57,915 nucleotides of DNA from an uncultured virus (IMG/VR IMGVR_UViG_3300042884_001169) (Duplodnaviria > Heunggongvirae > Uroviricota > Caudoviricetes). The first letter of the stretch is position 1, and each line of letters opens with the position of its first letter. This document shows, piece after piece, positions 1 through 57,915 of the stretch. Under the pieces are notes generated by a model, which saw only the letters and a program-made list of their open reading frames with translations, was not told the DNA's origin and did not search any database. The position numbers were made by a program, and so were the translations under genes. The DNA is taken from IMG/VR virus record IMGVR_UViG_3300042884_001169; one strand, written 5' to 3'.

Positions 1-2
1 GT

Positions 3-1364
3 ATGCGCGGTCAAATCGCTCATCGCGATGGAAGTCCGCGCAACATCGAGAACCCAGATATTACGGATGTTGAATCCGCTATCGATCATTTGCGACGAGG
101 CGGCAGTTTGGACGAAGTCCCCAACAGATATTGGCTTGTCGCTATTGACGCGAACTCAAGTGATGAAATTTTCGATAAATCAACTCGCTTTTACAAGAAA
201 CAAAAAATAGGTGGAATTATTGGGGAAACCTTGATCTACCTTGCTCGTGACGATAATGGTGGGGCCGTCGAACAGGGTTGGGTCTTCAAAACAACATGGG
301 ATTACGGTAATGACGCACCCGTAAATGAACTTTCCGCAGTCATTGGAACCTATTTTCTTCACGAATTAGGTCTTCCCGTCGAAGGTGGGGGCTGGGATGG
401 AGTTCTAACAACACCTGACGACAATCCGTTTACAGCATCGTCCCGAGCCTTTTTCGTTCAACCGTACGTTGGGAATGCACTATCCGTTTCTCCACGCCCA
501 TTTGTCGCTTCAGACGTCATGGGAGGCGGAAGCAATTTTTCTGAAAGACTTCTGAGGGTGGCTGTTCCCGATCCGAGTCGCTACGACGCTCAGGCTCCTG
601 TTGGTTCTCTAATGTCCAGATTTCAGGCAAGGGGTCTATTGGGTCAGTATTGGCCGGGATGGTCGGCCCGACTTGTCAACTATTTTTCGTCAGCAATGCT
701 TGGTCTTTCGGATCGGCATTCTGGTAATGCAGTTTCTTTTATGACTGCGGATGGACCTGTGGTAATCCCAATCGATCTTGATTCGACCGGTAATATTGAC
801 GTCATAGGTTGGATGACTTACGTTCCAATGATGAACATGGAGCACGGCTCCGGAAACGGCTTTGCGGAAGGACCGGGAACTTTTGTCGATGACGCGACTA
901 GAGATTTTGGGTTAGGTCTTGAAGTGGCTTGGCGGACCATTCAACTTGCTGACGAAATGCTCGATAACGCGGAAAAAATGATGGATATGGACCCGGACGA
1001 GTTTGCTCGAAAAATGCTTGAAGGGTTTTCAACATCAACAGATGGCGTTGTAGAAAACGCTGAACAGAGAGCGCGCTCAACGCTTGCTGACCTTCGGCTT
1101 ACTTATATGAATCTGAAAGCAGACCGCTCCAATTTTTTGGCGGGCTTACTTCGAAGGGCACTTCAAAATGCGCCATATGAATCCAGTGAAAAAAACGCAT
1201 TGATTGAAGATTTAGTGGCTAACTATGAAGAGGCTAAATTTTACGAGTGGCCTGTCGATATAACGGGTATTAGTGAAGACGAGATATCGCAAGGTCCGAT
1301 GATATGGTTGAGGCTTGCGGTTGAATTAAAAGAAATCCATGATCGAAACGCTAGGGGGGTTTGA
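3..1364 (+). CDS. C-terminal part of a large protein with a HipA/PI3-PI4-kinase-like domain (probably 5'-truncated by the window)
   Basis: WVFK..NE N-lobe, catalytic LSDRHSGN and IPID motifs. Confidence 0.7.
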   Translation: MRGQIAHRDGSPRNIENPDITDVESAIDHLRRGGSLDEVPNRYWLVAIDANSSDEIFDKSTRFYKKQKIGGIIGETLIYLARDDNGGAVEQGWVFKTTWDYGNDAPVNELSAVIGTYFLHELGLPVEGGGWDGVLTTPDDNPFTASSRAFFVQPYVGNALSVSPRPFVASDVMGGGSNFSERLLRVAVPDPSRYDAQAPVGSLMSRFQARGLLGQYWPGWSARLVNYFSSAMLGLSDRHSGNAVSFMTADGPVVIPIDLDSTGNIDVIGWMTYVPMMNMEHGSGNGFAEGPGTFVDDATRDFGLGLEVAWRTIQLADEMLDNAEKMMDMDPDEFARKMLEGFSTSTDGVVENAEQRARSTLADLRLTYMNLKADRSNFLAGLLRRALQNAPYESSEKNALIEDLVANYEEAKFYEWPVDITGISEDEISQGPMIWLRLAVELKEIHDRNARGV

Positions 1365-1684
1365 TGGCTAAAGAGTTTGCAGTTTTTAAAAGGTTCACTG
1401 GAATCCTTGCGGATAACACGGAGCCAGTTGGTTTGATCGTCTTAAACGATGACAAAATTGAAATCTACGGGGTGGTACGAAAATGGAAGAATCAATGGGT
1501 TCCCTACTTTGAAAACTCCACATTTGAGCGACACTTAACAACAGCAAGTCCGTTGTCAAGCATTTTTGCCGCGCCATATGGAGCGCCAAGCGTCTACCCC
1601 ATTTCAGATCAATACAAGTGGATTCTTGATTCAACGAAACAAAAGATGACCGGCAAGGTCATAAAAATCACTTTAAAGAAATAG
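1361..1684 (+). CDS. small protein downstream of kinase 1; paralog of 4037-4396, candidate immunity protein
   Basis: overlaps the kinase stop; N-terminus MAKxFxV..LAD..PxGLIV..DKIEIYGV resembles 4037-4396. Confidence 0.65.
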   Translation: MMAKEFAVFKRFTGILADNTEPVGLIVLNDDKIEIYGVVRKWKNQWVPYFENSTFERHLTTASPLSSIFAAPYGAPSVYPISDQYKWILDSTKQKMTGKVIKITLKK

Positions 1685-1685
1685 T

Positions 1686-4034
1686 TTGATGCTTACCAAA
1701 CCTTTTGCTCCAACTTCCAAGAAACAGCAGTATGCGACAGTTCGCATTGTTAATAATTCCGTTTCCGATTGGCAAAATACTGTAAATTTCAAGGCCCTTC
1801 AATTTCGCAGGGCGAGAGAAATTTCAAGCATTAAATATGATTTGAAAAACAATAATGCCATTTGGGATCCGAACGTTGGCCCGAATGGTGGTTGGCGTTG
1901 CGGCACCGATCTGACTGGAGGCGGAGAGTTTACGGACAGATACGGCCGAGGCTGTGGCGGGCGAGTTCGTCGCCTTCTTGGCGCCATAGGCGGAGCAGTC
2001 CAAACAGGGCTTCCCGGTCGTATCGGAAAGAACCCAAAGCGAGTCGCCGAAACTGTGACAAGAGAAGTTGAAGTTGCCGTGGAGCGAGACCGAAGTCAAA
2101 CCGCTCAATGGTGGGAAGCGTTCTCGCCAGAGAAGCCCAAGTGGTTGAAGGTCCACGAAAACATTATGCGAAGCATTCAGGGGGATGTTCAGCCAACGTC
2201 ACGCAAGATTCGACAAGCGATTTCTGCAATTGAGTCGAATTTGGATTCGGTAAACAAAATCCTGAAGAGTGGAAAACTGGCACCCAAAGAAGAGAATATT
2301 CAAAAGATCAGAGGGGACATTTACGGGGACGATTTGCTTTACCTCGAAAGTCTTCTCGATGAGGCGTATGAAAATGAATTACGCACGAATCGGGCTACGG
2401 GTGTGGCGTTGAGTCGTCTAGGGAAAGATGGCGAGCAGGAGCGGGCTATCGCTTTGGTTAAGGCAAATACGGATGCATGGCGTCTGCAGGTTGAAGACTC
2501 AATTGCCAATGGGACTCTTCAGCAACTGTCTGACATGCTGAAACAATTGACTCGCGAATCAGCAGGTCAGTTTAAGATTCAAACAGATCAAGAAGCAGAT
2601 CGATTCGACAGGGCCGTTGCGACAGCAATGGTCCAGTTTTTTAATAAAAGAATTACTGCCGTGCAGGAAGCCGCGGCGCTTAGGGAAAAAGCATTAAAAA
2701 GGCGGCAGTCAATTCTTGATAGGGTCAAAGCGGCGGCGCGTACAAAAACTAAACTCGGGCGCCTTGACCCATCCGTAGAAGCGTGGCTTGCAGACCCTAT
2801 CGTGGCGGCGGATTATCTGCGATCTTCAGTTTCGGCAAAAGTTTCTCGCCGGGGAAATCTTGCGGCTATTCCAGATGAAGTTTTAATTGAGGCAATGATC
2901 GGACGCGATACGGTTGTTGAAGAAGTCGGGAAAGGCACAGGCGGAGGCATTCCAATTCCTCGCATTCGGGTTGATGACCCAATAGAAGTAGAAGACATTC
3001 TTACTTCGGATGCTGGCGGATTTCCGGTCGGAACGAAGTTATCAAATCCAAGATTCGACTTTGAATTAATCAAAAACAATGCTCAACGACAACTCTGGAC
3101 AGTTTGGAAAGTTGTTGATAAAGACACAGGCGAAATGTATTTTCTTAAGGGTTCTAACATGAGTGCTAACGAAGCAATTGCTGAAATTGCTGGTGCCGAG
3201 ATTGCCGGATTGATTGGATTTCCTCGCGACGAAAAGTTTGGTGGAATCAGGGTCGACAAGCGGCGAACGTCTAGTTCAGAAAAACGCGCTGCCCGGTGGG
3301 TGATTTCTCGACACGTTGGCCATTATCAGCCTGACGCCTTGCGCGGCGAGCGGCTTGAGGACTTCAAAAGCGCTGCGCGTGTAGTTAGGGAGGGTGGCTC
3401 AAATGTCACTTTTGTTGAGACTCGGCCCGGGGATAGGAGTACCCGAACGGATGTTCTGGACCTTGGCCCTGAAGAGACCGCAAAGATAACTTTGCTTGAC
3501 TATTTGGTAGATAACCACGACCGTCATTTTGGAAATTTCTTTATTTACAATGACACTGATGGAGTTCCAAGAATTGCTCCAATCGATCACGGCATTGTTA
3601 CTGGAGGCGAGGTTGATAGAGGATTGTCGACAGTGGTTTCCGCTGATCAGTTGGCAGAGGATGCCGCTTACAGGTCGTCTTTAACACCATTTGATTTTGG
3701 GCTAAATGTTATGCATCCAGTTTTCAATTATGTTCATGTTAAGTCGTCTGACCGGATTGCTTATTTGGACGCAATTCAAGAGTTAGTTGACACTCTTAGC
3801 GAGGCGGGCATTGATGATCTTTTATCTCCGGAGCGACTTTCAAGCAAGGGGATGAGGTTGTCCTCTACCGAGAAAGCCCATTTAGCGGCAATTGCTGAAG
3901 TCGCTAAAGCGAGGTTAACTATGTTGAAAACTAAGGGTCCGAGGTTGATGATTAAGCCATTTCAAAATCGAATTGAAACTGATATCTCTGCCGCTGATGT
4001 GGCTTCCCGGGCTGTTACTCGGAGGGACAGGTAA
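1686..4034 (+). CDS. 782-aa protein with a C-terminal HipA/PI3-PI4-kinase-like domain
   Basis: YFLK..EAIAE, LLDYLVDNHDRHFGN, IAPIDHG; N-terminal WDP..GGWRC..GGEFTDRYGRGCG segment. Confidence 0.75.
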   Translation: MMLTKPFAPTSKKQQYATVRIVNNSVSDWQNTVNFKALQFRRAREISSIKYDLKNNNAIWDPNVGPNGGWRCGTDLTGGGEFTDRYGRGCGGRVRRLLGAIGGAVQTGLPGRIGKNPKRVAETVTREVEVAVERDRSQTAQWWEAFSPEKPKWLKVHENIMRSIQGDVQPTSRKIRQAISAIESNLDSVNKILKSGKLAPKEENIQKIRGDIYGDDLLYLESLLDEAYENELRTNRATGVALSRLGKDGEQERAIALVKANTDAWRLQVEDSIANGTLQQLSDMLKQLTRESAGQFKIQTDQEADRFDRAVATAMVQFFNKRITAVQEAAALREKALKRRQSILDRVKAAARTKTKLGRLDPSVEAWLADPIVAADYLRSSVSAKVSRRGNLAAIPDEVLIEAMIGRDTVVEEVGKGTGGGIPIPRIRVDDPIEVEDILTSDAGGFPVGTKLSNPRFDFELIKNNAQRQLWTVWKVVDKDTGEMYFLKGSNMSANEAIAEIAGAEIAGLIGFPRDEKFGGIRVDKRRTSSSEKRAARWVISRHVGHYQPDALRGERLEDFKSAARVVREGGSNVTFVETRPGDRSTRTDVLDLGPEETAKITLLDYLVDNHDRHFGNFFIYNDTDGVPRIAPIDHGIVTGGEVDRGLSTVVSADQLAEDAAYRSSLTPFDFGLNVMHPVFNYVHVKSSDRIAYLDAIQELVDTLSEAGIDDLLSPERLSSKGMRLSSTEKAHLAAIAEVAKARLTMLKTKGPRLMIKPFQNRIETDISAADVASRAVTRRDR

Positions 4035-4036
4035 GC

Positions 4037-4396
4037 ATGGCTAAGCGTTATTTGGTCCTTGAGAATCTTAATAAACTGGCAGACGACCCCGATCGGTATC
4101 CAGCCGGAGTTCTTATTGATGGCGATAATCTGGAAGTTTGGGGGATTTTCAAGACCTATCTTCTTCGTGGTGGCGGCTTTAATGCTTCCTACGCAAAACT
4201 TTTTGTTGAGGCTCGTGAAGCCGAATGGGCATTGACTGACCTAAGTCAAGTCATGTCATATCAGGACATGCCCAACAAAAAAGAATCACTTCTTTTAGAA
4301 GTTGAAGCAGAGGAAGAGGAAATGTCTGCAATTCGTGATCTGGTCCCTAAAGCCGAGAGAGTAAGATTAAAAAACCCCTATGGCCGCGACAACTAA
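4037..4396 (+). CDS. small protein downstream of kinase 2, candidate immunity protein
   Basis: starts 2 nt after the kinase stop; similar to 1361-1684. Confidence 0.65.
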   Translation: MAKRYLVLENLNKLADDPDRYPAGVLIDGDNLEVWGIFKTYLLRGGGFNASYAKLFVEAREAEWALTDLSQVMSYQDMPNKKESLLLEVEAEEEEMSAIRDLVPKAERVRLKNPYGRDN

Positions 4397-5078
4397 CTCC
4401 GAACAGGCATTTCCGAGCAAACGACAAGCAAGTCGCGTTGCTCGCATGCTCGGCTGCAATAGCAGCCATCAAGATGAAAACGGCATGTGGATGCCCTGCG
4501 CAACCCACGATCAATTGATTGGGTTGACAGCGGCAAGCGGGAAATCCGTAAAACGTAAAAGACGCGGAACTGGAGCCAAGCGTCCTAAAAAATACGAAAA
4601 ACTAATTGAACGTGGCGTTCTAGGGATTGACACCTTGGCAGACGGCAGTCTTGTCTCTACCCCAATATCCGCAAAGGCCGCGCGCCGCTTGGCCGCAACA
4701 CCTGCACCCCCCAAAGACCGAGTTTACGGCTCAACCAGAAATTCTAGAAATTCTGCTTCCTCTAAAAGAAGCGCCGGAAAAATCTCAATTGACTTCACGA
4801 CCGAACAGAGTCTGAAGGCAAAAGTCAAAGATCATAACGAAAAACTGTCTCCTGATCAGGCGTGGAAACGTACGAGTCTGGCAACCCTGAAAGCGGTTTA
4901 CAGGAGAGGTGCTGGGGCTTTTAGCGTCAGCCATAGACCGGGCATGAATCGAAATCAATGGGCGATGGGACGCGTAAATGCTTTCCTGAAGATGCTTCGA
5001 TCCGGCAAGCCAGACAATAAACGCTATGTGACGGATAATGATTTGTTGCCGCGCAAGCACCCATGGCGGAAACCCTAG
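4380..5078 (+). CDS. phage head-region protein (DUF5824-like C-terminal domain)
   Basis: LKAVYRRGAGAF..SHRPG..QWAMGRVNAF motif; N-terminal LGC..H..WMPC..H motif. Confidence 0.6.
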   Translation: MAATTNSEQAFPSKRQASRVARMLGCNSSHQDENGMWMPCATHDQLIGLTAASGKSVKRKRRGTGAKRPKKYEKLIERGVLGIDTLADGSLVSTPISAKAARRLAATPAPPKDRVYGSTRNSRNSASSKRSAGKISIDFTTEQSLKAKVKDHNEKLSPDQAWKRTSLATLKAVYRRGAGAFSVSHRPGMNRNQWAMGRVNAFLKMLRSGKPDNKRYVTDNDLLPRKHPWRKP

Positions 5079-5222
5079 ACATCGGCTGAATTTACAAAAA
5101 AAGCAATAGTTGCCTTCAACGCATGGTCACTAGATGTATTGTGAATTTTGACTAACGGTTGGGTGCTCACCTAAACCATCAGGTCGCTCAACCAATCCGA
5201 TCTAGTTATAGGAGAAATCCAA

Positions 5223-6536
5223 ATGTCGTTTGACGAGAGTCGCCTGCGGGAACTTCAGGGTGCCCTGCGGGAAAAGATGGCCAGCAACAAGGAGATCGCT
5301 GACTCCTTCCGCGTAGAGGGCGGCACCGTTATGGTGTCGACCGAGCAGAAGAGCGCGTTCGACAAGAACATGGCCGACATCAAAGAGATCAAGTCCCTTA
5401 TCGATGGCATGGAAAACATGCGTTCGATCGAAGACTGGGGCGTTCAGGCCCCCGTCGAGTCGCTTGCAGCCGCTGTGGCCGCTGGCGAATCGCTTGGTCG
5501 CTATTCATCCACCAAGAGCCTTGGCTCAATGTTCCTTGAATCAGCAGAGTTCAAGTCTCTTGATGGTGGCCGTAATGGAGCCAACATGCCCTCCCCGTTC
5601 ACCCTCAGCCGAGGCGACGTCACCGGCATGTGGAACCAAAAGGATATCTTCTCGGCACTGCCGTCAGGTACCCCGGGTTCCTTCGGCACCATTGAGCGCG
5701 ATCCGATCGTGGTTCCGCCAATGCGTACCCGTCGCGTCCGTGACCTGTTCCCGACTCGTACCACCACCGCTGCGGTGATTGAGTACTTCCAGATGACGGG
5801 CTTCACGAACAACGCTTCGTCGGTCGCCGAGCGCAACCCCGGCAACACCGCGTTCCAGACCAAGCCACAGTCGTCCTTCACCTTCACGGGTCAACAGGCT
5901 CCGATTCGTACGCTTGCCCACTGGGAAGCAGCGCATCGCAATGTTCTCGCTGACGAACCGCAGTTGCGTTCGATCATCGACAACGAACTGCTTTACGGCC
6001 TTCGTCTTCAGGAAGACGCCCAGATCCTCAATGGTGATGGTATTGGTGAAAACCTCACCGGTATTCTTCAGACCTCTGGTGTTCAGCAGTACTCATGGTC
6101 CAGCGGTGCAACGCTTCCGGTTCCGGACACCAAGGCTGATGCGATCCGTCGTGCAGCCACTCTCTCGTTCCTTGCTTACTACGAGCCAACCGGCGTCGTC
6201 GTGCATCCGAACGATTGGGAAGACATCGAACTGACCAAGAACGATCAAGGCACCTACCTCATGGCAGTGTCCATGCAGATGGGTTCCGAGGCTCGTATCT
6301 GGCGTATGCCAATCGTCGACACCCCGGCCATCACCGAGGGCAAGGCTCTTGTTGGTGCGTTCGGTACTGGCGCTCAACTGTACGACCGCGAGCAGGCTTC
6401 GATTCGAATCAGCGAACAGCATTCGGACTTCTTTGTCCGCAACGCAATCGTGATTCTTGCCGAGCAGCGCCTCGCCCTTGCGGTGAAGCGTCCAGAGTCG
6501 TTCGTCGAAGTTACCTTCAACAACGCTCCTGCCTGA
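5223..6536 (+). CDS. HK97-fold major capsid protein
   Basis: LADEPQLRSIIDNELLYGLRLQEDAQILNGDG and FVRNAIVILAEQRLALAVKRPESF; GGAG RBS; strongly biased codons. Confidence 0.95.
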   Translation: MSFDESRLRELQGALREKMASNKEIADSFRVEGGTVMVSTEQKSAFDKNMADIKEIKSLIDGMENMRSIEDWGVQAPVESLAAAVAAGESLGRYSSTKSLGSMFLESAEFKSLDGGRNGANMPSPFTLSRGDVTGMWNQKDIFSALPSGTPGSFGTIERDPIVVPPMRTRRVRDLFPTRTTTAAVIEYFQMTGFTNNASSVAERNPGNTAFQTKPQSSFTFTGQQAPIRTLAHWEAAHRNVLADEPQLRSIIDNELLYGLRLQEDAQILNGDGIGENLTGILQTSGVQQYSWSSGATLPVPDTKADAIRRAATLSFLAYYEPTGVVVHPNDWEDIELTKNDQGTYLMAVSMQMGSEARIWRMPIVDTPAITEGKALVGAFGTGAQLYDREQASIRISEQHSDFFVRNAIVILAEQRLALAVKRPESFVEVTFNNAPA

Positions 6537-6552
6537 TCGATTCGATCACGAC

Positions 6553-6581
6553 AAAAACCCCCTCTTCGGAGGGGGTTTTTT
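6553..6581. terminator. bidirectional intrinsic terminator
   Basis: AAAAACCCCCTC-TTCG-GAGGGGGTTTTTT between convergent genes. Confidence 0.9.
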
Positions 6582-6588
6582 AGTTCCC

Positions 6589-6954
6589 TTAAACTATTGC
6601 TCGCTCAAGCCGTTCAGCGCTTTTCGTAAGAAAATTCGTAACATCACTTAAAGTGACGTCGCTGCTATCTGCCCAATCTTCAAATTCTGGGTGGCAGGCG
6701 TTTAGAACATCTAAGGCCATAAAGTATTTGGCTTCATTTGCTGTCGCCACAGAGAAATCCACAGTGCTTACAGAACTCACCAGTTCAGTTTCAGTTGCAC
6801 CACAACAAATCGCCAGAGCAGCAATTATGTCGATTGCCCCAGTTGCAGGGTCAATTCTCAATCCTTTTGCCAGCCCTTTTGATTGCAGTAGGTCTGCTGT
6901 TGCATGTAGGAGTTTATCGACTCCGTGCAATCGATAAAATTTCAGACCCGGCAT
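6589..6954 (-). CDS. hypothetical phage protein (weakly DUF6197-like)
   Basis: ORF coupled to the upstream gene; LHATADLLQSKGLAKG pattern. Confidence 0.6.
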   Translation of the reverse strand: MPGLKFYRLHGVDKLLHATADLLQSKGLAKGLRIDPATGAIDIIAALAICCGATETELVSSVSTVDFSVATANEAKYFMALDVLNACHPEFEDWADSSDVTLSDVTNFLTKSAERLERAIV

Positions 6955-7214
6955 TAGTGGCCATCTACGAAGTTATCCCACAAGAGGGCTTCATACATTT
7001 CAGATGAAACAGCGACAAAGCATTCCATACAGCGAGGTGGCTGTGATGGAGCATCACTTGCTATTACGTCAAACACGGGTTTTTCAATTTCACAACTAAA
7101 ACAGAATCCGTGATTGACAGGGCTGAGCCATCCAATTTCGACTGCCCTTAAAATGGCAGCCTCCATGGCGGTTTCTAGGAATTCTGGATCTTCAAAGATC
7201 ATCGGACTGGGCAT
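6954..7214 (-). CDS. small CxxC..CxxC zinc-binding protein
   Basis: CFSC and CMEC; overlaps the RNR end. Confidence 0.6.
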   Translation of the reverse strand: MPSPMIFEDPEFLETAMEAAILRAVEIGWLSPVNHGFCFSCEIEKPVFDVIASDAPSQPPRCMECFVAVSSEMYEALLWDNFVDGH

Positions 7215-9121
7215 GCGCCAGTAGCGCAGGACGGGTCGTCGAGCAAGTTGTCATCGACGGTGGAGCCGATTGGAATGCTCATATCGACCTTTGCGACCAT
7301 TTTGTCGTAAGTCGCTTCGTCAATTTCTTCGTAAGGGGCAAGAAGGAAATTGTGGTCCGAATGCAACAAGAAAGAAACCGACTTGACAGACGTGTCGAAA
7401 TTTTCGCTGAGCCATTCTTTAATGCTGGGTAGTTCTTCCATGCGGTAATAGACCGTGACGGAAACAGCGTTATCGGCCCATTCGGTTTGCATTTTTTTAA
7501 CCCATTGGAGTTGCTCCACGGCGGTCATGTCCGAAGCGAGGATCGCGTTGTCTGGAGATTTGGCCGGGAATTCCACAACCCATTTGGTGTGATCCTCTCG
7601 TCCGTCAAGCCCGATTTCAGGGACCACGGTGTATCCACGTTGACGACACGCATCAACGAGGGGGTCTGCTGCGCTGAATCGGACCCTGCGAATGTAGAAC
7701 CGGGCGTATGCCGGGTGAATGCCCGGTGTGACGCCGGGGAGCAATGAAAGCGTGCCGGAGGGCTGAACCGTGGTGAGGCGCACAGAGCGAGGAATCCCCA
7801 AGGCGTCGGAGTGCTTCTCGTCAAGGGCTTTCAAGTACTCGTATCCGCTGTCAAGCCATGACAGTTGTTCTTTGTTCGCTTGAAGTACGCCAGTGATTGA
7901 TTGTCCAAGACGTCGGTTTTTAGCGACGATGCGGTTTGTTTTTGCGTATGGGTAACGAAGGTTTGTGATCTGTTTTTGAACAAGGTAGAGAAGGCGACTG
8001 ATCTCTTTAAATTGCTTGAGTGACTCTACGTTGGGGAGGAAGATTGTTGCCAAGTTGCATGATTCCCCGTCGGCTAACGCAATCTCGGCGCATGGGTTAA
8101 ATCCCTCGATTGACGGGTCTGGTCGCTTTTCTCCAAGGCGCCCGACCGTTCTTGCAAGTTTCCGGTTGAGTAGACCGTATGGCTCTCCAGAGCCGTCATA
8201 GCCCTTCCAGAGTTCTGACATGATCTCATCGAACCCGTCCGCGTAGATTGAGTTATTTGAGTTTGCGCGCCATGCAGGGACCGTGCCTGAAGCCCAATTT
8301 TTTGCTCTCAGGAATAGGATGTCGTCAGGGTCGCCAATAGCGATTTGAGCGGAGCGACGGCTGGATCCAGAAACCACGATTCGACCGATGATGTTAGCAA
8401 TATCGAGAACGTCTACTGATCGGAGTTTCTTGCCTGCTCGGTTGTCCATGACTTTGCAAATATCAGCGATTCCGTCAATGAGTGAGCCGGGTCCTGAGGC
8501 TGTTCCTCCAAACGTTTTGAGTGGGGCGCCAAATTCGCGGATGAGCATCGTGGAGTAGGAGAACGATTTCCCTGTGTAGAAATATGACTTAAGCACGGCG
8601 TGGAGGATGCGCTTCCATCCTTCGCGGCTGTCGGGGACAATAATGTCTGCATCGTTTGTTCGTTCGTGGAGAATCTCTACCCCGGAGCGAATCTTTGGGA
8701 ACTCATGGATTTTGGAGCGTTCTACGGAGAATCCGACTCCACCGCCGAGCATTAGGTGGTCGAAAAGGAACTCAAAGTCTTCAATGCTCTCGATGTTGAC
8801 AAAATAGCAGTTGTTAAGTGAAGCCCCATTAAACTGTTGAACGAGGGGTGTTCCTAGTTGCCATAGTGCGCGACCGCTGAAAGAGCAGCGGAGATGGAAC
8901 ATATGGTCAAAGAGCATTTCTGCTTCTTTGTCCGTATATGGGGTTCCGATTTCGATAGCGCCGTTGATTACGCGAGCGACTGTTTCGGGCCAAGTTTCGT
9001 TTCGGTTTTGATCTTCGATGAATCGGCTGTAGGTCCGAAGGTAGACAATTTCGCCTAATCCGCCAAATCCCCATGGTGGCTGCTTGGTTGCGTATGACTT
9101 TAAGAATGCTTCTGAAAGCAC
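7199..9121 (-). CDS. nrdJ: class II (adenosylcobalamin-dependent, monomeric RTPR-type) ribonucleotide reductase
   Basis: LNNC, FNPCAEI..CNL, TTVQPSGT and C-terminal CATGACPVR. Confidence 0.92.
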   Translation of the reverse strand: MLSEAFLKSYATKQPPWGFGGLGEIVYLRTYSRFIEDQNRNETWPETVARVINGAIEIGTPYTDKEAEMLFDHMFHLRCSFSGRALWQLGTPLVQQFNGASLNNCYFVNIESIEDFEFLFDHLMLGGGVGFSVERSKIHEFPKIRSGVEILHERTNDADIIVPDSREGWKRILHAVLKSYFYTGKSFSYSTMLIREFGAPLKTFGGTASGPGSLIDGIADICKVMDNRAGKKLRSVDVLDIANIIGRIVVSGSSRRSAQIAIGDPDDILFLRAKNWASGTVPAWRANSNNSIYADGFDEIMSELWKGYDGSGEPYGLLNRKLARTVGRLGEKRPDPSIEGFNPCAEIALADGESCNLATIFLPNVESLKQFKEISRLLYLVQKQITNLRYPYAKTNRIVAKNRRLGQSITGVLQANKEQLSWLDSGYEYLKALDEKHSDALGIPRSVRLTTVQPSGTLSLLPGVTPGIHPAYARFYIRRVRFSAADPLVDACRQRGYTVVPEIGLDGREDHTKWVVEFPAKSPDNAILASDMTAVEQLQWVKKMQTEWADNAVSVTVYYRMEELPSIKEWLSENFDTSVKSVSFLLHSDHNFLLAPYEEIDEATYDKMVAKVDMSIPIGSTVDDNLLDDPSCATGACPVR

Positions 9122-9193
9122 GGTTGTGCGCTCCTGCTCGATGTTTTTATATTTGGATTACCAAATTACAAGATGGATAAATACAGTAATGGT

Positions 9194-9505
9194 CTAGCAA
9201 AGCCCTAAATCTTGGGCTTTGGACATTGGGATAACTTGCCCCTTTCTGGCAACCAAAACACGCGTAAACGTTTGTCCTGAAATCTGCTTTTGTTCCCACA
9301 CATCTTCTGTCGCTACGAACACATTCTCATGACCAAGCGACTTAAACAAATCCGGGCCAAGAACACGAGTGGGCGGAGGGGAGTCCCCCGCACAATCGCC
9401 AGTTTCGTGACCGCACACTGGACATGGATTACGATCGGCCTTCAGCAGCCATGCTGAACCATTTAAAATGGACTCTGATTGAGGGCCTGTCTCGTACACG
9501 GCCAC
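9194..9505 (-). CDS. hypothetical protein (CPVCGH motif)
   Basis: ORF co-oriented with nrdJ. Confidence 0.6.
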   Translation of the reverse strand: MAVYETGPQSESILNGSAWLLKADRNPCPVCGHETGDCAGDSPPPTRVLGPDLFKSLGHENVFVATEDVWEQKQISGQTFTRVLVARKGQVIPMSKAQDLGLC

Positions 9506-9577
9506 ACTTTACATCTCGCTTTGAAGTTTCAAACCACAGAATGAAATTATTTCTCACGTTGATTTGCTGAGGTCCTC

Positions 9578-9682
9578 ATGTTAAGCAATATGATTACAAT
9601 CGCCGTATGCTTTTGTGGAATATTCGCATTCATGCTCATTGCGTTTCTAATACCGAAAGATAAAGACAACCATGACGACTGA
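9578..9682 (+). CDS. 34-aa single-TM peptide (not in the ORF track)
   Basis: MLSNMITIAVCFCGIFAFMLIAFLIPKDKDNHDD; GAGG upstream. Confidence 0.4.
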   Translation: MLSNMITIAVCFCGIFAFMLIAFLIPKDKDNHDD

Positions 9683-9962
9683 ACAAGACTTACTCGTAAA
9701 AATTGACCTTGCAATTCAACATGCCGCCGCACTAATGGACATGCGCGATTACGAACATCTTGAAGAAGATACGGACGAATCACTGGATGCAATGGAAGAA
9801 CGTTTTCACTGCGGAACATGCATTGTGCGTACCGTAATGGAAGCAGTGTGGCCAAGCGTCGAGGAGTATGTGGACTATCTGAAAAAGTTATCCGTCGATC
9901 TTGTAGCGTTAGGCGTCGATCTTGCATTCAGGGAACAGGAATCCGATGTCATGGACGCCTGA
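9672..9962 (+). CDS. hypothetical protein
   Basis: ORF in an operon-like run; HCGTC motif. Confidence 0.65.
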   Translation: MTTEQDLLVKIDLAIQHAAALMDMRDYEHLEEDTDESLDAMEERFHCGTCIVRTVMEAVWPSVEEYVDYLKKLSVDLVALGVDLAFREQESDVMDA

Positions 9963-10134
9963 CAGCGAGTGGGCTTTTGAAAATCTGCCCACCCCTTTCC
10001 GCCCAGAAAAATGCCCCCACTGTGGAGCGCGATGCGCTGGTTCTTATTGGATCCACCGAGCGCTTGAACATTCTGAATTAAATCCGCCGTTGCCTCGATC
10101 AGAGGGAAAGCCCAAAAAGAAAAAAAAGAAGTGA
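9946..10134 (+). CDS. small zinc-finger-like protein with a basic tail
   Basis: CPHCG..H..H; AGGA RBS before the ATG at 9946. Confidence 0.55.
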   Translation: MSWTPDSEWAFENLPTPFRPEKCPHCGARCAGSYWIHRALEHSELNPPLPRSEGKPKKKKKK

Positions 10135-10135
10135 C

Positions 10136-10351
10136 ATGGAAAACCAAGAAACTGAACCAACCCCAGAAGAGCGTGCAGTAGAAATCCTTTCCCTATTGTC
10201 CGAGCGACTCCCCACGCATGAATCAATTCTCAAAGGCGAATCATTGCCTGATTGGCTTCTTCAGCCTTGGGCTTCACGCCTTGGCGATTTAGACGATCCG
10301 GAACTTCCTCAAACGATTTTGAAAGCAGACGAGTGGCTCAAAAATCACTGA
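10136..10351 (+). CDS. hypothetical protein
   Basis: tightly packed ORF. Confidence 0.55.
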   Translation: MENQETEPTPEERAVEILSLLSERLPTHESILKGESLPDWLLQPWASRLGDLDDPELPQTILKADEWLKNH

Positions 10352-10776
10352 AGCAAGCGCCACGTCGACAAATCGAAAGCATTGATCGAGTTGGTGACTG
10401 GGGAGACGTCACCTACAGGCATAATCTGTCATGCGGACATGCGGAGATTCGGAAACGTAAAAGCACCAAAACTCATATTGCCTGCATGGGCTGCTTGAAG
10501 GCCTTTGATTTTCAAAACACAGCCTCTCCAGTGGTCCCACGGATTGAGCCGGTAGAACCCGTACTTCCGGAATGGACCGTTATAGAAGAAACCGCCTCGG
10601 GCGAGGCTCAGATAGAAAGACTTAGGGCCGCTATTGCAGCCCATAATGGCATTGCTGTCGATGCTGTCGATGTGGTTACGTCACAGCAGACGGCAGCCAC
10701 GGAAGTCGCGTATGTCTTGGCTTTTATCGATACTGCTTCAGCGCTCCGAATTCTTCGAAAAACGCACGATACTTGA
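10333..10776 (+). CDS. hypothetical protein (LSCGH..CMGC)
   Basis: GTG start overlapping the previous gene; stop overlaps the WhiB start. Confidence 0.6.
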   Translation: MAQKSLKQAPRRQIESIDRVGDWGDVTYRHNLSCGHAEIRKRKSTKTHIACMGCLKAFDFQNTASPVVPRIEPVEPVLPEWTVIEETASGEAQIERLRAAIAAHNGIAVDAVDVVTSQQTAATEVAYVLAFIDTASALRILRKTHDT

Positions 10777-11081
10777 CAAAACCCTATACGCTTGTATTTA
10801 TGAACACTACAGAGACTGATGAATGGGCTTGGGTTGCCGACGCAGCGTGTAAGGGGTATGACCCCAATATGTGGTTTGAGCCGACCGTAAATGATTTTGA
10901 AACTCAAGCAAAAAATAAAATTGCTAAATCGATTTGCTTATCCTGTCCGGTTAGGGACATGTGCCTTGAGTATTCTTTGCATTTCGAGCGTTACGGGATT
11001 TGGGGTGGGCTTGCTGCTAATGATCGAGAAAAAATTCGTCGCAGAAAGCACATAGACATAATTGTTCGTCGCCTAATTTAG
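10773..11081 (+). CDS. whiB: WhiB-family transcription factor
   Basis: AAC..C-x2-CPV..CL..GIWGG motif. Confidence 0.92.
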   Translation: MTKPYTLVFMNTTETDEWAWVADAACKGYDPNMWFEPTVNDFETQAKNKIAKSICLSCPVRDMCLEYSLHFERYGIWGGLAANDREKIRRRKHIDIIVRRLI

Positions 11082-11211
11082 TTTTTATTCGATAGTCATT
11101 TAGATTTACGATTTTCGATGCTGTCGTTATTAACTGCTAGGCACAATGATAAACCCTAAAACGTACAGATATTCGGTGGAACTCAAATAATTTCCCCGTA
11201 AAGTAATCATC

Positions 11212-11706
11212 ATGATTACTAACATGCAAAACGCACTCACCACATCCGACATGGTCACAGTCCCCGTCATTAGGAATATCAGGGAATCTAAAAATCTCTG
11301 CCTTGACTTTGACGCCGTACTCACCGCAGGGCCATCCCTCCGAGAAGTTAACTGGGGTCACCCCAATCACACCGTCATTGAATTCGACGACGTATGTGAC
11401 CCAATGGACAATGCGCCACAAATGACCCACATCGAAAAAATCGTTGACTTTTCGATTGCCTCAAACTCCAAGCGAACGCTAATCCATTGCCACGCAGGCA
11501 TGTGTCGTTCAACTGCCTCCGGAATCATCTTTCTCCTTACCCATGGAGTAGACGCCGAATTGGCCGTATCGACGCTCGCTTCAATTCACCCCGAAGAACG
11601 CACTTTCTGTCCGAATCCACAAATGATCAAACTTGCAAGCACATTCTTCGATTTGCCGGAATTGTCCGAAATCGTCGATTCCCACATCTACATCCCCAGC
11701 AGGTGA
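11212..11706 (+). CDS. protein-tyrosine/dual-specificity phosphatase-like protein
   Basis: HCHAGMCRS (Cx5R) P-loop, FDD acid loop, PN motif. Confidence 0.85.
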   Translation: MITNMQNALTTSDMVTVPVIRNIRESKNLCLDFDAVLTAGPSLREVNWGHPNHTVIEFDDVCDPMDNAPQMTHIEKIVDFSIASNSKRTLIHCHAGMCRSTASGIIFLLTHGVDAELAVSTLASIHPEERTFCPNPQMIKLASTFFDLPELSEIVDSHIYIPSR

Positions 11707-11710
11707 TCAA

Positions 11711-12583
11711 ATGACCCACAAAGTTTTTTTCAATAACGATTATGTGGCTTGTAATTACTCATTCGACACAACTCGCAAATCTGAAGAGATAGCAAAAAGT
11801 CTTAAAAATGTTTCTTCTGTATCCATAGAGGATCCATCCGCGTTTACAAAGACCACAGAAAACGTAATTCAACAGATTCACTCACCCGAGTATGTGCACG
11901 CCGTGAAAACCGGTAAGCCGCTACACCTTGCTGAATCTCAGGGGTTTCAATGGGATCCTGACATTTACACGATGGCCGTTGCTCACAACTCCGGGGTTGT
12001 GGCCGGGGTAGATCTGGTGCTGCACTCCACCGAGCGTTTTGTCGGAACCCTGTCTTCCGGCTTACATCATGCTAGTCGTGAGGCTGGCGAAGGTTTTTGC
12101 ACTTTCAATGGACTGTCAACGGCCAGTCAGCATGCTCTTAATTGTGGTGCCGAGCGGGTTTTGATTTTAGACTTCGACGATCATTGTGGTGGAGGGACCA
12201 GATCAACAACTGATGCCACGAAGGTCATCCAAGTTGATGTGTCAACAAACTATTACGACTCCTATAGCCCGGTCAATGAATTCGACTACTTTTCATGTTC
12301 TACAGTTGGTGCCTACCTAAAAGAAATCACTCTTGCTCTTCAGCATGCAGCCACTCTTGGTGGATTCGACCTCGTCATTTACAACGCTGGCATGGACCCC
12401 GCAAACAGCGGCGTGGACTACCCCACACTCCTCGCCCGTGAAGCCTTTGTATGCGAATGGGCACTCACTCAGAATGCGCCTTTGGTTTACACGATGGCTG
12501 GCGGTTACCTTGGAGCCGAGTTGGACATGGACGGACTGGTCTCGTTGCATCGCTTAACAATCGACACGTTTGCCTCTGCCTGA
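11711..12583 (+). CDS. histone-deacetylase-family (Zn-dependent amidohydrolase) protein
   Basis: GLHHA..GFCTFN, LDFDDHCGGGT, AGMDP, GGY. Confidence 0.85.
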   Translation: MTHKVFFNNDYVACNYSFDTTRKSEEIAKSLKNVSSVSIEDPSAFTKTTENVIQQIHSPEYVHAVKTGKPLHLAESQGFQWDPDIYTMAVAHNSGVVAGVDLVLHSTERFVGTLSSGLHHASREAGEGFCTFNGLSTASQHALNCGAERVLILDFDDHCGGGTRSTTDATKVIQVDVSTNYYDSYSPVNEFDYFSCSTVGAYLKEITLALQHAATLGGFDLVIYNAGMDPANSGVDYPTLLAREAFVCEWALTQNAPLVYTMAGGYLGAELDMDGLVSLHRLTIDTFASA

Positions 12584-12602
12584 TCCATTCTTGCCATAAA
12601 CT

Positions 12603-15323
12603 GTGAACATGGCACGTCGTCGCAACTTGCGCTGGATGAATCGAATTAGAGCATTGGGTCGCGGCATTGGCGCCGGATCTTCAAACGACCCAAGAGACGG
12701 AGACGGCGACGGTTTCTATAGTCGAAAGCCGGGGATGCCAGATGAAACCCCAGTCCCCGCGCGCGTTGGGGCGAGTGAGACTTCTTCCGCGCGTGGGATC
12801 GGAATCCAAGACAGGTTTGCAGAAATTTTCTTAGCGAGAGACAGTCAGTTCACCCTTGAAAATCAACGCGAAGCCCATAAATCTGCCTTAGAGCGACAGC
12901 AGAGGGTCATCACCAAATATGGCGATATTCGATCAAAACGAAAAGCCGCACAGGCGTTGATGCGCGCTTATCCAAACTCGAACTTTCGTGATCTTTTTGA
13001 TGATCAAGACCGAAGCCTCAATGACGCCGCTTTCGACATGGTCGTTGGAATGCTCGACATGGCTGACCAATATCCAAAGATTGCGCTGAGAACCCTCGTC
13101 ATTAAAAAGGATAAAGGCGGAAAAGAGCGCGGCGGCAGTCACACGTTGACGGATAAAAGATTGTCAGGGCTACATATGAACAATCCGGCACCGATTGGAC
13201 ACATATTCTCCTTGAATACTTCCTACGCCGCGATCGAAAGGATCACAGACGAAGACAACGATCCTGCGACTTCAGCCTTCCCTTGGGCATTACTAATGGG
13301 CTTAGCAATGAAAGAAAACTCCTCTGAGTTTTCCGATGAAGACGTGGCGCGGATTGTTAATCAGGGAATTGCGGTCCACGAGTTCGGCCACGCCCTTCAC
13401 GCATCCTATGGGTTTGAATGGCATGGAATGTTGCCCGAAGGCAAACCCGGTCCGACTGATGGTTATGAAGATTCATTGTTTGACGTTTTGGATAGATTTT
13501 ATACATATAAAATATCAAGCGTAATTGATATTGATGAAGTTAAAGAAGCGTGGGACGACGCATCGGAAACAAAGCAACAAGAATCCCCCATTAATAATCC
13601 GACAGAAAACCATGAACGCTTAATTGAAGTTGGACGCACAGTAATTAGAGATATTGTGGAGCGTGAGGGACTCGTCGATGACGCCGTTAAAGAACTAACA
13701 CAAAAGTGGGTAAGTGAAATTGCGGCTCGCCACTACTGGGATGGCTATTCAGGCGACCCGGAAAAACGCCTAAATCTTCGAAAAGGCTTGAGCAAAGTTT
13801 CCACATACGCAATAAAGGGTAATCGAACTGATCCATCTAGCCAATATATAGAAGGCGTTGCTGAGACTTTCAGTGCGCAACAGTTTGGCTATCGCGCTGA
13901 GGCGGAAGCAGTAAGGGAACATATTGTTGAGATAATGAAGCAGGCGCAAAAAGTTGCCACTCAAGAAACCAAAGGATACGAATTCGATCCAGATCGAGTT
14001 GACGAGAATTTCAACAAGCCGATTAAAGGCGAATTACCCGTCGCGCAGGGTTGTCTGGGACTTGAACCGCTGCCGCTTGAAACTGTTGATCGCGAGGCTC
14101 AACGCGCTCCGCGCAAACTTAAAGGGAAGGCTTTAGGTGCGCCCATCGGGGGAACTGATGAGCCTCAAGATGGCGACAATGATGGAAAGTACACAGCGGT
14201 TCCGGGTGGCGAAGACAATGTCCCCATGCCCCCAAAATCCGTTAAGGAAGTCGTTGAGTGGGAAAGAATACAAGACATCATCAACTTCGATGTTTTCTCA
14301 GAAAGAATCACCGATCTAGATGAGGACGACGCTGCGTATGACGTCCGTCAGCAGGGTGTAGATGCATGGAGCATGTGGGGGGCGTGCAGATCCATTAGGA
14401 AAGCCGCTTACAGGTTGGCCGGACTTTCCCCAGATATTCAAGACCCGAACATTGAACGTCAAGGCGGATACTTTGGTGGCGGTTGGGAAGTGGCAGAAGA
14501 CGATGATCAAATCACCGAATACGCGAGATACTTCATGGCCGAACTTGTTGTTGGCACGCGCGGTGGATATTCAGGAAATAACCGAAGCCTTTTTCGGTCT
14601 GCTGATGTCGATGAAGATGAACGTGAAGGGTTCGAGAAGGCGATGTCTAAGGGTTCAATCGTTGACATTCCTCTTTTAGCGACCGCAGATCGTCGCAGCC
14701 AAGGCTTGAAAGAGTATTTGACGAGATACGGCAAAGACTATTTGATTGAAATCGAAAGCGGTGCGGAAAGTGCCGAAGCCGGAGCATTCGATCCGATGTG
14801 GAGCCGAAAAGACGAAGACGACACCCTGAACCGAATCGAGGGGCTGGCCCAGTCAATACAGGATGAAATCGATGCTGGTTATTTCGATGATGATAAAGAC
14901 GAAAAAAAAGAACGCGAAGAACAAGTAAAACTCATGCGCGAACTTGTTGATGCCTACGAAAAGGCGCGTGAAGAAAGTTCCGAAAAGCGAGCCAAGGCGC
15001 GCGAACAACTCGCAGAAGCAGTCTCCGATTATTTCGGTGGGGACGTAGAAGGCACCTTCGAAGACGGTGAAGGTTTGAACTGGGAAGGTGAAGAGATAAC
15101 CGAAGATGACGGGCAAGCCTTTTGGGAGGCTTACGACTCGCTGTACATGGGCGGATATTCCGAAACCCAGCCAAGAGAACAAATAACGGGTGGCAGATTC
15201 GAAGTTCGTGAAGTAGCCGAAGACCCTGAAGGTGTTTACGGCAAAATCATTAGGTTGCGGCAAATCGGTGTCTTCGATCCGCAAAACCCCGGTCTTGTAG
15301 TCCCCAAAGTAAAGAAAGACTAG
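12603..15323 (+). CDS. 906-aa two-module putative virion protein: zincin metallopeptidase plus ADP-ribosyltransferase-like domain
   Basis: HEFGH..EGVAE; second module LFRS..LLAT..IEIE..EQITGGRFEV; each module is preceded by a DPxDGDxDG motif. Confidence 0.6.
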   Translation: MNMARRRNLRWMNRIRALGRGIGAGSSNDPRDGDGDGFYSRKPGMPDETPVPARVGASETSSARGIGIQDRFAEIFLARDSQFTLENQREAHKSALERQQRVITKYGDIRSKRKAAQALMRAYPNSNFRDLFDDQDRSLNDAAFDMVVGMLDMADQYPKIALRTLVIKKDKGGKERGGSHTLTDKRLSGLHMNNPAPIGHIFSLNTSYAAIERITDEDNDPATSAFPWALLMGLAMKENSSEFSDEDVARIVNQGIAVHEFGHALHASYGFEWHGMLPEGKPGPTDGYEDSLFDVLDRFYTYKISSVIDIDEVKEAWDDASETKQQESPINNPTENHERLIEVGRTVIRDIVEREGLVDDAVKELTQKWVSEIAARHYWDGYSGDPEKRLNLRKGLSKVSTYAIKGNRTDPSSQYIEGVAETFSAQQFGYRAEAEAVREHIVEIMKQAQKVATQETKGYEFDPDRVDENFNKPIKGELPVAQGCLGLEPLPLETVDREAQRAPRKLKGKALGAPIGGTDEPQDGDNDGKYTAVPGGEDNVPMPPKSVKEVVEWERIQDIINFDVFSERITDLDEDDAAYDVRQQGVDAWSMWGACRSIRKAAYRLAGLSPDIQDPNIERQGGYFGGGWEVAEDDDQITEYARYFMAELVVGTRGGYSGNNRSLFRSADVDEDEREGFEKAMSKGSIVDIPLLATADRRSQGLKEYLTRYGKDYLIEIESGAESAEAGAFDPMWSRKDEDDTLNRIEGLAQSIQDEIDAGYFDDDKDEKKEREEQVKLMRELVDAYEKAREESSEKRAKAREQLAEAVSDYFGGDVEGTFEDGEGLNWEGEEITEDDGQAFWEAYDSLYMGGYSETQPREQITGGRFEVREVAEDPEGVYGKIIRLRQIGVFDPQNPGLVVPKVKKD

Positions 15324-15333
15324 GATTGTAACT

Positions 15334-15555
15334 ATGGGTAATCCGGTATGGATCGACGATTTCAATAAGCCGCTAACCGATGGCGTTAGAACTCGGTCCC
15401 CTCGACATGCGGACCGTCAGCGCGCTAATCCTAATGTGGCGTTGCGTGATGGTTCTCGTAGTGAAACGAGGCGGGATGGAATTAAACCACTGAAGTCCGT
15501 TCGCTACGACTCAGATTTAACAGGCGGTTTTGCTGACACCGTACCCGGCGTTTAG
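15334..15555 (+). CDS. hypothetical protein
   Basis: AGGA RBS; follows the 906-aa gene. Confidence 0.5.
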   Translation: MGNPVWIDDFNKPLTDGVRTRSPRHADRQRANPNVALRDGSRSETRRDGIKPLKSVRYDSDLTGGFADTVPGV

Positions 15556-15559
15556 AAAA

Positions 15560-16270
15560 CTACTCACGGACAACACTCATGTCGGCGTGTCCACGGCTTT
15601 CTACGGAACCAATGCACTCTGGGTAATGGCGACCGATGCAGTCTTTGCGGACATAGGTCGGCACGCCATGAAAATGAAGCGCATCGTAATGAAGGCAAGG
15701 ATCGTCGGACATTTGAGTTTCAAGGTCCCAGCGCCAGCGTACGAATCGAAGCAAGTCCCTGCGAATCATGATAAATGCCGCAGTGGCCATGTGCTCTTGC
15801 ACTGGGAATGGGTATCTATCAACGACCGGCCCTTCAAGACAGTACGTTGAAACCTCTCCGCCAACTAAGGCGTGATCGAGTTCGAGCAACTTGTCGATTG
15901 CGTCACCGGGCGGTTCGCAGTCGGCCGCCATAAAGAGAAGATGCGTGCTTGTTGGAACGGAAATCGTGTAGTCCGTAACAATGTTTTGACCAAGCGTGAT
16001 GTGACGAAGTCTGTTCTTCGTTGTGACTTCGGTACGTCCATCATCAAGTGAGTATGTGAAGTATTCACCGCCGACTTCAGCAAGACGGTCTAGTAGGGGC
16101 TGAAATGGAGCGATTCCCCTAGCGTCAACTTCGATTGCAGCAAAGAAGTGAACTGGATAGCCAGCCTCAGACCCACGCTGTTGCATTTCTTCAGCGGTTC
16201 TGATCCATGCTCCCCATGTGTCCGGGTCGTCCATAATGAAGGCTGCGCACGTTGTTCCAACAACAATCAC
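15560..16270 (-). CDS. glycosyltransferase-like (GT-A fold) protein
   Basis: GTGA overlap with the upstream stop; THLLFMAADC and SDDPC; sits in an epimerase operon. Confidence 0.6.
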   Translation of the reverse strand: MIVVGTTCAAFIMDDPDTWGAWIRTAEEMQQRGSEAGYPVHFFAAIEVDARGIAPFQPLLDRLAEVGGEYFTYSLDDGRTEVTTKNRLRHITLGQNIVTDYTISVPTSTHLLFMAADCEPPGDAIDKLLELDHALVGGEVSTYCLEGPVVDRYPFPVQEHMATAAFIMIRRDLLRFVRWRWDLETQMSDDPCLHYDALHFHGVPTYVRKDCIGRHYPECIGSVESRGHADMSVVRE

Positions 16271-16842
16271 TTCATGCTCCAAATCTGGTAGGAGTAGGTG
16301 TCTGAAAACACTACGTCGATTCGACAGATGGTTTCTCCCCATCCGGATTTATTTAAAATACTAAGCAGGCCCTCTTGGTCCCAGCCCCAAAGATGCTCCG
16401 GGTTAGCCTCGCCGTCTTCGTCAAGGTCTTCGCCAATGGGAGTTGAAAGTAAAAGCAGCGTTGATTTTTCGCGAATCTTGCGAAGAGCCGCTTCTGGGTT
16501 TTCTAAATGCTCAATGGTTTCTGAAAGTACAAATAGATCCACATTAGGAATCTTATCAATGGTCTTGCTTATGGGTCCAGTAAGGTCATAACCCTTTGCA
16601 AAATCGCCAAGAAACAGCGTCGTGTTCTCATCGGCAATACCTTTGGGGATAGCAGCATTACCGGTGGAGAGATCCGCTATCGAATGAATAGGGAACTGAC
16701 GTCCCAGCCATTTGCCCATTTCGATAGTTGACTGGACCCTTATGTCGTGGCTGGAACCCCACGCCATGTGGTCGTGAGGCTCTGGGTAGAGTTCTTTCAA
16801 CTCCACGCTGTCTGGATTGGTTCGAAGCCGTTTAATGTACAT
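16267..16842 (-). CDS. SAM-dependent methyltransferase-like protein
   Basis: IADLSTGN and VLSETIEHLENP..LLLSTP. Confidence 0.7.
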   Translation of the reverse strand: MYIKRLRTNPDSVELKELYPEPHDHMAWGSSHDIRVQSTIEMGKWLGRQFPIHSIADLSTGNAAIPKGIADENTTLFLGDFAKGYDLTGPISKTIDKIPNVDLFVLSETIEHLENPEAALRKIREKSTLLLLSTPIGEDLDEDGEANPEHLWGWDQEGLLSILNKSGWGETICRIDVVFSDTYSYQIWSMK

Positions 16843-17735
16843 CAGGACTTGAGGGCCTCAGCGATTCCTTGTTCCAAGGAGATCTTTGGCGTGTAGAAAT
16901 TGCTGAGTTCTACGGTGCTTCCAACCCGGTAGACGGCACCAATCGGCTCGTCTTTGAAATGAACGATTTCGCCAGTGTAGCCAGCGGTTTCCATAAACTT
17001 CTCGGCAAGGGTGTTGAAGTCGGTTGCGATTCCCGTTCCAAGATTTAATGGGCCGTCAATGTCTTCTAGGCCCACAAGGATCGATGCTGCGGCCACGTCA
17101 TCGATGTGGATGAAGTCTCTGACTTGAGTTCCGTCTCCCCAGACAGGAAATGGGTTGACTCTTTCCCTAGCCCGTTTTGCAAATGAAGGGAAGGGGTAGT
17201 CGAGGTCTTGGTCCGAACCGTATCCAGAGAATGGTCGGAGGACTGAAACTTGTCCGCCAGATTTCTGGTACCAATGAGCGAGATGTTCGCCGGTTAACTT
17301 TACCCAGCCGTAAGATGTGTCGGGCGTTCCAACGGTCTCCTCGCCAATACGGATGTCTGACTCTTTTAGTTGATAAGCGTCCTTCTGTAAGTGCATGGGG
17401 TAGGCGGCGCTAGATGAGTAATAAATGATACGTCGAGGCTTCTTACGTTCTGCCCATTCGAAGAGCGCAGCGTCCAACTGGAGGTCTCTGGTGGCAAGCG
17501 TGAGCGGTTGATACTCAATGGTGTGGCGACCACCGACTAAAGCGGCGCAGTGGTACACGAGGTCAAACGCTGGTCCATCGTCGTCTCGAAAGAACTGTTC
17601 TGCGGATTTCCCGGATTTTAGATCAATGCCAACAATGTCGACATTGAGGTCAGAGCGACTTTTGAGTTGATGCTCTAAATGACGACCGATAAAGCCTTCA
17701 TTGCCTGTAATCAATACTCTCAGGGTTACCATCAT
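16842..17735 (-). CDS. NAD-dependent nucleotide-sugar epimerase/dehydratase
   Basis: GNEGFIG, SSSAAY, YGWVK (YxxxK), GDGTQVRDFIHIDD. Confidence 0.92.
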   Translation of the reverse strand: MMVTLRVLITGNEGFIGRHLEHQLKSRSDLNVDIVGIDLKSGKSAEQFFRDDDGPAFDLVYHCAALVGGRHTIEYQPLTLATRDLQLDAALFEWAERKKPRRIIYYSSSAAYPMHLQKDAYQLKESDIRIGEETVGTPDTSYGWVKLTGEHLAHWYQKSGGQVSVLRPFSGYGSDQDLDYPFPSFAKRARERVNPFPVWGDGTQVRDFIHIDDVAAASILVGLEDIDGPLNLGTGIATDFNTLAEKFMETAGYTGEIVHFKDEPIGAVYRVGSTVELSNFYTPKISLEQGIAEALKS

Positions 17736-17812
17736 TTGGTCATTCTAACTCGCCTCAAACGCAAGAGCGAGGGAGCCTTTTCTAAATTCTTTTATGACAT
17801 TTGACACTTGTG

Positions 17813-17841
17813 TTGTGATTTAACTGGGGAGTCGGTAAGAT
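17813..17841 (+). promoter_or_regulatory. early-type promoter TTGTGA-N17-TAAGAT
   Basis: same architecture as the promoters at 44942, 46632, 50716 and 51296. Confidence 0.65.
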
Positions 17842-17878
17842 TCATCCATCGAACTACTTACCCCCTAAGGAGATACAA

Positions 17879-18895
17879 ATGCACGATCTTGAAATCGACG
17901 ACCGAGGCGCCCGCATGGCATTCGCTGGTCAGATCCCATGGCACCGACTCGGCCAACAGATGAACGGCCTTCAAAACATCGACGCAATGCTCGAAGCGGC
18001 ACGAGCCGACTTCGAAGTTCGACTCACCCGAGTCGCAGCAGTAGACGAAGATGGCAACCTCATCATCAACCCCGATGGCACACCAGTAATCGTCGAAGAC
18101 TCCCGTGCCACCGTTCGGATGAATCCAGACGGTTCAGTCGATGGTCTCGCAACAGTCGGGACCCGATTTGTCGTAAAGCAAAACCGCGAAATCACAGAAC
18201 GTGCGCTCGCCGTCGTCGGAGCATCACACGGTGACGCCGTAATCGACACAATGGGCGTCCTTGACGGGGGCCGCGAATTCTTTACCTCAATCGATCTCGG
18301 CTCACTCATCATCGACCCAATGGGCGTCAGCGATGAAATCAAGCGATTCCTTCTAGTCCGGAATGGCCATAACGGCAAAGTTCCGATCGTCTACGCCAAC
18401 ACAGACATTCGAGCAGTGTGCAAGAACACCGTCATGATGGCCATGAACGACGCTCAGCGTGTGTTCAAGGCCCGCCACACAGCAAACGCGGACTCTGCAA
18501 TTGAAGACGCACAGCAGGTCCTCCAGATCAGTACAGAATGGGCCAAGTCATTCAAGCAGACGGCAGAAGAAATGCTTTCAATCCCCGTCAGCGTCGGCAG
18601 CGGTCGAATTGACCGGGTTCTAAACAAGGTGTTCCCCGAGAAGTCCGGTGAATCTGACCGTCAAAAGCAGAACCGACTCGAAGTTGTCAGCCTCGTCCGA
18701 GGTATCTACGGCAACGATCGAAATGCTGGAGGATTCGGCGAAAACGGTTGGTCGCTTTACAACTCAGTGGTTGAGTATCTTGACCATTTCCGAGATGGCA
18801 AGCCCGACGAACGAGCGCTCACCTCTATGGATGACAACTCTTGGGTCACTAAAACCAAGTTGACCGCTCAGGCTGCAGTTCTCGCCCTAGCCTGA
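17879..18895 (+). CDS. DUF932-family phage protein
   Basis: PWHRLG, QNRE, RAVCKNT, RHT, WSLYNSVVEYLDH. Confidence 0.88.
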   Translation: MHDLEIDDRGARMAFAGQIPWHRLGQQMNGLQNIDAMLEAARADFEVRLTRVAAVDEDGNLIINPDGTPVIVEDSRATVRMNPDGSVDGLATVGTRFVVKQNREITERALAVVGASHGDAVIDTMGVLDGGREFFTSIDLGSLIIDPMGVSDEIKRFLLVRNGHNGKVPIVYANTDIRAVCKNTVMMAMNDAQRVFKARHTANADSAIEDAQQVLQISTEWAKSFKQTAEEMLSIPVSVGSGRIDRVLNKVFPEKSGESDRQKQNRLEVVSLVRGIYGNDRNAGGFGENGWSLYNSVVEYLDHFRDGKPDERALTSMDDNSWVTKTKLTAQAAVLALA

Positions 18896-18911
18896 GTAAA
18901 CGAATAGGAAG

Positions 18912-18948
18912 AAAAGAACCCCGGAGCAGTTGGCCGGGGTTCTTTTTT
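18912..18948. terminator. bidirectional terminator
   Basis: AAAAGAACCCCGG..CCGGGGTTCTTTTT. Confidence 0.85.
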
Positions 18949-19222
18949 ATTCCATCATGCTGGGAGGCGCACCGTCCCCAATCCACAGGGAAACATTGGC
19001 GCGATCGCCGTCCACTGAAATGACCTCACAATCAATGACTTCCAAAATGATTTGAGCAGCATCACTCATTGCTTCACGAAATTCATCTGATTCGGCTTGT
19101 GTCAGATCTTCCCCGTCGCTTAAATCATAAAGAAGATTAGAGATAATCTCTAAAATCTTTATACGAGCCTCGGGAACTGTAATTTTTTCTGTTGACATAG
19201 GTTGTACCTTAGCATCACACAA
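18947..19222 (-). CDS. hypothetical protein
   Basis: ORF converging on the terminator. Confidence 0.55.
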   Translation of the reverse strand: MCDAKVQPMSTEKITVPEARIKILEIISNLLYDLSDGEDLTQAESDEFREAMSDAAQIILEVIDCEVISVDGDRANVSLWIGDGAPPSMME

Positions 19223-19278
19223 GGTAAGGTGACCGCCTCGCCGTTACGACGGACGAGACATCTGGAGGAACCGGAGAC

Positions 19279-19731
19279 ATGGCAGCATCACCCACAACAC
19301 TTGTTGGCAACCTGACAGCGGATCCCAATCTTACGTTCACTGGAGCCGGAGCGGCTCGACTGACGTTTTCGATTGCGGTTAATCACGTTTGGCGGGATGC
19401 CGACGGCGAACAGCAAAAAAAGGTATCTTTCTTTGATTGCGTTGCATGGCGTCAGACAGCAGAAAACGCTGCTGATGTTCTTGAAAAAGGTGTCGGCGTA
19501 ATCGTCGTCGGTCGCCTTGAGCAGCGTTCTTGGGAAGACAAAGAAACTGGCGACAAGCGGTCGAAGATCGAGGTTGTTGCAGACGACATTGCGGTGTCGG
19601 TGCGAGCAATCGAAGGAATTACCCGTCGAGCCGCTAGCGAAAACGGTGCACAGAATGGAAAGGCCCCCAGCCCTTCCACTCCACGCCGACCCGCTCGTCA
19701 GACAGTTGCAGACGACGAAGAGCCGTTCTAA
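19279..19731 (+). CDS. ssb: single-stranded DNA-binding protein
   Basis: VGNLTADP, GRLEQRSWE, acidic tail DDEEPF. Confidence 0.95.
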   Translation: MAASPTTLVGNLTADPNLTFTGAGAARLTFSIAVNHVWRDADGEQQKKVSFFDCVAWRQTAENAADVLEKGVGVIVVGRLEQRSWEDKETGDKRSKIEVVADDIAVSVRAIEGITRRAASENGAQNGKAPSPSTPRRPARQTVADDEEPF

Positions 19732-19752
19732 ACTAAAAGTGTGACCAAGAGG

Positions 19753-19778
19753 ACCCCTGCTTCGGCGGGGGTTTTCTT
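19753..19778 (+). terminator. intrinsic terminator after ssb
   Basis: ACCCCTGC-TTCG-GCGGGGGTTTT. Confidence 0.75.
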
Positions 19779-19812
19779 GTTTTATACCTATTTTATTTTT
19801 GGAGAGAAAGAA

Positions 19813-20334
19813 ATGACTGAACACCTAAACGTTTGGGTTGAAATGTCCTCCCACGAACTTCTCTACGCAGCAATGGCAGGATGCCAACGTCGCGTGATAG
19901 CGATGGGCCGCAACCGACCTCAATATTACGGCGCAGAAGAGCGCATGAACTACTGGCAGATTGACATCCAAGGCGCAATCTCAGAGTATGCCTTAGCCAA
20001 ATCGCTCAACATGTTTTGGGAACCGGCAACAAACGAATGTTTGAAAGACCTGCCCGGCGATGTTGGGGAATATCAAATCCGCTCAACCTCATATAAAACT
20101 GGCCACTTGATCGTTCACAGCGCAGACAACGATGAAGCCGCATTCATCTTCGCTATCATCGCCGAACCGTATGTGAAACTGGCTGGCTACCTTATGGGTC
20201 ATGAAGCCAAGGCGGTTGGCGAAAAGCACAACTACGATGACCTTTGGGTTCATCAATCGAAACTCCGATCGGTAACTGAGATTCTGCCAATTGTCGAAAG
20301 TGACAAAGTCAAAATCAAAACTAAAAAACAGTAA
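19813..20334 (+). CDS. conserved-type phage hypothetical protein
   Basis: GGAGA RBS; GAISEYALAK..DVG..QIRST pattern. Confidence 0.65.
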   Translation: MTEHLNVWVEMSSHELLYAAMAGCQRRVIAMGRNRPQYYGAEERMNYWQIDIQGAISEYALAKSLNMFWEPATNECLKDLPGDVGEYQIRSTSYKTGHLIVHSADNDEAAFIFAIIAEPYVKLAGYLMGHEAKAVGEKHNYDDLWVHQSKLRSVTEILPIVESDKVKIKTKKQ

Positions 20335-20394
20335 CCAACACTCCCTAGTCGCTTAAATCTAAACGCAGTAGAAAGTTCGTTGCTAAAATAAACC

Positions 20395-20895
20395 ATGAAC
20401 CACATCGACGCCCTCAAACACGCCCACCACCTCGGACTCCCAGCACTCGACATGGGAGCCGCGCACAACAAACCAGACGGCTACCTCGGAGTAGACCAAT
20501 ACCCACACCCCAACGTGGAACTCGTCTGCGACGTAACAAAAGGCATCCCAGTCCCAGACTCATCCATCGGCGCAATCCGTGCACACGACTTCATCGAACA
20601 CATCCCAAACGGAATCGCCCTATTCAACGAATTCCACCGCATCCTCGCCCCCGGCGGAATCCTCCTAACCCAAACCCCATCAACAGACGGACGCGGCGCA
20701 TTCCAAGACCCAACCCACGTCTCCTTCTACAACCAAAACTCCTTCTGGTACTACACAGACCCCTACTACCAAAAATTCGTACCAGCAATCACCTGCCAAT
20801 ACGAAGCACTAACCCTAGAAACCATGTACCCAACCGCATGGCACGTCACCCACAACATCCCCTATGTAATCGCCCACCTCAAAGCAATCAAATAA
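20395..20895 (+). CDS. class I SAM-dependent methyltransferase
   Basis: LDMGA, DFIEH, RILAPGG, AFQDPTH. Confidence 0.85.
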   Translation: MNHIDALKHAHHLGLPALDMGAAHNKPDGYLGVDQYPHPNVELVCDVTKGIPVPDSSIGAIRAHDFIEHIPNGIALFNEFHRILAPGGILLTQTPSTDGRGAFQDPTHVSFYNQNSFWYYTDPYYQKFVPAITCQYEALTLETMYPTAWHVTHNIPYVIAHLKAIK

Positions 20896-20902
20896 CACAC
20901 AA

Positions 20903-20978
20903 TCCGGTGTGGTGTAACTGGCAACACGCCTGACTTTGGATCAGGAGAGTCCTCGTTCAATCCGAGGCACCGGAGCCA
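20903..20978 (+). tRNA. tRNA-Gln(UUG)
   Basis: acceptor TCCGGTG/CACCGGA, anticodon arm CCTGA-CTTTGGA-TCAGG, TTCAA T-loop, encoded CCA. Confidence 0.93.
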
Positions 20979-21001
20979 CCAACAAACAGGAAACCAAAAC
21001 C

Positions 21002-21190
21002 ATGTGCGACGGACAACGAACAATCACAACCAAACTCACAGAAGCCCAATACGACGTATACAAATACGCAATAGACGAAACAATCAAATTCTGGGAAACC
21101 GGCACCACCCAACAAAAACGAGACGCCCACACCCTCCAACGCGCACTCGACAAACTCCACCAAGCATGGACCGAAGCCCCCCGCTCCTAA
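21002..21190 (+). CDS. hypothetical protein
   Basis: AGGA RBS and ATG after the tRNA. Confidence 0.55.
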   Translation: MCDGQRTITTKLTEAQYDVYKYAIDETIKFWETGTTQQKRDAHTLQRALDKLHQAWTEAPRS

Positions 21191-21275
21191 CCGCGCACGC
21201 AACCCCAAAAAACACCAGCCAACCAAAACCTACAACCGAAACCAAAAAATATTTTCACCGGCAGAAAGCAACAGC

Positions 21276-21704
21276 ATGCAAACATTCCTCCCCTACCCCG
21301 ACTTCACCCAAACAGCACGCTGCCTCGACCGGCAACGCCTCGGCAAACAACGCGTCGAAACACTCCAAATCCTCAACGCCCTCACCAACCCCCAAAAAGG
21401 CTGGCAAAACCATCCAGCCACCAACATGTGGCGCAACCACGAACACACCCTCGTCGCCTACGGACTCACAATCTGCGAAGAATGGATCAGGCGCGGCTAC
21501 AAAGACACCTGCCTACAAAAAATCCTCAACATCCAAGAACTCCACCACGAAAACTGGAACACACACCAACCCGCATGGCTAGGCAACCCCGCACTACACC
21601 TATCGCACCAATCCAACCTGCTCCGCAAAAACCCCGACCACTACAACACCTACTTCCAAAACGTACCCCCAGACCTGCCATACATCTGGCCAACCATCAA
21701 ATAG
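21276..21704 (+). CDS. pyrimidine-dimer DNA glycosylase family (MSMEG_6728-like)
   Basis: MQTFLPYPDF, LDRQRLGKQRVE, HPATNMW, SHQSNLLRK. Confidence 0.88.
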   Translation: MQTFLPYPDFTQTARCLDRQRLGKQRVETLQILNALTNPQKGWQNHPATNMWRNHEHTLVAYGLTICEEWIRRGYKDTCLQKILNIQELHHENWNTHQPAWLGNPALHLSHQSNLLRKNPDHYNTYFQNVPPDLPYIWPTIK

Positions 21705-22187
21705 CCCCACACACCCCAGTCAGATAAATCTAAAACACAAGCAGTCCATAATCACTACCGTGTTCACACGCAGCGGTGGTGGAATTCTTCAAAAAGTTCA
21801 AACGGATTGGCTGTTTAGCCATTTTTGTTTTTCACTTTGTGTTGGGCATTTGTCTGGTCTTTGCGTGTGGATCTGTGCGCTGTGTGTGTGGTGTGTTGTC
21901 ATAGGCGGGCGAGTGGTTCTGTGGGTGGGTGGGTGTAGTTGGTTGTTGATCTATGCCCGGCTTCAGGGCTTGTGGGTATTGCGGCATGATCGTGTACCGG
22001 TATTCCGTGCCGGGTTGGTGTCGACAGTGTAGGGATATGTACGTTCAGTCTTCCAAGGGATGTGGTTGCGAACGGGTGGTGTCCACCGGTTCGATTTTGG
22101 GTGATAACTATTAATGGTTATCAGGAGCGTTACGTCATCAGTAATCAGGGATATTGAACGTGATCTGCTCTTTCATCCCCACTAGCG

Positions 22188-22820
22188 CTATGTCCCTGTC
22201 TCTGGATCAATGTGTTCAAGGTCGTAGTGGACGTGGAAGCCAAACGCTTCGATGTCTTTTGCGATCGCAGAGTTCCATGTGTCGTCGTCTACTCGTTGTG
22301 TGTCGACTGGGAGTTTGAGGATCTTCTTGATTGACTTGATGAACTCGTTGTCTGTTGGGTGTGTTGGGTAGCGTAGGGGTGTATCCCATCTGATATGGCG
22401 AGGAACGGCGTATGTGTATGGGAGTGCGATGATCTCGATGTTGTTGTTCTCTACATGCGTTACTGTCAAGCATTCTCGTACCTCTCGGTTGGTTACGAAT
22501 TGCTCTGACAGGGGTTTGGTTGTGTCGACTTCTGATGGGTCGGCAGCGCAGTAGCCCTCTGCGATGAATGAGATTGCGTCTGTCCTGAAGCCGAACCTAG
22601 CGATTGCGATTGCCTCTAGCGTTCGGTGTAGACGGTCTTCTGATGATGCGTGTTGTGGTCGGAGTTGGAAGATGGATGTGATGGCGTCTTCTCTCCAGCA
22701 GAGGACGTTGTAGCAGAGGTCTTCGCCTATGCCTTCTTCCATGCATGTGTATTGCTTGGCGACCTTGGCTGATTCGCAAGCGAGGAGTACTTTGTCCATG
22801 CGGTCTGGGTATGTGTCCAC
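22188..22820 (-). CDS. hypothetical protein
   Basis: long ORF with A/C-ending codon bias. Confidence 0.65.
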   Translation of the reverse strand: MDTYPDRMDKVLLACESAKVAKQYTCMEEGIGEDLCYNVLCWREDAITSIFQLRPQHASSEDRLHRTLEAIAIARFGFRTDAISFIAEGYCAADPSEVDTTKPLSEQFVTNREVRECLTVTHVENNNIEIIALPYTYAVPRHIRWDTPLRYPTHPTDNEFIKSIKKILKLPVDTQRVDDDTWNSAIAKDIEAFGFHVHYDLEHIDPETGT

Positions 22821-22839
22821 GCCTATAACTTAAACGACG

Positions 22840-23139
22840 TTACATGGTCGGGGGTGAAGGTTTCCCTTGACTGTATGGCGTGTCTTGGTATTCGCGTCTC
22901 TCGTCATGGACTGCTGGCTGTTTCACAGGGCCATGAGGGTTCCTTGATAGGCCTAGTGTTTCTTCACATCCGGATGGCTCTACCTTGTACCCGTCCTCTA
23001 GTAGTTCGGGGTCGCCATAGAACATGTCATCAAGCAGGCTGTTCCATTGGGCGGAACACATGTAGACGCTAGTGACACCGTTTGTGACGTGGAGGACTGA
23101 TGGGCCTGCCTTTTGGCAGAAGGAGCATTGCTCGCTCAT
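22840..23139 (-). CDS. hypothetical protein (CSFC)
   Basis: ATGA overlap with the upstream gene. Confidence 0.55.
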   Translation of the reverse strand: MSEQCSFCQKAGPSVLHVTNGVTSVYMCSAQWNSLLDDMFYGDPELLEDGYKVEPSGCEETLGLSRNPHGPVKQPAVHDERREYQDTPYSQGKPSPPTM

Positions 23140-23531
23140 GTGCGACCGAAGCGGTCAATCTCCGATTGGAACTGTGGGCAGAATGCGGGCACTGAGATGG
23201 CGAACATTGCTGCAGCGTCCCCAGCCATTTCCACGGTCCAGTCAGGATCAAGCGCAATTTCAATGAGAGTTGCCGTTACCGACCCGAACGACTGAATGGT
23301 TTCACAGGAGGTCTTACCCAAACTGATGAGTGTTTCGTCGTCTGAACGGGGGTACAGGTCGCGGGCTTGAACTAGGAACCGATTGACTGACTTGGAATAG
23401 GGCGAGGTGGTGGTTGTGGCTCGTTGGATTGTGTCAGGGGTGGTGATTGTCCCTTGGCTTGATCCGCAGCCGATGACTGCTAGTCCGAGGACTGCTACTA
23501 GGGCAGTTGTGGTGAGTGTCTTCTTAATCAT
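23136..23531 (-). CDS. DUF732-like lipoprotein
   Basis: signal peptide with LAVIG-C lipobox; LG..SC and AFCP. Confidence 0.7.
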   Translation of the reverse strand: MIKKTLTTTALVAVLGLAVIGCGSSQGTITTPDTIQRATTTTSPYSKSVNRFLVQARDLYPRSDDETLISLGKTSCETIQSFGSVTATLIEIALDPDWTVEMAGDAAAMFAISVPAFCPQFQSEIDRFGRT

Positions 23532-23842
23532 TTCGTTTCCTTATCCTTAGTAACCGCAGGTTGCGATTGGTCAACGATTGTTCGATCGGCGATGTTCTTC
23601 TTGGCCTGTTCGGCGATTTGGCGCAATGTGCTGCATCGCGTCTCGATTCGATCAGCAGCACCCTCGTAATACGAAGAGAGTCGTGCTGTGTAGTCGTCTT
23701 CGTCTTCAGGGAATGAGCCGATGTCAAGGATCCGCTTCATTCGGCCTTGCTGCTCAAGACGTTCGTTCTTGCTTGCATCATCATCGGCCCGTTGAGTCGA
23801 GACTTGGTCCTGCAAGTCCTTGTTTTCCATCTCGTTTGCCAT
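23528..23842 (-). CDS. hypothetical protein
   Basis: AAGGA RBS before MANEM; ATGA overlap. Confidence 0.6.
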   Translation of the reverse strand: MANEMENKDLQDQVSTQRADDDASKNERLEQQGRMKRILDIGSFPEDEDDYTARLSSYYEGAADRIETRCSTLRQIAEQAKKNIADRTIVDQSQPAVTKDKETK

Positions 23843-24084
23843 GTTGATCCTTTGGTCTAGTACGGATAGGGGAGAGGTGGCGGACCGGCCGCTCAACGAA
23901 CGGCGGGAACGGAGCGGCCGGTCCTATCTTCATCCACCCGTGGCGGAACGGGCTGCCCGAAAGGGGGGAAGGGCTGGATGAAGATGTGCGACAACTGTAC
24001 ACGGCACTGCCAAGTGACACAACCATGCCTTATGAATATGTGCGATCATGTAGTCTGATCAACCCCCAACCCCAAGGACATGAC

Positions 24085-25149
24085 ATGGGATACTTCCTTC
24101 TTGATAACCCGCCAGCAAGCCGCCAGTTCCATACAGGGCGCCCTAATGGCCTCTCTGGTGGTGTCGTTATCCACACGACTGAAGGTGTTGGAGGTGACGA
24201 TTCAGCGGAGAACACAGCCCGTTATATTGCCCGTCGCTCCACCCCGGGCAGTTATCACATGATTGTTGACACGAATTCGTCTGTCCCTATGCTGCCCGAC
24301 GATCATGTGGCGTTCGGAGTCGCAGCGTCTGGCTACAACAGCCGTTGCTGGATGATTGCCATTGCTGCTCAGTCCGCCGCTCTCAACCCTGACTCCCCTG
24401 AAAGCCAGACGGAGATCGATCGCATGGGTCATGAAATCGTGGAGTTCTGGCGTCGCAACGGGATTGACCCCAAGTCGGCTGCCCAGTTCATTGGTGAAGA
24501 GGTCAAAGATCGACCCGGCCTCGCCCATCACGGGGATGTGCAGCCTTCAGATCGAAGCGACGCTTGGAGTCGCCGTGAGGATCGATGGATCTTTGACTCG
24601 ATGCTGGTTCAGGCCATTGAACGTCATTCGGGTGAGGTCATTTCGACTCCTCCCCCTGTTGCGCTTCCGGAACTTCCTGAGTCAGCGGTCTGGCAGCAGG
24701 GTTCGACTGGGGACAAGGTCCGTGCCATCCAAGGGATCGTGGGAGTGCCTCAGGACGGCGTATACGGCCCTCTCACGGCTCAGGCGGTCAATCAATGGCA
24801 AGCCAACCTCGGCCTTGCTGCTGATGGAATCTGGGGTCCACGGACCGAAGAGGCCACGAACAACCTCTTTGCCTTCCTCGCGAACCTGCCTGTGGTTCAG
24901 GAAGTGGCTCCCAACAATCCATTCTTCGAAGCCCTGAATGAAGCAGTGAAGCAGATTGTTCGTCCGGGTGCATCCGGTGGTCCTGTCAAGATGATTCAGG
25001 CAAGTCTGAATGGGCGGGGTTACCCACTCGTCGCTGACGGCACTTTTGGCCCTCGGACTGAAGCGGCTCTACGCAAGTTCCAATCAGACCGTGGCCTCAC
25101 TTCAGACGGGATCGTTGGCCCCAAGACTTGGGCTGCTCTCGTTTCCTGA
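24085..25149 (+). CDS. endolysin: Amidase_2 catalytic domain plus two PG_binding_1 domains
   Basis: VIHTTE, SYH..VD, HHGD; DGxxGPxT repeats. Confidence 0.88.
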   Translation: MGYFLLDNPPASRQFHTGRPNGLSGGVVIHTTEGVGGDDSAENTARYIARRSTPGSYHMIVDTNSSVPMLPDDHVAFGVAASGYNSRCWMIAIAAQSAALNPDSPESQTEIDRMGHEIVEFWRRNGIDPKSAAQFIGEEVKDRPGLAHHGDVQPSDRSDAWSRREDRWIFDSMLVQAIERHSGEVISTPPPVALPELPESAVWQQGSTGDKVRAIQGIVGVPQDGVYGPLTAQAVNQWQANLGLAADGIWGPRTEEATNNLFAFLANLPVVQEVAPNNPFFEALNEAVKQIVRPGASGGPVKMIQASLNGRGYPLVADGTFGPRTEAALRKFQSDRGLTSDGIVGPKTWAALVS

Positions 25150-25168
25150 TCCACCGCAAGTTGTTAGA

Positions 25169-25206
25169 GGCCCGGCCCCAACCTTTGTGGGGACCGGGCC
25201 TCTTTC
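25169..25206 (+). terminator. terminator after the endolysin
   Basis: GGCCCGGCCCCA..TGGGGACCGGGCC followed by TCTTT. Confidence 0.7.
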
Positions 25207-25223
25207 TATTAGACCAACCTTTG

Positions 25224-25295
25224 TGGGAGTGGTGGGGGTCGAACCCACGCTCGTCGGATTAAAAGTCCGCTGCCTTACCGCTTGGCCACACCCCC
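25224..25295 (-). tRNA. tRNA-Lys(UUU)
   Basis: minus strand GGGGGTG..CACTCCC-A; anticodon loop CTTTTAA; GGTTCGA T-loop; no encoded CCA. Confidence 0.88.
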
Positions 25296-25302
25296 TGCTC
25301 CT

Positions 25303-25626
25303 CTACAGGGTCAAGTCTCCAAGTTCGCCTGATTCGATGCGTCGTTTCCAGTACATCGCTTCGGCATACCAGTCGCAATCAGAGCAGTCTTCGCAGCATT
25401 CTTCTGGTGGCGTGCCAAGTTCCAAACCTAATCGCACGTCTTGCAGCATGTATGGGATCAACTCGGCAACGAGGTCACGCAATCGCTCAATCTGATCGGC
25501 GGATTGATGATGGAGCCAGCAGTCGGTGTGACCGTGATCCTCTTTGGGTCGATCTCCAGTATGAGCGAGTCCTGCCGGGCAGGCCCGATCTCGAAGCATT
25601 CCAACAAGTACTTCTACTGTATCCAA
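25303..25626 (-). CDS. Cys/His-rich hypothetical protein
   Basis: GGAG RBS; HGHTDC and CCEDCSDC. Confidence 0.6.
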   Translation of the reverse strand: MDTVEVLVGMLRDRACPAGLAHTGDRPKEDHGHTDCWLHHQSADQIERLRDLVAELIPYMLQDVRLGLELGTPPEECCEDCSDCDWYAEAMYWKRRIESGELGDLTL

Positions 25627-25677
25627 CTTGCCTGCTCCTCCGTGTCAACCGTCATGAGGGCCAGCCTAGCCTCGTGA

Positions 25678-26208
25678 TTAGAGCCAGCCAAACTTACGAC
25701 TACAGCCCGGCCAAGCCTTCCAGCCCGATCCTGCGAGGACTCGCTCTGCGATAACGATCTGTTGTTCGCGACTTGCTTCCCAAGGATGTGGTGCGAACTC
25801 TCCACCACCGTAGGACAGCCACGTTGAGTACGAGCGTTGGTGCATGAACTGGAGTCCGCCACCGAATCCGTTGCCGGTGTTGGTGGCCCAGTTGCCTCCG
25901 GTCTCACACTGAGCGAGTCGGTCCCACCTGTCTGTGGTGGTTTCAACTGTCACTGGTTCAGTGTTCCGGTATTTCGGAACAGCAGCAGCAGCAGCAGCAG
26001 CAGCCTCTCGTTGCTTTTGTTCTTCGACTGCCGCAATATGCTGAGCAATCGATTCCGCTATAGCCGCTTCCGCAGCCGCTACATCAGGTGTTGTTATGAC
26101 AATGGTAGTAGAAGTAATTGGTGCATCTGCTCCCTCACTAGCAGCAGCAATGCCGCACCCGGATAGCAAAACACTCAGCAGCACGAGGCTGTATAACTTG
26201 ATACGCAT
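25678..26208 (-). CDS. rpf: resuscitation-promoting-factor (Rpf transglycosylase) lipoprotein
   Basis: LLSG-C lipobox; [41 protein letters not shown] upstream. Confidence 0.9.
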
Positions 26209-26309
26209 GTAACGCGCCTTTCTGTCGGTCGGGTATGGCAGTAGGTTTCGTCCCACTATTATACCGAACTGTCAGAGAGTGTCGTGCTTCAGCAAAAACC
26301 CAAGGGGTA

Positions 26310-26471
26310 TCAGGGTTTGCAGGGTTCAGCAGCAGCGCGATCCCAAGGTGCGGCGCTGCAGCGAGAGCAGTAAACATCAACCTCATCAGGACCAACCTGA
26401 CTGGTTTTCCATGAATGAGAGTCGAAGTTCAGCAGACTTTGTTTACGTTTCTGAATTTTGTTAAGACTCAT
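26310..26471 (-). CDS. 53-aa hypothetical peptide (not in the ORF track)
   Basis: MSLNKIQKRK..HSW..YCSRC..EPCKP. Confidence 0.45.
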   Translation of the reverse strand: MSLNKIQKRKQSLLNFDSHSWKTSQVGPDEVDVYCSRCSAAPWDRAAAEPCKP

Positions 26472-26478
26472 GACGGCC

Positions 26479-27053
26479 CAACCCTAACTGTAAATACTTG
26501 TTACCAATAAGTGTAGCCGCATTCGATCCCACGTCCTCATCACTCAGGGGATGGTGAGTCAAACGTGTTTCCAAGTCCGCCTATTGACAATGCTGCTGAT
26601 TGTGTGCGCGGTTACTCCAAACCTTGCGGCAAGTTCACGATTGTTCTTGCCATCGCCAGAAAGCCTCCGAATCAACTGGACTTGCCTCACAGTCAAGACC
26701 GAAAAGCCATTCCGCTCCCCGGGTGCCCCACGCGCACGACCCTTCTCCCTCATGTCCGCCATGTTCTCCTCCTGAGTTCCCCCACGCAAATGCCTCGGGT
26801 TATAACAAGGCGGGTTGTCGCACGAATGAAGAACCTGCTCAGGGAAATGACCGTTGTACGCAAAAAAGACTTCGCGATGAACTGCTCGAACTTTTCCATC
26901 CATCCACTTCATCCCATACCCACCAGAAGTGAACGATATCCCGCACTCGGGGGTAGGAACCCAACACTCACTCATCATTGAGACCACTCAACCCCAACTG
27001 TAAATACTTGCTGACAATGTGTGTAGCCGAATTCGACCCCACGAACTCACCAC
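26479..27053 (-). repeat. diverged 65-bp direct repeat (26479-26543 and 26989-27053) flanking the HNH gene
   Basis: 54/65 identical at an offset of 510; both copies encode the helicase C-terminus GSNxAT..KYLQLGL. Confidence 0.85.
26559..26978 (-). CDS. HNH homing endonuclease with a C-terminal HTH
   Basis: ECW, AVHR, VLHSCDNPPCYNPRHL..GTQEEN; LAARFGV. Confidence 0.9.
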   Translation of the reverse strand: MMSECWVPTPECGISFTSGGYGMKWMDGKVRAVHREVFFAYNGHFPEQVLHSCDNPPCYNPRHLRGGTQEENMADMREKGRARGAPGERNGFSVLTVRQVQLIRRLSGDGKNNRELAARFGVTAHTISSIVNRRTWKHV

Positions 27054-28905
27054 CATCAGTAGCAGCACTCACCACGTCACGTTTGCGTTGCACCAAATCG
27101 TAGATGTCTTGATCAACAGTGTCGGCCGCAAGCATGTAAGTAGCCGTGACTGAACCCTTCTGACCAAGCCGATGGCATCGCGAATACGTTTGCTCAACAT
27201 CCGCCCAATTCCAAGGCAACTCACAAAACAAAACATCCTGTGCCGCAGTCAGAGTATGTCCAGTCTTCGCAGCCTGAATCGACAGCACAATAACCGGCGC
27301 TTCCTCCACCGACAGTTCCTGAAACCGGCGCTTATGCTCTTCCACTTCGCTCACATCCTGACCGCCTTGGATCTTCAGACCACCAAACTTGTGCGCCAAG
27401 TCAGAAACAATCTCACGGTGATGTGCAGCAATCACAACTTTGCGGCCCTCGCCCGTAACCTGTTCAACCCACTCAGTGATTGAATTCATCTTTGCGCGTG
27501 CAGCGAGGCGTCTCAGAACTGACATTCGAACAAGATGTTCATTCGACTCCGCAGCCATCCGAGCACGAACCTTCGCAGACTTCACAGATGTCCCCAACTC
27601 CAATGCGATCTGTTCAGCCCTTTCGACCAAATACTTCACAATGTCGGCTTCAGCGCGTCGATAGTCAACCATCGATGCCGAATCGACAGCCAACACGATA
27701 GGAGCATGACGAACAGGTGGAAGATCCTTCAGCACCTGCTCCTTGACTCGCCTGACATAGCAAGTAGATCGCAACTTGTTGTTCAACTCGTCCAAGTTCG
27801 AGTTGCCGTCGATGTGCCATTGCCCCCACCGGTCACGGAAAGCGTTGCAGTAACGGCGATAGAACCCCCACTTGCCACCAAGATCAGACAGGCGACCCAT
27901 CATTTCGAGTTGGGCTGCGTACTCGGCTGGCTTGTTAGTCACCGGGGTTCCAGTCAAAGCCAACACGAACCCATCCTTTGGGACAGTCTTAGCGACTTTG
28001 ACGACAGCCTTCGTTCGCTTTGCGTCATACGACTTCGCATAGTGGGATTCATCCGCAATAAGTGACTTGTGGCCTTTTGCTTGCTGCTCCCAATGAGCAA
28101 TGTTCGACCATCCAAGTACCACGACATCGTATGTACCCGCCTCGGGGAATCTCTTACGGTCAGTGACTACAGCCACCGTGCGATCTGGGAGCCACTTCTC
28201 GTATTCCGCTTTCCAGTTCAGGACAAGCGAAGGCGGGCAAATCACTACAGTCGGATAGGCGTTTCCAGCCTCGATGGTCGCAATCGACTGAATAGTTTTA
28301 CCCAAACCCATGTCATCAGCGATGAAACAACGTTTCGCATGCAACGCATACGCCACCCCAGCACGCTGATACGGCAGCAACGGCAACCCGGCAACTTCAA
28401 CTTCAGCATCGGTCGCTCGGGAAGCGTCAATCAGAACCTGACTCTGCTCAACGACACTACGAGCATGTGACTCAAGGTCTTCAGGGACGTGGAGATCAAA
28501 GCGGCGACAGAACTCAATGGCCTCGCTCGCAGCAGTGATCGGCACCTTCCATGCCTTGGTCTTCGAATCCCACGTTACGCCGGGAACTTGTTTGACGCCT
28601 GAGACTAAAACCCTGTCGTAATTGAATCCAAGCCAAATCCAATTGTCATCAAAGCGAACGCCCCCATAGTCAACGTCACGAGAAGGCAACTCAAGCATCA
28701 CAAGATCAGGCGAAACCCACATGTCGTATCTAAGAGCAAAGGCGCGAACGTCGCTTAGCGAGGAAAGCGGAATACGCCAGACGCGGGCGGCTCGATCCCA
28801 TTTAGCGCCAGCAATCTGCTTTACTGCGGCGACTAGAGTTGTGTCGTATTCGAATGTGACGGCAAGATGGTCCTCAGCCAAAAGGACTTGCCTGATGTCA
28901 GCCAT
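26968..28905 (-). CDS. SNF2/SMARCAL1-like helicase with two N-terminal HARP-like repeats
   Basis: DDMGLGKT, DESH, TGTP, RCHRLGQ; two FxYD..VKQ..G..WD..W repeats. Confidence 0.9.
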   Translation of the reverse strand: MADIRQVLLAEDHLAVTFEYDTTLVAAVKQIAGAKWDRAARVWRIPLSSLSDVRAFALRYDMWVSPDLVMLELPSRDVDYGGVRFDDNWIWLGFNYDRVLVSGVKQVPGVTWDSKTKAWKVPITAASEAIEFCRRFDLHVPEDLESHARSVVEQSQVLIDASRATDAEVEVAGLPLLPYQRAGVAYALHAKRCFIADDMGLGKTIQSIATIEAGNAYPTVVICPPSLVLNWKAEYEKWLPDRTVAVVTDRKRFPEAGTYDVVVLGWSNIAHWEQQAKGHKSLIADESHYAKSYDAKRTKAVVKVAKTVPKDGFVLALTGTPVTNKPAEYAAQLEMMGRLSDLGGKWGFYRRYCNAFRDRWGQWHIDGNSNLDELNNKLRSTCYVRRVKEQVLKDLPPVRHAPIVLAVDSASMVDYRRAEADIVKYLVERAEQIALELGTSVKSAKVRARMAAESNEHLVRMSVLRRLAARAKMNSITEWVEQVTGEGRKVVIAAHHREIVSDLAHKFGGLKIQGGQDVSEVEEHKRRFQELSVEEAPVIVLSIQAAKTGHTLTAAQDVLFCELPWNWADVEQTYSRCHRLGQKGSVTATYMLAADTVDQDIYDLVQRKRDVVSAATDGGEFVGSNSATHIVSKYLQLGLSGLNDE

Positions 28906-29146
28906 TCTTGATTGGTTTGCCGCTCTCGTCTACAGGTTTCCAGTAACCGCGAGCAAGCGCCGATTGAATGTTGATTTGCACAATCACGTTGGACGTATGG
29001 TTCTGCAATACGCCAAGGTTGTCCTTGAGTTGATACAGCGATGCGTCTTGTCCCTGAACGGCAATGAGTTTCGCATTGGCGGGAACGCGATCCATTTCAA
29101 TCATTGGAATCGGTTCTGGCATTTCCATGTCATCTTGAGTTTTCAT
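28898..29146 (-). CDS. small protein coupled to the giant polyprotein gene
   Basis: ATGA overlap; SALARGYW motif. Confidence 0.65.
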   Translation of the reverse strand: MKTQDDMEMPEPIPMIEMDRVPANAKLIAVQGQDASLYQLKDNLGVLQNHTSNVIVQINIQSALARGYWKPVDESGKPIKNG

Positions 29147-32100
29147 TGATCAAAGCCCCTTGGGGATAAAGAGAATGGGATGTTGCGGTCTTCCAGAAGT
29201 TTAACTAGAGCAAGCGGAACTTCAGATATGTCAGCATACGGAAGAATGACCTTTTCGATGTCCTCAATGTCGACACCTCCATGGATCTGGGCTTCAGTGT
29301 ACTGGTATCCCATCCAGTTTGAATCCCCTATTGATCCAACCCTGAATACCCCACTGTCTAAAATTAACTTTCGAAGCATCGCTTCTTTTCTTGGCGATTG
29401 CCGTCGCATGAGACCCTCCATCGCCAAAATAGAAATCGTTTGATGGCTAGGTGCGCCGCTAAACGACAGCATGTAGACGATGTTCTTGACTCTGTCCAAG
29501 TCGATCTCGTTGTCTTCTGTAAAGTAACCAAGAACAGCACCGATTTCCTCAAGGACTGTTTCGTCTAACGGAACTACTGCACCTCGTGATCCGAAGGAAT
29601 CTCCAATAGTGGCAGTCGTGCGATCCCGAATCTCGCCCCTCAAAATGATCTGATGGTCGCCATAAGGGCGAGACGATTGATTCGGGGGGACGTCTGTCAG
29701 CGGCGTTACTACCAATTCGTCATCTTCGTTCCATCCGAAATCGCGCTGCTGATCTGCAAAGAATCCATAGATGGGACGCAGGGTCTCTGGCAGGTTTTGG
29801 GGGATCCCCATAATACGATTTTCAATATTTTGCCGAAATTCTGGAGCAAACGAGCCTTGACTGTAACCCGTTTCGAACTGACTTTTCACCCTGCCTTCCT
29901 CCAGAACCAACAACAGGGCCTCACTGCCAATTGCGATCCGAATAGGACCGCTTGTGAGCAATTCGATTTCGTCTCGATATGCCTCAACAATTGCATCAGC
30001 GATATCTGCATCGAAATGTTCAGAAAACATTTTTTCGAGCAAATCATATGTCTGGCCGTGCATCATGATGGAGTTGCGGCCCGGACGGGTTATGCGACTC
30101 AGTTCCTCGCGAAATGCTTCAGGGCTAACAATGATTGGCCCAAACATGTCAACTAATTCATCAGCGGCTCTTGGACTGTCAAGGGCCATTGTTTCGCTCA
30201 GTTGATCAAGGAAAGTTTCGATCAGTTTACTTAGGAAGAGTCCACGGACACCCTCCACCTGTGTCGCCATGTACTGCCTCATGCGGTTTTGCATGTCGTC
30301 TGTTTGTACAGAGTACAAACCTGAAACTCCCGGCATGTATCGACGCCGAATGCTTTTACGATCAGGAATAGGTCGATCACGCCGCGCGTCCACCCCAGAA
30401 GGCACCTGTGGTGTCTGCCCTTCAGGCACAGGTGCAAGAGGCGCTGCCGCCGGACGTGCCGTCTGACGCACCGACGACGCTCCAAGTTCCTGCAACGAAG
30501 GCGTACCAACATCAGAAAGAGGCGAACCACGCTTCTTCGGTTTCGCTGCATCCACTTCACTTCCAACAGGCTTCGGCACTTCGCCTTGCTCAGCCGGTTC
30601 CGGCGTCAAACGACCAAGGTCTGCACCAATCGTGCCTTCTTCCGGTTTCGGCATGTACGTTGGGACGTAATTCACTTCGTTTCCGGCTGCATCCCGAATG
30701 ACAAGGTTGTTTGGTCGTGCCGTGATCGACGTGGATTGAATTCTCTGTCCACGAGTTACAGGCTTTCCGTCTATGTAAAGTTTCGTGCCAGCCGGGCGTT
30801 CCCATACAGTCCATTCTTGAACAATCCCATCCCCATCGCCGTCACGGGCATCTGGGTCATAGGGTTCATCGATGAGCGCTGCTCGTCTACTTGCAGCCTT
30901 CGCTTCAATGCGGGGTCCAACAAAAGCCTTTGTGTCGGTTTGTTCAGACGCATTTGGTGTGATGAACTTCCAGCCAACGTCGGTTTCCAAAGGAACCCTG
31001 CCGTCTGCGGTAACCACGGGAATTGAGCGCTCCCTTGCCAGACGCAGGACCTCACGAATGTCCTCTCCGAGAGATTCCGTAGAGTTGGGAAGCACGATTT
31101 CGGCTACATCCTCTAAGGCGACGCCACCGTGAATCTGGGTTTCAACGTACCTAGGGTTTTGGGGTCGGATCATGGCTTGTGCTTCTTCTGAACGGATTCG
31201 TCGGAGCACGCCTCGGCGTAACTCTTCGGGCAGACGGTCAATCCATGCGCGAGCAGCGATGCTTGCCGCAGCCTCATGAAAGTCATCTGAAACGGCGGCA
31301 TGGAGAAGCCCAGTCCGTACGTCCCCTCTAGAGCCGTTGGTGGGGTCAGGGAATGATGCAAGCAATGCTTCACGCGCTGCTTCCGTAAGAGGAACTGCAG
31401 TGCCAACGCTTCCGGTCATAGAGTCACCGAAAGTCGCTGTAGTTCTTGCTCTCACATCGTCTTTAAGACGGAACAGGACAGGACCATGCATTGTTGCTGC
31501 GTCTCGTGTTGGATCTGGATCTAACTGTGAATTGCCAGCGAAGCCAGCATCAGGGGTTCGTGGAATGAACCCGTAGATCGGTCTTCCTCGATCCGCCGTG
31601 TCTCGCGGAACTCCAAGCAATTCCGATTCCACCGAGGCTCTGTCTCTCAACGATTGGGTGAAGCCTTCCGGTTGTGTCTCGAAATGAGTTTGAATTCTTC
31701 CTTCGGCGATGATGGTTGCTGCTGTGGATTCAGTTGCGGGGACATAAATCTGTTTGACGAGTTCCCTGTCGGCATACTCATTCAATGCGTTGTCGATGAG
31801 TTCATTGATGAAGTCATCGTCACGCTCCAGCAGTGGGGTGAGTTTCTCTGCTAGCCATTCCCGCCGCAGCCTTGGGTCGCTAACGTCGACTTCTTCACGG
31901 CCTAAAGCATCACGAATGGCGCTCGACAGGCGCTCCCATTCGAGATCTCCCTCTTCCCCTTTGCCGACATCAGCGAGGAGATCGATGAGTTTCTCCATCA
32001 TCAGTGACTTTGTTGCTGCGCGACTTGTTGCTGCTCTTTCGATTACCGCTTCACCAGTGGCGGGTCCGGGTGTGTAGGGGACTCGTACATCAGGAATTTC

Positions 32101-35100
32101 GGTGTCTTTGGATTCAGACAACGCACGTCGGTATTCGAAAACCTGTTTGTTGTATTCACGCATTGCATCTCTGTGCTTTGCCATGGATACCGCATGTTCC
32201 TGCTTTTGCTTTTCGTATAGATCGGCCATGTATGCGTTATCCAAGACACCGACTTCGGCGCGTTCGTTGTCTACGGCGGAGAGAAGTCCTCGTCGCAGAA
32301 CTTCGTTGGTTGCGTCTACGTCAGCCATTGCGTCATGAGCGCCATCGCCAAGTTCATAACCCAGATAACTCGCCAACGAGCCGAGTGCATGGCTGGTTGG
32401 GCCGGTTTCCTCTCCATCTCCCTTGGGAACAGCCATGCGCATGAGTGCGAGGGTGTCTACCGAGCCTCCCAATTGCAAGGTGCCATCGTTCTCGTCGACG
32501 ATGCGTTGAAGTACCTCTAAATCGAATGGGGCGTTGTGGGCTACAACGATTTGCCCGTTTAATACTGCTGACAGCCGTCCTTGAGCGTCTTCAACGGAAA
32601 TGCCGTTCTCGGCTAACCATTCTTCCGTGAGTGGATTGCCATCACCATCGCGAAGATGTTGACGAGACCATTCAGAAAGTGGTCGGTCGGGGTTAATGAA
32701 CTGATTAATGCGTTGAACGACTTTTCCGTCTTGAACCCGAACCATCGCTACCTGCGTCGGCATGTTGCCGTGATCGAAACCTGTAGTTTCAAAATCCAGA
32801 AGCCAATATCCCTCTTCATCGAGGAGTTCCAAGACTCGTTCAAAATCGCCTTCAGCCCGATCAACGATTTCTGCGGCACGCCCAGAGAACGGCGGGGGCG
32901 CTGGAGTGTAAGGAGCGCGAGGCTTTACAGGCGCAATCAACTCATCTCGGTCCATGGAATCAGCGTTTGTTCCCGGCGACATATCCATGTCTTCAATACT
33001 TGCTGAAGGGATTGGATCAGGCTTAGACCCAGTGAACGTGGACGACGAAGCCGATGCCTGTGCTTTTGGGGCCTGAGGTGTCGCCGAATAATAAACGGTT
33101 TTCTTGCGATTCTCGTCTTCCCAACTAACCGTGAAACCATGTTTCCTCGCTGCCGCAAGAAGCCGCTTTGCATGTGGATTAGCGGAAGCAAGGAAGTCAG
33201 GTGCAAGTGGTCGGCCTTCGTTGTCTCCATCAAACTGGAGTCGAACCGGAAGGACAATTTCTTCAACGTCACTCAAATCTACGCCACCATGGATCTGAGT
33301 TTCGATGTAGTCGAGACTTCGTCCCAACCCTGCTTCGATCTGGCCGGGGTTCCAAATGTCGCTCAAAGAGTCATTGCCCGACAGGTTCTCTTCGATGAAT
33401 CGATCAACGAGCCGTGCCGCCAAAATGTCTTCCGCTGCACCACCGAGCGCTCCGACGATTAAAAGTTCTTGCCCAGAAAGTGCGGCACCCTCCGCATCCA
33501 GTTGTCGAACATGTTCATCTCGCAATTCCTTATCTAGCGGAATCGGATAAAGCCGATGATCTAAAGAGTCACCCAATGAGACTGTGGTCCGTTCGGAAAC
33601 TTCGGGTCGCAACCGAATAAACACTCCGCCCCCACCTGTATAAACCCGCGCCCGATCGCCACTTGCGTCAGGTTCTATCCCGTCATCCTTCATCCGGCTG
33701 GGGATGTAACCGTAAATCGGTCGTTCAAAATCAGCCGCGTCCTCCGGTACGTTCATGTGGTCAAGTTCAAATTCGCTTCTATATTCGGGATTGTAAAGTC
33801 CTTGCGAGGTCCATGTCTCAAACTGGGACTTGATGCGTTCATCACGAATGATTCCGGGTTCAAAAATTACTCCTTGTTCCACATCCTCTTCATTGCCGTC
33901 TTCCCCAAAAAGTGCGTAAAACGGCACCGCGACGTATACGCCTCTTTCATCGTGCAACTCTTGAATGAATTCTTCCGCTTCTTCAAACAACTGCTTGCTT
34001 GCTTCCTGCCACCGTTCAGCGACCGCCGGTTCTGGTGATACCGGAAACACAATCTCGGCGGCATCTCTTAATTTAGAAAAACCCGCGAAACGGGAAGGAA
34101 TACCTAAAGCAGTTGAAATCCGGTCTGCACGATCTTCCTCTTCTGCAATGTTGTCTGCATTAGGCGAACTGAAGGTCCTGAGTCTCCCGATATTCAAAAA
34201 AGCAGTTCGTGCTGCGGACATCACAGACATAAAGCGGCTTGTATAACTCGTTGCGATGGGGCCATCCCCACTTCGGGCCTGCCCTCGCTTCCCCTTTGCG
34301 GCAGTGCGCAAATAATCAGGCACCCGACTTGGCCTGTTCACATTTGGATCGACAGCAACCGAGTCCTCCGCATCACGCTCCGGGCCACGCACCACACCCA
34401 CAGACCGTCCGATAGTCCCAACATCGCTGCGTTCGTAAGACGGCACATAATCGACAGCGTTACCATTCGTATCAACGATCCGGTGACTTCGAGAACGGAA
34501 AGTTGAAATCTGGCCTCTAGCAATCTCTGTGCCAGATGCATCCATAATCCGTGTGCCAGCAGGCCGCTCCCAAGGTGTGCCTTCCTGCACAATGCCATCC
34601 CCATCACCATCGCGGGCGTCTGGATCGTAAGGCTCTTCGATGAGTCGGCGCCGGAAATTCAGAGGGGCTTTGATCTGCAGTGCTTCGTAGAGTCCTTTGG
34701 TTACGACCGCTTCAGGATCACCCGTGGCCGCCTCAATGACCTGCGCTACAGCATCCTCAAGTTCTTCCTGTATCTCATCCGCAACCTTCTGCTTCAAACC
34801 ATCCCAATAGGCGTCAAGTTCATTGATCGCCTCCTGAACTTCCCGCTCAAGCGACTCAACCGTAACCTCAACCCCAGAGTCGCCCATGAGAAGTTTCACG
34901 CCATGCTGGTTTTTCAACTTCTTGACCAACTCAACAGCCTGCTGCTTCGACTTCAACTTGTACAAAGATCCGAAACCAACAAAATCTTTCAGTTCATACG
35001 AACCCTGCTTTTTACGCTCAAGCAAAAACTTGATTTGGCTTTCCGTAAAACCAACAGATTCCAAAAATTCTTGTGAGAAATACTCGTCGATCACTTCTTC

Positions 35101-36681
35101 ATCGACGTTCGGAGTTGCTTCCAACGCATCAAGAGAGTTAATCCTGATCGAATCAACTTCATCCAAGTCGAAACTTCCAGCAATGTTCGCCTCTAAATAG
35201 TCGTGCGTGCTTTCACCAGTACGCCATTCCGTCGCACCAAACCCCGACTGGCTGCTTTGTGTTGTCCCCCGAGTAGACCCGTTACGCTCACTTTCGAGCA
35301 TGTTCAAAATCACAGCAGTCGGATTTTTCTGTCCAGATCCATTAATCAAAACTGACGCAATGTATTCCGGATCATCTTCATCCATACCCACAACACCCGG
35401 TCCCCCATGATTGATGGAATCTCCAAGACTCCACGCAGTTCGATCAAGAACCTCCGGCTTCAAGTCAATCGTAATATCCCCGTAGATGTCGCTAACGCCC
35501 GTAAGTCTTTTCTCCAGTTTTTGGTCTTCACCGCCCGCACCGTCATCAACCAAATCAGCCACTTCCCGAGTAATGAGATAACCGGCTGCAGGACGAACGT
35601 CAACAGGAGCACTTGGTGGAATACCTATTACGCGCGCATCCGTCGTAGTTCGACCAGCAACTCCCGCGTTATCAGTCGCAGTGCCACGATCAAACACCGT
35701 CTTATAGCGTCCATCGCGAATAAACCCTGCGAGTTTGCTCCACGTCATCTTTACGCGAACTCCGCCGCCCTTAACTTCTTCCTGCACCCTACTCGCCTGC
35801 GACAAAAGCATCTGGTTCAGTTCCTGATCAGAACTTTCCAAAACAAGAGTTTTCAACTCATCCGGCATCGCATCGATACTTTTGCGATCCACCTCTCGAA
35901 GTGCGAACTGTCCGTTTGCATCGAACTCGCCCGTTTCCAAATATCGGCGAACCGAGAACAGTGAATTTGCCTGTATCTTGCGTCTGCGCGCGATCGCCTC
36001 CGCTCTCGTCACTGGCACCCCGAGATTCGATTCAGTACCCTCGTCGGCCTCTTTCTGTCGAGCCTCTTTGTACTCATCATCGATACGACCCATCATTGCG
36101 CCCGCCTCGATAAGTTTCTGCTTAATCGAAGCGTTCTTCTTCCGGATCTGCTTCGGAGTCATAGCAGTCAATTCCGATTCAGCCTCCGGCTCCGGCGTCT
36201 CTGCTTCTGGCGCGCGCGGCGTTTCGACTGCAAGGAAATCCAGCACCTCAGGATCAAGCGGTTCAAGATTCAGACCTTCCCGCTCCCGCTGCGCCAGAAG
36301 AGCATCAGGCCTACCAAAAGGAACCCGCTCAGGAGGCGTAACAAGATCACGAATACTCGGCAAACCGCTTTCGCCAATACTTACCGCACCATGCTCACTA
36401 AGAGCAGTACCGCCCGCAGCGCCACCAGCCGTCTCATACGAAGGCGTGTAATCGACCTTATTGCCCTGAGCATCAACAACCCGAACTCCACGAAGTCGCG
36501 TAGCAGAATTCGCCCCAGCCGCAATTGGAGAACCAGCGGAATCCTGCAGGAACGTACCGTCAGGACGCTCCCACGCTGTGCCTTCCTGAATGATCCCATC
36601 GCCATCGGCGTCGCGCGCTTGAGGATCATATGGCTCTAACCGGAGTCCCCCCCAACGCGTGCTTGTGCCAGAAATTGCCAT
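29143..36681 (-). CDS. 2512-aa modular putative virion/ejected protein: 3 leader repeats, 4 DUF3626-like domains, 1 DEDDh 3'-5' exonuclease
   Basis: EPYDPxARDxDGDGIxQE..WERPxGT x3; KSQFET..RPIYG..RTT..GDS..YxExQIHGGV x4 (first copy degenerate); LDFETTG..AHNAPFD..HDAMAD. Confidence 0.85.
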   Translation of the reverse strand: MAISGTSTRWGGLRLEPYDPQARDADGDGIIQEGTAWERPDGTFLQDSAGSPIAAGANSATRLRGVRVVDAQGNKVDYTPSYETAGGAAGGTALSEHGAVSIGESGLPSIRDLVTPPERVPFGRPDALLAQREREGLNLEPLDPEVLDFLAVETPRAPEAETPEPEAESELTAMTPKQIRKKNASIKQKLIEAGAMMGRIDDEYKEARQKEADEGTESNLGVPVTRAEAIARRRKIQANSLFSVRRYLETGEFDANGQFALREVDRKSIDAMPDELKTLVLESSDQELNQMLLSQASRVQEEVKGGGVRVKMTWSKLAGFIRDGRYKTVFDRGTATDNAGVAGRTTTDARVIGIPPSAPVDVRPAAGYLITREVADLVDDGAGGEDQKLEKRLTGVSDIYGDITIDLKPEVLDRTAWSLGDSINHGGPGVVGMDEDDPEYIASVLINGSGQKNPTAVILNMLESERNGSTRGTTQSSQSGFGATEWRTGESTHDYLEANIAGSFDLDEVDSIRINSLDALEATPNVDEEVIDEYFSQEFLESVGFTESQIKFLLERKKQGSYELKDFVGFGSLYKLKSKQQAVELVKKLKNQHGVKLLMGDSGVEVTVESLEREVQEAINELDAYWDGLKQKVADEIQEELEDAVAQVIEAATGDPEAVVTKGLYEALQIKAPLNFRRRLIEEPYDPDARDGDGDGIVQEGTPWERPAGTRIMDASGTEIARGQISTFRSRSHRIVDTNGNAVDYVPSYERSDVGTIGRSVGVVRGPERDAEDSVAVDPNVNRPSRVPDYLRTAAKGKRGQARSGDGPIATSYTSRFMSVMSAARTAFLNIGRLRTFSSPNADNIAEEEDRADRISTALGIPSRFAGFSKLRDAAEIVFPVSPEPAVAERWQEASKQLFEEAEEFIQELHDERGVYVAVPFYALFGEDGNEEDVEQGVIFEPGIIRDERIKSQFETWTSQGLYNPEYRSEFELDHMNVPEDAADFERPIYGYIPSRMKDDGIEPDASGDRARVYTGGGGVFIRLRPEVSERTTVSLGDSLDHRLYPIPLDKELRDEHVRQLDAEGAALSGQELLIVGALGGAAEDILAARLVDRFIEENLSGNDSLSDIWNPGQIEAGLGRSLDYIETQIHGGVDLSDVEEIVLPVRLQFDGDNEGRPLAPDFLASANPHAKRLLAAARKHGFTVSWEDENRKKTVYYSATPQAPKAQASASSSTFTGSKPDPIPSASIEDMDMSPGTNADSMDRDELIAPVKPRAPYTPAPPPFSGRAAEIVDRAEGDFERVLELLDEEGYWLLDFETTGFDHGNMPTQVAMVRVQDGKVVQRINQFINPDRPLSEWSRQHLRDGDGNPLTEEWLAENGISVEDAQGRLSAVLNGQIVVAHNAPFDLEVLQRIVDENDGTLQLGGSVDTLALMRMAVPKGDGEETGPTSHALGSLASYLGYELGDGAHDAMADVDATNEVLRRGLLSAVDNERAEVGVLDNAYMADLYEKQKQEHAVSMAKHRDAMREYNKQVFEYRRALSESKDTEIPDVRVPYTPGPATGEAVIERAATSRAATKSLMMEKLIDLLADVGKGEEGDLEWERLSSAIRDALGREEVDVSDPRLRREWLAEKLTPLLERDDDFINELIDNALNEYADRELVKQIYVPATESTAATIIAEGRIQTHFETQPEGFTQSLRDRASVESELLGVPRDTADRGRPIYGFIPRTPDAGFAGNSQLDPDPTRDAATMHGPVLFRLKDDVRARTTATFGDSMTGSVGTAVPLTEAAREALLASFPDPTNGSRGDVRTGLLHAAVSDDFHEAAASIAARAWIDRLPEELRRGVLRRIRSEEAQAMIRPQNPRYVETQIHGGVALEDVAEIVLPNSTESLGEDIREVLRLARERSIPVVTADGRVPLETDVGWKFITPNASEQTDTKAFVGPRIEAKAASRRAALIDEPYDPDARDGDGDGIVQEWTVWERPAGTKLYIDGKPVTRGQRIQSTSITARPNNLVIRDAAGNEVNYVPTYMPKPEEGTIGADLGRLTPEPAEQGEVPKPVGSEVDAAKPKKRGSPLSDVGTPSLQELGASSVRQTARPAAAPLAPVPEGQTPQVPSGVDARRDRPIPDRKSIRRRYMPGVSGLYSVQTDDMQNRMRQYMATQVEGVRGLFLSKLIETFLDQLSETMALDSPRAADELVDMFGPIIVSPEAFREELSRITRPGRNSIMMHGQTYDLLEKMFSEHFDADIADAIVEAYRDEIELLTSGPIRIAIGSEALLLVLEEGRVKSQFETGYSQGSFAPEFRQNIENRIMGIPQNLPETLRPIYGFFADQQRDFGWNEDDELVVTPLTDVPPNQSSRPYGDHQIILRGEIRDRTTATIGDSFGSRGAVVPLDETVLEEIGAVLGYFTEDNEIDLDRVKNIVYMLSFSGAPSHQTISILAMEGLMRRQSPRKEAMLRKLILDSGVFRVGSIGDSNWMGYQYTEAQIHGGVDIEDIEKVILPYADISEVPLALVKLLEDRNIPFSLSPRGFDQ

Positions 36682-37048
36682 ATCTTGAGATTACTGTATT
36701 CGTGGCTTTAATGTTTCAGGTAAACAGTCCCGCTGGGAAAAATCCACCCGGGGCTGCGAAATGCTTTGGTATTTAGTTTGTTACGGTGTCGATTTCGCGC
36801 GGGTTATCCACAGGTTTTTGTCCGTGCTGTGGAAAACGTTATCCACAGGGCTGTCCACAGGCTGTGGAACGTGGATCGAACACTTGTTCGTGTGACGGGG
36901 GTCACTGGTGGGGGTGGGGGTCGGGTGGGTGTGACGGGTGTCACGGGTGGGGCGTGTGACATATTTCACGGTGGAATCCGGTGCAGTCCGGTGCTGGACC
37001 CTATAAGGTGCAGTCATGACATCGAACGGCGGAGAGGGGGTGAATGAA

Positions 37049-37255
37049 ATGAACGAAATGACAGAGTATGAACTACTCAAGATGACGCGTGAGTTGTTTG
37101 CGAACAAGGGCGCTCAGTTTGGGCGTGCGGTCAGCAACCAAGGGTACGACGTCTTCACTGCTCATGATCTGGCGAGGTTGTTTTGCCCGCTTGATCCAGA
37201 CGAGGCAGACGCGTTTCTCTACGGGGTGACGCAGGCGTATCTCGCTAGGGCCTAG
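37049..37255 (+). CDS. cassette 1 micro-protein (68 aa; alternative leaderless start at 37016)
   Basis: GGAGAGGGGGTGA RBS; hairpin follows. Confidence 0.75.
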   Translation: MNEMTEYELLKMTRELFANKGAQFGRAVSNQGYDVFTAHDLARLFCPLDPDEADAFLYGVTQAYLARA

Positions 37256-37726
37256 CCCAAGGGGTGGCCCCCGGTTCGCCGGGGGTCATCCTCTCCCGAT
37301 CTGTTGTCCACATCCCCCCTGTGGATAACTTGAGGCCCTCCCCGTTCCGCCGCGGGGAGGGCCTCCCCCTTTGCGAAACAGCCCCGCTGGAGGGTTTGGT
37401 CTATTTTTTTTACGGTGGCGATTTCGTTTTTGTTGGGGGGGGGTATTTAGTCCCGCCTGCACCTGTTGGTGCCGGGGCTGCGAAGGCTGCGATGCGTTTT
37501 CCGCTCCGGGGCTGTCCGCGGTTATCCACAGGCTTGCGCGGGTCGTTGGTTGTCCACAGGTTTGTTCATGCCCTGTGGATTGTTGGTTCGAACGATTGTT
37601 CGGTGACGGGTGTCACGTTTGGGGGGGGTTGAGGGTGTGACAGGATTCACACGGCTGCAGGTTGTAGGTGTCAATTGTTTCTGGTAGTTTCGGTGCATGA
37701 TCACGAACGGCGGAAAGGGGGTGAAC

Positions 37727-37900
37727 ATGGAAAATCTTCAGAAGTGTTCCGAGTGCGGCGACAGCGTTGCCACATTGTGGAATCGCGGTCGTTGTTGGGA
37801 CTGTCACGACGCCTCGTGCGCGTACAGCCTCAACGGTGATTCGGCCCCTGATGCGTTCGATCCCGCTTATGCGGGTGAGCGTTGGGATGACGATTACTGA
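37727..37900 (+). CDS. cassette 2 micro-protein (57 aa, CxxC..CxxC, acidic tail)
   Basis: GGGGGTGA RBS; CSEC and CWDC. Confidence 0.75.
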   Translation: MENLQKCSECGDSVATLWNRGRCWDCHDASCAYSLNGDSAPDAFDPAYAGERWDDDY

Positions 37901-37911
37901 TCGGCTCCGCG

Positions 37912-37968
37912 CTACTGACTAGGATTCGGCGCCGCCGGGGGCGTGGCAACAGCACCCCGGCACCACCA
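37912..37968 (+). ncRNA. candidate structured RNA element, copy 1
   Basis: 57-nt element repeated at 39282-39338 with a compensatory pair change and a GCAA tetraloop. Confidence 0.4.
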
Positions 37969-38470
37969 TTCTCGCGACCCCCTGTGATCCGCCGCACGGG
38001 GGGTCGCGTGCATCCCCGGCGCGTGTCGCGCGCGGGCCGACCCCGGGGCTGTCAGGCGCTTTGGTCTATTTTTTCTTACGGTGGCGATTTCGGCAAGGAT
38101 TTCGAGGCGAAAGTCCCGCTGGAGGTTTGCGCGTTGCGGGGCTGTCGGGAAGTTATCCACAGCGGCCTGTGGATAAGGTTGTCCACAGGTTTTTGCACAG
38201 GGTGTGGATAAGTTATCCACAGGCGGGTGGTGTGACGGTTGTCACATTCGAACGTCTGTTCGTGTGACGGTGGTCACATGTGACGGGTGTCACTTTCGAA
38301 CATGTGTTCGTGTGACGGGTGTCACATTCGAACGGGTGTTCGGTGACGTTTGTCACAAAGTGTTTGTGTGTCGAATGTCACATGTGCCTCTTGTCACAAG
38401 AGGTTGGTTTTTGACCTTAGGCCCTATAGGGTACTGGTATGACATCGAACGGCGGAAAGGGGGTGACAGA

Positions 38471-38668
38471 ATGGAAACTATCGAAGTAGTCGACTGCAAG
38501 GTCGAGGTCGAGGACATCGAGGGTCGGCCTACCTATCGGGCGTACCTACCCGATGGCGAATGGTTCGCAACCTACGTCGAGGGCGTAATCCCGCCCCCGG
38601 GCTACCCGTCCGGGCGTTGGTCCTCGCCTGAGCAATTCATCGCATGGATCAAGTGGGCTAGGTCCTAA
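38471..38668 (+). CDS. cassette 3 micro-protein (65 aa)
   Basis: GGGGGTGA RBS; hairpin follows. Confidence 0.75.
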   Translation: METIEVVDCKVEVEDIEGRPTYRAYLPDGEWFATYVEGVIPPPGYPSGRWSSPEQFIAWIKWARS

Positions 38669-39122
38669 CATCGAGCGTCCCCCGGGGTCCGCCCCCCGGG
38701 GGTTCGCTTCGGGCCATCGAGGGGACCCGCCCCCCTCGATGGCCCACTCCCCAGTCCCGCTGGGATCTGTCTCTATTTATCCTACGGTGGCGATTTCGCA
38801 ATTTATTGGTCGAACAGATCAGTCCCGCCTTCGCCTTTCGGCTCCGGGGCTGCTGCGAAAGTTATCCACAAGCGGGTGGGGATAACTTTATCCACAAGTT
38901 CATCCACAGGGTGTGGAAAACTTATCCACAGGTTATCCACAGGCTGTGGACAACCGCTCGAACACGCGTTCGGTGACCTCGGTCACACTGCGAATCGAAC
39001 AAGTGTTCGTGTGACGCGCGTCACGTTTGGGGCCGCAACCCGTGTGACGGAATTCACAGTGGAATTCGTCCTTGACCCCGGTAGGGTACAACTATGAACG
39101 ACAACGGCGGAGGGAGGTGAAC

Positions 39123-39272
39123 ATGGCAGGAACATGGCAGGATCACGTCGACTGGGAATCAGTCGAACGGACCGGGCGCCTCGAAGAAGAGGACGTTTGG
39201 CAGGCGATCGCCGATTCCGAGGACCTCGACTACAACGAGATCGCGGACGGTGATCTCGCTGAATGGTTGTGA
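39123..39272 (+). CDS. cassette 4 acidic micro-protein (49 aa)
   Basis: GGAGGTGA RBS; 16 D/E versus 2 R. Confidence 0.75.
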   Translation: MAGTWQDHVDWESVERTGRLEEEDVWQAIADSEDLDYNEIADGDLAEWL

Positions 39273-39281
39273 TCCATTCCA

Positions 39282-39338
39282 CTACCGACTGAGCGTCGGC
39301 GTCGCCGGGAACGTGGCAACAGAATCCCGGCACCGCCA
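39282..39338 (+). ncRNA. candidate structured RNA element, copy 2
   Basis: second copy of 37912-37968. Confidence 0.4.
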
Positions 39339-39874
39339 AGTACGCGGCACCCGTTAGCGCCCGCCACGGGTGCCGCCCTAGCGAGGCCCCCTCGATCCGC
39401 CGCGAGGGGGCCTTCGCTTCACCTTGTTCTTTCGGCGATTGAGAAGGACAGCCCCGGCCCCGTTCTGGGTCTATTTATCATACGGTGGCGATTTCGCGTT
39501 TGTTAGCCCCGCCCCAGTCTGTCGACTGCGGGGCTGGTGGCGAGTTATCCACAGGCGGTTGTGGATAAGGTTTTCCACAGGTTTGTCCCCATGCTGTGGA
39601 TAAGTTGTCCACAGGTTTTCCACACCTTGTGGATAACTACGTCGAACAGGTGTTCGGTGACGTCGGTCACAGGTCGAACAAGTGTTCGGTGACATTCGTC
39701 ACAGGTGGATCGAACGTGTGTTCGTGTGACGTCGGTCACATTGTCCATCGAACAGGTGTTCTGTGACGGGCGTCACACTTTCGGGCCGCAACCGATGTGA
39801 CAAGAGTCACGGTGGAATTAGGTTGTGACCCCGGTAGGGTGTACCTAACAACGACAGGCGGAGAGGAGGGAACA

Positions 39875-40078
39875 ATGACTACAGCACTCTTTCACGGAGG
39901 GACGAAGTGGTCGGCACAGACCGAACGCGACGAAGACCTTGCACTAGGTTTCGGCGTGGTTTGGACCGTGTTCGACGAGAACAACGTCCGGGTCGGCGGA
40001 TTCGTCGGCAACGAAGAGGACGCCCTGAAGGTTCTTCGGACACAGAACTACGGGGAACCGCTTCGGATCACGGTTTGA
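39875..40078 (+). CDS. cassette 5 micro-protein (67 aa)
   Basis: GAGGAGG RBS; hairpin at 40084-40108. Confidence 0.75.
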   Translation: MTTALFHGGTKWSAQTERDEDLALGFGVVWTVFDENNVRVGGFVGNEEDALKVLRTQNYGEPLRITV

Positions 40079-40586
40079 TCCACGGCCCCCCGGTTCGTCC
40101 GGGGGGCCACCCTCGATCTTCTCCCCCGGGATTCCGCCCCCGGGGGGGCGCTCCCCGCAAGGGTTGAGCGAACGATGACCCCCGGGATTCCGCCCCCGGG
40201 GGTCATCGCCCTTTCCGGGTGCGCGCCTCGCTTGAGGAGAACAGCGGGACTGTCGTGTTGTTCTATTTATTCTACGGTGGCGATTTCGACTGATTAGCCC
40301 CGCCGTCGCCTGACGGCTCCGGGGCTGGCGCGCGTTTTCCACAGGTTTATCCACAGGTTGGGGAAAAGTTATCCACAGGTGAGGTCGAGTCCTGTGGATA
40401 AAGTTATCCACACCTTTTTCCACAGGCTGTGGGTAACTTGTCCACAGGTTTTCCACAGGCGGGGTCGAGTGTGACCGGCGTCACAGTTTGGGGCCGGTTC
40501 GGCGTGTGACAAGAGTCACGGTGGAACTAGGTTGTGTCCCCGGTAGCCTGTAAGGCATAAGGAACTACGGCGGAAGGAGGTGCCAA

Positions 40587-40760
40587 ATGAAGCCCTACGA
40601 ACACGACGAGTACTACGAAGAGGAAGAGATCGAAGAGGATCACGAATCCGGTAAGTACGAGATGGAGATGTACTACTGGGAGGATCACGACTACCGCGAC
40701 CCGCGGACGGCCGCTAATGATCCCGACCAGTACGAAGATGATCCATTCGATGAATGGTGA
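40587..40760 (+). CDS. cassette 6 extremely acidic micro-protein (57 aa; not in the ORF track)
   Basis: AAGGAGGT RBS; MKPYEHDEYYEEEEIEEDHES..DDPFDEW; 24 D/E. Confidence 0.8.
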   Translation: MKPYEHDEYYEEEEIEEDHESGKYEMEMYYWEDHDYRDPRTAANDPDQYEDDPFDEW

Positions 40761-40836
40761 CACCTAGCCCTAGCGCCCCCCCCACGGGGGGGGCGCTTAG
40801 GCCCCCACCCGCTACACTCCCCGGAAAGGAGAAACC

Positions 40837-40959
40837 GTGAACTCTCAAAGTGTCGAATCAATCCACAACTTGCTCTGCTACCAAGCCGAAATGAAGGCTA
40901 AGCGTGAGCAGGAAGAGCAAGAACAACAGGACGACGAAAGTCAGCCCGACGACGAGTGA
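40837..40959 (+). CDS. 40-aa acidic peptide (not in the ORF track)
   Basis: AAAGGAG RBS, GTG start; ..EQEEQEQQDDESQPDDE. Confidence 0.6.
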   Translation: MNSQSVESIHNLLCYQAEMKAKREQEEQEQQDDESQPDDE

Positions 40960-41267
40960 CGAAAGTCACAGTCGCTCGACCTGAGGCTCCCCCGATCCGC
41001 CGCGGGGGAGCCTCACCCCACGGGGAACCCCACCCACCCCTAGTTCTAATAACCCTACGGTGTCGATTTCGGCTCGACCGACGACAGCCCCGCTGCCGCT
41101 GCACTCCTACTTCCAGTTTCGCGAACAGTTCGATAGCCCCGCCGTCGCCTAACGGCTCCGGGGCTGACACGCGTTTTCCACAAAGAGGTGTGGGCGCCGG
41201 GGCTGTCCCAAGAGTTATCCACAGGGGTGTGGATAAGTAGGTCCCCGGCGAACCGGGGACCCTCTCC

Positions 41268-41501
41268 TTACGAGTAATACCCGAACGTGCCATTCACGAC
41301 CGTTCGCAAGTCCTTCACGGTGTACCACTGGTTTTCGTTCATGAGAACGTAGTGGTCGTCCGCTGCACCTGCACCCCAGCCGGGGTATCGGGTGGCGAGT
41401 GAACTGGAGCGGTGGACGTATTCCGTGGCCGCTTCGATGAGCGAGTCGAAGTGTCGGGTGATCCACCCGTACTTTTCTCCGCCGTAGACGGTGTATCTCA
41501 T
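41268..41501 (-). CDS. hypothetical protein, paralog of 41653-41913
   Basis: own promoter GTGGAA-N17-TAGGGT and CCTACTAC leader. Confidence 0.75.
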   Translation of the reverse strand: MRYTVYGGEKYGWITRHFDSLIEAATEYVHRSSSLATRYPGWGAGAADDHYVLMNENQWYTVKDLRTVVNGTFGYYS

Positions 41502-41652
41502 AGTGACCCTTTCGGGGTAGTAGGTGATGGTTACACCCTACAGGGGGCAGTCGCGTTTTCCACCGTGACATTTTTCACACTCGGCGAGGTTGGTATTCAC
41601 CCTTACCGCCTATAGGGTGCAGTTATCCAATAGAGATCGAAGGGAGGCAACA

Positions 41653-41913
41653 ATGACCGAATACAACGTATGGGGTGGATACTCCTACGCAGTAGGCACC
41701 GAAGAGTTCGACACTCTTCTCGACGCCGCTGAGCAGTATGTCCGCAGGTGCGCGCCCGCGCTTTACTTTTACCCGCTATGGGGCGAAGTGGGACCCGACG
41801 ACTACGTCATCACGACGGAGCACGAAGGGTGGACACTTTCCGACCTGCAGGCAATGATCGACCTCGCCAATAACGAGGTTCGCTCGATTAGCCCGCTAGG
41901 CGTCCGGTCCTAA
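41653..41913 (+). CDS. hypothetical protein, paralog of 41268-41501
   Basis: GGAGG RBS; shared YxVxGG..FDxL..AA..YVxR..YPxWG motif. Confidence 0.75.
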   Translation: MTEYNVWGGYSYAVGTEEFDTLLDAAEQYVRRCAPALYFYPLWGEVGPDDYVITTEHEGWTLSDLQAMIDLANNEVRSISPLGVRS

Positions 41914-41964
41914 CCTAACCCGGCCCCCCGGTTCGCCGGGGGGCCACTACCCGAAAGGCTCACA

Positions 41965-42363
41965 ATGAGCGACACGTTCGTAGTTATCGAACCAACCGGC
42001 TACGCGTTGGTCACCGACACCGGCACCGACACGCTAGCCACCCTGCAGTTACTCGTAGACGGACTTGTAGAGTGCGTCACCCCTAACCCTAAGGTTCTCG
42101 GCTTCACCGCCGACGTATGGGTGAACGAAGAGGGCCTCTACCGGTCGGACTTTTCGATCAATCTGCTGGCCAGTTATCTGACCGGCCGACAGTTGGTCGG
42201 CCCTGCAGTTCTCGCCCGCTCGACTAGCCACGGGCGAACCGTGGGGCTAACAGAACGGCACCTAGAACGACTCACGGCTGACAGTCTCTTTCTCGACTAC
42301 AACGACGGGAAGAACTGGACCGCCGAAGAAGTAGTGGCACGGCGAGAGGAGGTGGAGGGCTGA
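41965..42363 (+). CDS. DUF3846-like protein
   Basis: LQLLVDGLVECV, WVNEEG, NLLAS, LVGPAVL. Confidence 0.7.
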   Translation: MSDTFVVIEPTGYALVTDTGTDTLATLQLLVDGLVECVTPNPKVLGFTADVWVNEEGLYRSDFSINLLASYLTGRQLVGPAVLARSTSHGRTVGLTERHLERLTADSLFLDYNDGKNWTAEEVVARREEVEG

Positions 42364-42737
42364 CCGGCCCTTCACCCCTCGGGGACCCCCCCTATTGCTG
42401 TAATAACCTTACGGTATCGATTTCGCCCCCTCGCTCTGGTTGGGGAGGCAGTCCCGCAGCCTTTCGGCTGGTTAGTCCCGCCCCCAATCTTCCCCCTAAC
42501 TTTTAGCCCCTTTCAGGTTGTTAGCCCCGGCCCCCAGTTTGCGCTGCGGGGCTGTTGGCGTTTGTGCGGGTCTGCGGGGCTGGCGCGCGCGCGAGGTTAT
42601 CCACAGGTTTATCCACAGGCGGAATGGGGGTGAGTTATCCACAGGCTGGGGATAAGTGTGTGTGACAGATGTCACGGTGGAATCTGGCGCTGACCCCTGT
42701 ACGCTGCAGTTACCTACTACCTAACCGGAGGATTCCG

Positions 42738-43253
42738 ATGGTCACCCAAGCAACCGACAAACAGGTCGCGTATCTGCTATCCCTATGGGAAGCAATCGCT
42801 CACCCCGCCCACGAGGTCGAAGCGGTCCGCAACGGCACCCTCACGCTCGGCAGGCGTGAAGCCTCAGACCTTATCGAAGAGGCCAAGACCCGCAAGACCC
42901 TCACCCGTCGCGCCACAGCGGCCCCCGCGGTCACACAGGGTCTCTACATCACAGGCGACGCTCAGTCGGCGAAGGTCCACAAGGTCGTCCTGTCCGCCCG
43001 TGGCAACCTGTACGCCAAGACCCTCACCCCCGGTGGCGGTCGTGGACGCTGGGAATACGCGCCGGGTATCGTGAACACTCTCACCCCCGAAGATGCCCTG
43101 ACCCCTGCAAAGGCTGCCGAGTACGGCAAGACCCAACGCGAAGGCTGGGACGGCTCGATCCTTGTGTACTGCGCCTGTTGTGGTGCCGAACTAGACAACG
43201 AGGAATCGCGAGATCGCGGCATCGGCCCGGTCTGTTTCCGCAAGTACTTCTGA
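42738..43253 (+). CDS. DUF6011-like zinc-ribbon protein
   Basis: ATDKQ N-terminus; CACCGAEL..SRDRGIGPVC. Confidence 0.75.
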   Translation: MVTQATDKQVAYLLSLWEAIAHPAHEVEAVRNGTLTLGRREASDLIEEAKTRKTLTRRATAAPAVTQGLYITGDAQSAKVHKVVLSARGNLYAKTLTPGGGRGRWEYAPGIVNTLTPEDALTPAKAAEYGKTQREGWDGSILVYCACCGAELDNEESRDRGIGPVCFRKYF

Positions 43254-43268
43254 CCTTCGGCTAGATCG

Positions 43269-43299
43269 AAACAGCCCCCCCTAGTGGGGGGTTGTTTTC
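43269..43299 (+). terminator. intrinsic terminator
   Basis: AAACAGCCCCCC-TAGT-GGGGGGTTGTTTT. Confidence 0.75.
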
Positions 43300-43402
43300 G
43301 TTGTGTCGCAAGTCACGAGAATAATCCACAGGCGAGGTTGTGTCCTGTGGAAAACCCCGGTAGCCTGCTACCTACACCTACTAGCACCTGAAAGGAGGAA
43401 AA

Positions 43403-43678
43403 GTGAAAACTGACCTCAGCATTTACAACGATCGAACCGGCAGCATGACCGTGGACACCCTAACGTTCACGGTTCGCGTACTGGAGGCTCGAAACCGATA
43501 CGGCCACCTCGACTTCCGCGTCACCCCAATCTCAGGAGACGGTGAACGATGGGTCGAACAGCACCGGGTCGCCCTGCAACCGGAACTAACTACCACTACG
43601 GTAGAGATTTCGGACACTCTCATTCATGAGATCAAGGCTCCCGCGAACGCCCGCGTTATGTCATTGGATCATTTCTGA
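43403..43678 (+). CDS. hypothetical protein
   Basis: AAAGGAGG RBS; promoter -10 TAGCCT at 43361. Confidence 0.75.
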   Translation: MKTDLSIYNDRTGSMTVDTLTFTVRVLEARNRYGHLDFRVTPISGDGERWVEQHRVALQPELTTTTVEISDTLIHEIKAPANARVMSLDHF

Positions 43679-43703
43679 CCTGATCCCCCGTACCAGCCGG
43701 GGG

Positions 43704-43940
43704 TCAGAACAGACTGTCCTGATCTAACGATGGACGCAACTTTTTGTAATCCATGCAAGTGTTGCACAGAAGACCCGGCTCCGGTTCGGGGAACGCGATG
43801 TGGTTCGCTCCGCCGGACTTGCGGTTCTGCACCCAACCGTTCACGCGGCGCCAGACGCCCGGCTGATCGGGTCGCAACGCACAGCCACAGATGTCACAGA
43901 CGTATAACGGCGGTAGCCCCGCCCGATTCGTTTCACTCAT
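43704..43940 (-). CDS. CxxC..CxxC zinc-finger protein
   Basis: CDIC and CNTC. Confidence 0.6.
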   Translation of the reverse strand: MSETNRAGLPPLYVCDICGCALRPDQPGVWRRVNGWVQNRKSGGANHIAFPEPEPGLLCNTCMDYKKLRPSLDQDSLF

Positions 43941-44073
43941 GCAGACACTTTACAGGCTGATAGTCCCGCCGCCTCACTTCGTTCGGCGGGGCTGCCGCGG
44001 CTGTGATGTCATGATGTCATGATGCGGGTGGACGCGAAAGGCCCCCGCCGTAGCGGGGGCCGGTTCGTTCGGG

Positions 44074-44196
44074 TCAGGCTTCGCAGTCGTGACCGTAGGC
44101 GACTTCGCAGTCGCAAAGTTTCTGCTCGCATTCTTCGCATCGCTCAAAGTCAGCGAACCCGTCGCAATCTTCGTTAGTTGGGTGCTTAGATGCCAT
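44074..44196 (-). CDS. 40-aa Cys-rich acidic peptide (not in the ORF track)
   Basis: TGATG coupling to the upstream gene; MASKHPTNEDCDG..CEEC..CDC..HDCEA. Confidence 0.6.
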   Translation of the reverse strand: MASKHPTNEDCDGFADFERCEECEQKLCDCEVAYGHDCEA

Positions 44197-44474
44197 CAGT
44201 CGTCCGCCTCGTTCCAACTGTCAATGATGGCGTGGAGTCGATAGTTTTCGACGATGGCCCACGCTGGGGCGCTTGTGTCGCCCTTGTACAGAACACCTTC
44301 GGGAAGGTCGATGTACTGATTGCCTTCTTCGCAGAATGCGTGGTCGATTGCTTGGACGCAGATGGGGATCATCACGTCGGGGACGGGTGGGTAACAGTTT
44401 GCTTTCAGATGCCACGAAACTGCTGTTTCGATGTTGGTCTCTGACGCAAGGTCGAAGAGGTTGTTGTATCCCAT
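44196..44474 (-). CDS. hypothetical protein
   Basis: promoter GTGGAA-N17-TAAGGT, CCTACTAC leader, AAAGGA RBS. Confidence 0.75.
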   Translation of the reverse strand: MGYNNLFDLASETNIETAVSWHLKANCYPPVPDVMIPICVQAIDHAFCEEGNQYIDLPEGVLYKGDTSAPAWAIVENYRLHAIIDSWNEADD

Positions 44475-44629
44475 TCGGTTCCTTTCGGTAGTAGGTGACT
44501 TACAAGGTACACCTTACCGGGGTCAGGACCGTTTTCCACCGTGACACTTGTCACAAGGTGTGGAGGTTGGTATTCGCTGCTGTCCCCTATAGAGTGTTGG
44601 TCACTACCCCTACTACGGAAAGGTCGCTC

Positions 44630-44926
44630 ATGAATGGCGACATCAGGATTGTGAAGATCACCCCTACAGGTGACATCTACAAGCACCCTGCCCGTTACTC
44701 GGCAGGAAACGAATGGACATTCCCCATCGAATACACGTTGGAAGATGGCCGCGTATTCTCATCACGATCGACGCACAAGCGTCTGAAAGATGCGAAGGCT
44801 GAACTAGCAACACTTCCTTGCGAGCCACGGAATCACACCACGGCAATCTTCCATGATGACAAGTTTGCTGGCGTGACGATCCACTACGGCATGATTACCG
44901 CGTGGCCCGTCGCAACGCTCGGCTGA
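44630..44926 (+). CDS. hypothetical protein
   Basis: promoter TTGGTA-N17-TAGAGT, CCTACTAC leader. Confidence 0.7.
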   Translation: MNGDIRIVKITPTGDIYKHPARYSAGNEWTFPIEYTLEDGRVFSSRSTHKRLKDAKAELATLPCEPRNHTTAIFHDDKFAGVTIHYGMITAWPVATLG

Positions 44927-45005
44927 ATCTGTACAGGGGGGTTGTGATTCTCGCGACCCCCCTGTATGCTGTCTCTATACACCTACTACCCGTAAGGAGA
45001 TTCCC

Positions 45006-45209
45006 GTGACCGTACTTATCTGTCACCCCGGAACCGGCACGATTATCGACGCAAGCGAATGCTACGTCCTGACTGTCTACGATGATGACATCGACACCGA
45101 AACCATCGAATCAGCGATGGACAGTTTCTATCAGATGGTCTCGCCCGAAGGTACTCACTTAGAGACCCTCGAAGGCGTTCTCGATCCATCACTCAGAAAG
45201 AGAATGTGA
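45006..45209 (+). CDS. hypothetical acidic protein
   Basis: promoter TTGTGA-N17-TATGCT, AAGGAG RBS. Confidence 0.7.
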   Translation: MTVLICHPGTGTIIDASECYVLTVYDDDIDTETIESAMDSFYQMVSPEGTHLETLEGVLDPSLRKRM

Positions 45210-45439
45210 CTATGCACCCCGTCCAATACCACTACATCGTGTGGGCAGAGGTCCATGACGGCAAAACCGTTTGGAACGTGGACATCGAAGGCGATGGCCT
45301 ACTGTTCGATGGACCTGTCTACGACCCGAACGCCACGCTAGGCGACGAATGGCGCACCCTCAACGAAGACGAGCAAGGCCTCGACAATCGGCTCTACGCC
45401 GAACTACGGGATCGACTGAAGATCGGGGAGGGGGACTGA
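45206..45439 (+). CDS. hypothetical acidic protein
   Basis: GTGA overlap. Confidence 0.7.
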   Translation: MTMHPVQYHYIVWAEVHDGKTVWNVDIEGDGLLFDGPVYDPNATLGDEWRTLNEDEQGLDNRLYAELRDRLKIGEGD

Positions 45440-45682
45440 CCCCCTCAACCCGGCAGGAGAGCCTTGCCAGTCTCTAATAACCTTACGGTGTCGATTTCGG
45501 CTGACTCTAACTACAGAAGAGAACAGTCCCGCTGCCGCTGGCAGCAAAGTCATTAGCGGTAAGAAGATGAAAGTCCCGCCGCTTCGCTTCGCTCAGCGGG
45601 GCTGGCGCCGCGCGTTATGCACAGGCTGTGGATAACCGGTGCGGGGCCTCCCGCTCGCGTGGGGGTGGGTGGTGACCCGCCG

Positions 45683-45868
45683 TTAGGCGGGCCACGCTTC
45701 CCTCGGTCGGAGTCCGTCGCCGAACACTTGTTCGAGTGCTTCTTCTGTTCCGCAGTCGGAGCAAATCTCTGTCCGGTTGTCGGTGCGTGAGAGCGCGCCG
45801 GGGTAGTGGCCGGGGGTCCATGCGTTTGGAATGGGTCCGAGGCATCGGGGGCAGATTGGGGTGGTCAT
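45683..45868 (-). CDS. small zinc-finger protein (CPRC..ALSRTDN..ICSDC)
   Basis: GGAGG RBS, ATGA overlap. Confidence 0.75.
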   Translation of the reverse strand: MTTPICPRCLGPIPNAWTPGHYPGALSRTDNRTEICSDCGTEEALEQVFGDGLRPREAWPA

Positions 45869-46077
45869 TGTGTCACCTCCTGTGTGGTTCCGTTGGTGAT
45901 TGCGGCGAGGTCGCCGCTGGCGATCATGTTGAGTAGGTCGCGTACGTCTCCGAGAGCCTCACCGTGGTAGGGCATTGCTCTGAGGTCTAGGACTGCGATT
46001 ACGTCGTCCACCATTGAGGCTGCTATTAGTAGGGCTTCGTGGAGTTCGTCGGTGACTGTGATAGTTGTAGTAGGCAT
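45865..46077 (-). CDS. hypothetical protein, probably leaderless
   Basis: ATG 7 nt after -10 TATCGT; no RBS. Confidence 0.65.
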   Translation of the reverse strand: MPTTTITVTDELHEALLIAASMVDDVIAVLDLRAMPYHGEALGDVRDLLNMIASGDLAAITNGTTQEVTQ

Positions 46078-46206
46078 AGAAAGAACGATACCGGGGTGGG
46101 GGGCAAATACCAACCTCGTTGCGTGTGACAAATGACACGGTGGAAGTTGTAGTTGGCCCCTGTATAGTGGTCCTTGTTAGTTACACCTACTACCGAAGGA
46201 GTCCAC

Positions 46207-46596
46207 ATGGACCCAGCAAAACTGTACGACGCAACCGAGGCGGTGCTGGCAGCGAGAAAGGCTGCACAGGACGCTGACCTTGCCAAGAAGGCTGCCGAGG
46301 CCGAGTTTGTCGCTCTCATGGAAGATGCGAATCTCCCCTATGTCGAAACGTCTGATGGCGTTCGCATTGCTGTCGAGGTTCGACCGTCCAAGAAGTACGA
46401 CGCGGCTCTCGCATCGGACCTGCTGGCCGTAGAGACGTTCGACCGTGTTGTGAAGGCTGTGATCGACGCTAAGGCGTGGAACGCTGCCTGTGAGGTCGGA
46501 CTGATCGAAGATCAGATCGCCGAGAAGGTGATGACCGTGACCTACAGCACACAGGTTCGTGTGTACGGTGACGGTGTGGCCGGTTCGCGGTCCTGA
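46207..46596 (+). CDS. hypothetical phage protein
   Basis: promoter GTGGAA-N17-TATAGT, AAGGAG RBS. Confidence 0.75.
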   Translation: MDPAKLYDATEAVLAARKAAQDADLAKKAAEAEFVALMEDANLPYVETSDGVRIAVEVRPSKKYDAALASDLLAVETFDRVVKAVIDAKAWNAACEVGLIEDQIAEKVMTVTYSTQVRVYGDGVAGSRS

Positions 46597-46693
46597 CAGA
46601 TCGGTGTGGCAACTGTCACGTTTCGCACAGGTTGTGATTCGTGGCAGTTGCCTGTAGCCTGTTACTCACTACCCCTACTACCGAAGGATCACA

Positions 46694-46972
46694 ATGACCG
46701 ACGACGAAATCTTTGCAAATCTCGCATGGGAATGCAAGGAATCTCAAATCAACGAAATGGCCGATCACCTGCTTCGCCTCGTTATGTTCACGATGCAAGA
46801 GGATTACGAGCCGACCCCCGAAATGCAGGAGCAGTTCAATGGTCTAATGACCGACGCTGTTCTGTCCTTTGGGGCATTGACCGACTATGCCGTCGAAACA
46901 GACGCAGCGGTCGTGAGTGTTGGGGCGATGGGGCAAATCCTCATTGCAGCCCTTACAGCCCGCCAAGCGTGA
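46694..46972 (+). CDS. hypothetical protein
   Basis: promoter TTGTGA-N17-TAGCCT, AAGGA RBS. Confidence 0.7.
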   Translation: MTDDEIFANLAWECKESQINEMADHLLRLVMFTMQEDYEPTPEMQEQFNGLMTDAVLSFGALTDYAVETDAAVVSVGAMGQILIAALTARQA

Positions 46973-47039
46973 CAAACGTCACGGTGGAACTATCGCCTAC
47001 AGACGATAGAGTACTACCTACTACCCCCTACTAACGGAA

Positions 47040-47771
47040 GTGAACACCATGAATACCGACAACCTCCCCGAATGCTGGAAAGAGTTCTACGACGTACTCT
47101 CCGCTGGCATCGACCGCGTGATCCTGTTTGGACCGCCCGGAACTGGCAAGACCTTCGCTGGCCTCACAGTCGGCGACACAACCGCAGGAGCGTACCGACT
47201 CGCCTGCACCGAAGAAATGACCACCGCAGACGTCACAGGCTGTTTCATGCCGACCGACACAGGCGTGTGGAAGTGGAACGACGGTGCTGCCATCAAAGCA
47301 TGGCATGGTGACGGACTCACAGGCGGTCGCCTCGTCATCGACGAAATCGACCGAGCCAACGGCGACATCGAATCGCTACTACTCGCCATGACCGACACCG
47401 TGGAATCAACGGTGTGGGAACACCCCGAAACAGGCAAGCGAATCCGACCACGCGATGGGTTCTCCGTTGTGATGACCACAAACTTGGAGCAGATGACCGA
47501 ACTGCCGACCGCTCTCAAAGATCGGTTCCCGGTGGCGATTAGGATCAACACCCCCCACCCGAACGCCCTCCTCGCCCTCCCCGAAGACCTCCGAGCAGCA
47601 GCAGCAGCAAGCGCTGACGCTGACCGTAGCCGACGGTTCTCAATCCGAGCGTTTCAGTCCTACGCCAAGTTGCGTGGATCGATGGGATCGGAACGAGCAG
47701 CACGTCTGATCTTTGGAGAACGAGCCGAGGACATTCTCGACGCCATTCGCATCAACGAGGTCGCACTATGA
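47040..47771 (+). CDS. MoxR/CbbQ-like AAA+ ATPase
   Basis: GPPGTGKT, LVIDEID, TTN, ALKDRF. Confidence 0.9.
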   Translation: MNTMNTDNLPECWKEFYDVLSAGIDRVILFGPPGTGKTFAGLTVGDTTAGAYRLACTEEMTTADVTGCFMPTDTGVWKWNDGAAIKAWHGDGLTGGRLVIDEIDRANGDIESLLLAMTDTVESTVWEHPETGKRIRPRDGFSVVMTTNLEQMTELPTALKDRFPVAIRINTPHPNALLALPEDLRAAAAASADADRSRRFSIRAFQSYAKLRGSMGSERAARLIFGERAEDILDAIRINEVAL

Positions 47772-49189
47772 CCGCCCCCACGTCGCCTAGCGGTGTCGCC
47801 ATGCCTGAATGGCTGGCGCGCCGCGACCGCGAAAACGGTGCATGGAACGTGGTCGCAGGACAGGCCGTCCGAGGTGACGCTTGGACCAACGCTACCGAAC
47901 GCATCATGCGAGTCCCCATCGGTGGCGACGAAACGAACCGAGTAATCCGCGCCCACGAAATGATGCACGCGAAGGTATCCCCCCTCGCAGCGAACATCGG
48001 CCAAGAGGAAGAGAATCTTCCTATCGAAGTTCTCCGAGCATCAGAAGAGATGCGCGTGAACTTGCTGGTGAAATCCGCAGGGTTCGACACCGACCTTTTA
48101 GTCGATGGCTCCGAGCGTGGCTGGGGCGAACGAGCAGCAGAGATGAAGGACTACACGTCCCTCGCTACCGCTGTCGTCGCAATGGCCGGAACGAAAGGTG
48201 CCACATCGTTTCTCCGAGGCGTCCGCAACATCGACCCCGAACTGGCGAAGGCCGTTCGCGAGATCGAAAAAGTGGCCCTGTCACACTGGACGAAGCCTGC
48301 CCGTCGAACGAGCGACAAAGCAGTCGCAAAGAAGTTCGGGTCGACCACAAGTGTCCACTACTGCGACCAAGAGATTCCGCAGGGCTACAACGACTTCACC
48401 CTGCCGGTCGCACGTTTCCTGAACTCAGCAATCGAAGCCCTCACCCCACCGGAAGGTGAAAGTGAAAGTGACGGTGAAGATTCCACCGATGAGAAAGCAG
48501 CGGAACGCGTCAAAGACGCTGCCCGTGGCAGGCGTGGAAAGTTCGCCGACCTGATCCTCGATGAGTCGGTCGTTCTAGATCGAACAATGACTGGCCGACT
48601 TGGCCGGAAGCGAATCGCCACGAACGTGGGACGCAATCCTCGCCACATGAGCCGAATGCTCACCGATCCTCAACGTCGAATCTTCGACCGAACGGTCCGA
48701 GGCAAGGGTGGCATGGTTGTCATCGACCAGTCCGGTTCGATGTGTCTGTCGAACGGTGACATCGAAAAGATGATGGAAGCGTCCCCCGGTTGCACCATCA
48801 TCGGCTACTCGCACCGACCCGGCAGCACGACCACCCCGAACGCGTGGGTGATCGCCAAGAACGGTCGCCGAGCGTCCGAGGTTCCCTCAGGACACGGTGG
48901 CAACGGGGTCGATGGCCCTGTCCTCCGGTTCGCTATCTCGTCTGCCCGTAAGGGTGAGCCGATCGTGTGGGTCTGCGATGGTCTCGTCACAGATGGAAGA
49001 AACGATACTTCCTTCAGGAATCTAGATGAAGAGTGCGCTCGGCTGGTACGCAAAAACGGAATCCACATGGTGGCGTCCGTACAAGGCGTCGAAGCGGCTC
49101 TCCTGAAAGTTGCGAGTGGAAAGAAACTACCGACGACGTATGTCGGTCAGGTTCGGGCCACAGCAATCGACCTCGGGTTCCTGTACTGA
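47768..49189 (+). CDS. HExxH metallopeptidase-like plus vWA domain protein (AAA partner)
   Basis: HEMMH..EE; MIDAS DQSGS; CDG; ATGA overlap with the ATPase. Confidence 0.8.
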   Translation: MTAPTSPSGVAMPEWLARRDRENGAWNVVAGQAVRGDAWTNATERIMRVPIGGDETNRVIRAHEMMHAKVSPLAANIGQEEENLPIEVLRASEEMRVNLLVKSAGFDTDLLVDGSERGWGERAAEMKDYTSLATAVVAMAGTKGATSFLRGVRNIDPELAKAVREIEKVALSHWTKPARRTSDKAVAKKFGSTTSVHYCDQEIPQGYNDFTLPVARFLNSAIEALTPPEGESESDGEDSTDEKAAERVKDAARGRRGKFADLILDESVVLDRTMTGRLGRKRIATNVGRNPRHMSRMLTDPQRRIFDRTVRGKGGMVVIDQSGSMCLSNGDIEKMMEASPGCTIIGYSHRPGSTTTPNAWVIAKNGRRASEVPSGHGGNGVDGPVLRFAISSARKGEPIVWVCDGLVTDGRNDTSFRNLDEECARLVRKNGIHMVASVQGVEAALLKVASGKKLPTTYVGQVRATAIDLGFLY

Positions 49190-49299
49190 CGAGTTGACCG
49201 GGGGGCGTTGTCCCCCCGGTTTCTTTCTCCCGAGGTTGTTATTCGACCTAGCACCCTGTATCCTTACAACTACTACCCCTACTACCGACTGGACTAGAA

Positions 49300-49587
49300 A
49301 TGCCTTACACGACTCAACAAATACCCGCAGAGATGTTCATGCGTCATAACGACGTAGGCGTCTACCACACCTACAAGAACGACGACATGGACATAAACCC
49401 TCCTCGCGACTACTGGTTCGTCACCGACCCCTTTCAGGGTGAGGACGATTCCTTCGACGTGCGCGACCTCCCCGGCTACGACGCTCCGGTTGGAAGCGAG
49501 TACCTCAGATGGTACCTGCAAGATTTCCTTGCCTCACTCATCGAGTCCGGCGTCATCACCGCCGACGGAGTGCAGGTGACAGCATGA
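49300..49587 (+). CDS. hypothetical protein
   Basis: promoter TTGTTA-N17-TATCCT, CCTACTAC leader. Confidence 0.7.
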   Translation: MPYTTQQIPAEMFMRHNDVGVYHTYKNDDMDINPPRDYWFVTDPFQGEDDSFDVRDLPGYDAPVGSEYLRWYLQDFLASLIESGVITADGVQVTA

Positions 49588-49880
49588 CCGACGTCCGAAT
49601 CTCAGACACACGCGACATCAAGGCCCTCAACTCGTTAGCCATCACCAACGGCTACAGCCGAGCCGCCTCCGACAACGCAATCGCAATGCTCGACCCCGAC
49701 GGCATTCACCTTGTCAACTTCACAATGGTCCACAACGACGACCACATGCGAATCGGGTTCCTGTGCAAGTTCCTAAACTGCGACGAACCTATCCACCTGT
49801 GGATCGACGCCTCGTTCGAAGACTACGACCTTCACTGCCACGTCCTAGAGGGCTACAGCGAGATCGCGGCAGCGTCGTAA
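49584..49880 (+). CDS. hypothetical protein
   Basis: ATGA overlap. Confidence 0.65.
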   Translation: MTDVRISDTRDIKALNSLAITNGYSRAASDNAIAMLDPDGIHLVNFTMVHNDDHMRIGFLCKFLNCDEPIHLWIDASFEDYDLHCHVLEGYSEIAAAS

Positions 49881-49980
49881 CCACTCAGCATTTTAAAATC
49901 TACGGTGAAGATTTCACCAACAAAATCCCCGGTAGGGTAGGTAGAAGAGGGCCATCGCAAGATGGCCCTCTTCGCTGTCC

Positions 49981-50292
49981 CTACTTCCTTGTGAACGCAG
50001 CCTTGTCAAAGACTCGGATCAAGTTCACAGCCAAAGCGATCGAAACAAACGGACCCCACGGCAACCCTGTGTTGTCGATAAATCCAACCTGCTCGATCAT
50101 TCTGAAGATTGCCCACACCAAGGAACCCTGAATGAGACTCAAGACAATCAGCACAACCAGCCCAACGAAGAAACCTTTGGTTGCCTGCGACGAAGCGTCG
50201 TCCGTGGGACGGGGTGGCTGGAAGTCTCTGAACTCCTTTGGCTCAAAGAAGTCCTTTGACTCAAACGACCAGAAGCCCTTTGGGTCGCTCAT
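49981..50292 (-). CDS. two-TM membrane protein
   Basis: two hydrophobic segments; ATGA overlap. Confidence 0.65.
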   Translation of the reverse strand: MSDPKGFWSFESKDFFEPKEFRDFQPPRPTDDASSQATKGFFVGLVVLIVLSLIQGSLVWAIFRMIEQVGFIDNTGLPWGPFVSIALAVNLIRVFDKAAFTRK

Positions 50293-50669
50293 GCGACTGG
50301 CGCGTGGAGTCGAACGATCTGGTGGACTCGCTGACGACTCAGTCCGAACTGATCGCCAATGCGTTGGAGTGAAATGCCCTGCGACCGGAGTGTCATGATT
50401 TCAAGGTTTCGTTCGATGTCCGCTGTTGGGCCGGGAGGGAGTGGACCCCACTGCCATCCGAGTGTTGCGGTGAGGATTTCGGTTCGCTCTGGTGAGAGGA
50501 GTCCCGCTCGCTGGCGCTGGCGGACGTACCCGACCCATGTTCCGAGGTTCAGAACAGTCCCGTCGTCGAGAGTTTCGACGTGGGATGCCGGGACTCGCGC
50601 GTGTCCGTTTTTTTCGACGTAAGCGGTGAGTGCGGAAAGGTATAGATTCCATTTTTGTTGGTTTGTCAT
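50289..50669 (-). CDS. helicase-associated (HA) domain fused to a sigma70 region-4-like HTH
   Basis: W..L..Y..GH..VP..LG.WV..R..L..ER..GW.W; SLQRIGDQFGLSRQRVHQI. Confidence 0.75.
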   Translation of the reverse strand: MTNQQKWNLYLSALTAYVEKNGHARVPASHVETLDDGTVLNLGTWVGYVRQRQRAGLLSPERTEILTATLGWQWGPLPPGPTADIERNLEIMTLRSQGISLQRIGDQFGLSRQRVHQIVRLHAPVA

Positions 50670-50776
50670 GTGACGAACCTTACATCTAGTTGATGTGGGG
50701 AACAAATAGGGTAAGTTGTGATTTCTATTGACGCCCTGTATGCTGCTAGGCGTACCACTACCGGAAGGAAAGCAAC

Positions 50777-51274
50777 ATGCTCACAGTCAAAGAAATCGAC
50801 CAAGAGTTCAAATCCTCGTATCGAGAACTTCTTGAAACCCACAAGTCGGCTTCGCTAATCCCGAAGGACGAACTAAATCAGATTGGTGAAATCTATCGAG
50901 CCAAAATGGTTATCCTTTCAAACGACGGAACCAAAGATGCCCGACTGCTTTCACAGTATTCAATTCCTTCAAAAGTAATTGAACTGATTTGTGGCGAAGC
51001 ACCTGAGATTCAGCGCAAAGTCAAAAACGCTGACCGTCGTCGCGCAATGGAAAACTTTATTCGCGATAACGCTGACTCAATCGTCACTCCTAGTGAACTC
51101 GCTGAAGCCGGAGAAGTTTCTTACGCAACAGCAATGAAGTTCATCAACGAAAATCCTCTTGCGTTTATCAAGACGGAACGTGGCGCCTATTTGATTCGTG
51201 ACGCCGAGGCGGAGCGGAAGGCTGCTCTGCAAGAGGGTTCCTCGTCGAAGAGGGTCGTTCGTCGAAAGAAGTGA
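50777..51274 (+). CDS. hypothetical protein with a possible winged HTH
   Basis: promoter TTGTGA-N17-TATGCT; TPSELAEAGEVSYATA. Confidence 0.7.
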   Translation: MLTVKEIDQEFKSSYRELLETHKSASLIPKDELNQIGEIYRAKMVILSNDGTKDARLLSQYSIPSKVIELICGEAPEIQRKVKNADRRRAMENFIRDNADSIVTPSELAEAGEVSYATAMKFINENPLAFIKTERGAYLIRDAEAERKAALQEGSSSKRVVRRKK

Positions 51275-51366
51275 CGAAGATCACAAACCGAAGCGTTGTG
51301 ATTTATCTGAACGCACGGTAGTCTCCTACATAGCAACACATACCTACTACCACTAAGGAAATTCTC

Positions 51367-51906
51367 ATGGGACTCGATAACATTCCCCACAACTACCCCT
51401 GCAAAAGCGGCGGCACAGCCGTCCTAACCCCACGCCTTGACCGAGAAGGCAAAGCGTTTGTCGAAGAGGACGGTTCGCCCGCACTCGTCATCGACTGTAA
51501 GGCTACGCAAGAAGCCGGTGGCTGTCCGTGGTACAACGACGAGAGCCGCCCAACCGACGGTGGCGTTATCGGTATTTTCGGAACTGATTGCTGGTATCGA
51601 GGCAAACTCGGAAACGAGTTGCTAGAAAACGTGCTTGGCATTTCTTATGACGAGACGGAAGGCATCTCTTTCTACGGCTCAAACGCTGACGGCGACTACA
51701 AGTCGCCTCAAGAATGTCTGAAACTCGCCACCTTCATTGAGGACGCAATCGCCGACACCGAATGGGTTGCCGACCCGTCCACAATCGACTATTTAGAAAC
51801 CGGAATCGAAGCGGCTGCCATCGAAGAAAAAGACTACTGCGTGTACGCCGCATGGTGGCTTCGCTGGGTCGCAGAAAACGCTGACGGCACCGACTGCTGG
51901 TACTGA
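51367..51906 (+). CDS. hypothetical phage protein (MGLD.. type)
   Basis: promoter TTGTGA-N17-TAGTCT, CCTACTAC leader, AAGGA RBS. Confidence 0.75.
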   Translation: MGLDNIPHNYPCKSGGTAVLTPRLDREGKAFVEEDGSPALVIDCKATQEAGGCPWYNDESRPTDGGVIGIFGTDCWYRGKLGNELLENVLGISYDETEGISFYGSNADGDYKSPQECLKLATFIEDAIADTEWVADPSTIDYLETGIEAAAIEEKDYCVYAAWWLRWVAENADGTDCWY

Positions 51907-51934
51907 ACTCCCCTACTACCCCTAAGGAATCACA

Positions 51935-52228
51935 ATGGATTACACCTCAAACCTCAAGTACGATCAGAACCACCACTTCTACGAGTTCCTGATCGCCCTC
52001 TCAACCACAGAAGGGATCATCACGGTCCGTGAAAAACTTCACCACCACGATGACCTAGTAGACACATGGGCGTCACTAGATCAGTCGTACCGACGTGCGA
52101 TCGACGAGATCACCGCGTTGTGTGAGAAGTGGCTCGTCGAAGACGAGGCCGTCGATCAGTATTCGATTGTCGCGATCAACGACGATCTGTGCTGGAAAGA
52201 GCGACTCGAACTCCCAGCAAGAACCTGA
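51935..52228 (+). CDS. hypothetical protein
   Basis: CCTACTAC leader, AAGGA RBS. Confidence 0.7.
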   Translation: MDYTSNLKYDQNHHFYEFLIALSTTEGIITVREKLHHHDDLVDTWASLDQSYRRAIDEITALCEKWLVEDEAVDQYSIVAINDDLCWKERLELPART

Positions 52229-52285
52229 CACGGGCTACTGCCCCCCCGATAAGATTACCTACACCTACTAACGAAAGAGGCAATC

Positions 52286-52834
52286 ATGCCCAACTGGTGC
52301 GATAACAACCTAACCATTACCGGCGACGCCGACGAACTCAAACGATTCGTAGCGGCAATCACCAACTCCGACGAATCCATCACCATTCTCAAAAACCTTG
52401 TTCCGTTCCCAGCGGAACTCGAAGGAGAAGACATTCTCGACAAGGACGGCAATGCGATTGCGCGCGCCTTTACCGACAGCGGCTACTCATGGTGCCTCCG
52501 AAACTGGGGGACCAAGTGGGCGGACTGCGATACTGAAATCATTATCTACGCCGACTATCTCATGCTGAAGTACGCAACTGCGTGGTCACCAGCCATAGAG
52601 GGTTTGTCTCAAATCTCACGACTCTTCCCAACCCTCACCTTTCAGACCGACTGGACCGAAGAGGGCATGTGTTCTATCGGTGCAGCCTGCTTTCAGGATG
52701 GACAAGAGTCAATCTACGAAGTTCCCGAATCGGACTGGCCTGAGTTGGGGCATGACGAAGATGGTGAAGAAGACTGGCAGTCGTGGCAGGATGCTGTCTG
52801 CGAACTTCGAGAGAAAGCGATTGAGAGCGTCTGA
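52286..52834 (+). CDS. DUF1281/YubB ferredoxin-like family protein
   Basis: MPNWCDNNLTITG, NWGTKW, TAWSP. Confidence 0.8.
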   Translation: MPNWCDNNLTITGDADELKRFVAAITNSDESITILKNLVPFPAELEGEDILDKDGNAIARAFTDSGYSWCLRNWGTKWADCDTEIIIYADYLMLKYATAWSPAIEGLSQISRLFPTLTFQTDWTEEGMCSIGAACFQDGQESIYEVPESDWPELGHDEDGEEDWQSWQDAVCELREKAIESV

Positions 52835-52836
52835 TC

Positions 52837-53106
52837 ATGAGTACCTACACAAACATCGACGAAATCATTGCCGCATCAAACCGAAACGGGTTCATCACCG
52901 GCGAGGTCGTCATTCCCCTCATCGACATCGTTCATTTAGATCTCGATAGTTTCTACGACCGACTTGCCGAACTGCTCGTCGATGACATTCGACTTTGCGA
53001 AATCGAATTCGATGTCATCGGCACCGCCGACAACGACTGCATCGTGCTTCGTGTTAGCGGAGACACGTCTTCCATAATCGACGCAAACCTTGACGCTAAG
53101 GTCTAA
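52837..53106 (+). CDS. hypothetical protein
   Basis: tightly packed ORF. Confidence 0.65.
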   Translation: MSTYTNIDEIIAASNRNGFITGEVVIPLIDIVHLDLDSFYDRLAELLVDDIRLCEIEFDVIGTADNDCIVLRVSGDTSSIIDANLDAKV

Positions 53107-53108
53107 CC

Positions 53109-53333
53109 ATGGCCGAAACAATCCAAACCAGCAAAAAAACATTCATACTCCTCAACCCCGAGGAAACAGAAGCAATGCGAAAACTACTGGAACTCGGATT
53201 CATCAAACTTTGCGAAACCGAATCAACCACCAAAAACCACGAGAGCCGCGAAGAACTGAAAATAATCGCAGGAAACTCCTTCGATCTCCTCAAAAGCCTC
53301 AACGTCAAACCCTACGAAACAGAAAACACATGA
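53109..53333 (+). CDS. hypothetical protein
   Basis: AAGG RBS; ATGA overlap downstream. Confidence 0.65.
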   Translation: MAETIQTSKKTFILLNPEETEAMRKLLELGFIKLCETESTTKNHESREELKIIAGNSFDLLKSLNVKPYETENT

Positions 53334-53671
53334 CCTACGAACCACACAGAATTCCTAAAGGCTGGGAAAACGACCCCAACCTGATCGGCTGTGCCGAAAA
53401 CGAAAACCACCAATGGATTTTCCTGCTAGCAACACCCGGCAAAGCAATCGAGTGGGAACGAATGAAAATAATCTCAACACTCGATCCACAGCAACTCGTC
53501 GCCGCCACCCCAATCGAAACAATCAGGGGAATCGGTGACGGCCCAGCAACAGCCAAATACATCGACACACTTATCCAAGACGCATGCTTAGCCGCCGAAA
53601 AACACTTCGAAAGCGAAACTCCACTAGAGAGACTCTTCTTAGATTCAGACAATGAGGAAAACGATGAATAA
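53330..53671 (+). CDS. hypothetical protein
   Basis: ATGA overlap at 53330. Confidence 0.6.
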   Translation: MTYEPHRIPKGWENDPNLIGCAENENHQWIFLLATPGKAIEWERMKIISTLDPQQLVAATPIETIRGIGDGPATAKYIDTLIQDACLAAEKHFESETPLERLFLDSDNEENDE

Positions 53672-54158
53672 CGAACCAACAAACTGGGACGACGCCGCTC
53701 GCCGCTCGCTTGAATCCATCTACGACCTAATCATCGACGCAGACGGACCCGACGTAACACGAAACCTCGTAGACAAAGCAATCGACCAGTTCTACAACAG
53801 CGGAAACCAAAACTCCGAAGCCATGAAACTAGGCTGGGCAGTCATCGGATCAAGCGCCATCTCACTAAGCGTGGAATGGAAACACCCGCTAGAACTCGAA
53901 CACGTCGCTGAAGTCCTCGTAAGGAAACAGCGAGACTACGGACACGAAAACATTCGCCGGTTCGGTCGCGACGGACTCCTCATGCGATGCCACGACAAAG
54001 TCGCACGATTGAAAAATCTTTACGGTAGCGATTTCGAACCAAACAACGAGTCAATTGAAGACACACTCCTCGACATCGTTGGCTATTCCGCAATCGGAAT
54101 CATGTGGGAAAGCGGAACATTCCTGCTGCCCCTGAAGCCGTCCGAAAAAAAATCCTGA
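53664..54158 (+). CDS. nucleotide-modification-associated domain 1 (DUF1599-like) protein
   Basis: KQRDYG..GLLMR..DKVARL.NL..ESIEDTLLDIVGY. Confidence 0.75.
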   Translation: MNNEPTNWDDAARRSLESIYDLIIDADGPDVTRNLVDKAIDQFYNSGNQNSEAMKLGWAVIGSSAISLSVEWKHPLELEHVAEVLVRKQRDYGHENIRRFGRDGLLMRCHDKVARLKNLYGSDFEPNNESIEDTLLDIVGYSAIGIMWESGTFLLPLKPSEKKS

Positions 54159-54528
54159 TCGCGTGTTGATTCTGATGCCCGCATGTTGTAGAAAGACATC
54201 CGCATCTCGTATCGAGCGACATGAGACGCCACAAATTTCCGGAACACAACTACGCTCAACTAGATTTTTCCAAAATACTTTTGGTCTAGTTCGACGCGTA
54301 CCGACAGGTGTCAAGCGGTCCGGATTGGTTTCCCCCCGAACCCCCCTTCCAGTTGGGGGTTAGACCCCCAAACCCCCCGGTTAAGTACGACCTTCGGTCG
54401 AACTAAACCATCTGTTGGAAAAACTTTCTCGTTTTGAATTAGTTCAAACGTGGAATAACTACAAAACGTAAAAGCCCTACCAGCCTTATTCGTAAGACTG
54501 CGCGCGCGAGGGCGTTGAAAGGAACACC

Positions 54529-54879
54529 ATGATTGAAAAACCTTCAACGGTGAATATTTCGAATAGTGGCGTTAAGGAAGTATTCGACTTTTGGGTCACC
54601 ACGTTCAGATCGAGCGGCAAAGGCCCAACTCCAGTCTTGTCAGATAAGAGGCGGTCAAAAATTTCTAGGGCTATTAAGGACTACGGTGTTGAAACTTGTA
54701 TGGACGCAATCTCCGGATGTGCAATGTCTGATTGGCACATGGGTGATAACCCACGAGGAAAAAAGTACGACGACATTGAACTCATCCTCAGGGACAGCGC
54801 GCACATTGAACGGTTTGCGACAATGTTTGCTGAAAATGGGGATTCTGCAAGTGCAGAGTTTTTGAATAGCGATGACTAA
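54529..54879 (+). CDS. phage replication-organizer-like protein
   Basis: VFDFW..R..I..AI..YG..AI.G..WHMGDN..KYDDIELILRD; first gene of the replication operon. Confidence 0.6.
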   Translation: MIEKPSTVNISNSGVKEVFDFWVTTFRSSGKGPTPVLSDKRRSKISRAIKDYGVETCMDAISGCAMSDWHMGDNPRGKKYDDIELILRDSAHIERFATMFAENGDSASAEFLNSDD

Positions 54880-55333
54880 GAACGAAGTGGTTCTCCTCGT
54901 CGATCGCATTCTTTCAACTTGGACCGTTGAGATTTCGTTGAACCAGAGGAAGACAACGTACGAATCTTGGTATCGAGTCGTGAAAGATTTAGATTTCGAA
55001 CAAACTTTAGAGGCCTTAGATTTAATCATCATTGAAGATAAGCCTTGGGCGCCTCGACCGGGAACATTGAGACGTCGAACAATCGACATGTTCTCCCCAG
55101 AACCCGCACCACCTGAAGGACCTGAAGCATGGGCTGGGTATCGTGCAAATGCTGTTGCAGCGAGCAACGGTGAAGATTTCACACCACTTCACCCTCTAGT
55201 TCAAGAAACTATTCGACGCAGCGGCGCCGGAACTCAGGTCCTTCACACCAACGGTGATCGAGAAATGTTTTTAAAAATTTACGAAATCGTTCGTTCCGAA
55301 GCAGAACTTGATCGCTATAGGATCGCAAAATGA
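54872..55333 (+). CDS. replicative helicase loader/inhibitor-like (G39P-like) protein
   Basis: MTKNE..W..V..DL.F..P.PG..EAW pattern; lies before the primase-helicase. Confidence 0.55.
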   Translation: MTKNEVVLLVDRILSTWTVEISLNQRKTTYESWYRVVKDLDFEQTLEALDLIIIEDKPWAPRPGTLRRRTIDMFSPEPAPPEGPEAWAGYRANAVAASNGEDFTPLHPLVQETIRRSGAGTQVLHTNGDREMFLKIYEIVRSEAELDRYRIAK

Positions 55334-57060
55334 GTAAGGCATCTTTAACTGTTCAAAACTTTCTGGCGAAATTGGAAGGTGTTCGAGCAGATGGATCTGG
55401 CTGGTCCGCTCGATGCCCATGTAGAAACGACGATCACAATCCAAGTCTGCATGTTGGTGAAGGACGAGACGGACGAGTTCTTGTTACCTGTCATCGAGGT
55501 GACGGTTGCGATTTGGATGAGATCTGTTCAGCGATGGATCTGGAGAAAACAGATTTGTTCCCAGAAACAAAAGAACCTGTTCGAGATCGACTGACAAAAA
55601 TTGCGACTTACGATTACACAGATGAAAATGGAAACCTCCTCTTCCAAAAAGAACGTTACATAAATCAGGACGGACGCAAAACTTTTCGACAACGACGCCC
55701 AGATGAAAACGGCGGATGGACATACTCCCTCGGCGACACACCAAAAGTTCTTTACCGACTCCCAGAAGTTTTAGCGGCAGCCCAAACCGGCGAAACAGTT
55801 TGGCTAGTTGAAGGCGAAAAAGACGCGAACACTCTCATTGAATGCGGAGAAGTCGCAACAACAATGCCCGGCGGTGCAGGCAAGTGGCTCGACATTCACA
55901 CTGAAGCACTCAAAGGTGCCGATGTTTACATTCTTCGAGACAACGACACACCCGGCATCAAACATGCTTTAGATGTTCACACCGTACTGAGCGACGCTGG
56001 TATCAAAGTGACACTGTGCGCTCCACCAGAGGGACACAAAGATGTCACCGATTATTTTGATGACGGTGGCGATTTCGAATCCCTCATCATCTGGAATCCC
56101 GACGATGTCAGGTACGACAGCCCCGCACCGGATGAGGAGGGAAGCCCCGCAGCCCCTCATCTGCTAGACGAACTAATCGAACAGATCGAGAACCTTAAAA
56201 CCCTCGACCTGTCCCCCGGCTCAATGACCGGCCGCATCCACTCCTTCGTTGACAGACTCGCCCCCGGGGCTGACCCGACGTTCGATCAAGGACGCCTCGT
56301 CGGCTGGCTCGACTTCATCGACGAAGAAGTCGACGACTCCTACGACTGGCTAATCCCCGGGCTGCTGGAGCGTGAAGACCGTGTGATCATCGTCGCTGCT
56401 GAAGGTGTGGGTAAGACGATGCTTGCCCGACAGGTCGCCATCGCCTCCGCTGCAGGGATAAATCCATTCACATATCAGAAGATGGATCCAATTCGCACGC
56501 TAACCATCGATTTGGAGAACCCTCAGAGAATCATCAGGAGAATGTCTACGTCGATTGTGGGGGCGTCTAGGCGCCTCTCAGGGGGCGCTGGACCAGTTCA
56601 TGCCCATCTCCTAATCAAACCTGCAGGGATGAATCTGCTGTCGGCCCCCGATCGAGTCATGATCGAAGAAGCGATCGAGAAAACCAAACCAGATCTCGTA
56701 TGCCTCGGACCTTTGTATAAATCTTTCGTAGACCCGGGGACTAAAACATCAGAAGCAGTAATCGTCGAAGTTGTAAAATACTTAGACTACCTGCGAACCA
56801 CCTACGGCTTCGCCCTTTGGATGGAACACCACGCCCCCCTCGGCGGCAACAGCGGCAGAGAACTCCGCCCCTTCGGATCAGCAGTCTGGTCACGCTGGCC
56901 AGAGTTCGGCCTCACCCTCGAACCCGACCTGACGGCAAACGAACCCCACGTCTACAAAGTCGGCAACTTCCGGGGGGACAGAGACGTCCGTCATAGGCCT
57001 ACTAAGATTAAACGAGGCAAAGTTTTGCCTTTTGAGGTTGTGGAGTTTTTAACGTCATAG
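55330..57060 (+). CDS. DNA primase-helicase (Zn-binding, TOPRIM, RecA/AAA_25 helicase)
   Basis: ARCPC..CH..C; VEGEKD, DND; AAEGVGKT, DLEN, HH..GS. Confidence 0.9.
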   Translation: MSKASLTVQNFLAKLEGVRADGSGWSARCPCRNDDHNPSLHVGEGRDGRVLVTCHRGDGCDLDEICSAMDLEKTDLFPETKEPVRDRLTKIATYDYTDENGNLLFQKERYINQDGRKTFRQRRPDENGGWTYSLGDTPKVLYRLPEVLAAAQTGETVWLVEGEKDANTLIECGEVATTMPGGAGKWLDIHTEALKGADVYILRDNDTPGIKHALDVHTVLSDAGIKVTLCAPPEGHKDVTDYFDDGGDFESLIIWNPDDVRYDSPAPDEEGSPAAPHLLDELIEQIENLKTLDLSPGSMTGRIHSFVDRLAPGADPTFDQGRLVGWLDFIDEEVDDSYDWLIPGLLEREDRVIIVAAEGVGKTMLARQVAIASAAGINPFTYQKMDPIRTLTIDLENPQRIIRRMSTSIVGASRRLSGGAGPVHAHLLIKPAGMNLLSAPDRVMIEEAIEKTKPDLVCLGPLYKSFVDPGTKTSEAVIVEVVKYLDYLRTTYGFALWMEHHAPLGGNSGRELRPFGSAVWSRWPEFGLTLEPDLTANEPHVYKVGNFRGDRDVRHRPTKIKRGKVLPFEVVEFLTS

Positions 57061-57063
57061 TAT

Positions 57064-57654
57064 GTGGGTATGGCTGAACAAAGTTTGACCCGAGAGTTTT
57101 TGGCTGAACGGGATCTACGCATTTTCAAGTTGCGTCAGTCTGGTGTGTCTTCAAGTGAAATCGCACGCAGATTCGGACTGTCAACATCTGCAGTGAACTC
57201 CGGAATCCGACGCCAACTAGAACGACTCAACCGAGAAGCCCTACTCGCATACCCCGAAGTACTCCGTCTAGAGTTAGAAAGACTCGACGCACTCCAACAA
57301 GCAGTCTGGCCCCTCACCCAACACCGCAAAGTCACCCTCGACGACGGAACCGAAGTCACACTCGAACCCGACCTCCGCGCAGTCCAACAAGTCCTCTCCG
57401 TCATGGACAGACGCGCCCGCCTCCTCGGAATGGAACAAACCAACATCAACGTAATGGTCGAAAACAACGAACCACAACGAGCAGCACTCGCAGGCGCAGA
57501 CACACCCGCACACATCGACGCCTTCAACCCCGAAACCGAAGCACGCCAACTCCTCGAACTCATGGGCGCCGCCGGAGTCCTCCCCCCAGAAACCGTCAAC
57601 AAAATCCTCGACACACCCGACAACATCACCGACGCAGAAATCATCGAAGAATGA
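57064..57654 (+). CDS. HTH protein resembling actinophage terminase small subunits
   Basis: SEIARRFGLS; LELERLD..W..DRRARLLG. Confidence 0.6.
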   Translation: MGMAEQSLTREFLAERDLRIFKLRQSGVSSSEIARRFGLSTSAVNSGIRRQLERLNREALLAYPEVLRLELERLDALQQAVWPLTQHRKVTLDDGTEVTLEPDLRAVQQVLSVMDRRARLLGMEQTNINVMVENNEPQRAALAGADTPAHIDAFNPETEARQLLELMGAAGVLPPETVNKILDTPDNITDAEIIEE

Positions 57655-57915
57655 ACGACAACATCGAAGCCGCCATCACACACGAAACCCAACACCTCAA
57701 CCACACCATCCAACCCAACACCGGATCCACCCCCGGCAACCCAGCAACCGCCCAAATCCTCATCCGCTGCACCGAACACGACCGCGAACGCTGGAAACAA
57801 GCAGCCGACCAACACGGCATGAACCTCTCCGAATACATCCGAGACACCCTCAACACCCGCACCCGCGAACTACTCGACTGCACCCACCCCACCGAACAAC
57901 GCCGAACCTACCCAT
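57651..57915 (+). CDS. ribbon-helix-helix-like protein, 3'-truncated by the window
   Basis: ATGA overlap; ILIRC..RERWKQAA..MNLSEYIR. Confidence 0.6.
   Translation, partial: MNDNIEAAITHETQHLNHTIQPNTGSTPGNPATAQILIRCTEHDRERWKQAADQHGMNLSEYIRDTLNTRTRELLDCTHPTEQRRTYP

Follow-up and report, generated by a model that had tools for sequence, protein, structure and literature searches.

The window, that is, the whole 57,915-nt stretch of DNA analysed here, belongs to a large and apparently virulent actinophage from lake water, and carries an array of units in which small genes stand behind stacked DnaA-type, LexA-type and CRP-type boxes in a fixed order (Table 1). We take the boxes to be consensus sites of three host global regulators (DnaA, LexA and a factor of CRP type). 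This suggests that the phage reads or soaks up these factors. Judged from its sequence, the array may quite possibly be a hyperplastic early ('host-takeover') gene region, made of autonomous tandem transcription units with promoters under host-factor control. Such control of early promoters is the favoured reading, and titration of the host factors is its serious rival. We infer the identity of the binders and every regulatory consequence described below.

Boxes of the three types are 6 to 13 times more frequent than in shuffled sequences and lie almost entirely within 36.7-47.0 kb. The 16-mer TACGGTGNCGATTTCG occurs nine times with at most one mismatch, always on the plus strand and at each of the nine starts claimed in the earlier note (the unit starts in Table 1); at up to two mismatches there are 14 matches against 0.12 expected from shuffles. 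The DnaA-type box TTATCCACA (up to one mismatch) has 56 matches against 9.1 expected. Of these, 47 lie in 36804-45635, where they fall into 11 clusters, each with 2-9 boxes, and show the exact TT[A/T/G]TCCACA in 41 cases; only three DnaA boxes were found in the remaining ~110 kb of phage sequence examined. Neighbouring boxes are 2-3 bp apart in 18 of 35 gaps and 1-3 bp apart in 22 of 35, and 2-3 bp is the preferred gap for box pairs of E. coli DnaA (PMC11317965). The LexA-type TCGAAC-N4-GTTCG gives 24 strand-matches (2.3 expected), corresponding to 12 distinct sites in 36876-45735 and one elsewhere, and the CRP-type palindrome GTGAC-N4-GTCAC gives 32 (2.5 expected), 30 of them in 36892-46982. 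A LexA-type box adjoins such a palindrome in 11 of 11 cases, in two registers one base apart, with ~14.5 bp between the two centres. The hairpin AGYCCCG...CGGGGCT was confirmed in ten copies, with N16-18 between the arms instead of the strict N17 first proposed; all ten, like all nine 16-mers, lie on the plus strand even beside minus-strand genes. Each unit holds 2-9 DnaA boxes and 0-4 LexA/palindrome composites.

Conservation is concentrated in these motifs, as had been claimed: four DnaA clusters in ungapped register are 72% identical in box columns versus 47% in linker columns. The estimate that about two thirds of each unit is non-coding was, if anything, too low, as only 1230 of 4274 nt (28.8%) in units 1-6 (36782-41055) are coding and ~71% are not. 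Both the shuffle counts and related phages support the overall anatomy and the likeness of the boxes to the consensus sites of host DnaA, LexA and CRP-type regulators.

Table 1. Parts of the array, by position in the window; each unit begins with its 16-mer, and a composite is a LexA-type box adjoining a palindrome
Feature	Position	Strand	Content
Giant minus-strand gene	start at 36681	-	adjoins first hairpin of the array
First AGTCCCG...CGGGGCT hairpin	36726..36755	+	between giant minus-strand gene and unit 1
Unit 1	36782..37410	+	16-mer 36782-36797; 3 DnaA boxes 36804-36847; LexA box 36876-36890 adjoining palindrome 36892-36905; more palindromes 36931-36969; RBS 37028-37039; ORF 37049-37255 (68 aa, pI 4.6); GC hairpins 37260-37366, with 2 DnaA boxes at 37304-37328 inside
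Unit 2	37411..38076	+	16-mer; hairpin 37449-37479; DnaA boxes 37522-37558; composite 37588-37616; palindrome 37637-37650; ORF 37727-37900 (57 aa, 5 Cys, zinc-ribbon-like); GC hairpins
Unit 3	38077..38782	+	16-mer; hairpin 38112-38143; 5 DnaA boxes 38153-38221; 3 composites and extra palindromes 38232-38397; -10-like TATAGGGT; ORF 38471-38668 (65 aa); GC hairpins
Unit 4	38783..39480	+	16-mer; hairpin 38821-38851; 8 DnaA boxes 38862-38953; 2 composites 38958-39024; promoter block of palindrome 39044-39057, AGTGGAAT, 16 nt and TAGGGT 39082-39087; ORF 39123-39272 (49 aa, 16 D+E; homologue in relative L112, 61% identical); two GC hairpins 39341-39422
Unit 5	39481..40272	+	16-mer; hairpin 39505-39535; 7 DnaA boxes 39545-39636; 4 composites 39642-39776; promoter block 39797-39840; ORF 39875-40078 (67 aa); GC hairpins 40086-40208
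Unit 6	40273..41055	+	16-mer; hairpin 40296-40326; 9 DnaA boxes 40335-40457; no LexA box; palindromes 40471-40484 and 40506-40519; promoter block to TAGCCT 40544-40549; ORFs 40587-40760 (57 aa, 24 D+E) and 40837-40959 (40 aa); GC hairpin 40984-41015
Unit 7	41056..42409	+	16-mer; hairpin 41135-41165; 3 DnaA boxes 41174-41236; minus-strand gene 41268-41501; palindrome 41565-41578 common to divergent promoters; plus-strand genes 41653-41913 and 41965-42363 (DUF3846)
Unit 8	42410..45483	+	16-mer (1 mismatch); hairpin 42523-42553; single half-sites; 4 DnaA boxes 42597-42655; promoter block 42662-42705; gene 42738-43253 (DUF6011)
Unit 8, downstream part			more small genes, both strands; hairpin 43962-43993; divergent promoter hub 44541-44554
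Unit 9	45484..46173	+	16-mer; hairpin 45572-45603; inverted DnaA-box pair 45615-45635; minus-strand genes 45683-45868 (contains LexA-type box 45720-45735) and 45865-46131; palindrome 46125-46138 and promoter block for gene 46174-46596

Two collection contigs match the window at 100% and 99.95% identity, and each of them breaks within the array, because of the repeats and not at termini. Contigs from four other lake-water runs also cover the array piecewise, mostly without differences (as in 36945-38203 and 38741-39601); none of the pieces extends across all of it, and the contig joints at array motifs are ambiguous. The array starts where transcription diverges. The phage encodes its own primase-helicase, and no integrase was found in it.

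The control region of a unit takes up 450-550 bp and runs from the 16-mer through the hairpin, a phased DnaA cluster and the composites to the ~50-bp promoter. The alternation of LexA and CRP boxes described in the earlier note is seen in units 1-5 and not elsewhere, and the single ORF of 49-68 aa fails in unit 6, which has two. The 16-mer itself stands, and the AT-rich stretch of ~12 nt before it is a T-tract, part of a weak terminator-like hairpin; a unit accordingly ends in one to three GC hairpins followed by this weak hairpin. Eight predicted promoters, on both strands, share the arrangement palindrome, GTGGAA, 16 nt and TAnnnT, with the palindrome centred at about -42.5 even in divergent pairs that have one palindrome in common. 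Copies of this ~50-bp block are 72-92% identical on both strands. A scan for the sigma-70 consensus found no promoter at the cassettes, so that the -35/-10 promoter holds as a conserved block and not as a sigma-70 consensus. Every LexA-type box lies at least ~90 bp upstream of the -10, as estimated from coordinates, and is therefore too distant for classical promoter occlusion. The cargo consists of acidic ORFs of 40-68 aa behind a strong ribosome-binding site, with a pI of 4.1-4.7 in seven of seven; no family match was found for the seven proteins examined. These orphans look like early genes. The order of module and then promoter is kept throughout, with units 7 and 9 interrupted by minus-strand genes. 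There, these genes separate the DnaA boxes from the next plus-strand promoter.

If host factors control these promoters, host RNA polymerase would fire them with the help of a CRP/GlxR-type activator at a class-II-like position, the last palindrome being ~42 bp upstream of the start and adjoining a poor -35 (GGTGGAAT), with the TAnnnT -10 further down. LexA on the abutting boxes would hinder or modulate the activator at distal sites, so that DNA damage is proposed to alter cassette output, and DnaA oligomers on the upstream clusters could serve to insulate each unit or to tune it. Early production of the small acidic proteins, for takeover or counter-defence, would thereby be wired to the replication, damage and carbon state of the host, with some sequestration of host factors expected as a by-product because the sites are so many. 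The fixed order, the palindrome near -42.5, the 11/11 LexA coupling and the genomic context of the composites all point to such a cis-regulatory or sensor role. Among 185,579 species genomes, the LexA/palindrome composite has only two exact matches, both in actinobacteria and both in gaps beside excisionase-like (HTH_17) and integrase genes, which from the neighbouring genes is a regulatory context. The same 29-bp composite is found in relative L140, upstream of a TTGACG-N17-TACACT promoter, and in L136, and in L116 LexA boxes adjoin GTGTGACA. Against host-factor control, the DnaA boxes would be poor sensors, since nearly all are consensus, and in E. coli consensus boxes should bind DnaA whatever its nucleotide state. 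Up to 9 DnaA, 4 LexA and 5 palindrome sites for a gene of 50-70 aa far exceed what regulation usually needs, and the distal LexA boxes are not in the classical occluding position.

The rival reading is a multi-factor sink, in which the non-coding DNA is mainly selected for sequestering the DnaA, LexA and CRP-type factor of the host during genome multiplication; host replication initiation would stall, the SOS regulon would be derepressed, catabolite control would be rewired, and the micro-genes would be merely co-located. The array holds 41/11/21 exact DnaA/LexA/palindrome sites, at least as many as the 20/10/16 of a whole 4.4-Mb Cellulomonas genome, which is a comparator and not the host. The consensus boxes, their scarcity in the other ~110 kb, the largely non-coding units in a phage, the LexA boxes too distal for occlusion, and 2-9 boxes per unit, as if copy number itself were selected, fit this too. 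However, a sink needs neither strict part order nor fixed promoter geometry. In a 98%-complete relative (G004), GTCTATT, a hairpin arm and 2-4 DnaA boxes precede the promoter and small gene in each of seven clusters, with no LexA or palindrome boxes. In another lineage (L061) the hairpin, the array of boxes and the promoter are retained, but the boxes differ (GCGCGTATC) and the promoter is a perfect sigma-70 one. Titration on entry, moreover, is quantitatively weak, because a single entering genome adds few sites, and any effect must await replication. We regard a sink as the main purpose of the non-coding DNA as the less likely reading.

Less likely still is a reading in which regulators encoded by the phage or delivered with the virion would bind the boxes, wholly or in part. 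The likeness to host operators would then be mimicry or competition, and the palindrome with the GGTGGAAT block would act as a middle-type promoter specific to the phage. The conservation of the promoter block goes far beyond the needs of a host promoter, and a phage-specific sigma factor or activator is possible because the cassettes have no sigma-70 consensus promoter. Candidate binders of some motifs among the wHTH/HTH proteins of the phage include a MarR-like protein of 144 aa encoded outside the window and an HA and sigma-70 region 4-like protein at 50289-50705. The lineage-specific boxes of relatives (GCGCGTATC in L061) match no nameable host regulator, and we know of no host binder for the AGYCCCG hairpin or the 16-mer. 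On the other hand, all three box types equal the consensus sites of host global regulators; for LexA, the same core lies in Cellulomonas ~330 bp upstream of the match to the lexA DNA-binding domain. Searches of G002, G003 and G004 gave no match to Bac_DnaA_C or LexA_DNA_bind, no DnaA or LexA DNA-binding domain was seen in ~120 kb of this phage (about four fifths of its genome), and the occurrence of the composite in unrelated integrated elements of two actinobacteria argues that the binders are host-encoded.

A polar function of the co-oriented T-tract, 16-mer, hairpin and DnaA cluster at the DNA level, as a stepwise DNA-entry brake or anchor through membrane-bound DnaA or as a set of DnaA-dependent origins, is improbable: the uniform plus-strand orientation, the divergence of transcription at the array start, the AT-rich tract adjoining each DnaA cluster and the eight paired DnaA boxes in untranslated pre-early repeats of T5-like phages (10.1101/866236) are in its favour, but the T5 model is itself a proposal, the contig ends stem from repeats, the ~12-nt tract looks like the tail of a terminator, a primase-helicase is encoded by the phage itself, and the module is not truly independent of the transcription units since it still precedes the promoter hub in units 7 and 9.

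The array can be set beside its three closest known systems, the PeSL cassettes of T4-type phages, the pre-early DnaA-box repeats of T5 and the takeover module of SPO1. The SPO1 module has many strong early promoters and terminators, as here, and to our knowledge stacks of host-regulator sites have not been described in it. It comprises about two dozen small early genes with strong ribosome-binding sites, whose products shut down host functions and include acidic DNA mimics, and it sits in the terminal redundancy. Control DNA with sites for host LexA or DnaA, on phages or chromosomes, is also familiar from GIL01 and CTXphi, temperate phages in which host LexA serves as a switch and its box overlaps the promoter, and from the DnaA titration locus datA. 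Compared with the two phages, the present one lacks an integrase and has a far larger number of sites. Its LexA boxes stand an estimated ~90 bp or further from the -10, on the upstream side, and each is fused to a second palindrome. E. coli DnaA also acts as a transcription factor that binds closely spaced box pairs (PMC11317965).

T5-like phages resemble this one in virulence, in an early-gene region with palindromes and extensive non-coding repeats, and in consensus DnaA boxes that are closely paired (3-bp gaps in T5) away from the known origin; for the T5 injection stop region a brake or anchor through membrane-bound DnaA was proposed (Davison, 10.1101/866236). T5, however, has ~8 boxes in two inverted-repeat blocks of the terminal repeat, whereas the 47 boxes of this array fall into 11 clusters, each belonging to one transcription unit and combined with LexA- and CRP-type boxes. 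Long inverted repeats of the IRC/IRD type were not found in the array, where the inverted repeats are promoter blocks. The PeSL (promoter-early stem-loop) cassettes of T4-type hyperplastic regions likewise form rows of small early genes, mostly orphan and non-essential, each bracketed by a stereotyped terminator stem-loop and a strong early promoter, with a conserved repeated motif and varying cargo (PMC2839356 and PMC4122927). The cassette here is about ten times longer (450-550 bp), stacks DnaA-, LexA- and CRP-type sites with the 16-mer and a conserved hairpin, has no sigma-70 consensus promoter, and belongs to a phage of Actinobacteria. The PeSL motif was proposed to drive modular shuffling, and shuffling of cassettes through their common motifs is indirectly suggested here by the orphan cargo and the ambiguous contig joints.

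The design of the array between 36.7 and 47.0 kb of the window is real, conserved and far from random. All nine positions of the 16-mer reported in the earlier note were recovered (at most one mismatch), every copy lying on the + strand, and 14 matches were obtained with up to two mismatches, compared to 0.12 expected. DnaA-type boxes number 56 against 9.1 expected, and 47 of them fall within 36804-45635 as 11 clusters of two to nine boxes; in the array, TTATCCACA is found 26 times, TTTTCCACA nine times and TTGTCCACA six times, the remainder being one-off variants. LexA-type palindromes gave 24 strand-matches (2.3 expected), with 12 sites in the array region and one outside; TCGAAC-N4-GTTCG occurs within 36876-39762 as ten exact copies and one with a single mismatch, and another lies at 45720. 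Of the 32 CRP-type GTGAC-N4-GTCAC palindromes (2.5 expected), 30 are located within 36892-46982, and ten AGYCCCG...CGGGGCT hairpins, 30-32 nt in length, are all on the + strand. The units had been described as about two thirds non-coding, in agreement with a coding share of 28.8% in 36782-41055, i.e., 71% non-coding. The view that the motifs are conserved and the linkers are not is also borne out, because column identity amounts to 72% in boxes versus 47% in linkers, as computed on four DnaA clusters in ungapped register.

Each unit runs from an ORF through GC hairpins, a T-tract hairpin, the 16-mer, the AGYCCCG hairpin, DnaA boxes, LexA/palindrome composites, a promoter block and a ribosome-binding site to the next ORF. 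Every ORF is followed by strong GC hairpins, one to three in number, and their loop is often (A)TYCGCC(G). Rfam gave one sub-threshold match to the actinobacterial 6C RNA over two such terminator hairpins at 39341-39422, and this match (31 bits versus a threshold of 47) was taken as chance likeness. A weak hairpin on the AGYCCCGC half-site ends in the T-rich TCTATTTWTYY and was picked up by a terminator scan; the AT-rich tract formerly assigned to the 16-mer is the T-tract of this weak terminator-like hairpin. Within the clusters the DnaA boxes have mixed orientation, and neighboring boxes are separated by 1-3 bp in 22 of 35 gaps (2-3 bp in 18 of 35); E. coli DnaA prefers box pairs spaced 2-3 bp (PMC11317965). 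The alternation of LexA and CRP boxes holds for units 1-5, which have one to four composites each, and not for the other units. All 11 LexA-type boxes directly abut a GTGAC-N4-GTCAC palindrome, in two registers one base apart and with centers about 14.5 bp apart. A single ORF of 49-68 aa per unit is the general rule, from which unit 6 departs with two ORFs (57 and 40 aa), and the ribosome-binding sites before the cassette ORFs are strong and GGCGGAGAGGGGGTGA-like. In units 7 and 9 the DnaA boxes are separated from the next plus-strand promoter by minus-strand genes that have promoter blocks of their own, so that in these two units the module precedes a promoter hub rather than a single promoter.

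The -35/-10 promoter proposed for each unit survives as a conserved block, one that a scan for the sigma-70 consensus does not pick up at the cassettes. The eight blocks, distributed over both strands and about 50 bp long, consist of the palindrome, (N)GTGGAAN with GTGGAA at the -35 position, exactly 16 nt and TAnnnT; with this hexamer assumed to cover -12 to -7, the center of the palindrome falls near -42.5 in all eight promoters. In a CRP/GlxR class II promoter, TGTGA-N6-TCACA is centered near -41.5 beside a weak -35; the outer T and A of this motif are matched by only four of the 13 core matches in locus L055. Two divergent promoters share a single palindrome both at 41565 and at 44541, and a promoter variant with GAGGTTGGTWTT and TATAGGGT is found in units 1-3 and before two other genes. 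In units 1-5 the LexA-type box center nearest to the -10-like hexamer is about 90-130 bp upstream, as estimated from coordinates, and hence neither within nor next to the core promoter, where a LexA operator would let LexA occlude RNA polymerase; LexA could therefore not act by occlusion.

The AGYCCCG hairpin is kept in many lineages, mostly with a C-G third base pair. The third pair is T.G in six copies here, two in the related contig L101, one in L116 and two in L331, and T-A in four copies of L101, while a C/A combination is never seen on the strand carrying the T.G copies. For the six wobble copies the + strand is predicted to fold better. Taken together, the base-pair pattern and the predicted folding suggest that the hairpin acts as RNA or as a single strand on the gene strand, the copies not being independent. 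Single hairpin half-sites also occur in the array. A motif related to the 16-mer, a pyrimidine tract followed by ACGGTGGCGGAAAGC, is found in the relatives L101 and L087; in some places it stands 12-17 nt ahead of a start codon, in others at the head of a control region.

All seven cassette products are acidic (pI 4.1-4.7); one has 24 Asp and Glu among 57 residues, and another has five Cys and is zinc-ribbon-like. Pfam and PHROGs assigned them to no family and gave only a weak zinc-finger hint. For six of the seven, no homologue was found among 316 fetched loci, most of which are not related phages; the unit 4 protein has the sole match, a 61% identical homologue in L112. Several genes to the right of the cassettes are conserved in 5-24 of the same 316 loci. 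In the Atlas, the unit 5 protein showed a structural likeness to LPD16 domains below the bar, and the unit 3 protein had no usable match. DUF3846 and DUF6011 proteins are also encoded inside the array.

The window encodes a capsid protein, a class II ribonucleotide reductase, an amidase/PG_binding_1 endolysin, an SNF2 helicase and a Toprim/AAA_25 primase-helicase. The capsid protein shares 45-47% identity with its counterparts in Brevibacterium and Gordonia phages, and because of these matches the host is most likely an actinobacterium. Two contigs of the same phage, G003 (50,193 bp) and G002 (69,534 bp), are 100% and 99.95% identical to the window and meet at 38737-38742; both break off within the array. 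They total about 120 kb, and from completeness estimates of 34% and 47%, respectively, the genome would be about 147 kb. A temperate lifestyle was dropped, since no integrase was found in G002, G003 or the 98%-complete relative G004; ParB_N-like matches were not decisive. At least half of the sampled words are present in six lake-water metagenome runs from six studies, besides two possible source runs, and no RNA run is among those listed as containing the phage's sequence. Contigs from four of the six lake-water runs cover the array piecewise and identically (e.g., 36945-38203, 38741-39601, and 39723-40343); the pieces end at DnaA-box clusters and none spans the entire array. The contig ends fall in array repeats and are thus breaks rather than mapped genome termini. 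Contig depths were flat and uninformative as to a terminal repeat, for which a doubling of depth had been looked for. The giant ORF that diverges from the array has three EPYDPDARDGDGDGIVQEGT-like motifs and may encode a polyvalent, perhaps injected, protein.

Coordinates of individual features (window positions unless a locus is named)
Feature	Position	Strand	Remark
GC hairpins 3' of ORFs	39341-39422; others, e.g., 37978-38008, 38678-38708, 40122-40152, 40178-40208		
tRNA-Gln(TTG)	20903-20978	+	
tRNA-Lys(TTT)	25223-25295	-	
Giant 2512-aa ORF	29143-36681	-	DUF3626 and RNase_T/DnaQ-like exonuclease domain; diverges from array
138-aa protein	50289-50705	-	HA domain and sigma-70 region 4/HTH_23-like HTH
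Box sites of L061	L061 1496-1560, 3057-3130, 5146-5225, 8277-8362		place taken in the array by DnaA/LexA boxes
Composite, Cellulomonas xylanilytica	L343 1501-1529		
Composite, Actinomycetes MAG	L344 1501-1529		

Related phages were retrieved through a conserved 473-aa protein (47768-49189), and among the 79 loci obtained, DnaA-box clusters near this gene are confined to this phage and G004. The latter (155,887 bp) has seven such clusters at 149.7-155.1 kb. GTCTATT and hairpin arms stand before each of them, and a conserved promoter-like block with a small gene comes after; LexA and palindrome boxes are absent from all seven. The L061 lineage follows the same plan, with the hairpin GAGCCCCGC...GCGGGGCT, box arrays, a promoter and a small gene. 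Its boxes differ, comprising tandem GCGCGTATC three to five times per site and CCTATCTATGG three times, and its promoters are of a perfect sigma-70 type, CGATTTGACA-N17-TGATAGATT. The LexA/palindrome composite is present in L136 and in L140/L098, where TTGACG-N17-TACACT and a phosphatase-like gene lie downstream of it, and LexA boxes adjoin GTGTGACA in L116. The succession of hairpin, box stack, promoter and micro-gene is thus characteristic of the phage group, and the boxes making up the stack vary with the lineage. In the early promoters of L098 and L116, TGTCACAC lies inside the spacer, 8 bases upstream of the TACACT/TATACT -10, a layout that we take to resemble an actinobacterial RecA-independent damage promoter.

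Wider searches were largely negative. Near and distant DNA searches of the annotated phage collection gave no match to the window, and a scan for the hairpin arm with DnaA boxes returned this phage and a few weak candidates only. Exact 16-mers elsewhere in the viral contig collection, the phage's own two contigs excluded, were single matches without other motifs and were taken as chance. The inverted pair TTATCCACA-N6-TGTGGATAA is unspecific as a marker of the system, because it turns up in over 114 viral contigs of diverse types. In an unrelated viral contig (L260, 129-290), seven direct GGTTATCCACAGG repeats, which are DnaA-box-like, occur just upstream of a gene, a further case of such repeats used by a phage. 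Contig joints in runs X5 and X6 fall at the 16-mer and DnaA clusters, with sides of 20-36 nt and 88% likeness; they were rejected as proof of cassette loss or shuffling because the sides are too short and may stem from other phages or repeats.

We take the three box types to be the operator consensus sequences of DnaA, of actinobacterial LexA (the SOS operator TCGAAC-N4-GTTCGA) and of CRP/GlxR. Of these three, the LexA core alone was checked, in the 4.4-Mb Cellulomonas genome, where it occurs at ten places only; at one of these, a match to the lexA DNA-binding domain follows about 330 bp downstream. Exact DnaA, LexA and palindrome sites number 41, 11 and 21 in the array and 20 (TT[A/G/T]TCCACA), 10 and 16 (GTGAC-N4-GTCAC) in that genome, which serves as a comparator and is not the host. 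The 29-bp composite has two exact matches in the genomes of 185,579 species (one genome each), both in actinobacteria and both in gaps beside HTH_17 (excisionase-like) and integrase genes. By their gene context these two composites lie in control regions of integrated elements, and they may represent an SOS-linked switch. Host DnaA probably binds the DnaA-type boxes, and the LexA-type boxes are, with equal confidence, ascribed to host LexA; for the palindrome, we lean toward binding by a host CRP-type factor.

Control of the early promoters by host factors is plausible and is the reading tentatively adopted here. The last palindrome, invariantly class-II-like beside a poor -35, argues for cis-regulation with an activator-dependent promoter; further arguments are that LexA boxes are strictly coupled to palindromes and that the composite occurs elsewhere in regulatory contexts. 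The simplest reading would be competition or cooperation between LexA and whatever factor occupies the abutting palindrome. The DnaA clusters, furthest upstream after the terminators and hairpin, may insulate the units or adjust their output; in E. coli there is a precedent for a DnaA/box complex that blocks RNA polymerase. If the sites are promoter controls, a virulent phage would read replication, DNA damage and carbon/energy state before committing its early programme.

The number of sites, their consensus quality and the 71% non-coding share exceed normal regulatory need, which keeps a sink in contention; as the main function of the array this is fairly unlikely, and the two readings are not mutually exclusive. 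A datA-like titration locus is a high-affinity DnaA-box cluster lowering free or active DnaA, and DnaA-box clusters are likewise present in the array, where titration is putative. Small proteins are the usual explanation of how a phage takes over its host; if the sites form a sink, the DNA itself would be a takeover weapon. Because the consensus DnaA, LexA and CRP-type operators of the array outnumber those of a chromosome, with Cellulomonas as the comparator, the array could also be imagined as a replicating decoy that drains all three factors together as the phage multiplies, which we consider unlikely. With such a decoy the host could not re-initiate replication, would be driven into the SOS state and would have its catabolite control uncoupled. 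The sites would at the same time set when small acidic counter-defence proteins are released, making a DNA-based rather than protein-based multi-target takeover device.

That the phage itself encodes the binders of some or all boxes is quite unlikely. Bac_DnaA_C and LexA_DNA_bind gave no usable match at E<=0.1 in G002, G003 and G004, a search covering about 120 kb of the estimated ~147-kb genome plus the 98%-complete relative; the sole match was a 13-bit fragment holding a stop codon. A weak Crp-type HTH match outside the window proved to be a 144-aa MarR-like wHTH protein without a cNMP domain. On the other side, the 138-aa HA/HTH protein is a candidate phage regulator for one orphan motif. 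High-copy 9-mers of other lineages (TTATCTACT, TTACCTACA, and TTATCTAT) were considered as diverged DnaA boxes with a co-evolving phage binder and rejected, because they are reverse complements of -10 regions, one per small gene.

Among known systems, the closest architecture is the PeSL cassette of T4-type phages, a composite of terminator and early promoter that brackets orphan genes in hyperplastic regions and is proposed to mediate modular shuffling (PMC2839356, PMC4122927). Stem-loop terminators likewise flank small ORFan genes in a hyperplastic region here. PeSL has a strong sigma-70-like early promoter; the array has the conserved TAnnnT block, which is not sigma-70 consensus. The closest precedent for the DnaA boxes is the T5 pre-early region, whose untranslated repeats hold eight paired DnaA boxes and for which membrane DnaA binding was proposed (10.1101/866236). 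Its consensus boxes stand in close pairs, as in the array, but its iss region also has long IRC/IRD inverted repeats in the terminal repeat, the first DNA to enter; such arms were not found in the array, whose inverted repeats are promoter blocks and DnaA clusters. A polar DNA-level role as entry brake or origin is very unlikely. The SPO1 host-takeover module is a classical row of small early genes, and none of the three systems is known to have a repeated three-regulator stack; full-text literature searches aimed at such arrays likewise yielded no description of one. Regulatory-cassette arrays of phage early regions are thus known, and it is the operator content here that is unusual and testable: an early region mostly non-coding and made, by consensus, of host-regulator operators. 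The array supplies testable operator stacks for uncultured freshwater actinobacteria, shares a conserved LexA/CRP-type composite with integrated elements, and carries the concept of mobile regulatory cassettes, known from PeSL, over to a further group of phages and hosts.

Outside the array, the window carries an unusual cargo set at 1686-4034, 11633-12583, 17879-18895 and 52286-52834. It includes a protein with weak, sub-cutoff PI3/PI4-kinase and HipA-like matches, a histone-deacetylase-domain protein, a DUF932 protein and an Api92-like ferredoxin-fold protein. Together with the DUF3846 and DUF6011 proteins of the array, we take this set to be one commonly seen in anti-restriction regions or in the leading regions of mobile elements.

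Follow-up and report, generated by a model that had tools for sequence, protein, structure and literature searches.

Repeated small-gene cassettes of a lake myovirus carry close-packed LexA, CRP-type and DnaA boxes that may gather host proteins on phage DNA

Introduction

In the host-takeover module of phage SPO1, located in the terminal repeat, strong early promoters follow one another, each with a single small gene or a few small genes of unknown family, and we know of no tiles of host-protein sites within it. The locus described here resembles SPO1 in its serial, probably early promoters with small family-less genes, and differs from it in carrying DnaA/LexA/CRP tiles. Chromosomal DnaA-box clusters outside the origin that lower active DnaA occur in Streptomyces and Bacillus. 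The E. coli datA locus, likewise a non-origin cluster lowering active DnaA, is a host homeostasis locus (PMC10218098), whereas the clusters reported here lie on phage DNA. In the literature searched, no phage DnaA sink was found and nothing relevant on titration or decoy of DnaA or LexA by phage DNA; the nearest cases were the DnaA array of T5 and the PeSL elements of T4-type phages.

In the T5 injection-stop region, clusters of perfect DnaA boxes, paired 3 bp apart, lie in non-coding DNA among pre-early genes; the 7-8 boxes form two inverted modules in a terminal repeat, the available preprint text has no occurrence of LexA or CRP, and the role of the array is an in silico proposal (bioRxiv 10.1101/866236). 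The present locus has the same kind of clusters, but with 47 boxes in ten modules together with LexA/CRP tiles. PeSLs of the T4-type phages RB49 and phi1 are repeated intergenic units comprising a host-type promoter, stem-loops and a Shine-Dalgarno sequence before small ORFans, and are likely recombination units; their promoters are strong, and the accessible text of that report gives no host-regulator sites and no occurrence of DnaA (PMC2839356). Here a similar arrangement recurs, but with weak -35 elements and with DnaA, LexA and CRP blocks in each cassette.

Phage GIL01 has host LexA boxes, two of them close together, in its early control DNA; they are downstream of the P1 start and maintain lysogeny together with gp7 (PMC4551915). 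Here, by contrast, 11 boxes lie 91-197 bp upstream of inferred starts, and no lysogeny gene was found among the phage ORFs scanned. At E. coli promoters, CRP sits at -41.5. Position -61.5 is described as well, and CRP promoters of classes I-III include a helically phased upstream box, a second site about three turns further up and divergent genes sharing a box (PMC4117774, PMC2844151, PMC3445967). These features recur here, with inferred positions of -43.5, -53.5 and -63.5.

Results

Carrier phage and sequence support

The window, that is, the whole stretch analysed, comprises 57,915 nt of DNA from an uncultured virus (IMG/VR IMGVR_UViG_3300042884_001169; Caudoviricetes). Because it was matched in two IMG/VR contigs at 100% or 99.9% identity, and contigs from all four further lake runs spanned it in 30 of 30 bins, the stretch is real DNA. 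The array-bearing virus is a lake myovirus of Actinomycetota of at least 120 kb; it is probably lytic, and its small-gene region is probably early. No LexA, CRP or integrase homolog was found among the 111 ORFs scanned, while the phage encodes an initiator-like protein, a helicase loader and a primase-helicase, along with WhiB and HTH proteins. Both IMG/VR contigs end within the array, and their records are fragments classed as 'linear'. Given that depth over the array, judged from contigs only, was not doubled, a terminal repeat or first-entering DNA is without support. Rfam and ARAGORN returned two tRNAs only, neither within the array, and a blastn search with the array found just four short matches among cultured phages.

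Cassette organization

The array is organized in cassettes with a common order: an S motif, a hairpin, a DnaA block, 0-4 LexA-CRP units, one CRP box, a sigma-A promoter and a small ORF. The features are as follows (CRP positions relative to inferred starts; L, LexA; C, CRP).

36782..37255, plus strand: cassette 1; S motif 36782, DnaA boxes 36804-36847, LexA-CRP 36877-36905; promoter side (plus) with CRP boxes 36931 and 36956 (~ -53.5), -10 at 37004, small ORF ~37049-37255
37304..37328, no strand assigned: head-to-head DnaA-box pair flanked by terminator-like hairpins, no adjacent promoter
37411..37900, plus strand: cassette 2; S motif, hairpin 37449-37479, DnaA boxes 37522-37558, LexA-CRP 37589-37616; promoter side (plus) with CRP 37637 (~ -53.5), TTGTAG-17-TAGTTT, ORF 37727-37900
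38077..38668, plus strand: cassette 3; S motif, hairpin 38112-38143, five DnaA boxes 38153-38221, tile C-L-C-C-L-C-L-C 38232-38356; promoter side (plus) with imperfect CRP boxes 38368 and 38384, -10 at 38427, ORF 38471-38668
38783..39272, plus strand: cassette 4; S motif, hairpin 38821-38851, eight DnaA boxes 38862-38953, two LexA-CRP units 38959-39024; promoter side (plus) with CRP 39044 (~ -43.5), GTGGAA-17-TAGGGT, ORF 39123-39272
39481..40078, plus strand: cassette 5; S motif, hairpin 39505-39535, seven DnaA boxes 39545-39636, four LexA-CRP units 39643-39776; promoter side (plus) with CRP 39797 (~ -43.5), GTGGAA-17-TAGGGT, ORF 39875-40078
40273..40760, plus strand: cassette 6; S motif, hairpin 40296-40326, nine DnaA boxes 40335-40457 replacing LexA units; promoter side (plus) with CRP 40471 (~ -78.5) and 40506 (~ -43.5), ORF 40587-40760
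41056..41236, plus strand: S motif, hairpin and three DnaA boxes, oriented towards a convergent gene's end, promoter absent downstream
41501..41653, no strand assigned: divergent promoter pair with common CRP box 41565 (minus ORF ~ -43.5, plus ORF ~ -53.5)
42410..43253, plus strand: DUF6011 cassette; S motif, hairpins, four DnaA boxes 42597-42655, CRP 42662 (~ -43.5), DUF6011 ORF 42738-43253
44474..44630, no strand assigned: divergent promoter pair with common CRP box 44541 (~ -43.5 and -54.5)
45484..45734, plus strand: S motif, hairpin 45572-45603, two DnaA boxes 45615-45635, where a convergent operon ends; includes the lone LexA box 45721-45734
46077..46207, no strand assigned: divergent promoter pair with one imperfect CRP box in common, minus-strand -10 read by eye
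46969..47049, plus strand: last CRP box (~ -43.5), GTGGAA-17-TAGAGT, preceding an AAA ATPase operon

The cassettes are homologous, with a mean column identity of 50%; the LexA unit number varies from 0 to 4 among them, and DnaA boxes fill the LexA slot of cassette 6. As in PeSLs, a promoter and a stem-loop are repeated beside small ORFans. The six small ORFs of cassettes 1-6 had no Pfam family and a single weak PHROG match of unknown function, that of cassette 1 having neither PHROG nor Pfam family; the Atlas gave no usable match for the two small ORFs queried, the cassette 5 ORF being without family. Scanning for the S motif gave 50 loci, with multiple copies in this phage only, and a PafBC-type promoter as its identity was rejected by eye on spacing. 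Neither this repeated-cassette organization nor the DnaA layer had been noticed by the earlier reader of the sequence.

Paired and tiled LexA and CRP-type boxes

Since the cassettes are paralogs, counts in the window are not independent; read in this way, perfect CGAAC-N4-GTTCG occurs 11 times against 0.20 expected, with ten at 36877-39724, and GTGA-N6-TCAC 28 times against 1.33 expected, all at 36.8-52 kb. An additional LexA box with one mismatch lies at 39749. The tighter GTGAC-N4-GTCAC form accounts for 21 of the 28 GTGA boxes, and the 62 kb of phage beyond the window contain no CRP box. A preceding T is found in 16 and a following A in 15 of the 26 CRP-type boxes at 36.7-47.1 kb, which conform to the CRP consensus TGTGA-N6-TCACA. 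All 11 LexA boxes at 36877-39762 are followed by GTGA-N6-TCAC, at a centre distance of 14 bp (six) or 15 bp (five), and not one composite arose in 500 of 500 dinucleotide shuffles of 36761-40600. The original prediction that each LexA box is abutted by a CRP-type box was thus borne out across the array. These 11 boxes start with TCGAAC, have a final base, T or G, in common with the CRP box and conform to the palindrome TCGAAC-N4-GTTCGA, the actinobacterial SOS box; the box at 39642 is identical to the M. tuberculosis recA SOS box (PMC8607333). Together with host-type promoters that carry both motifs, this match makes the LexA and CRP identities well supported by sequence. GlnR/MtrA direct repeats, which have an 11-bp period, were rejected by eye on spacing.

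At 38232-38356, five CRP-type and three LexA boxes are separated by gaps of 0-3 nt in the order C-L-C-C-L-C-L-C, so that the near-gapless tile foreseen at 38231-38358 exists, but its alternation is not strict. The four tandem LexA-CRP pairs expected at 39643-39777 are likewise present (39643-39776), 4-9 nt apart, the fourth LexA box having one mismatch. As had been noted, the boxes stand well upstream: LexA centres lie at about -91 to -197 relative to inferred starts, and none of the array's LexA boxes overlaps a core promoter or a start. DnaA, LexA and CRP sites occupy 59-77% of the bases in the blocks upstream of the proximal CRP box. The perfect LexA box at 45721-45734, correctly placed inside a gene by the original prediction, lies within a 61-aa CxxC ORF (45868-45683, minus strand); because it has no CRP neighbour and two further perfect, intragenic LexA boxes occur in the 62 kb of phage beyond the window, it may be there by chance.

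The tiles could have arisen by passive expansion, in which slippage and recombination between cassettes multiplied one useful LexA-CRP unit together with a few DnaA boxes, the extra copies being nearly functionless. The 50% identity of the cassettes and the breaking of both IMG/VR contigs inside the array are in line with this, and PeSLs do recombine, shuffling small ORFs (PMC2839356). However, the arms of the boxes are conserved while flanks and N4 spacers have diverged, with 21 different spacers among 26 CRP boxes. In a variant contig from run X7, three N4-spacer bases were changed and one base was lost at a LexA-CRP joint, although this is one contig of depth 3.4 and may be an error. We therefore consider passive expansion improbable. 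Joints between DnaA blocks were also seen in run contigs, with sides of 20-36 nt, and may stem from other organisms.

Position of the proximal CRP box

Promoters were read from a recurring TAnnnT pattern, from which transcription starts were inferred; a sigma-70 scan gave two promoter-like sites against 3.3 by chance. At 17 ORF starts, the distance from CRP box to TAnnnT was 31.5 in eight, 41.5-42.5 in five and 51.5-52.5 in two; one of the remaining two had no CRP box and the other no script-detected -10. The proximal box is thereby centred at about -43.5, -53.5 or -63.5, an activator-like position, at 15 of the 17 starts. Boxes near -43.5 go with a poor -35 (GTGGAA), and those near -53.5 or -63.5 with a TTG-type -35. 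A second CRP site often lies 33-35 bp above the proximal box, three divergent promoter pairs each have a single CRP box in common, and the proximal box has no LexA neighbour in 16 of 16 promoters.

Mycobacterial CRP sites range from -43.5 to -64.5 and concentrate at -60 to -40, upstream binding activates, and the M. tuberculosis CRP table as available has -43.5 twice and -53.5 never (PMC4117774, PMC2844151, PMC3445967). As evidence independent of this phage, at least 96 viral clusters have GTGAC-N4-GTCAC within 30 nt of TTGACA; among the matches listed, a -10 was present in 24, and in 11 of these 24 the gap was exactly 11 nt, which corresponds to -53.5. Given this phasing and the -53.5 peak shared by unrelated phages, the proximal box is most likely an activator site rather than a drain. 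The putative -53.5/-43.5 activator geometry is not described in the literature found. In metagenomes, host-type promoters that precede DUF222 genes and c-di-AMP riboswitches have their GTGAC box 28.5-30.5 bp upstream of the -10, versus 31.5 or 41.5 in the phage cassettes, with a LexA box over the start.

DnaA boxes

Perfect DnaA boxes (TTATCCACA) number 27 in the window against 0.32 expected, 26 of them at 36.8-45.7 kb; the array extends to ~47 kb. There are 26 perfect boxes, or 47 if one mismatch is allowed, grouped in ten modules and all located at 36.8-52 kb, and the 62 kb of phage beyond the window have two relaxed boxes. The clusters follow the consensus TT(A/T)TNCACA (bioRxiv 10.1101/866236), with steps of 10-12 bp between 22 of 34 close neighbours. 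No promoter follows the modules at 41174-41236, 45615-45635 and 37304-37328.

These blocks might serve DNA handling, either as an origin assisted by host DnaA or as an anchor at the membrane or for injection, of the kind proposed for the T5 injection-stop region, with LexA and CRP as architectural partners. The 10-12 bp steps resemble the 3-bp pairs of T5 (bioRxiv 10.1101/866236), and ~15-kb gut phages with phi29-like genes have, among the matches listed, a DnaA-LexA pair 47-350 bp from their ends. A single DnaA-dependent origin, however, does not fit ten dispersed blocks; G+C is 56-62% (1-kb windows, by eye), and no A+T-rich unwinding element was seen beside the boxes. Furthermore, the phage has replication-initiation proteins of its own (the initiator-like protein, helicase loader and primase-helicase), contig depth does not indicate a genome end at the array, and the T5 anchor model is itself in silico in the text available (bioRxiv 10.1101/866236). 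On balance, DNA handling appears quite improbable as the main role.

Recurrence in other phages and genomes

The abutting LexA-CRP pair is present in nine other viral lineages, and 11 actinobacterial genomes carry it as well; the idea that it marks a common host regulon was rejected, with 12 matches in 185,579 genomes and unrelated neighbour genes. LexA-CRP spacers of 0-1 made up 11 of 53 lineage-spacer events (p 5e-4) and LexA-LexA spacers of 0-2 made up 24 of 122 (p 6e-4, with bins picked after the data were seen), LexA-LexA pairs being packed equally tightly, at 15-16 bp. Tight abutment as a DnaA-LexA rule was rejected, and close packing is not general, since DnaA-LexA spacers were flat over 46 clusters. 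Of 28 relatives, six have clusters of at least five perfect DnaA boxes and four have tandem LexA boxes. The strict GTGAC-N4-GTCAC occurred in 0 of 28 capsid relatives (two of them at least 90% complete) and in one of five ATPase relatives, which makes both the tiling and the CRP layer lineage-specific. A short consensus query found no composite in cultured phages; two Streptomyces phages inspected among its matches, Zemlya and Gilson, have a CRP-type box and lack a LexA box.

Recurrence also bears on whether the composite or the GTGAC palindrome is recognized by a phage-encoded protein rather than by host LexA or CRP. The tighter consensus, the 2-bp offset from host-type spacing and the encoded WhiB and HTH proteins would suit such a protein. 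Yet 17 of the 28 GTGA boxes have no abutting LexA box and the pair spacing varies by 1 bp, which makes a single protein reading the composite unlikely; both motifs are known from host-type promoters, the composite appears in unrelated phages and in actinobacterial genomes, and one box is identical in sequence to a bound mycobacterial SOS box (PMC8607333). Recognition by a phage protein is therefore highly improbable.

Among single composites of other phages, the promoter lies on the CRP side in 5 of 12 (gaps 11, 11, 21, 33 and 47) and on the LexA side in 0 of 12, which favours regulation in cis. A cis logic gate is one such possibility: LexA beside the upstream CRP site would block or tune CRP activation, full firing would need active CRP and cleaved LexA, DnaA would provide a cell-cycle input, and copy number would grade the response. 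LexA is indeed always promoter-distal, host-type promoters pair both motifs as activator and repressor, and in cassettes 2, 4 and 5 the last composite has its CRP half 33-35 bp upstream of the proximal box, near the 32 bp at which tandem E. coli CRP sites synergize (PMC4117774, PMC2844151, PMC3445967). However, up to four units reaching -197 exceed what a gate requires, the proximal box, sufficient for activation, is free of LexA in all 16 promoters, and no integrase or repressor indicates a lysis-lysogeny decision. The competitive DNA-damage/cAMP gate originally suggested is thus possible but not favoured, given that no LexA box covers a core promoter, that LexA-LexA pairs share the 15-16 bp spacing and that mycobacterial CRP binds DNA without cAMP (PMC4117774, PMC2844151, PMC3445967), its cAMP response being only ~twofold. 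Overall, we regard a gate as rather unlikely.

Discussion

Our preferred reading, to which we give a probability of about 40%, is that CRP-driven early promoters are combined with an upstream landing pad that titrates host proteins or coats phage DNA with them. Duplication of one expression cassette would have built the small-gene region. In a first layer, host CRP would activate each sigma-A-type promoter from one site phased with RNA polymerase. In a second, the closest-spaced DnaA, LexA and CRP sites may let proteins bind side by side on different helix faces, so that the upstream block would act mostly independently of the promoter, gathering host DnaA and LexA (and CRP) on phage DNA. Titration would then lower host initiations and de-repress SOS, increasingly as phage DNA is copied, and/or the gathered proteins would coat newly entered phage DNA. 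Co-occupancy fits better than a competitive gate, because the pair recurs in nine lineages and LexA-LexA pairs are equally tight; nevertheless, simultaneous LexA binding at two near-overlapping sites was doubted in the GIL01 study (PMC4551915), which calls for caution here.

The sites exceed local need and are partly uncoupled from promoters, as expected of a decoy. The decoy role put forward in the original prediction is accordingly plausible, mainly for LexA and DnaA, whereas its idea of draining CRP is weak, since the proximal box is activator-phased and mycobacterial CRP is several-fold in excess of its sites (PMC4117774, PMC2844151, PMC3445967). A single genome copy may titrate little, as CRP is abundant and LexA autoregulates. 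Also weighing against our preferred reading are the different box-to-promoter distance of host-type promoters, the missing -53.5 in the M. tuberculosis table, the lineage-specific CRP layer and tiling, and the flat DnaA-LexA spacers. A bolder form of the landing-pad reading is doubtful: non-coding DNA would work as sponge or armour, its close-packed tiles loading host DnaA, LexA and CRP on the early region, halting host replication starts and de-repressing SOS without a phage protein, while the same CRP drives early genes from the -53.5/-43.5 geometry common in actinophages.

Phage takeover is normally attributed to proteins; trans-acting site tiles, if real, would amount to a takeover achieved with nothing but DNA, and the DnaA boxes of T5, so far unexplained, would gain a testable meaning. 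Whether or not there is a decoy, the abutting LexA-CRP pair and the CRP position at -53.5, recurring in unrelated actinophages, indicate a promoter geometry not found in the literature searched. The locus offers an unusually clean test case, with perfect sites, short fragments and a single type of cassette in which the number of LexA-CRP units varies naturally (0-4).

LexA-CRP composites are parts of a repeated cassette

The window contained 11 perfect LexA boxes (CGAAC-N4-GTTCG) and 28 CRP-type boxes (GTGA-N6-TCAC), versus 0.20 and 1.33 expected by chance, and the box positions of the original prediction were borne out. Each of the 11 LexA-type boxes within 36877-39776 (one with a single mismatch, the other 10 perfect) was directly followed by an abutting GTGA box, the two centres being 14 or 15 bp apart, and no composite arose across 500 shuffles of the array region. 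The five CRP-type (C) and three LexA (L) boxes predicted at 38231-38358 were present in the order C-L-C-C-L-C-L-C (38232-38356), and the four tandem pairs predicted at 39643-39777 were confirmed (39643-39776). The box at 45721 indeed lay inside a gene, a 61-aa ORF on the minus strand, but carries little weight because two more perfect LexA boxes occur within genes elsewhere in the phage. The array is real DNA; two IMG/VR contigs matched it (identity 100% and 99.9%, junction at 38737-38742), and it was also covered in 4/4 other lake runs.

The DnaA layer and the cassette organisation had been overlooked. Perfect DnaA boxes numbered 27 in the window versus 0.32 expected by chance, 26 of them within 36.8-45.7 kb, and 47 were found with one mismatch allowed. 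All sites are parts of one repeated cassette. In order, this comprises a 15-bp S motif, a 30-32-nt hairpin, a DnaA block (2-9 boxes), 0-4 LexA-CRP units and an extra CRP-type box; then comes a promoter that ends in TAnnnT, and behind it a small ORF with its ribosome-binding site, followed by terminator-like hairpins. The array extends to ~47 kb and is extreme in site density, with 59-77% of bases in the four densest blocks lying within sites.

Repeated elements of the cassettes in the window
36782, 37411, 38077, 38783, 39481, 40273, 41056, 42410, 43597, 45484, 49901, 54021, 56062; plus strand; S motif copies
36726-45603; 10 copies; hairpin AG(T/C)CCCG-N16-18-CGGGGCT, ahead of each DnaA block

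The S motif (TACGGT-NN-CGATTTC) is asymmetric, lies on the plus strand in every copy, and mostly stands 7-8 nt after TCTA. Neither the 62 kb of the phage beyond the window nor 10 regions examined in relatives contained it; it may be bound by a phage protein or drive a short RNA. Hairpin position 3 was T in 6 copies and C in 4, opposite an invariant G, which fits a single-stranded plus-strand stem. No compensatory changes occurred among the 10 copies, and hairpin half-sites were common in relatives. In most later cassettes (41517-51913), the leader from the -10 to the ribosome-binding site was rich in CTACTAC.

The carrier is a phage of Actinomycetota

The window encodes a capsid, WhiB, an Rpf-like transglycosylase, an endolysin and a primase-helicase, and sheath, tube, terminase and portal genes were found in the 62 kb beyond it. 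Given these structural genes, the closest cultured capsids (Brevibacterium and Gordonia phages, 45-47%) and the lake metagenomes from which the records came, the carrier is a myovirus of Actinomycetota and spans at least 120 kb. A scan of 111 ORFs (59 chosen within the window and 52 of at least 90 aa outside) detected no homolog of an integrase, LexA or CRP. In the outside 62 kb, CRP boxes were absent and only 2 DnaA boxes, both relaxed, occurred. Host-type promoters ahead of small ORFans suggest that the array region is early. A 2512-aa protein with DUF3626, a DnaQ-like exonuclease domain and internal repeats borders the array (29143-36681, minus strand). Near the capsid gene lie a PI3/4-kinase or HipA-like protein (1686-4034, scoring below Pfam cut-offs) and a protein of the histone-deacetylase family (11633-12583).

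CRP-type boxes are set at probable activator distances from promoters

Among 17 chosen ORF starts, 15 had a proximal CRP-type box (at most one mismatch) at 31.5 bp (8), 41.5-42.5 bp (5) or 51.5-52.5 bp (2) from the -10; one lacked a box and one a -10 within the script's range. With the -10 taken at -12, distances of 31.5, 41.5 and 51.5 bp place box centres at -43.5, -53.5 and -63.5 from the inferred starts. GTGGAA occupied the -35 place in 8/8 of the -43.5 promoters, and mostly TTG-type hexamers did so in the others. Three divergent promoter pairs had a common CRP box.

Because the cassettes are paralogs, other viruses were checked. Among the matches listed, 24/96 viral clusters combined the box, TTGACA and a -10, with a gap of exactly 11 nt (-53.5) in 11/24; the strict box GTGAC-N4-GTCAC stood exactly 11 nt ahead of TTGACA in 15/96 clusters (loci L498-L616). 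The -53.5 activator geometry thus appears widespread among viruses. In the available portions of the CRP literature (PMC4117774, PMC2844151, PMC3445967), mycobacterial CRP sites gather between -60 and -40 and upstream binding activates, rpfA is a CRP target, and table S3 gives -43.5 twice, -54.5 to -59.5 often and -53.5 never. Cassettes 2, 4, 5 and 6 carried a second CRP box 33-35 bp above the proximal one, resembling the E. coli CRP synergy at 32 bp described there. Taken from this geometry, the array promoters are probably activated by a host CRP-family protein.

The cassette departs from the ordinary host layout

The box at 39642 is identical in every letter to the M. tuberculosis recA SOS box, as given in the part of PMC8607333 available. 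In a metagenome sample of at least 120 loci (79 clusters), LexA/CRP spacers peaked at 28-29 nt among the loci listed, and 30/35 of the listed matches of this type had a GTGAC box 28.5-30.5 bp ahead of TAnnnT and a LexA box over the start. Such an arrangement, CRP-on and LexA-off, is the usual one, and the phage departs from it. Behind these promoters, DUF222 gave 6 matches in 66 frames scanned, and c-di-AMP riboswitches followed in 9/13 loci picked by eye; both are typical LexA and CRP targets. One large cluster, ahead of a ferredoxin gene, may come from outside the actinobacteria. Nine host-type promoters (L296, L304, L323, L330, L334, L344, L351, L367, L371) combined a CRP-type box at ~-41 and a LexA box over the start with a downstream c-di-AMP riboswitch, and each leader would take three inputs.

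The upstream block may be a landing pad for host proteins

In the carrier phage no LexA box lay nearer the promoter start than about -91, and on this position the class of LexA-repressed promoters was rejected. No proximal CRP box had a LexA neighbour, LexA-CRP units varied from 0 to 4 among cassettes, with DnaA boxes filling the slot in cassette 6, and three DnaA modules had no promoter behind. Together, these features indicate a role apart from the promoter. We favour, at a probability of roughly 0.4, an upstream block that would serve as a landing pad for host proteins, with host CRP at the proximal box driving the promoters. Passive expansion of the sites seems improbable, and an origin or anchor built on the DnaA boxes slightly more so; the array was not assigned to the origin class. 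That a phage protein binds the composites is very improbable.

A gate acting in cis is rather unlikely here. Single composites of other phages support a role in cis at their own loci, since a promoter lay on the CRP side in 5/12 and on the LexA side in 0/12. The cAMP effect on mycobacterial CRP is about twofold in the portions of the CRP papers available, which counts against the proposed cAMP gate. The claim that the array drains CRP is likewise opposed by CRP being several-fold in excess of its sites (same portions) and by the phage itself seeming to use CRP. Titration of any kind is opposed by the autoregulation of LexA and by the small supply of sites, only 11 LexA boxes from one genome copy until the phage replicates.

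The composite also appears beyond the carrier phage. Ten of 34 viral lineages holding both motifs within 30 nt, the carrier included, had a spacer of 0 or 1, and these spacers made up 11/53 lineage-spacer events versus 2 in 31 expected (p 5e-4; 9/45 after subtraction of the carrier). DnaA-LexA spacers gave no comparable peak. LexA-LexA spacers also peaked at 1-2 among the matches listed (24/122 at 0-2, p 6e-4, bins picked afterwards). A 14-17 bp spacing sets neighbouring sites 120-220 degrees apart around the helix and may be the tightest packing letting both proteins bind; the GIL01 work, in the part available, doubts simultaneous occupancy of two near-overlapping LexA sites (PMC4551915). A search of 185,579 genomes gave 12 occurrences of the composite, of which 11 were in Actinomycetota; the neighbouring genes were unrelated. 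One, in a Kitasatospora genome (L207 1501-1529), begins 3 nt after the stop of a CRP-family gene.

Some relatives share the DnaA and LexA blocks

A literature search, most subscription papers lying outside its reach, found no report of an abutting LexA-CRP composite or of phage DNA acting as a decoy for DnaA or LexA. As far as the available parts of the sources go, the cassette would function as a T4-type PeSL does (PMC2839356), and its DnaA blocks are similar to the injection-stop array of T5, whose preprint there names neither LexA nor CRP (bioRxiv 10.1101/866236).

Among 28 capsid relatives of at least 60 kb (drawn from the 80 loci retained out of 481, and mostly fragments), 6 had at least 5 perfect DnaA boxes, 4 had tandem LexA boxes and 0 had the strict CRP box, indicating a family trait in the DnaA and LexA blocks and one peculiar to the carrier lineage in the CRP tiling. 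Some also had the hairpin-DnaA-promoter grammar. One relative (G029; L494 1284-1768) carried 18 relaxed DnaA boxes within ~300 bp. The cultured Streptomyces phages SparkleGoddess (L001 7000-7450) and Gilson (L742 700-1210) had a DnaA-box cluster plus one CRP-type box in a gene-free stretch of at least 1.4 kb, ~7 kb from the right end. Among the matches listed, gut phages of ~15 kb whose collar and polymerase genes are phi29-like (L073, L087, L101, L124, L132 and kin) had a DnaA box separated by 1 nt from a LexA box; the pair occurred once or twice, at 47-350 bp from both ends.
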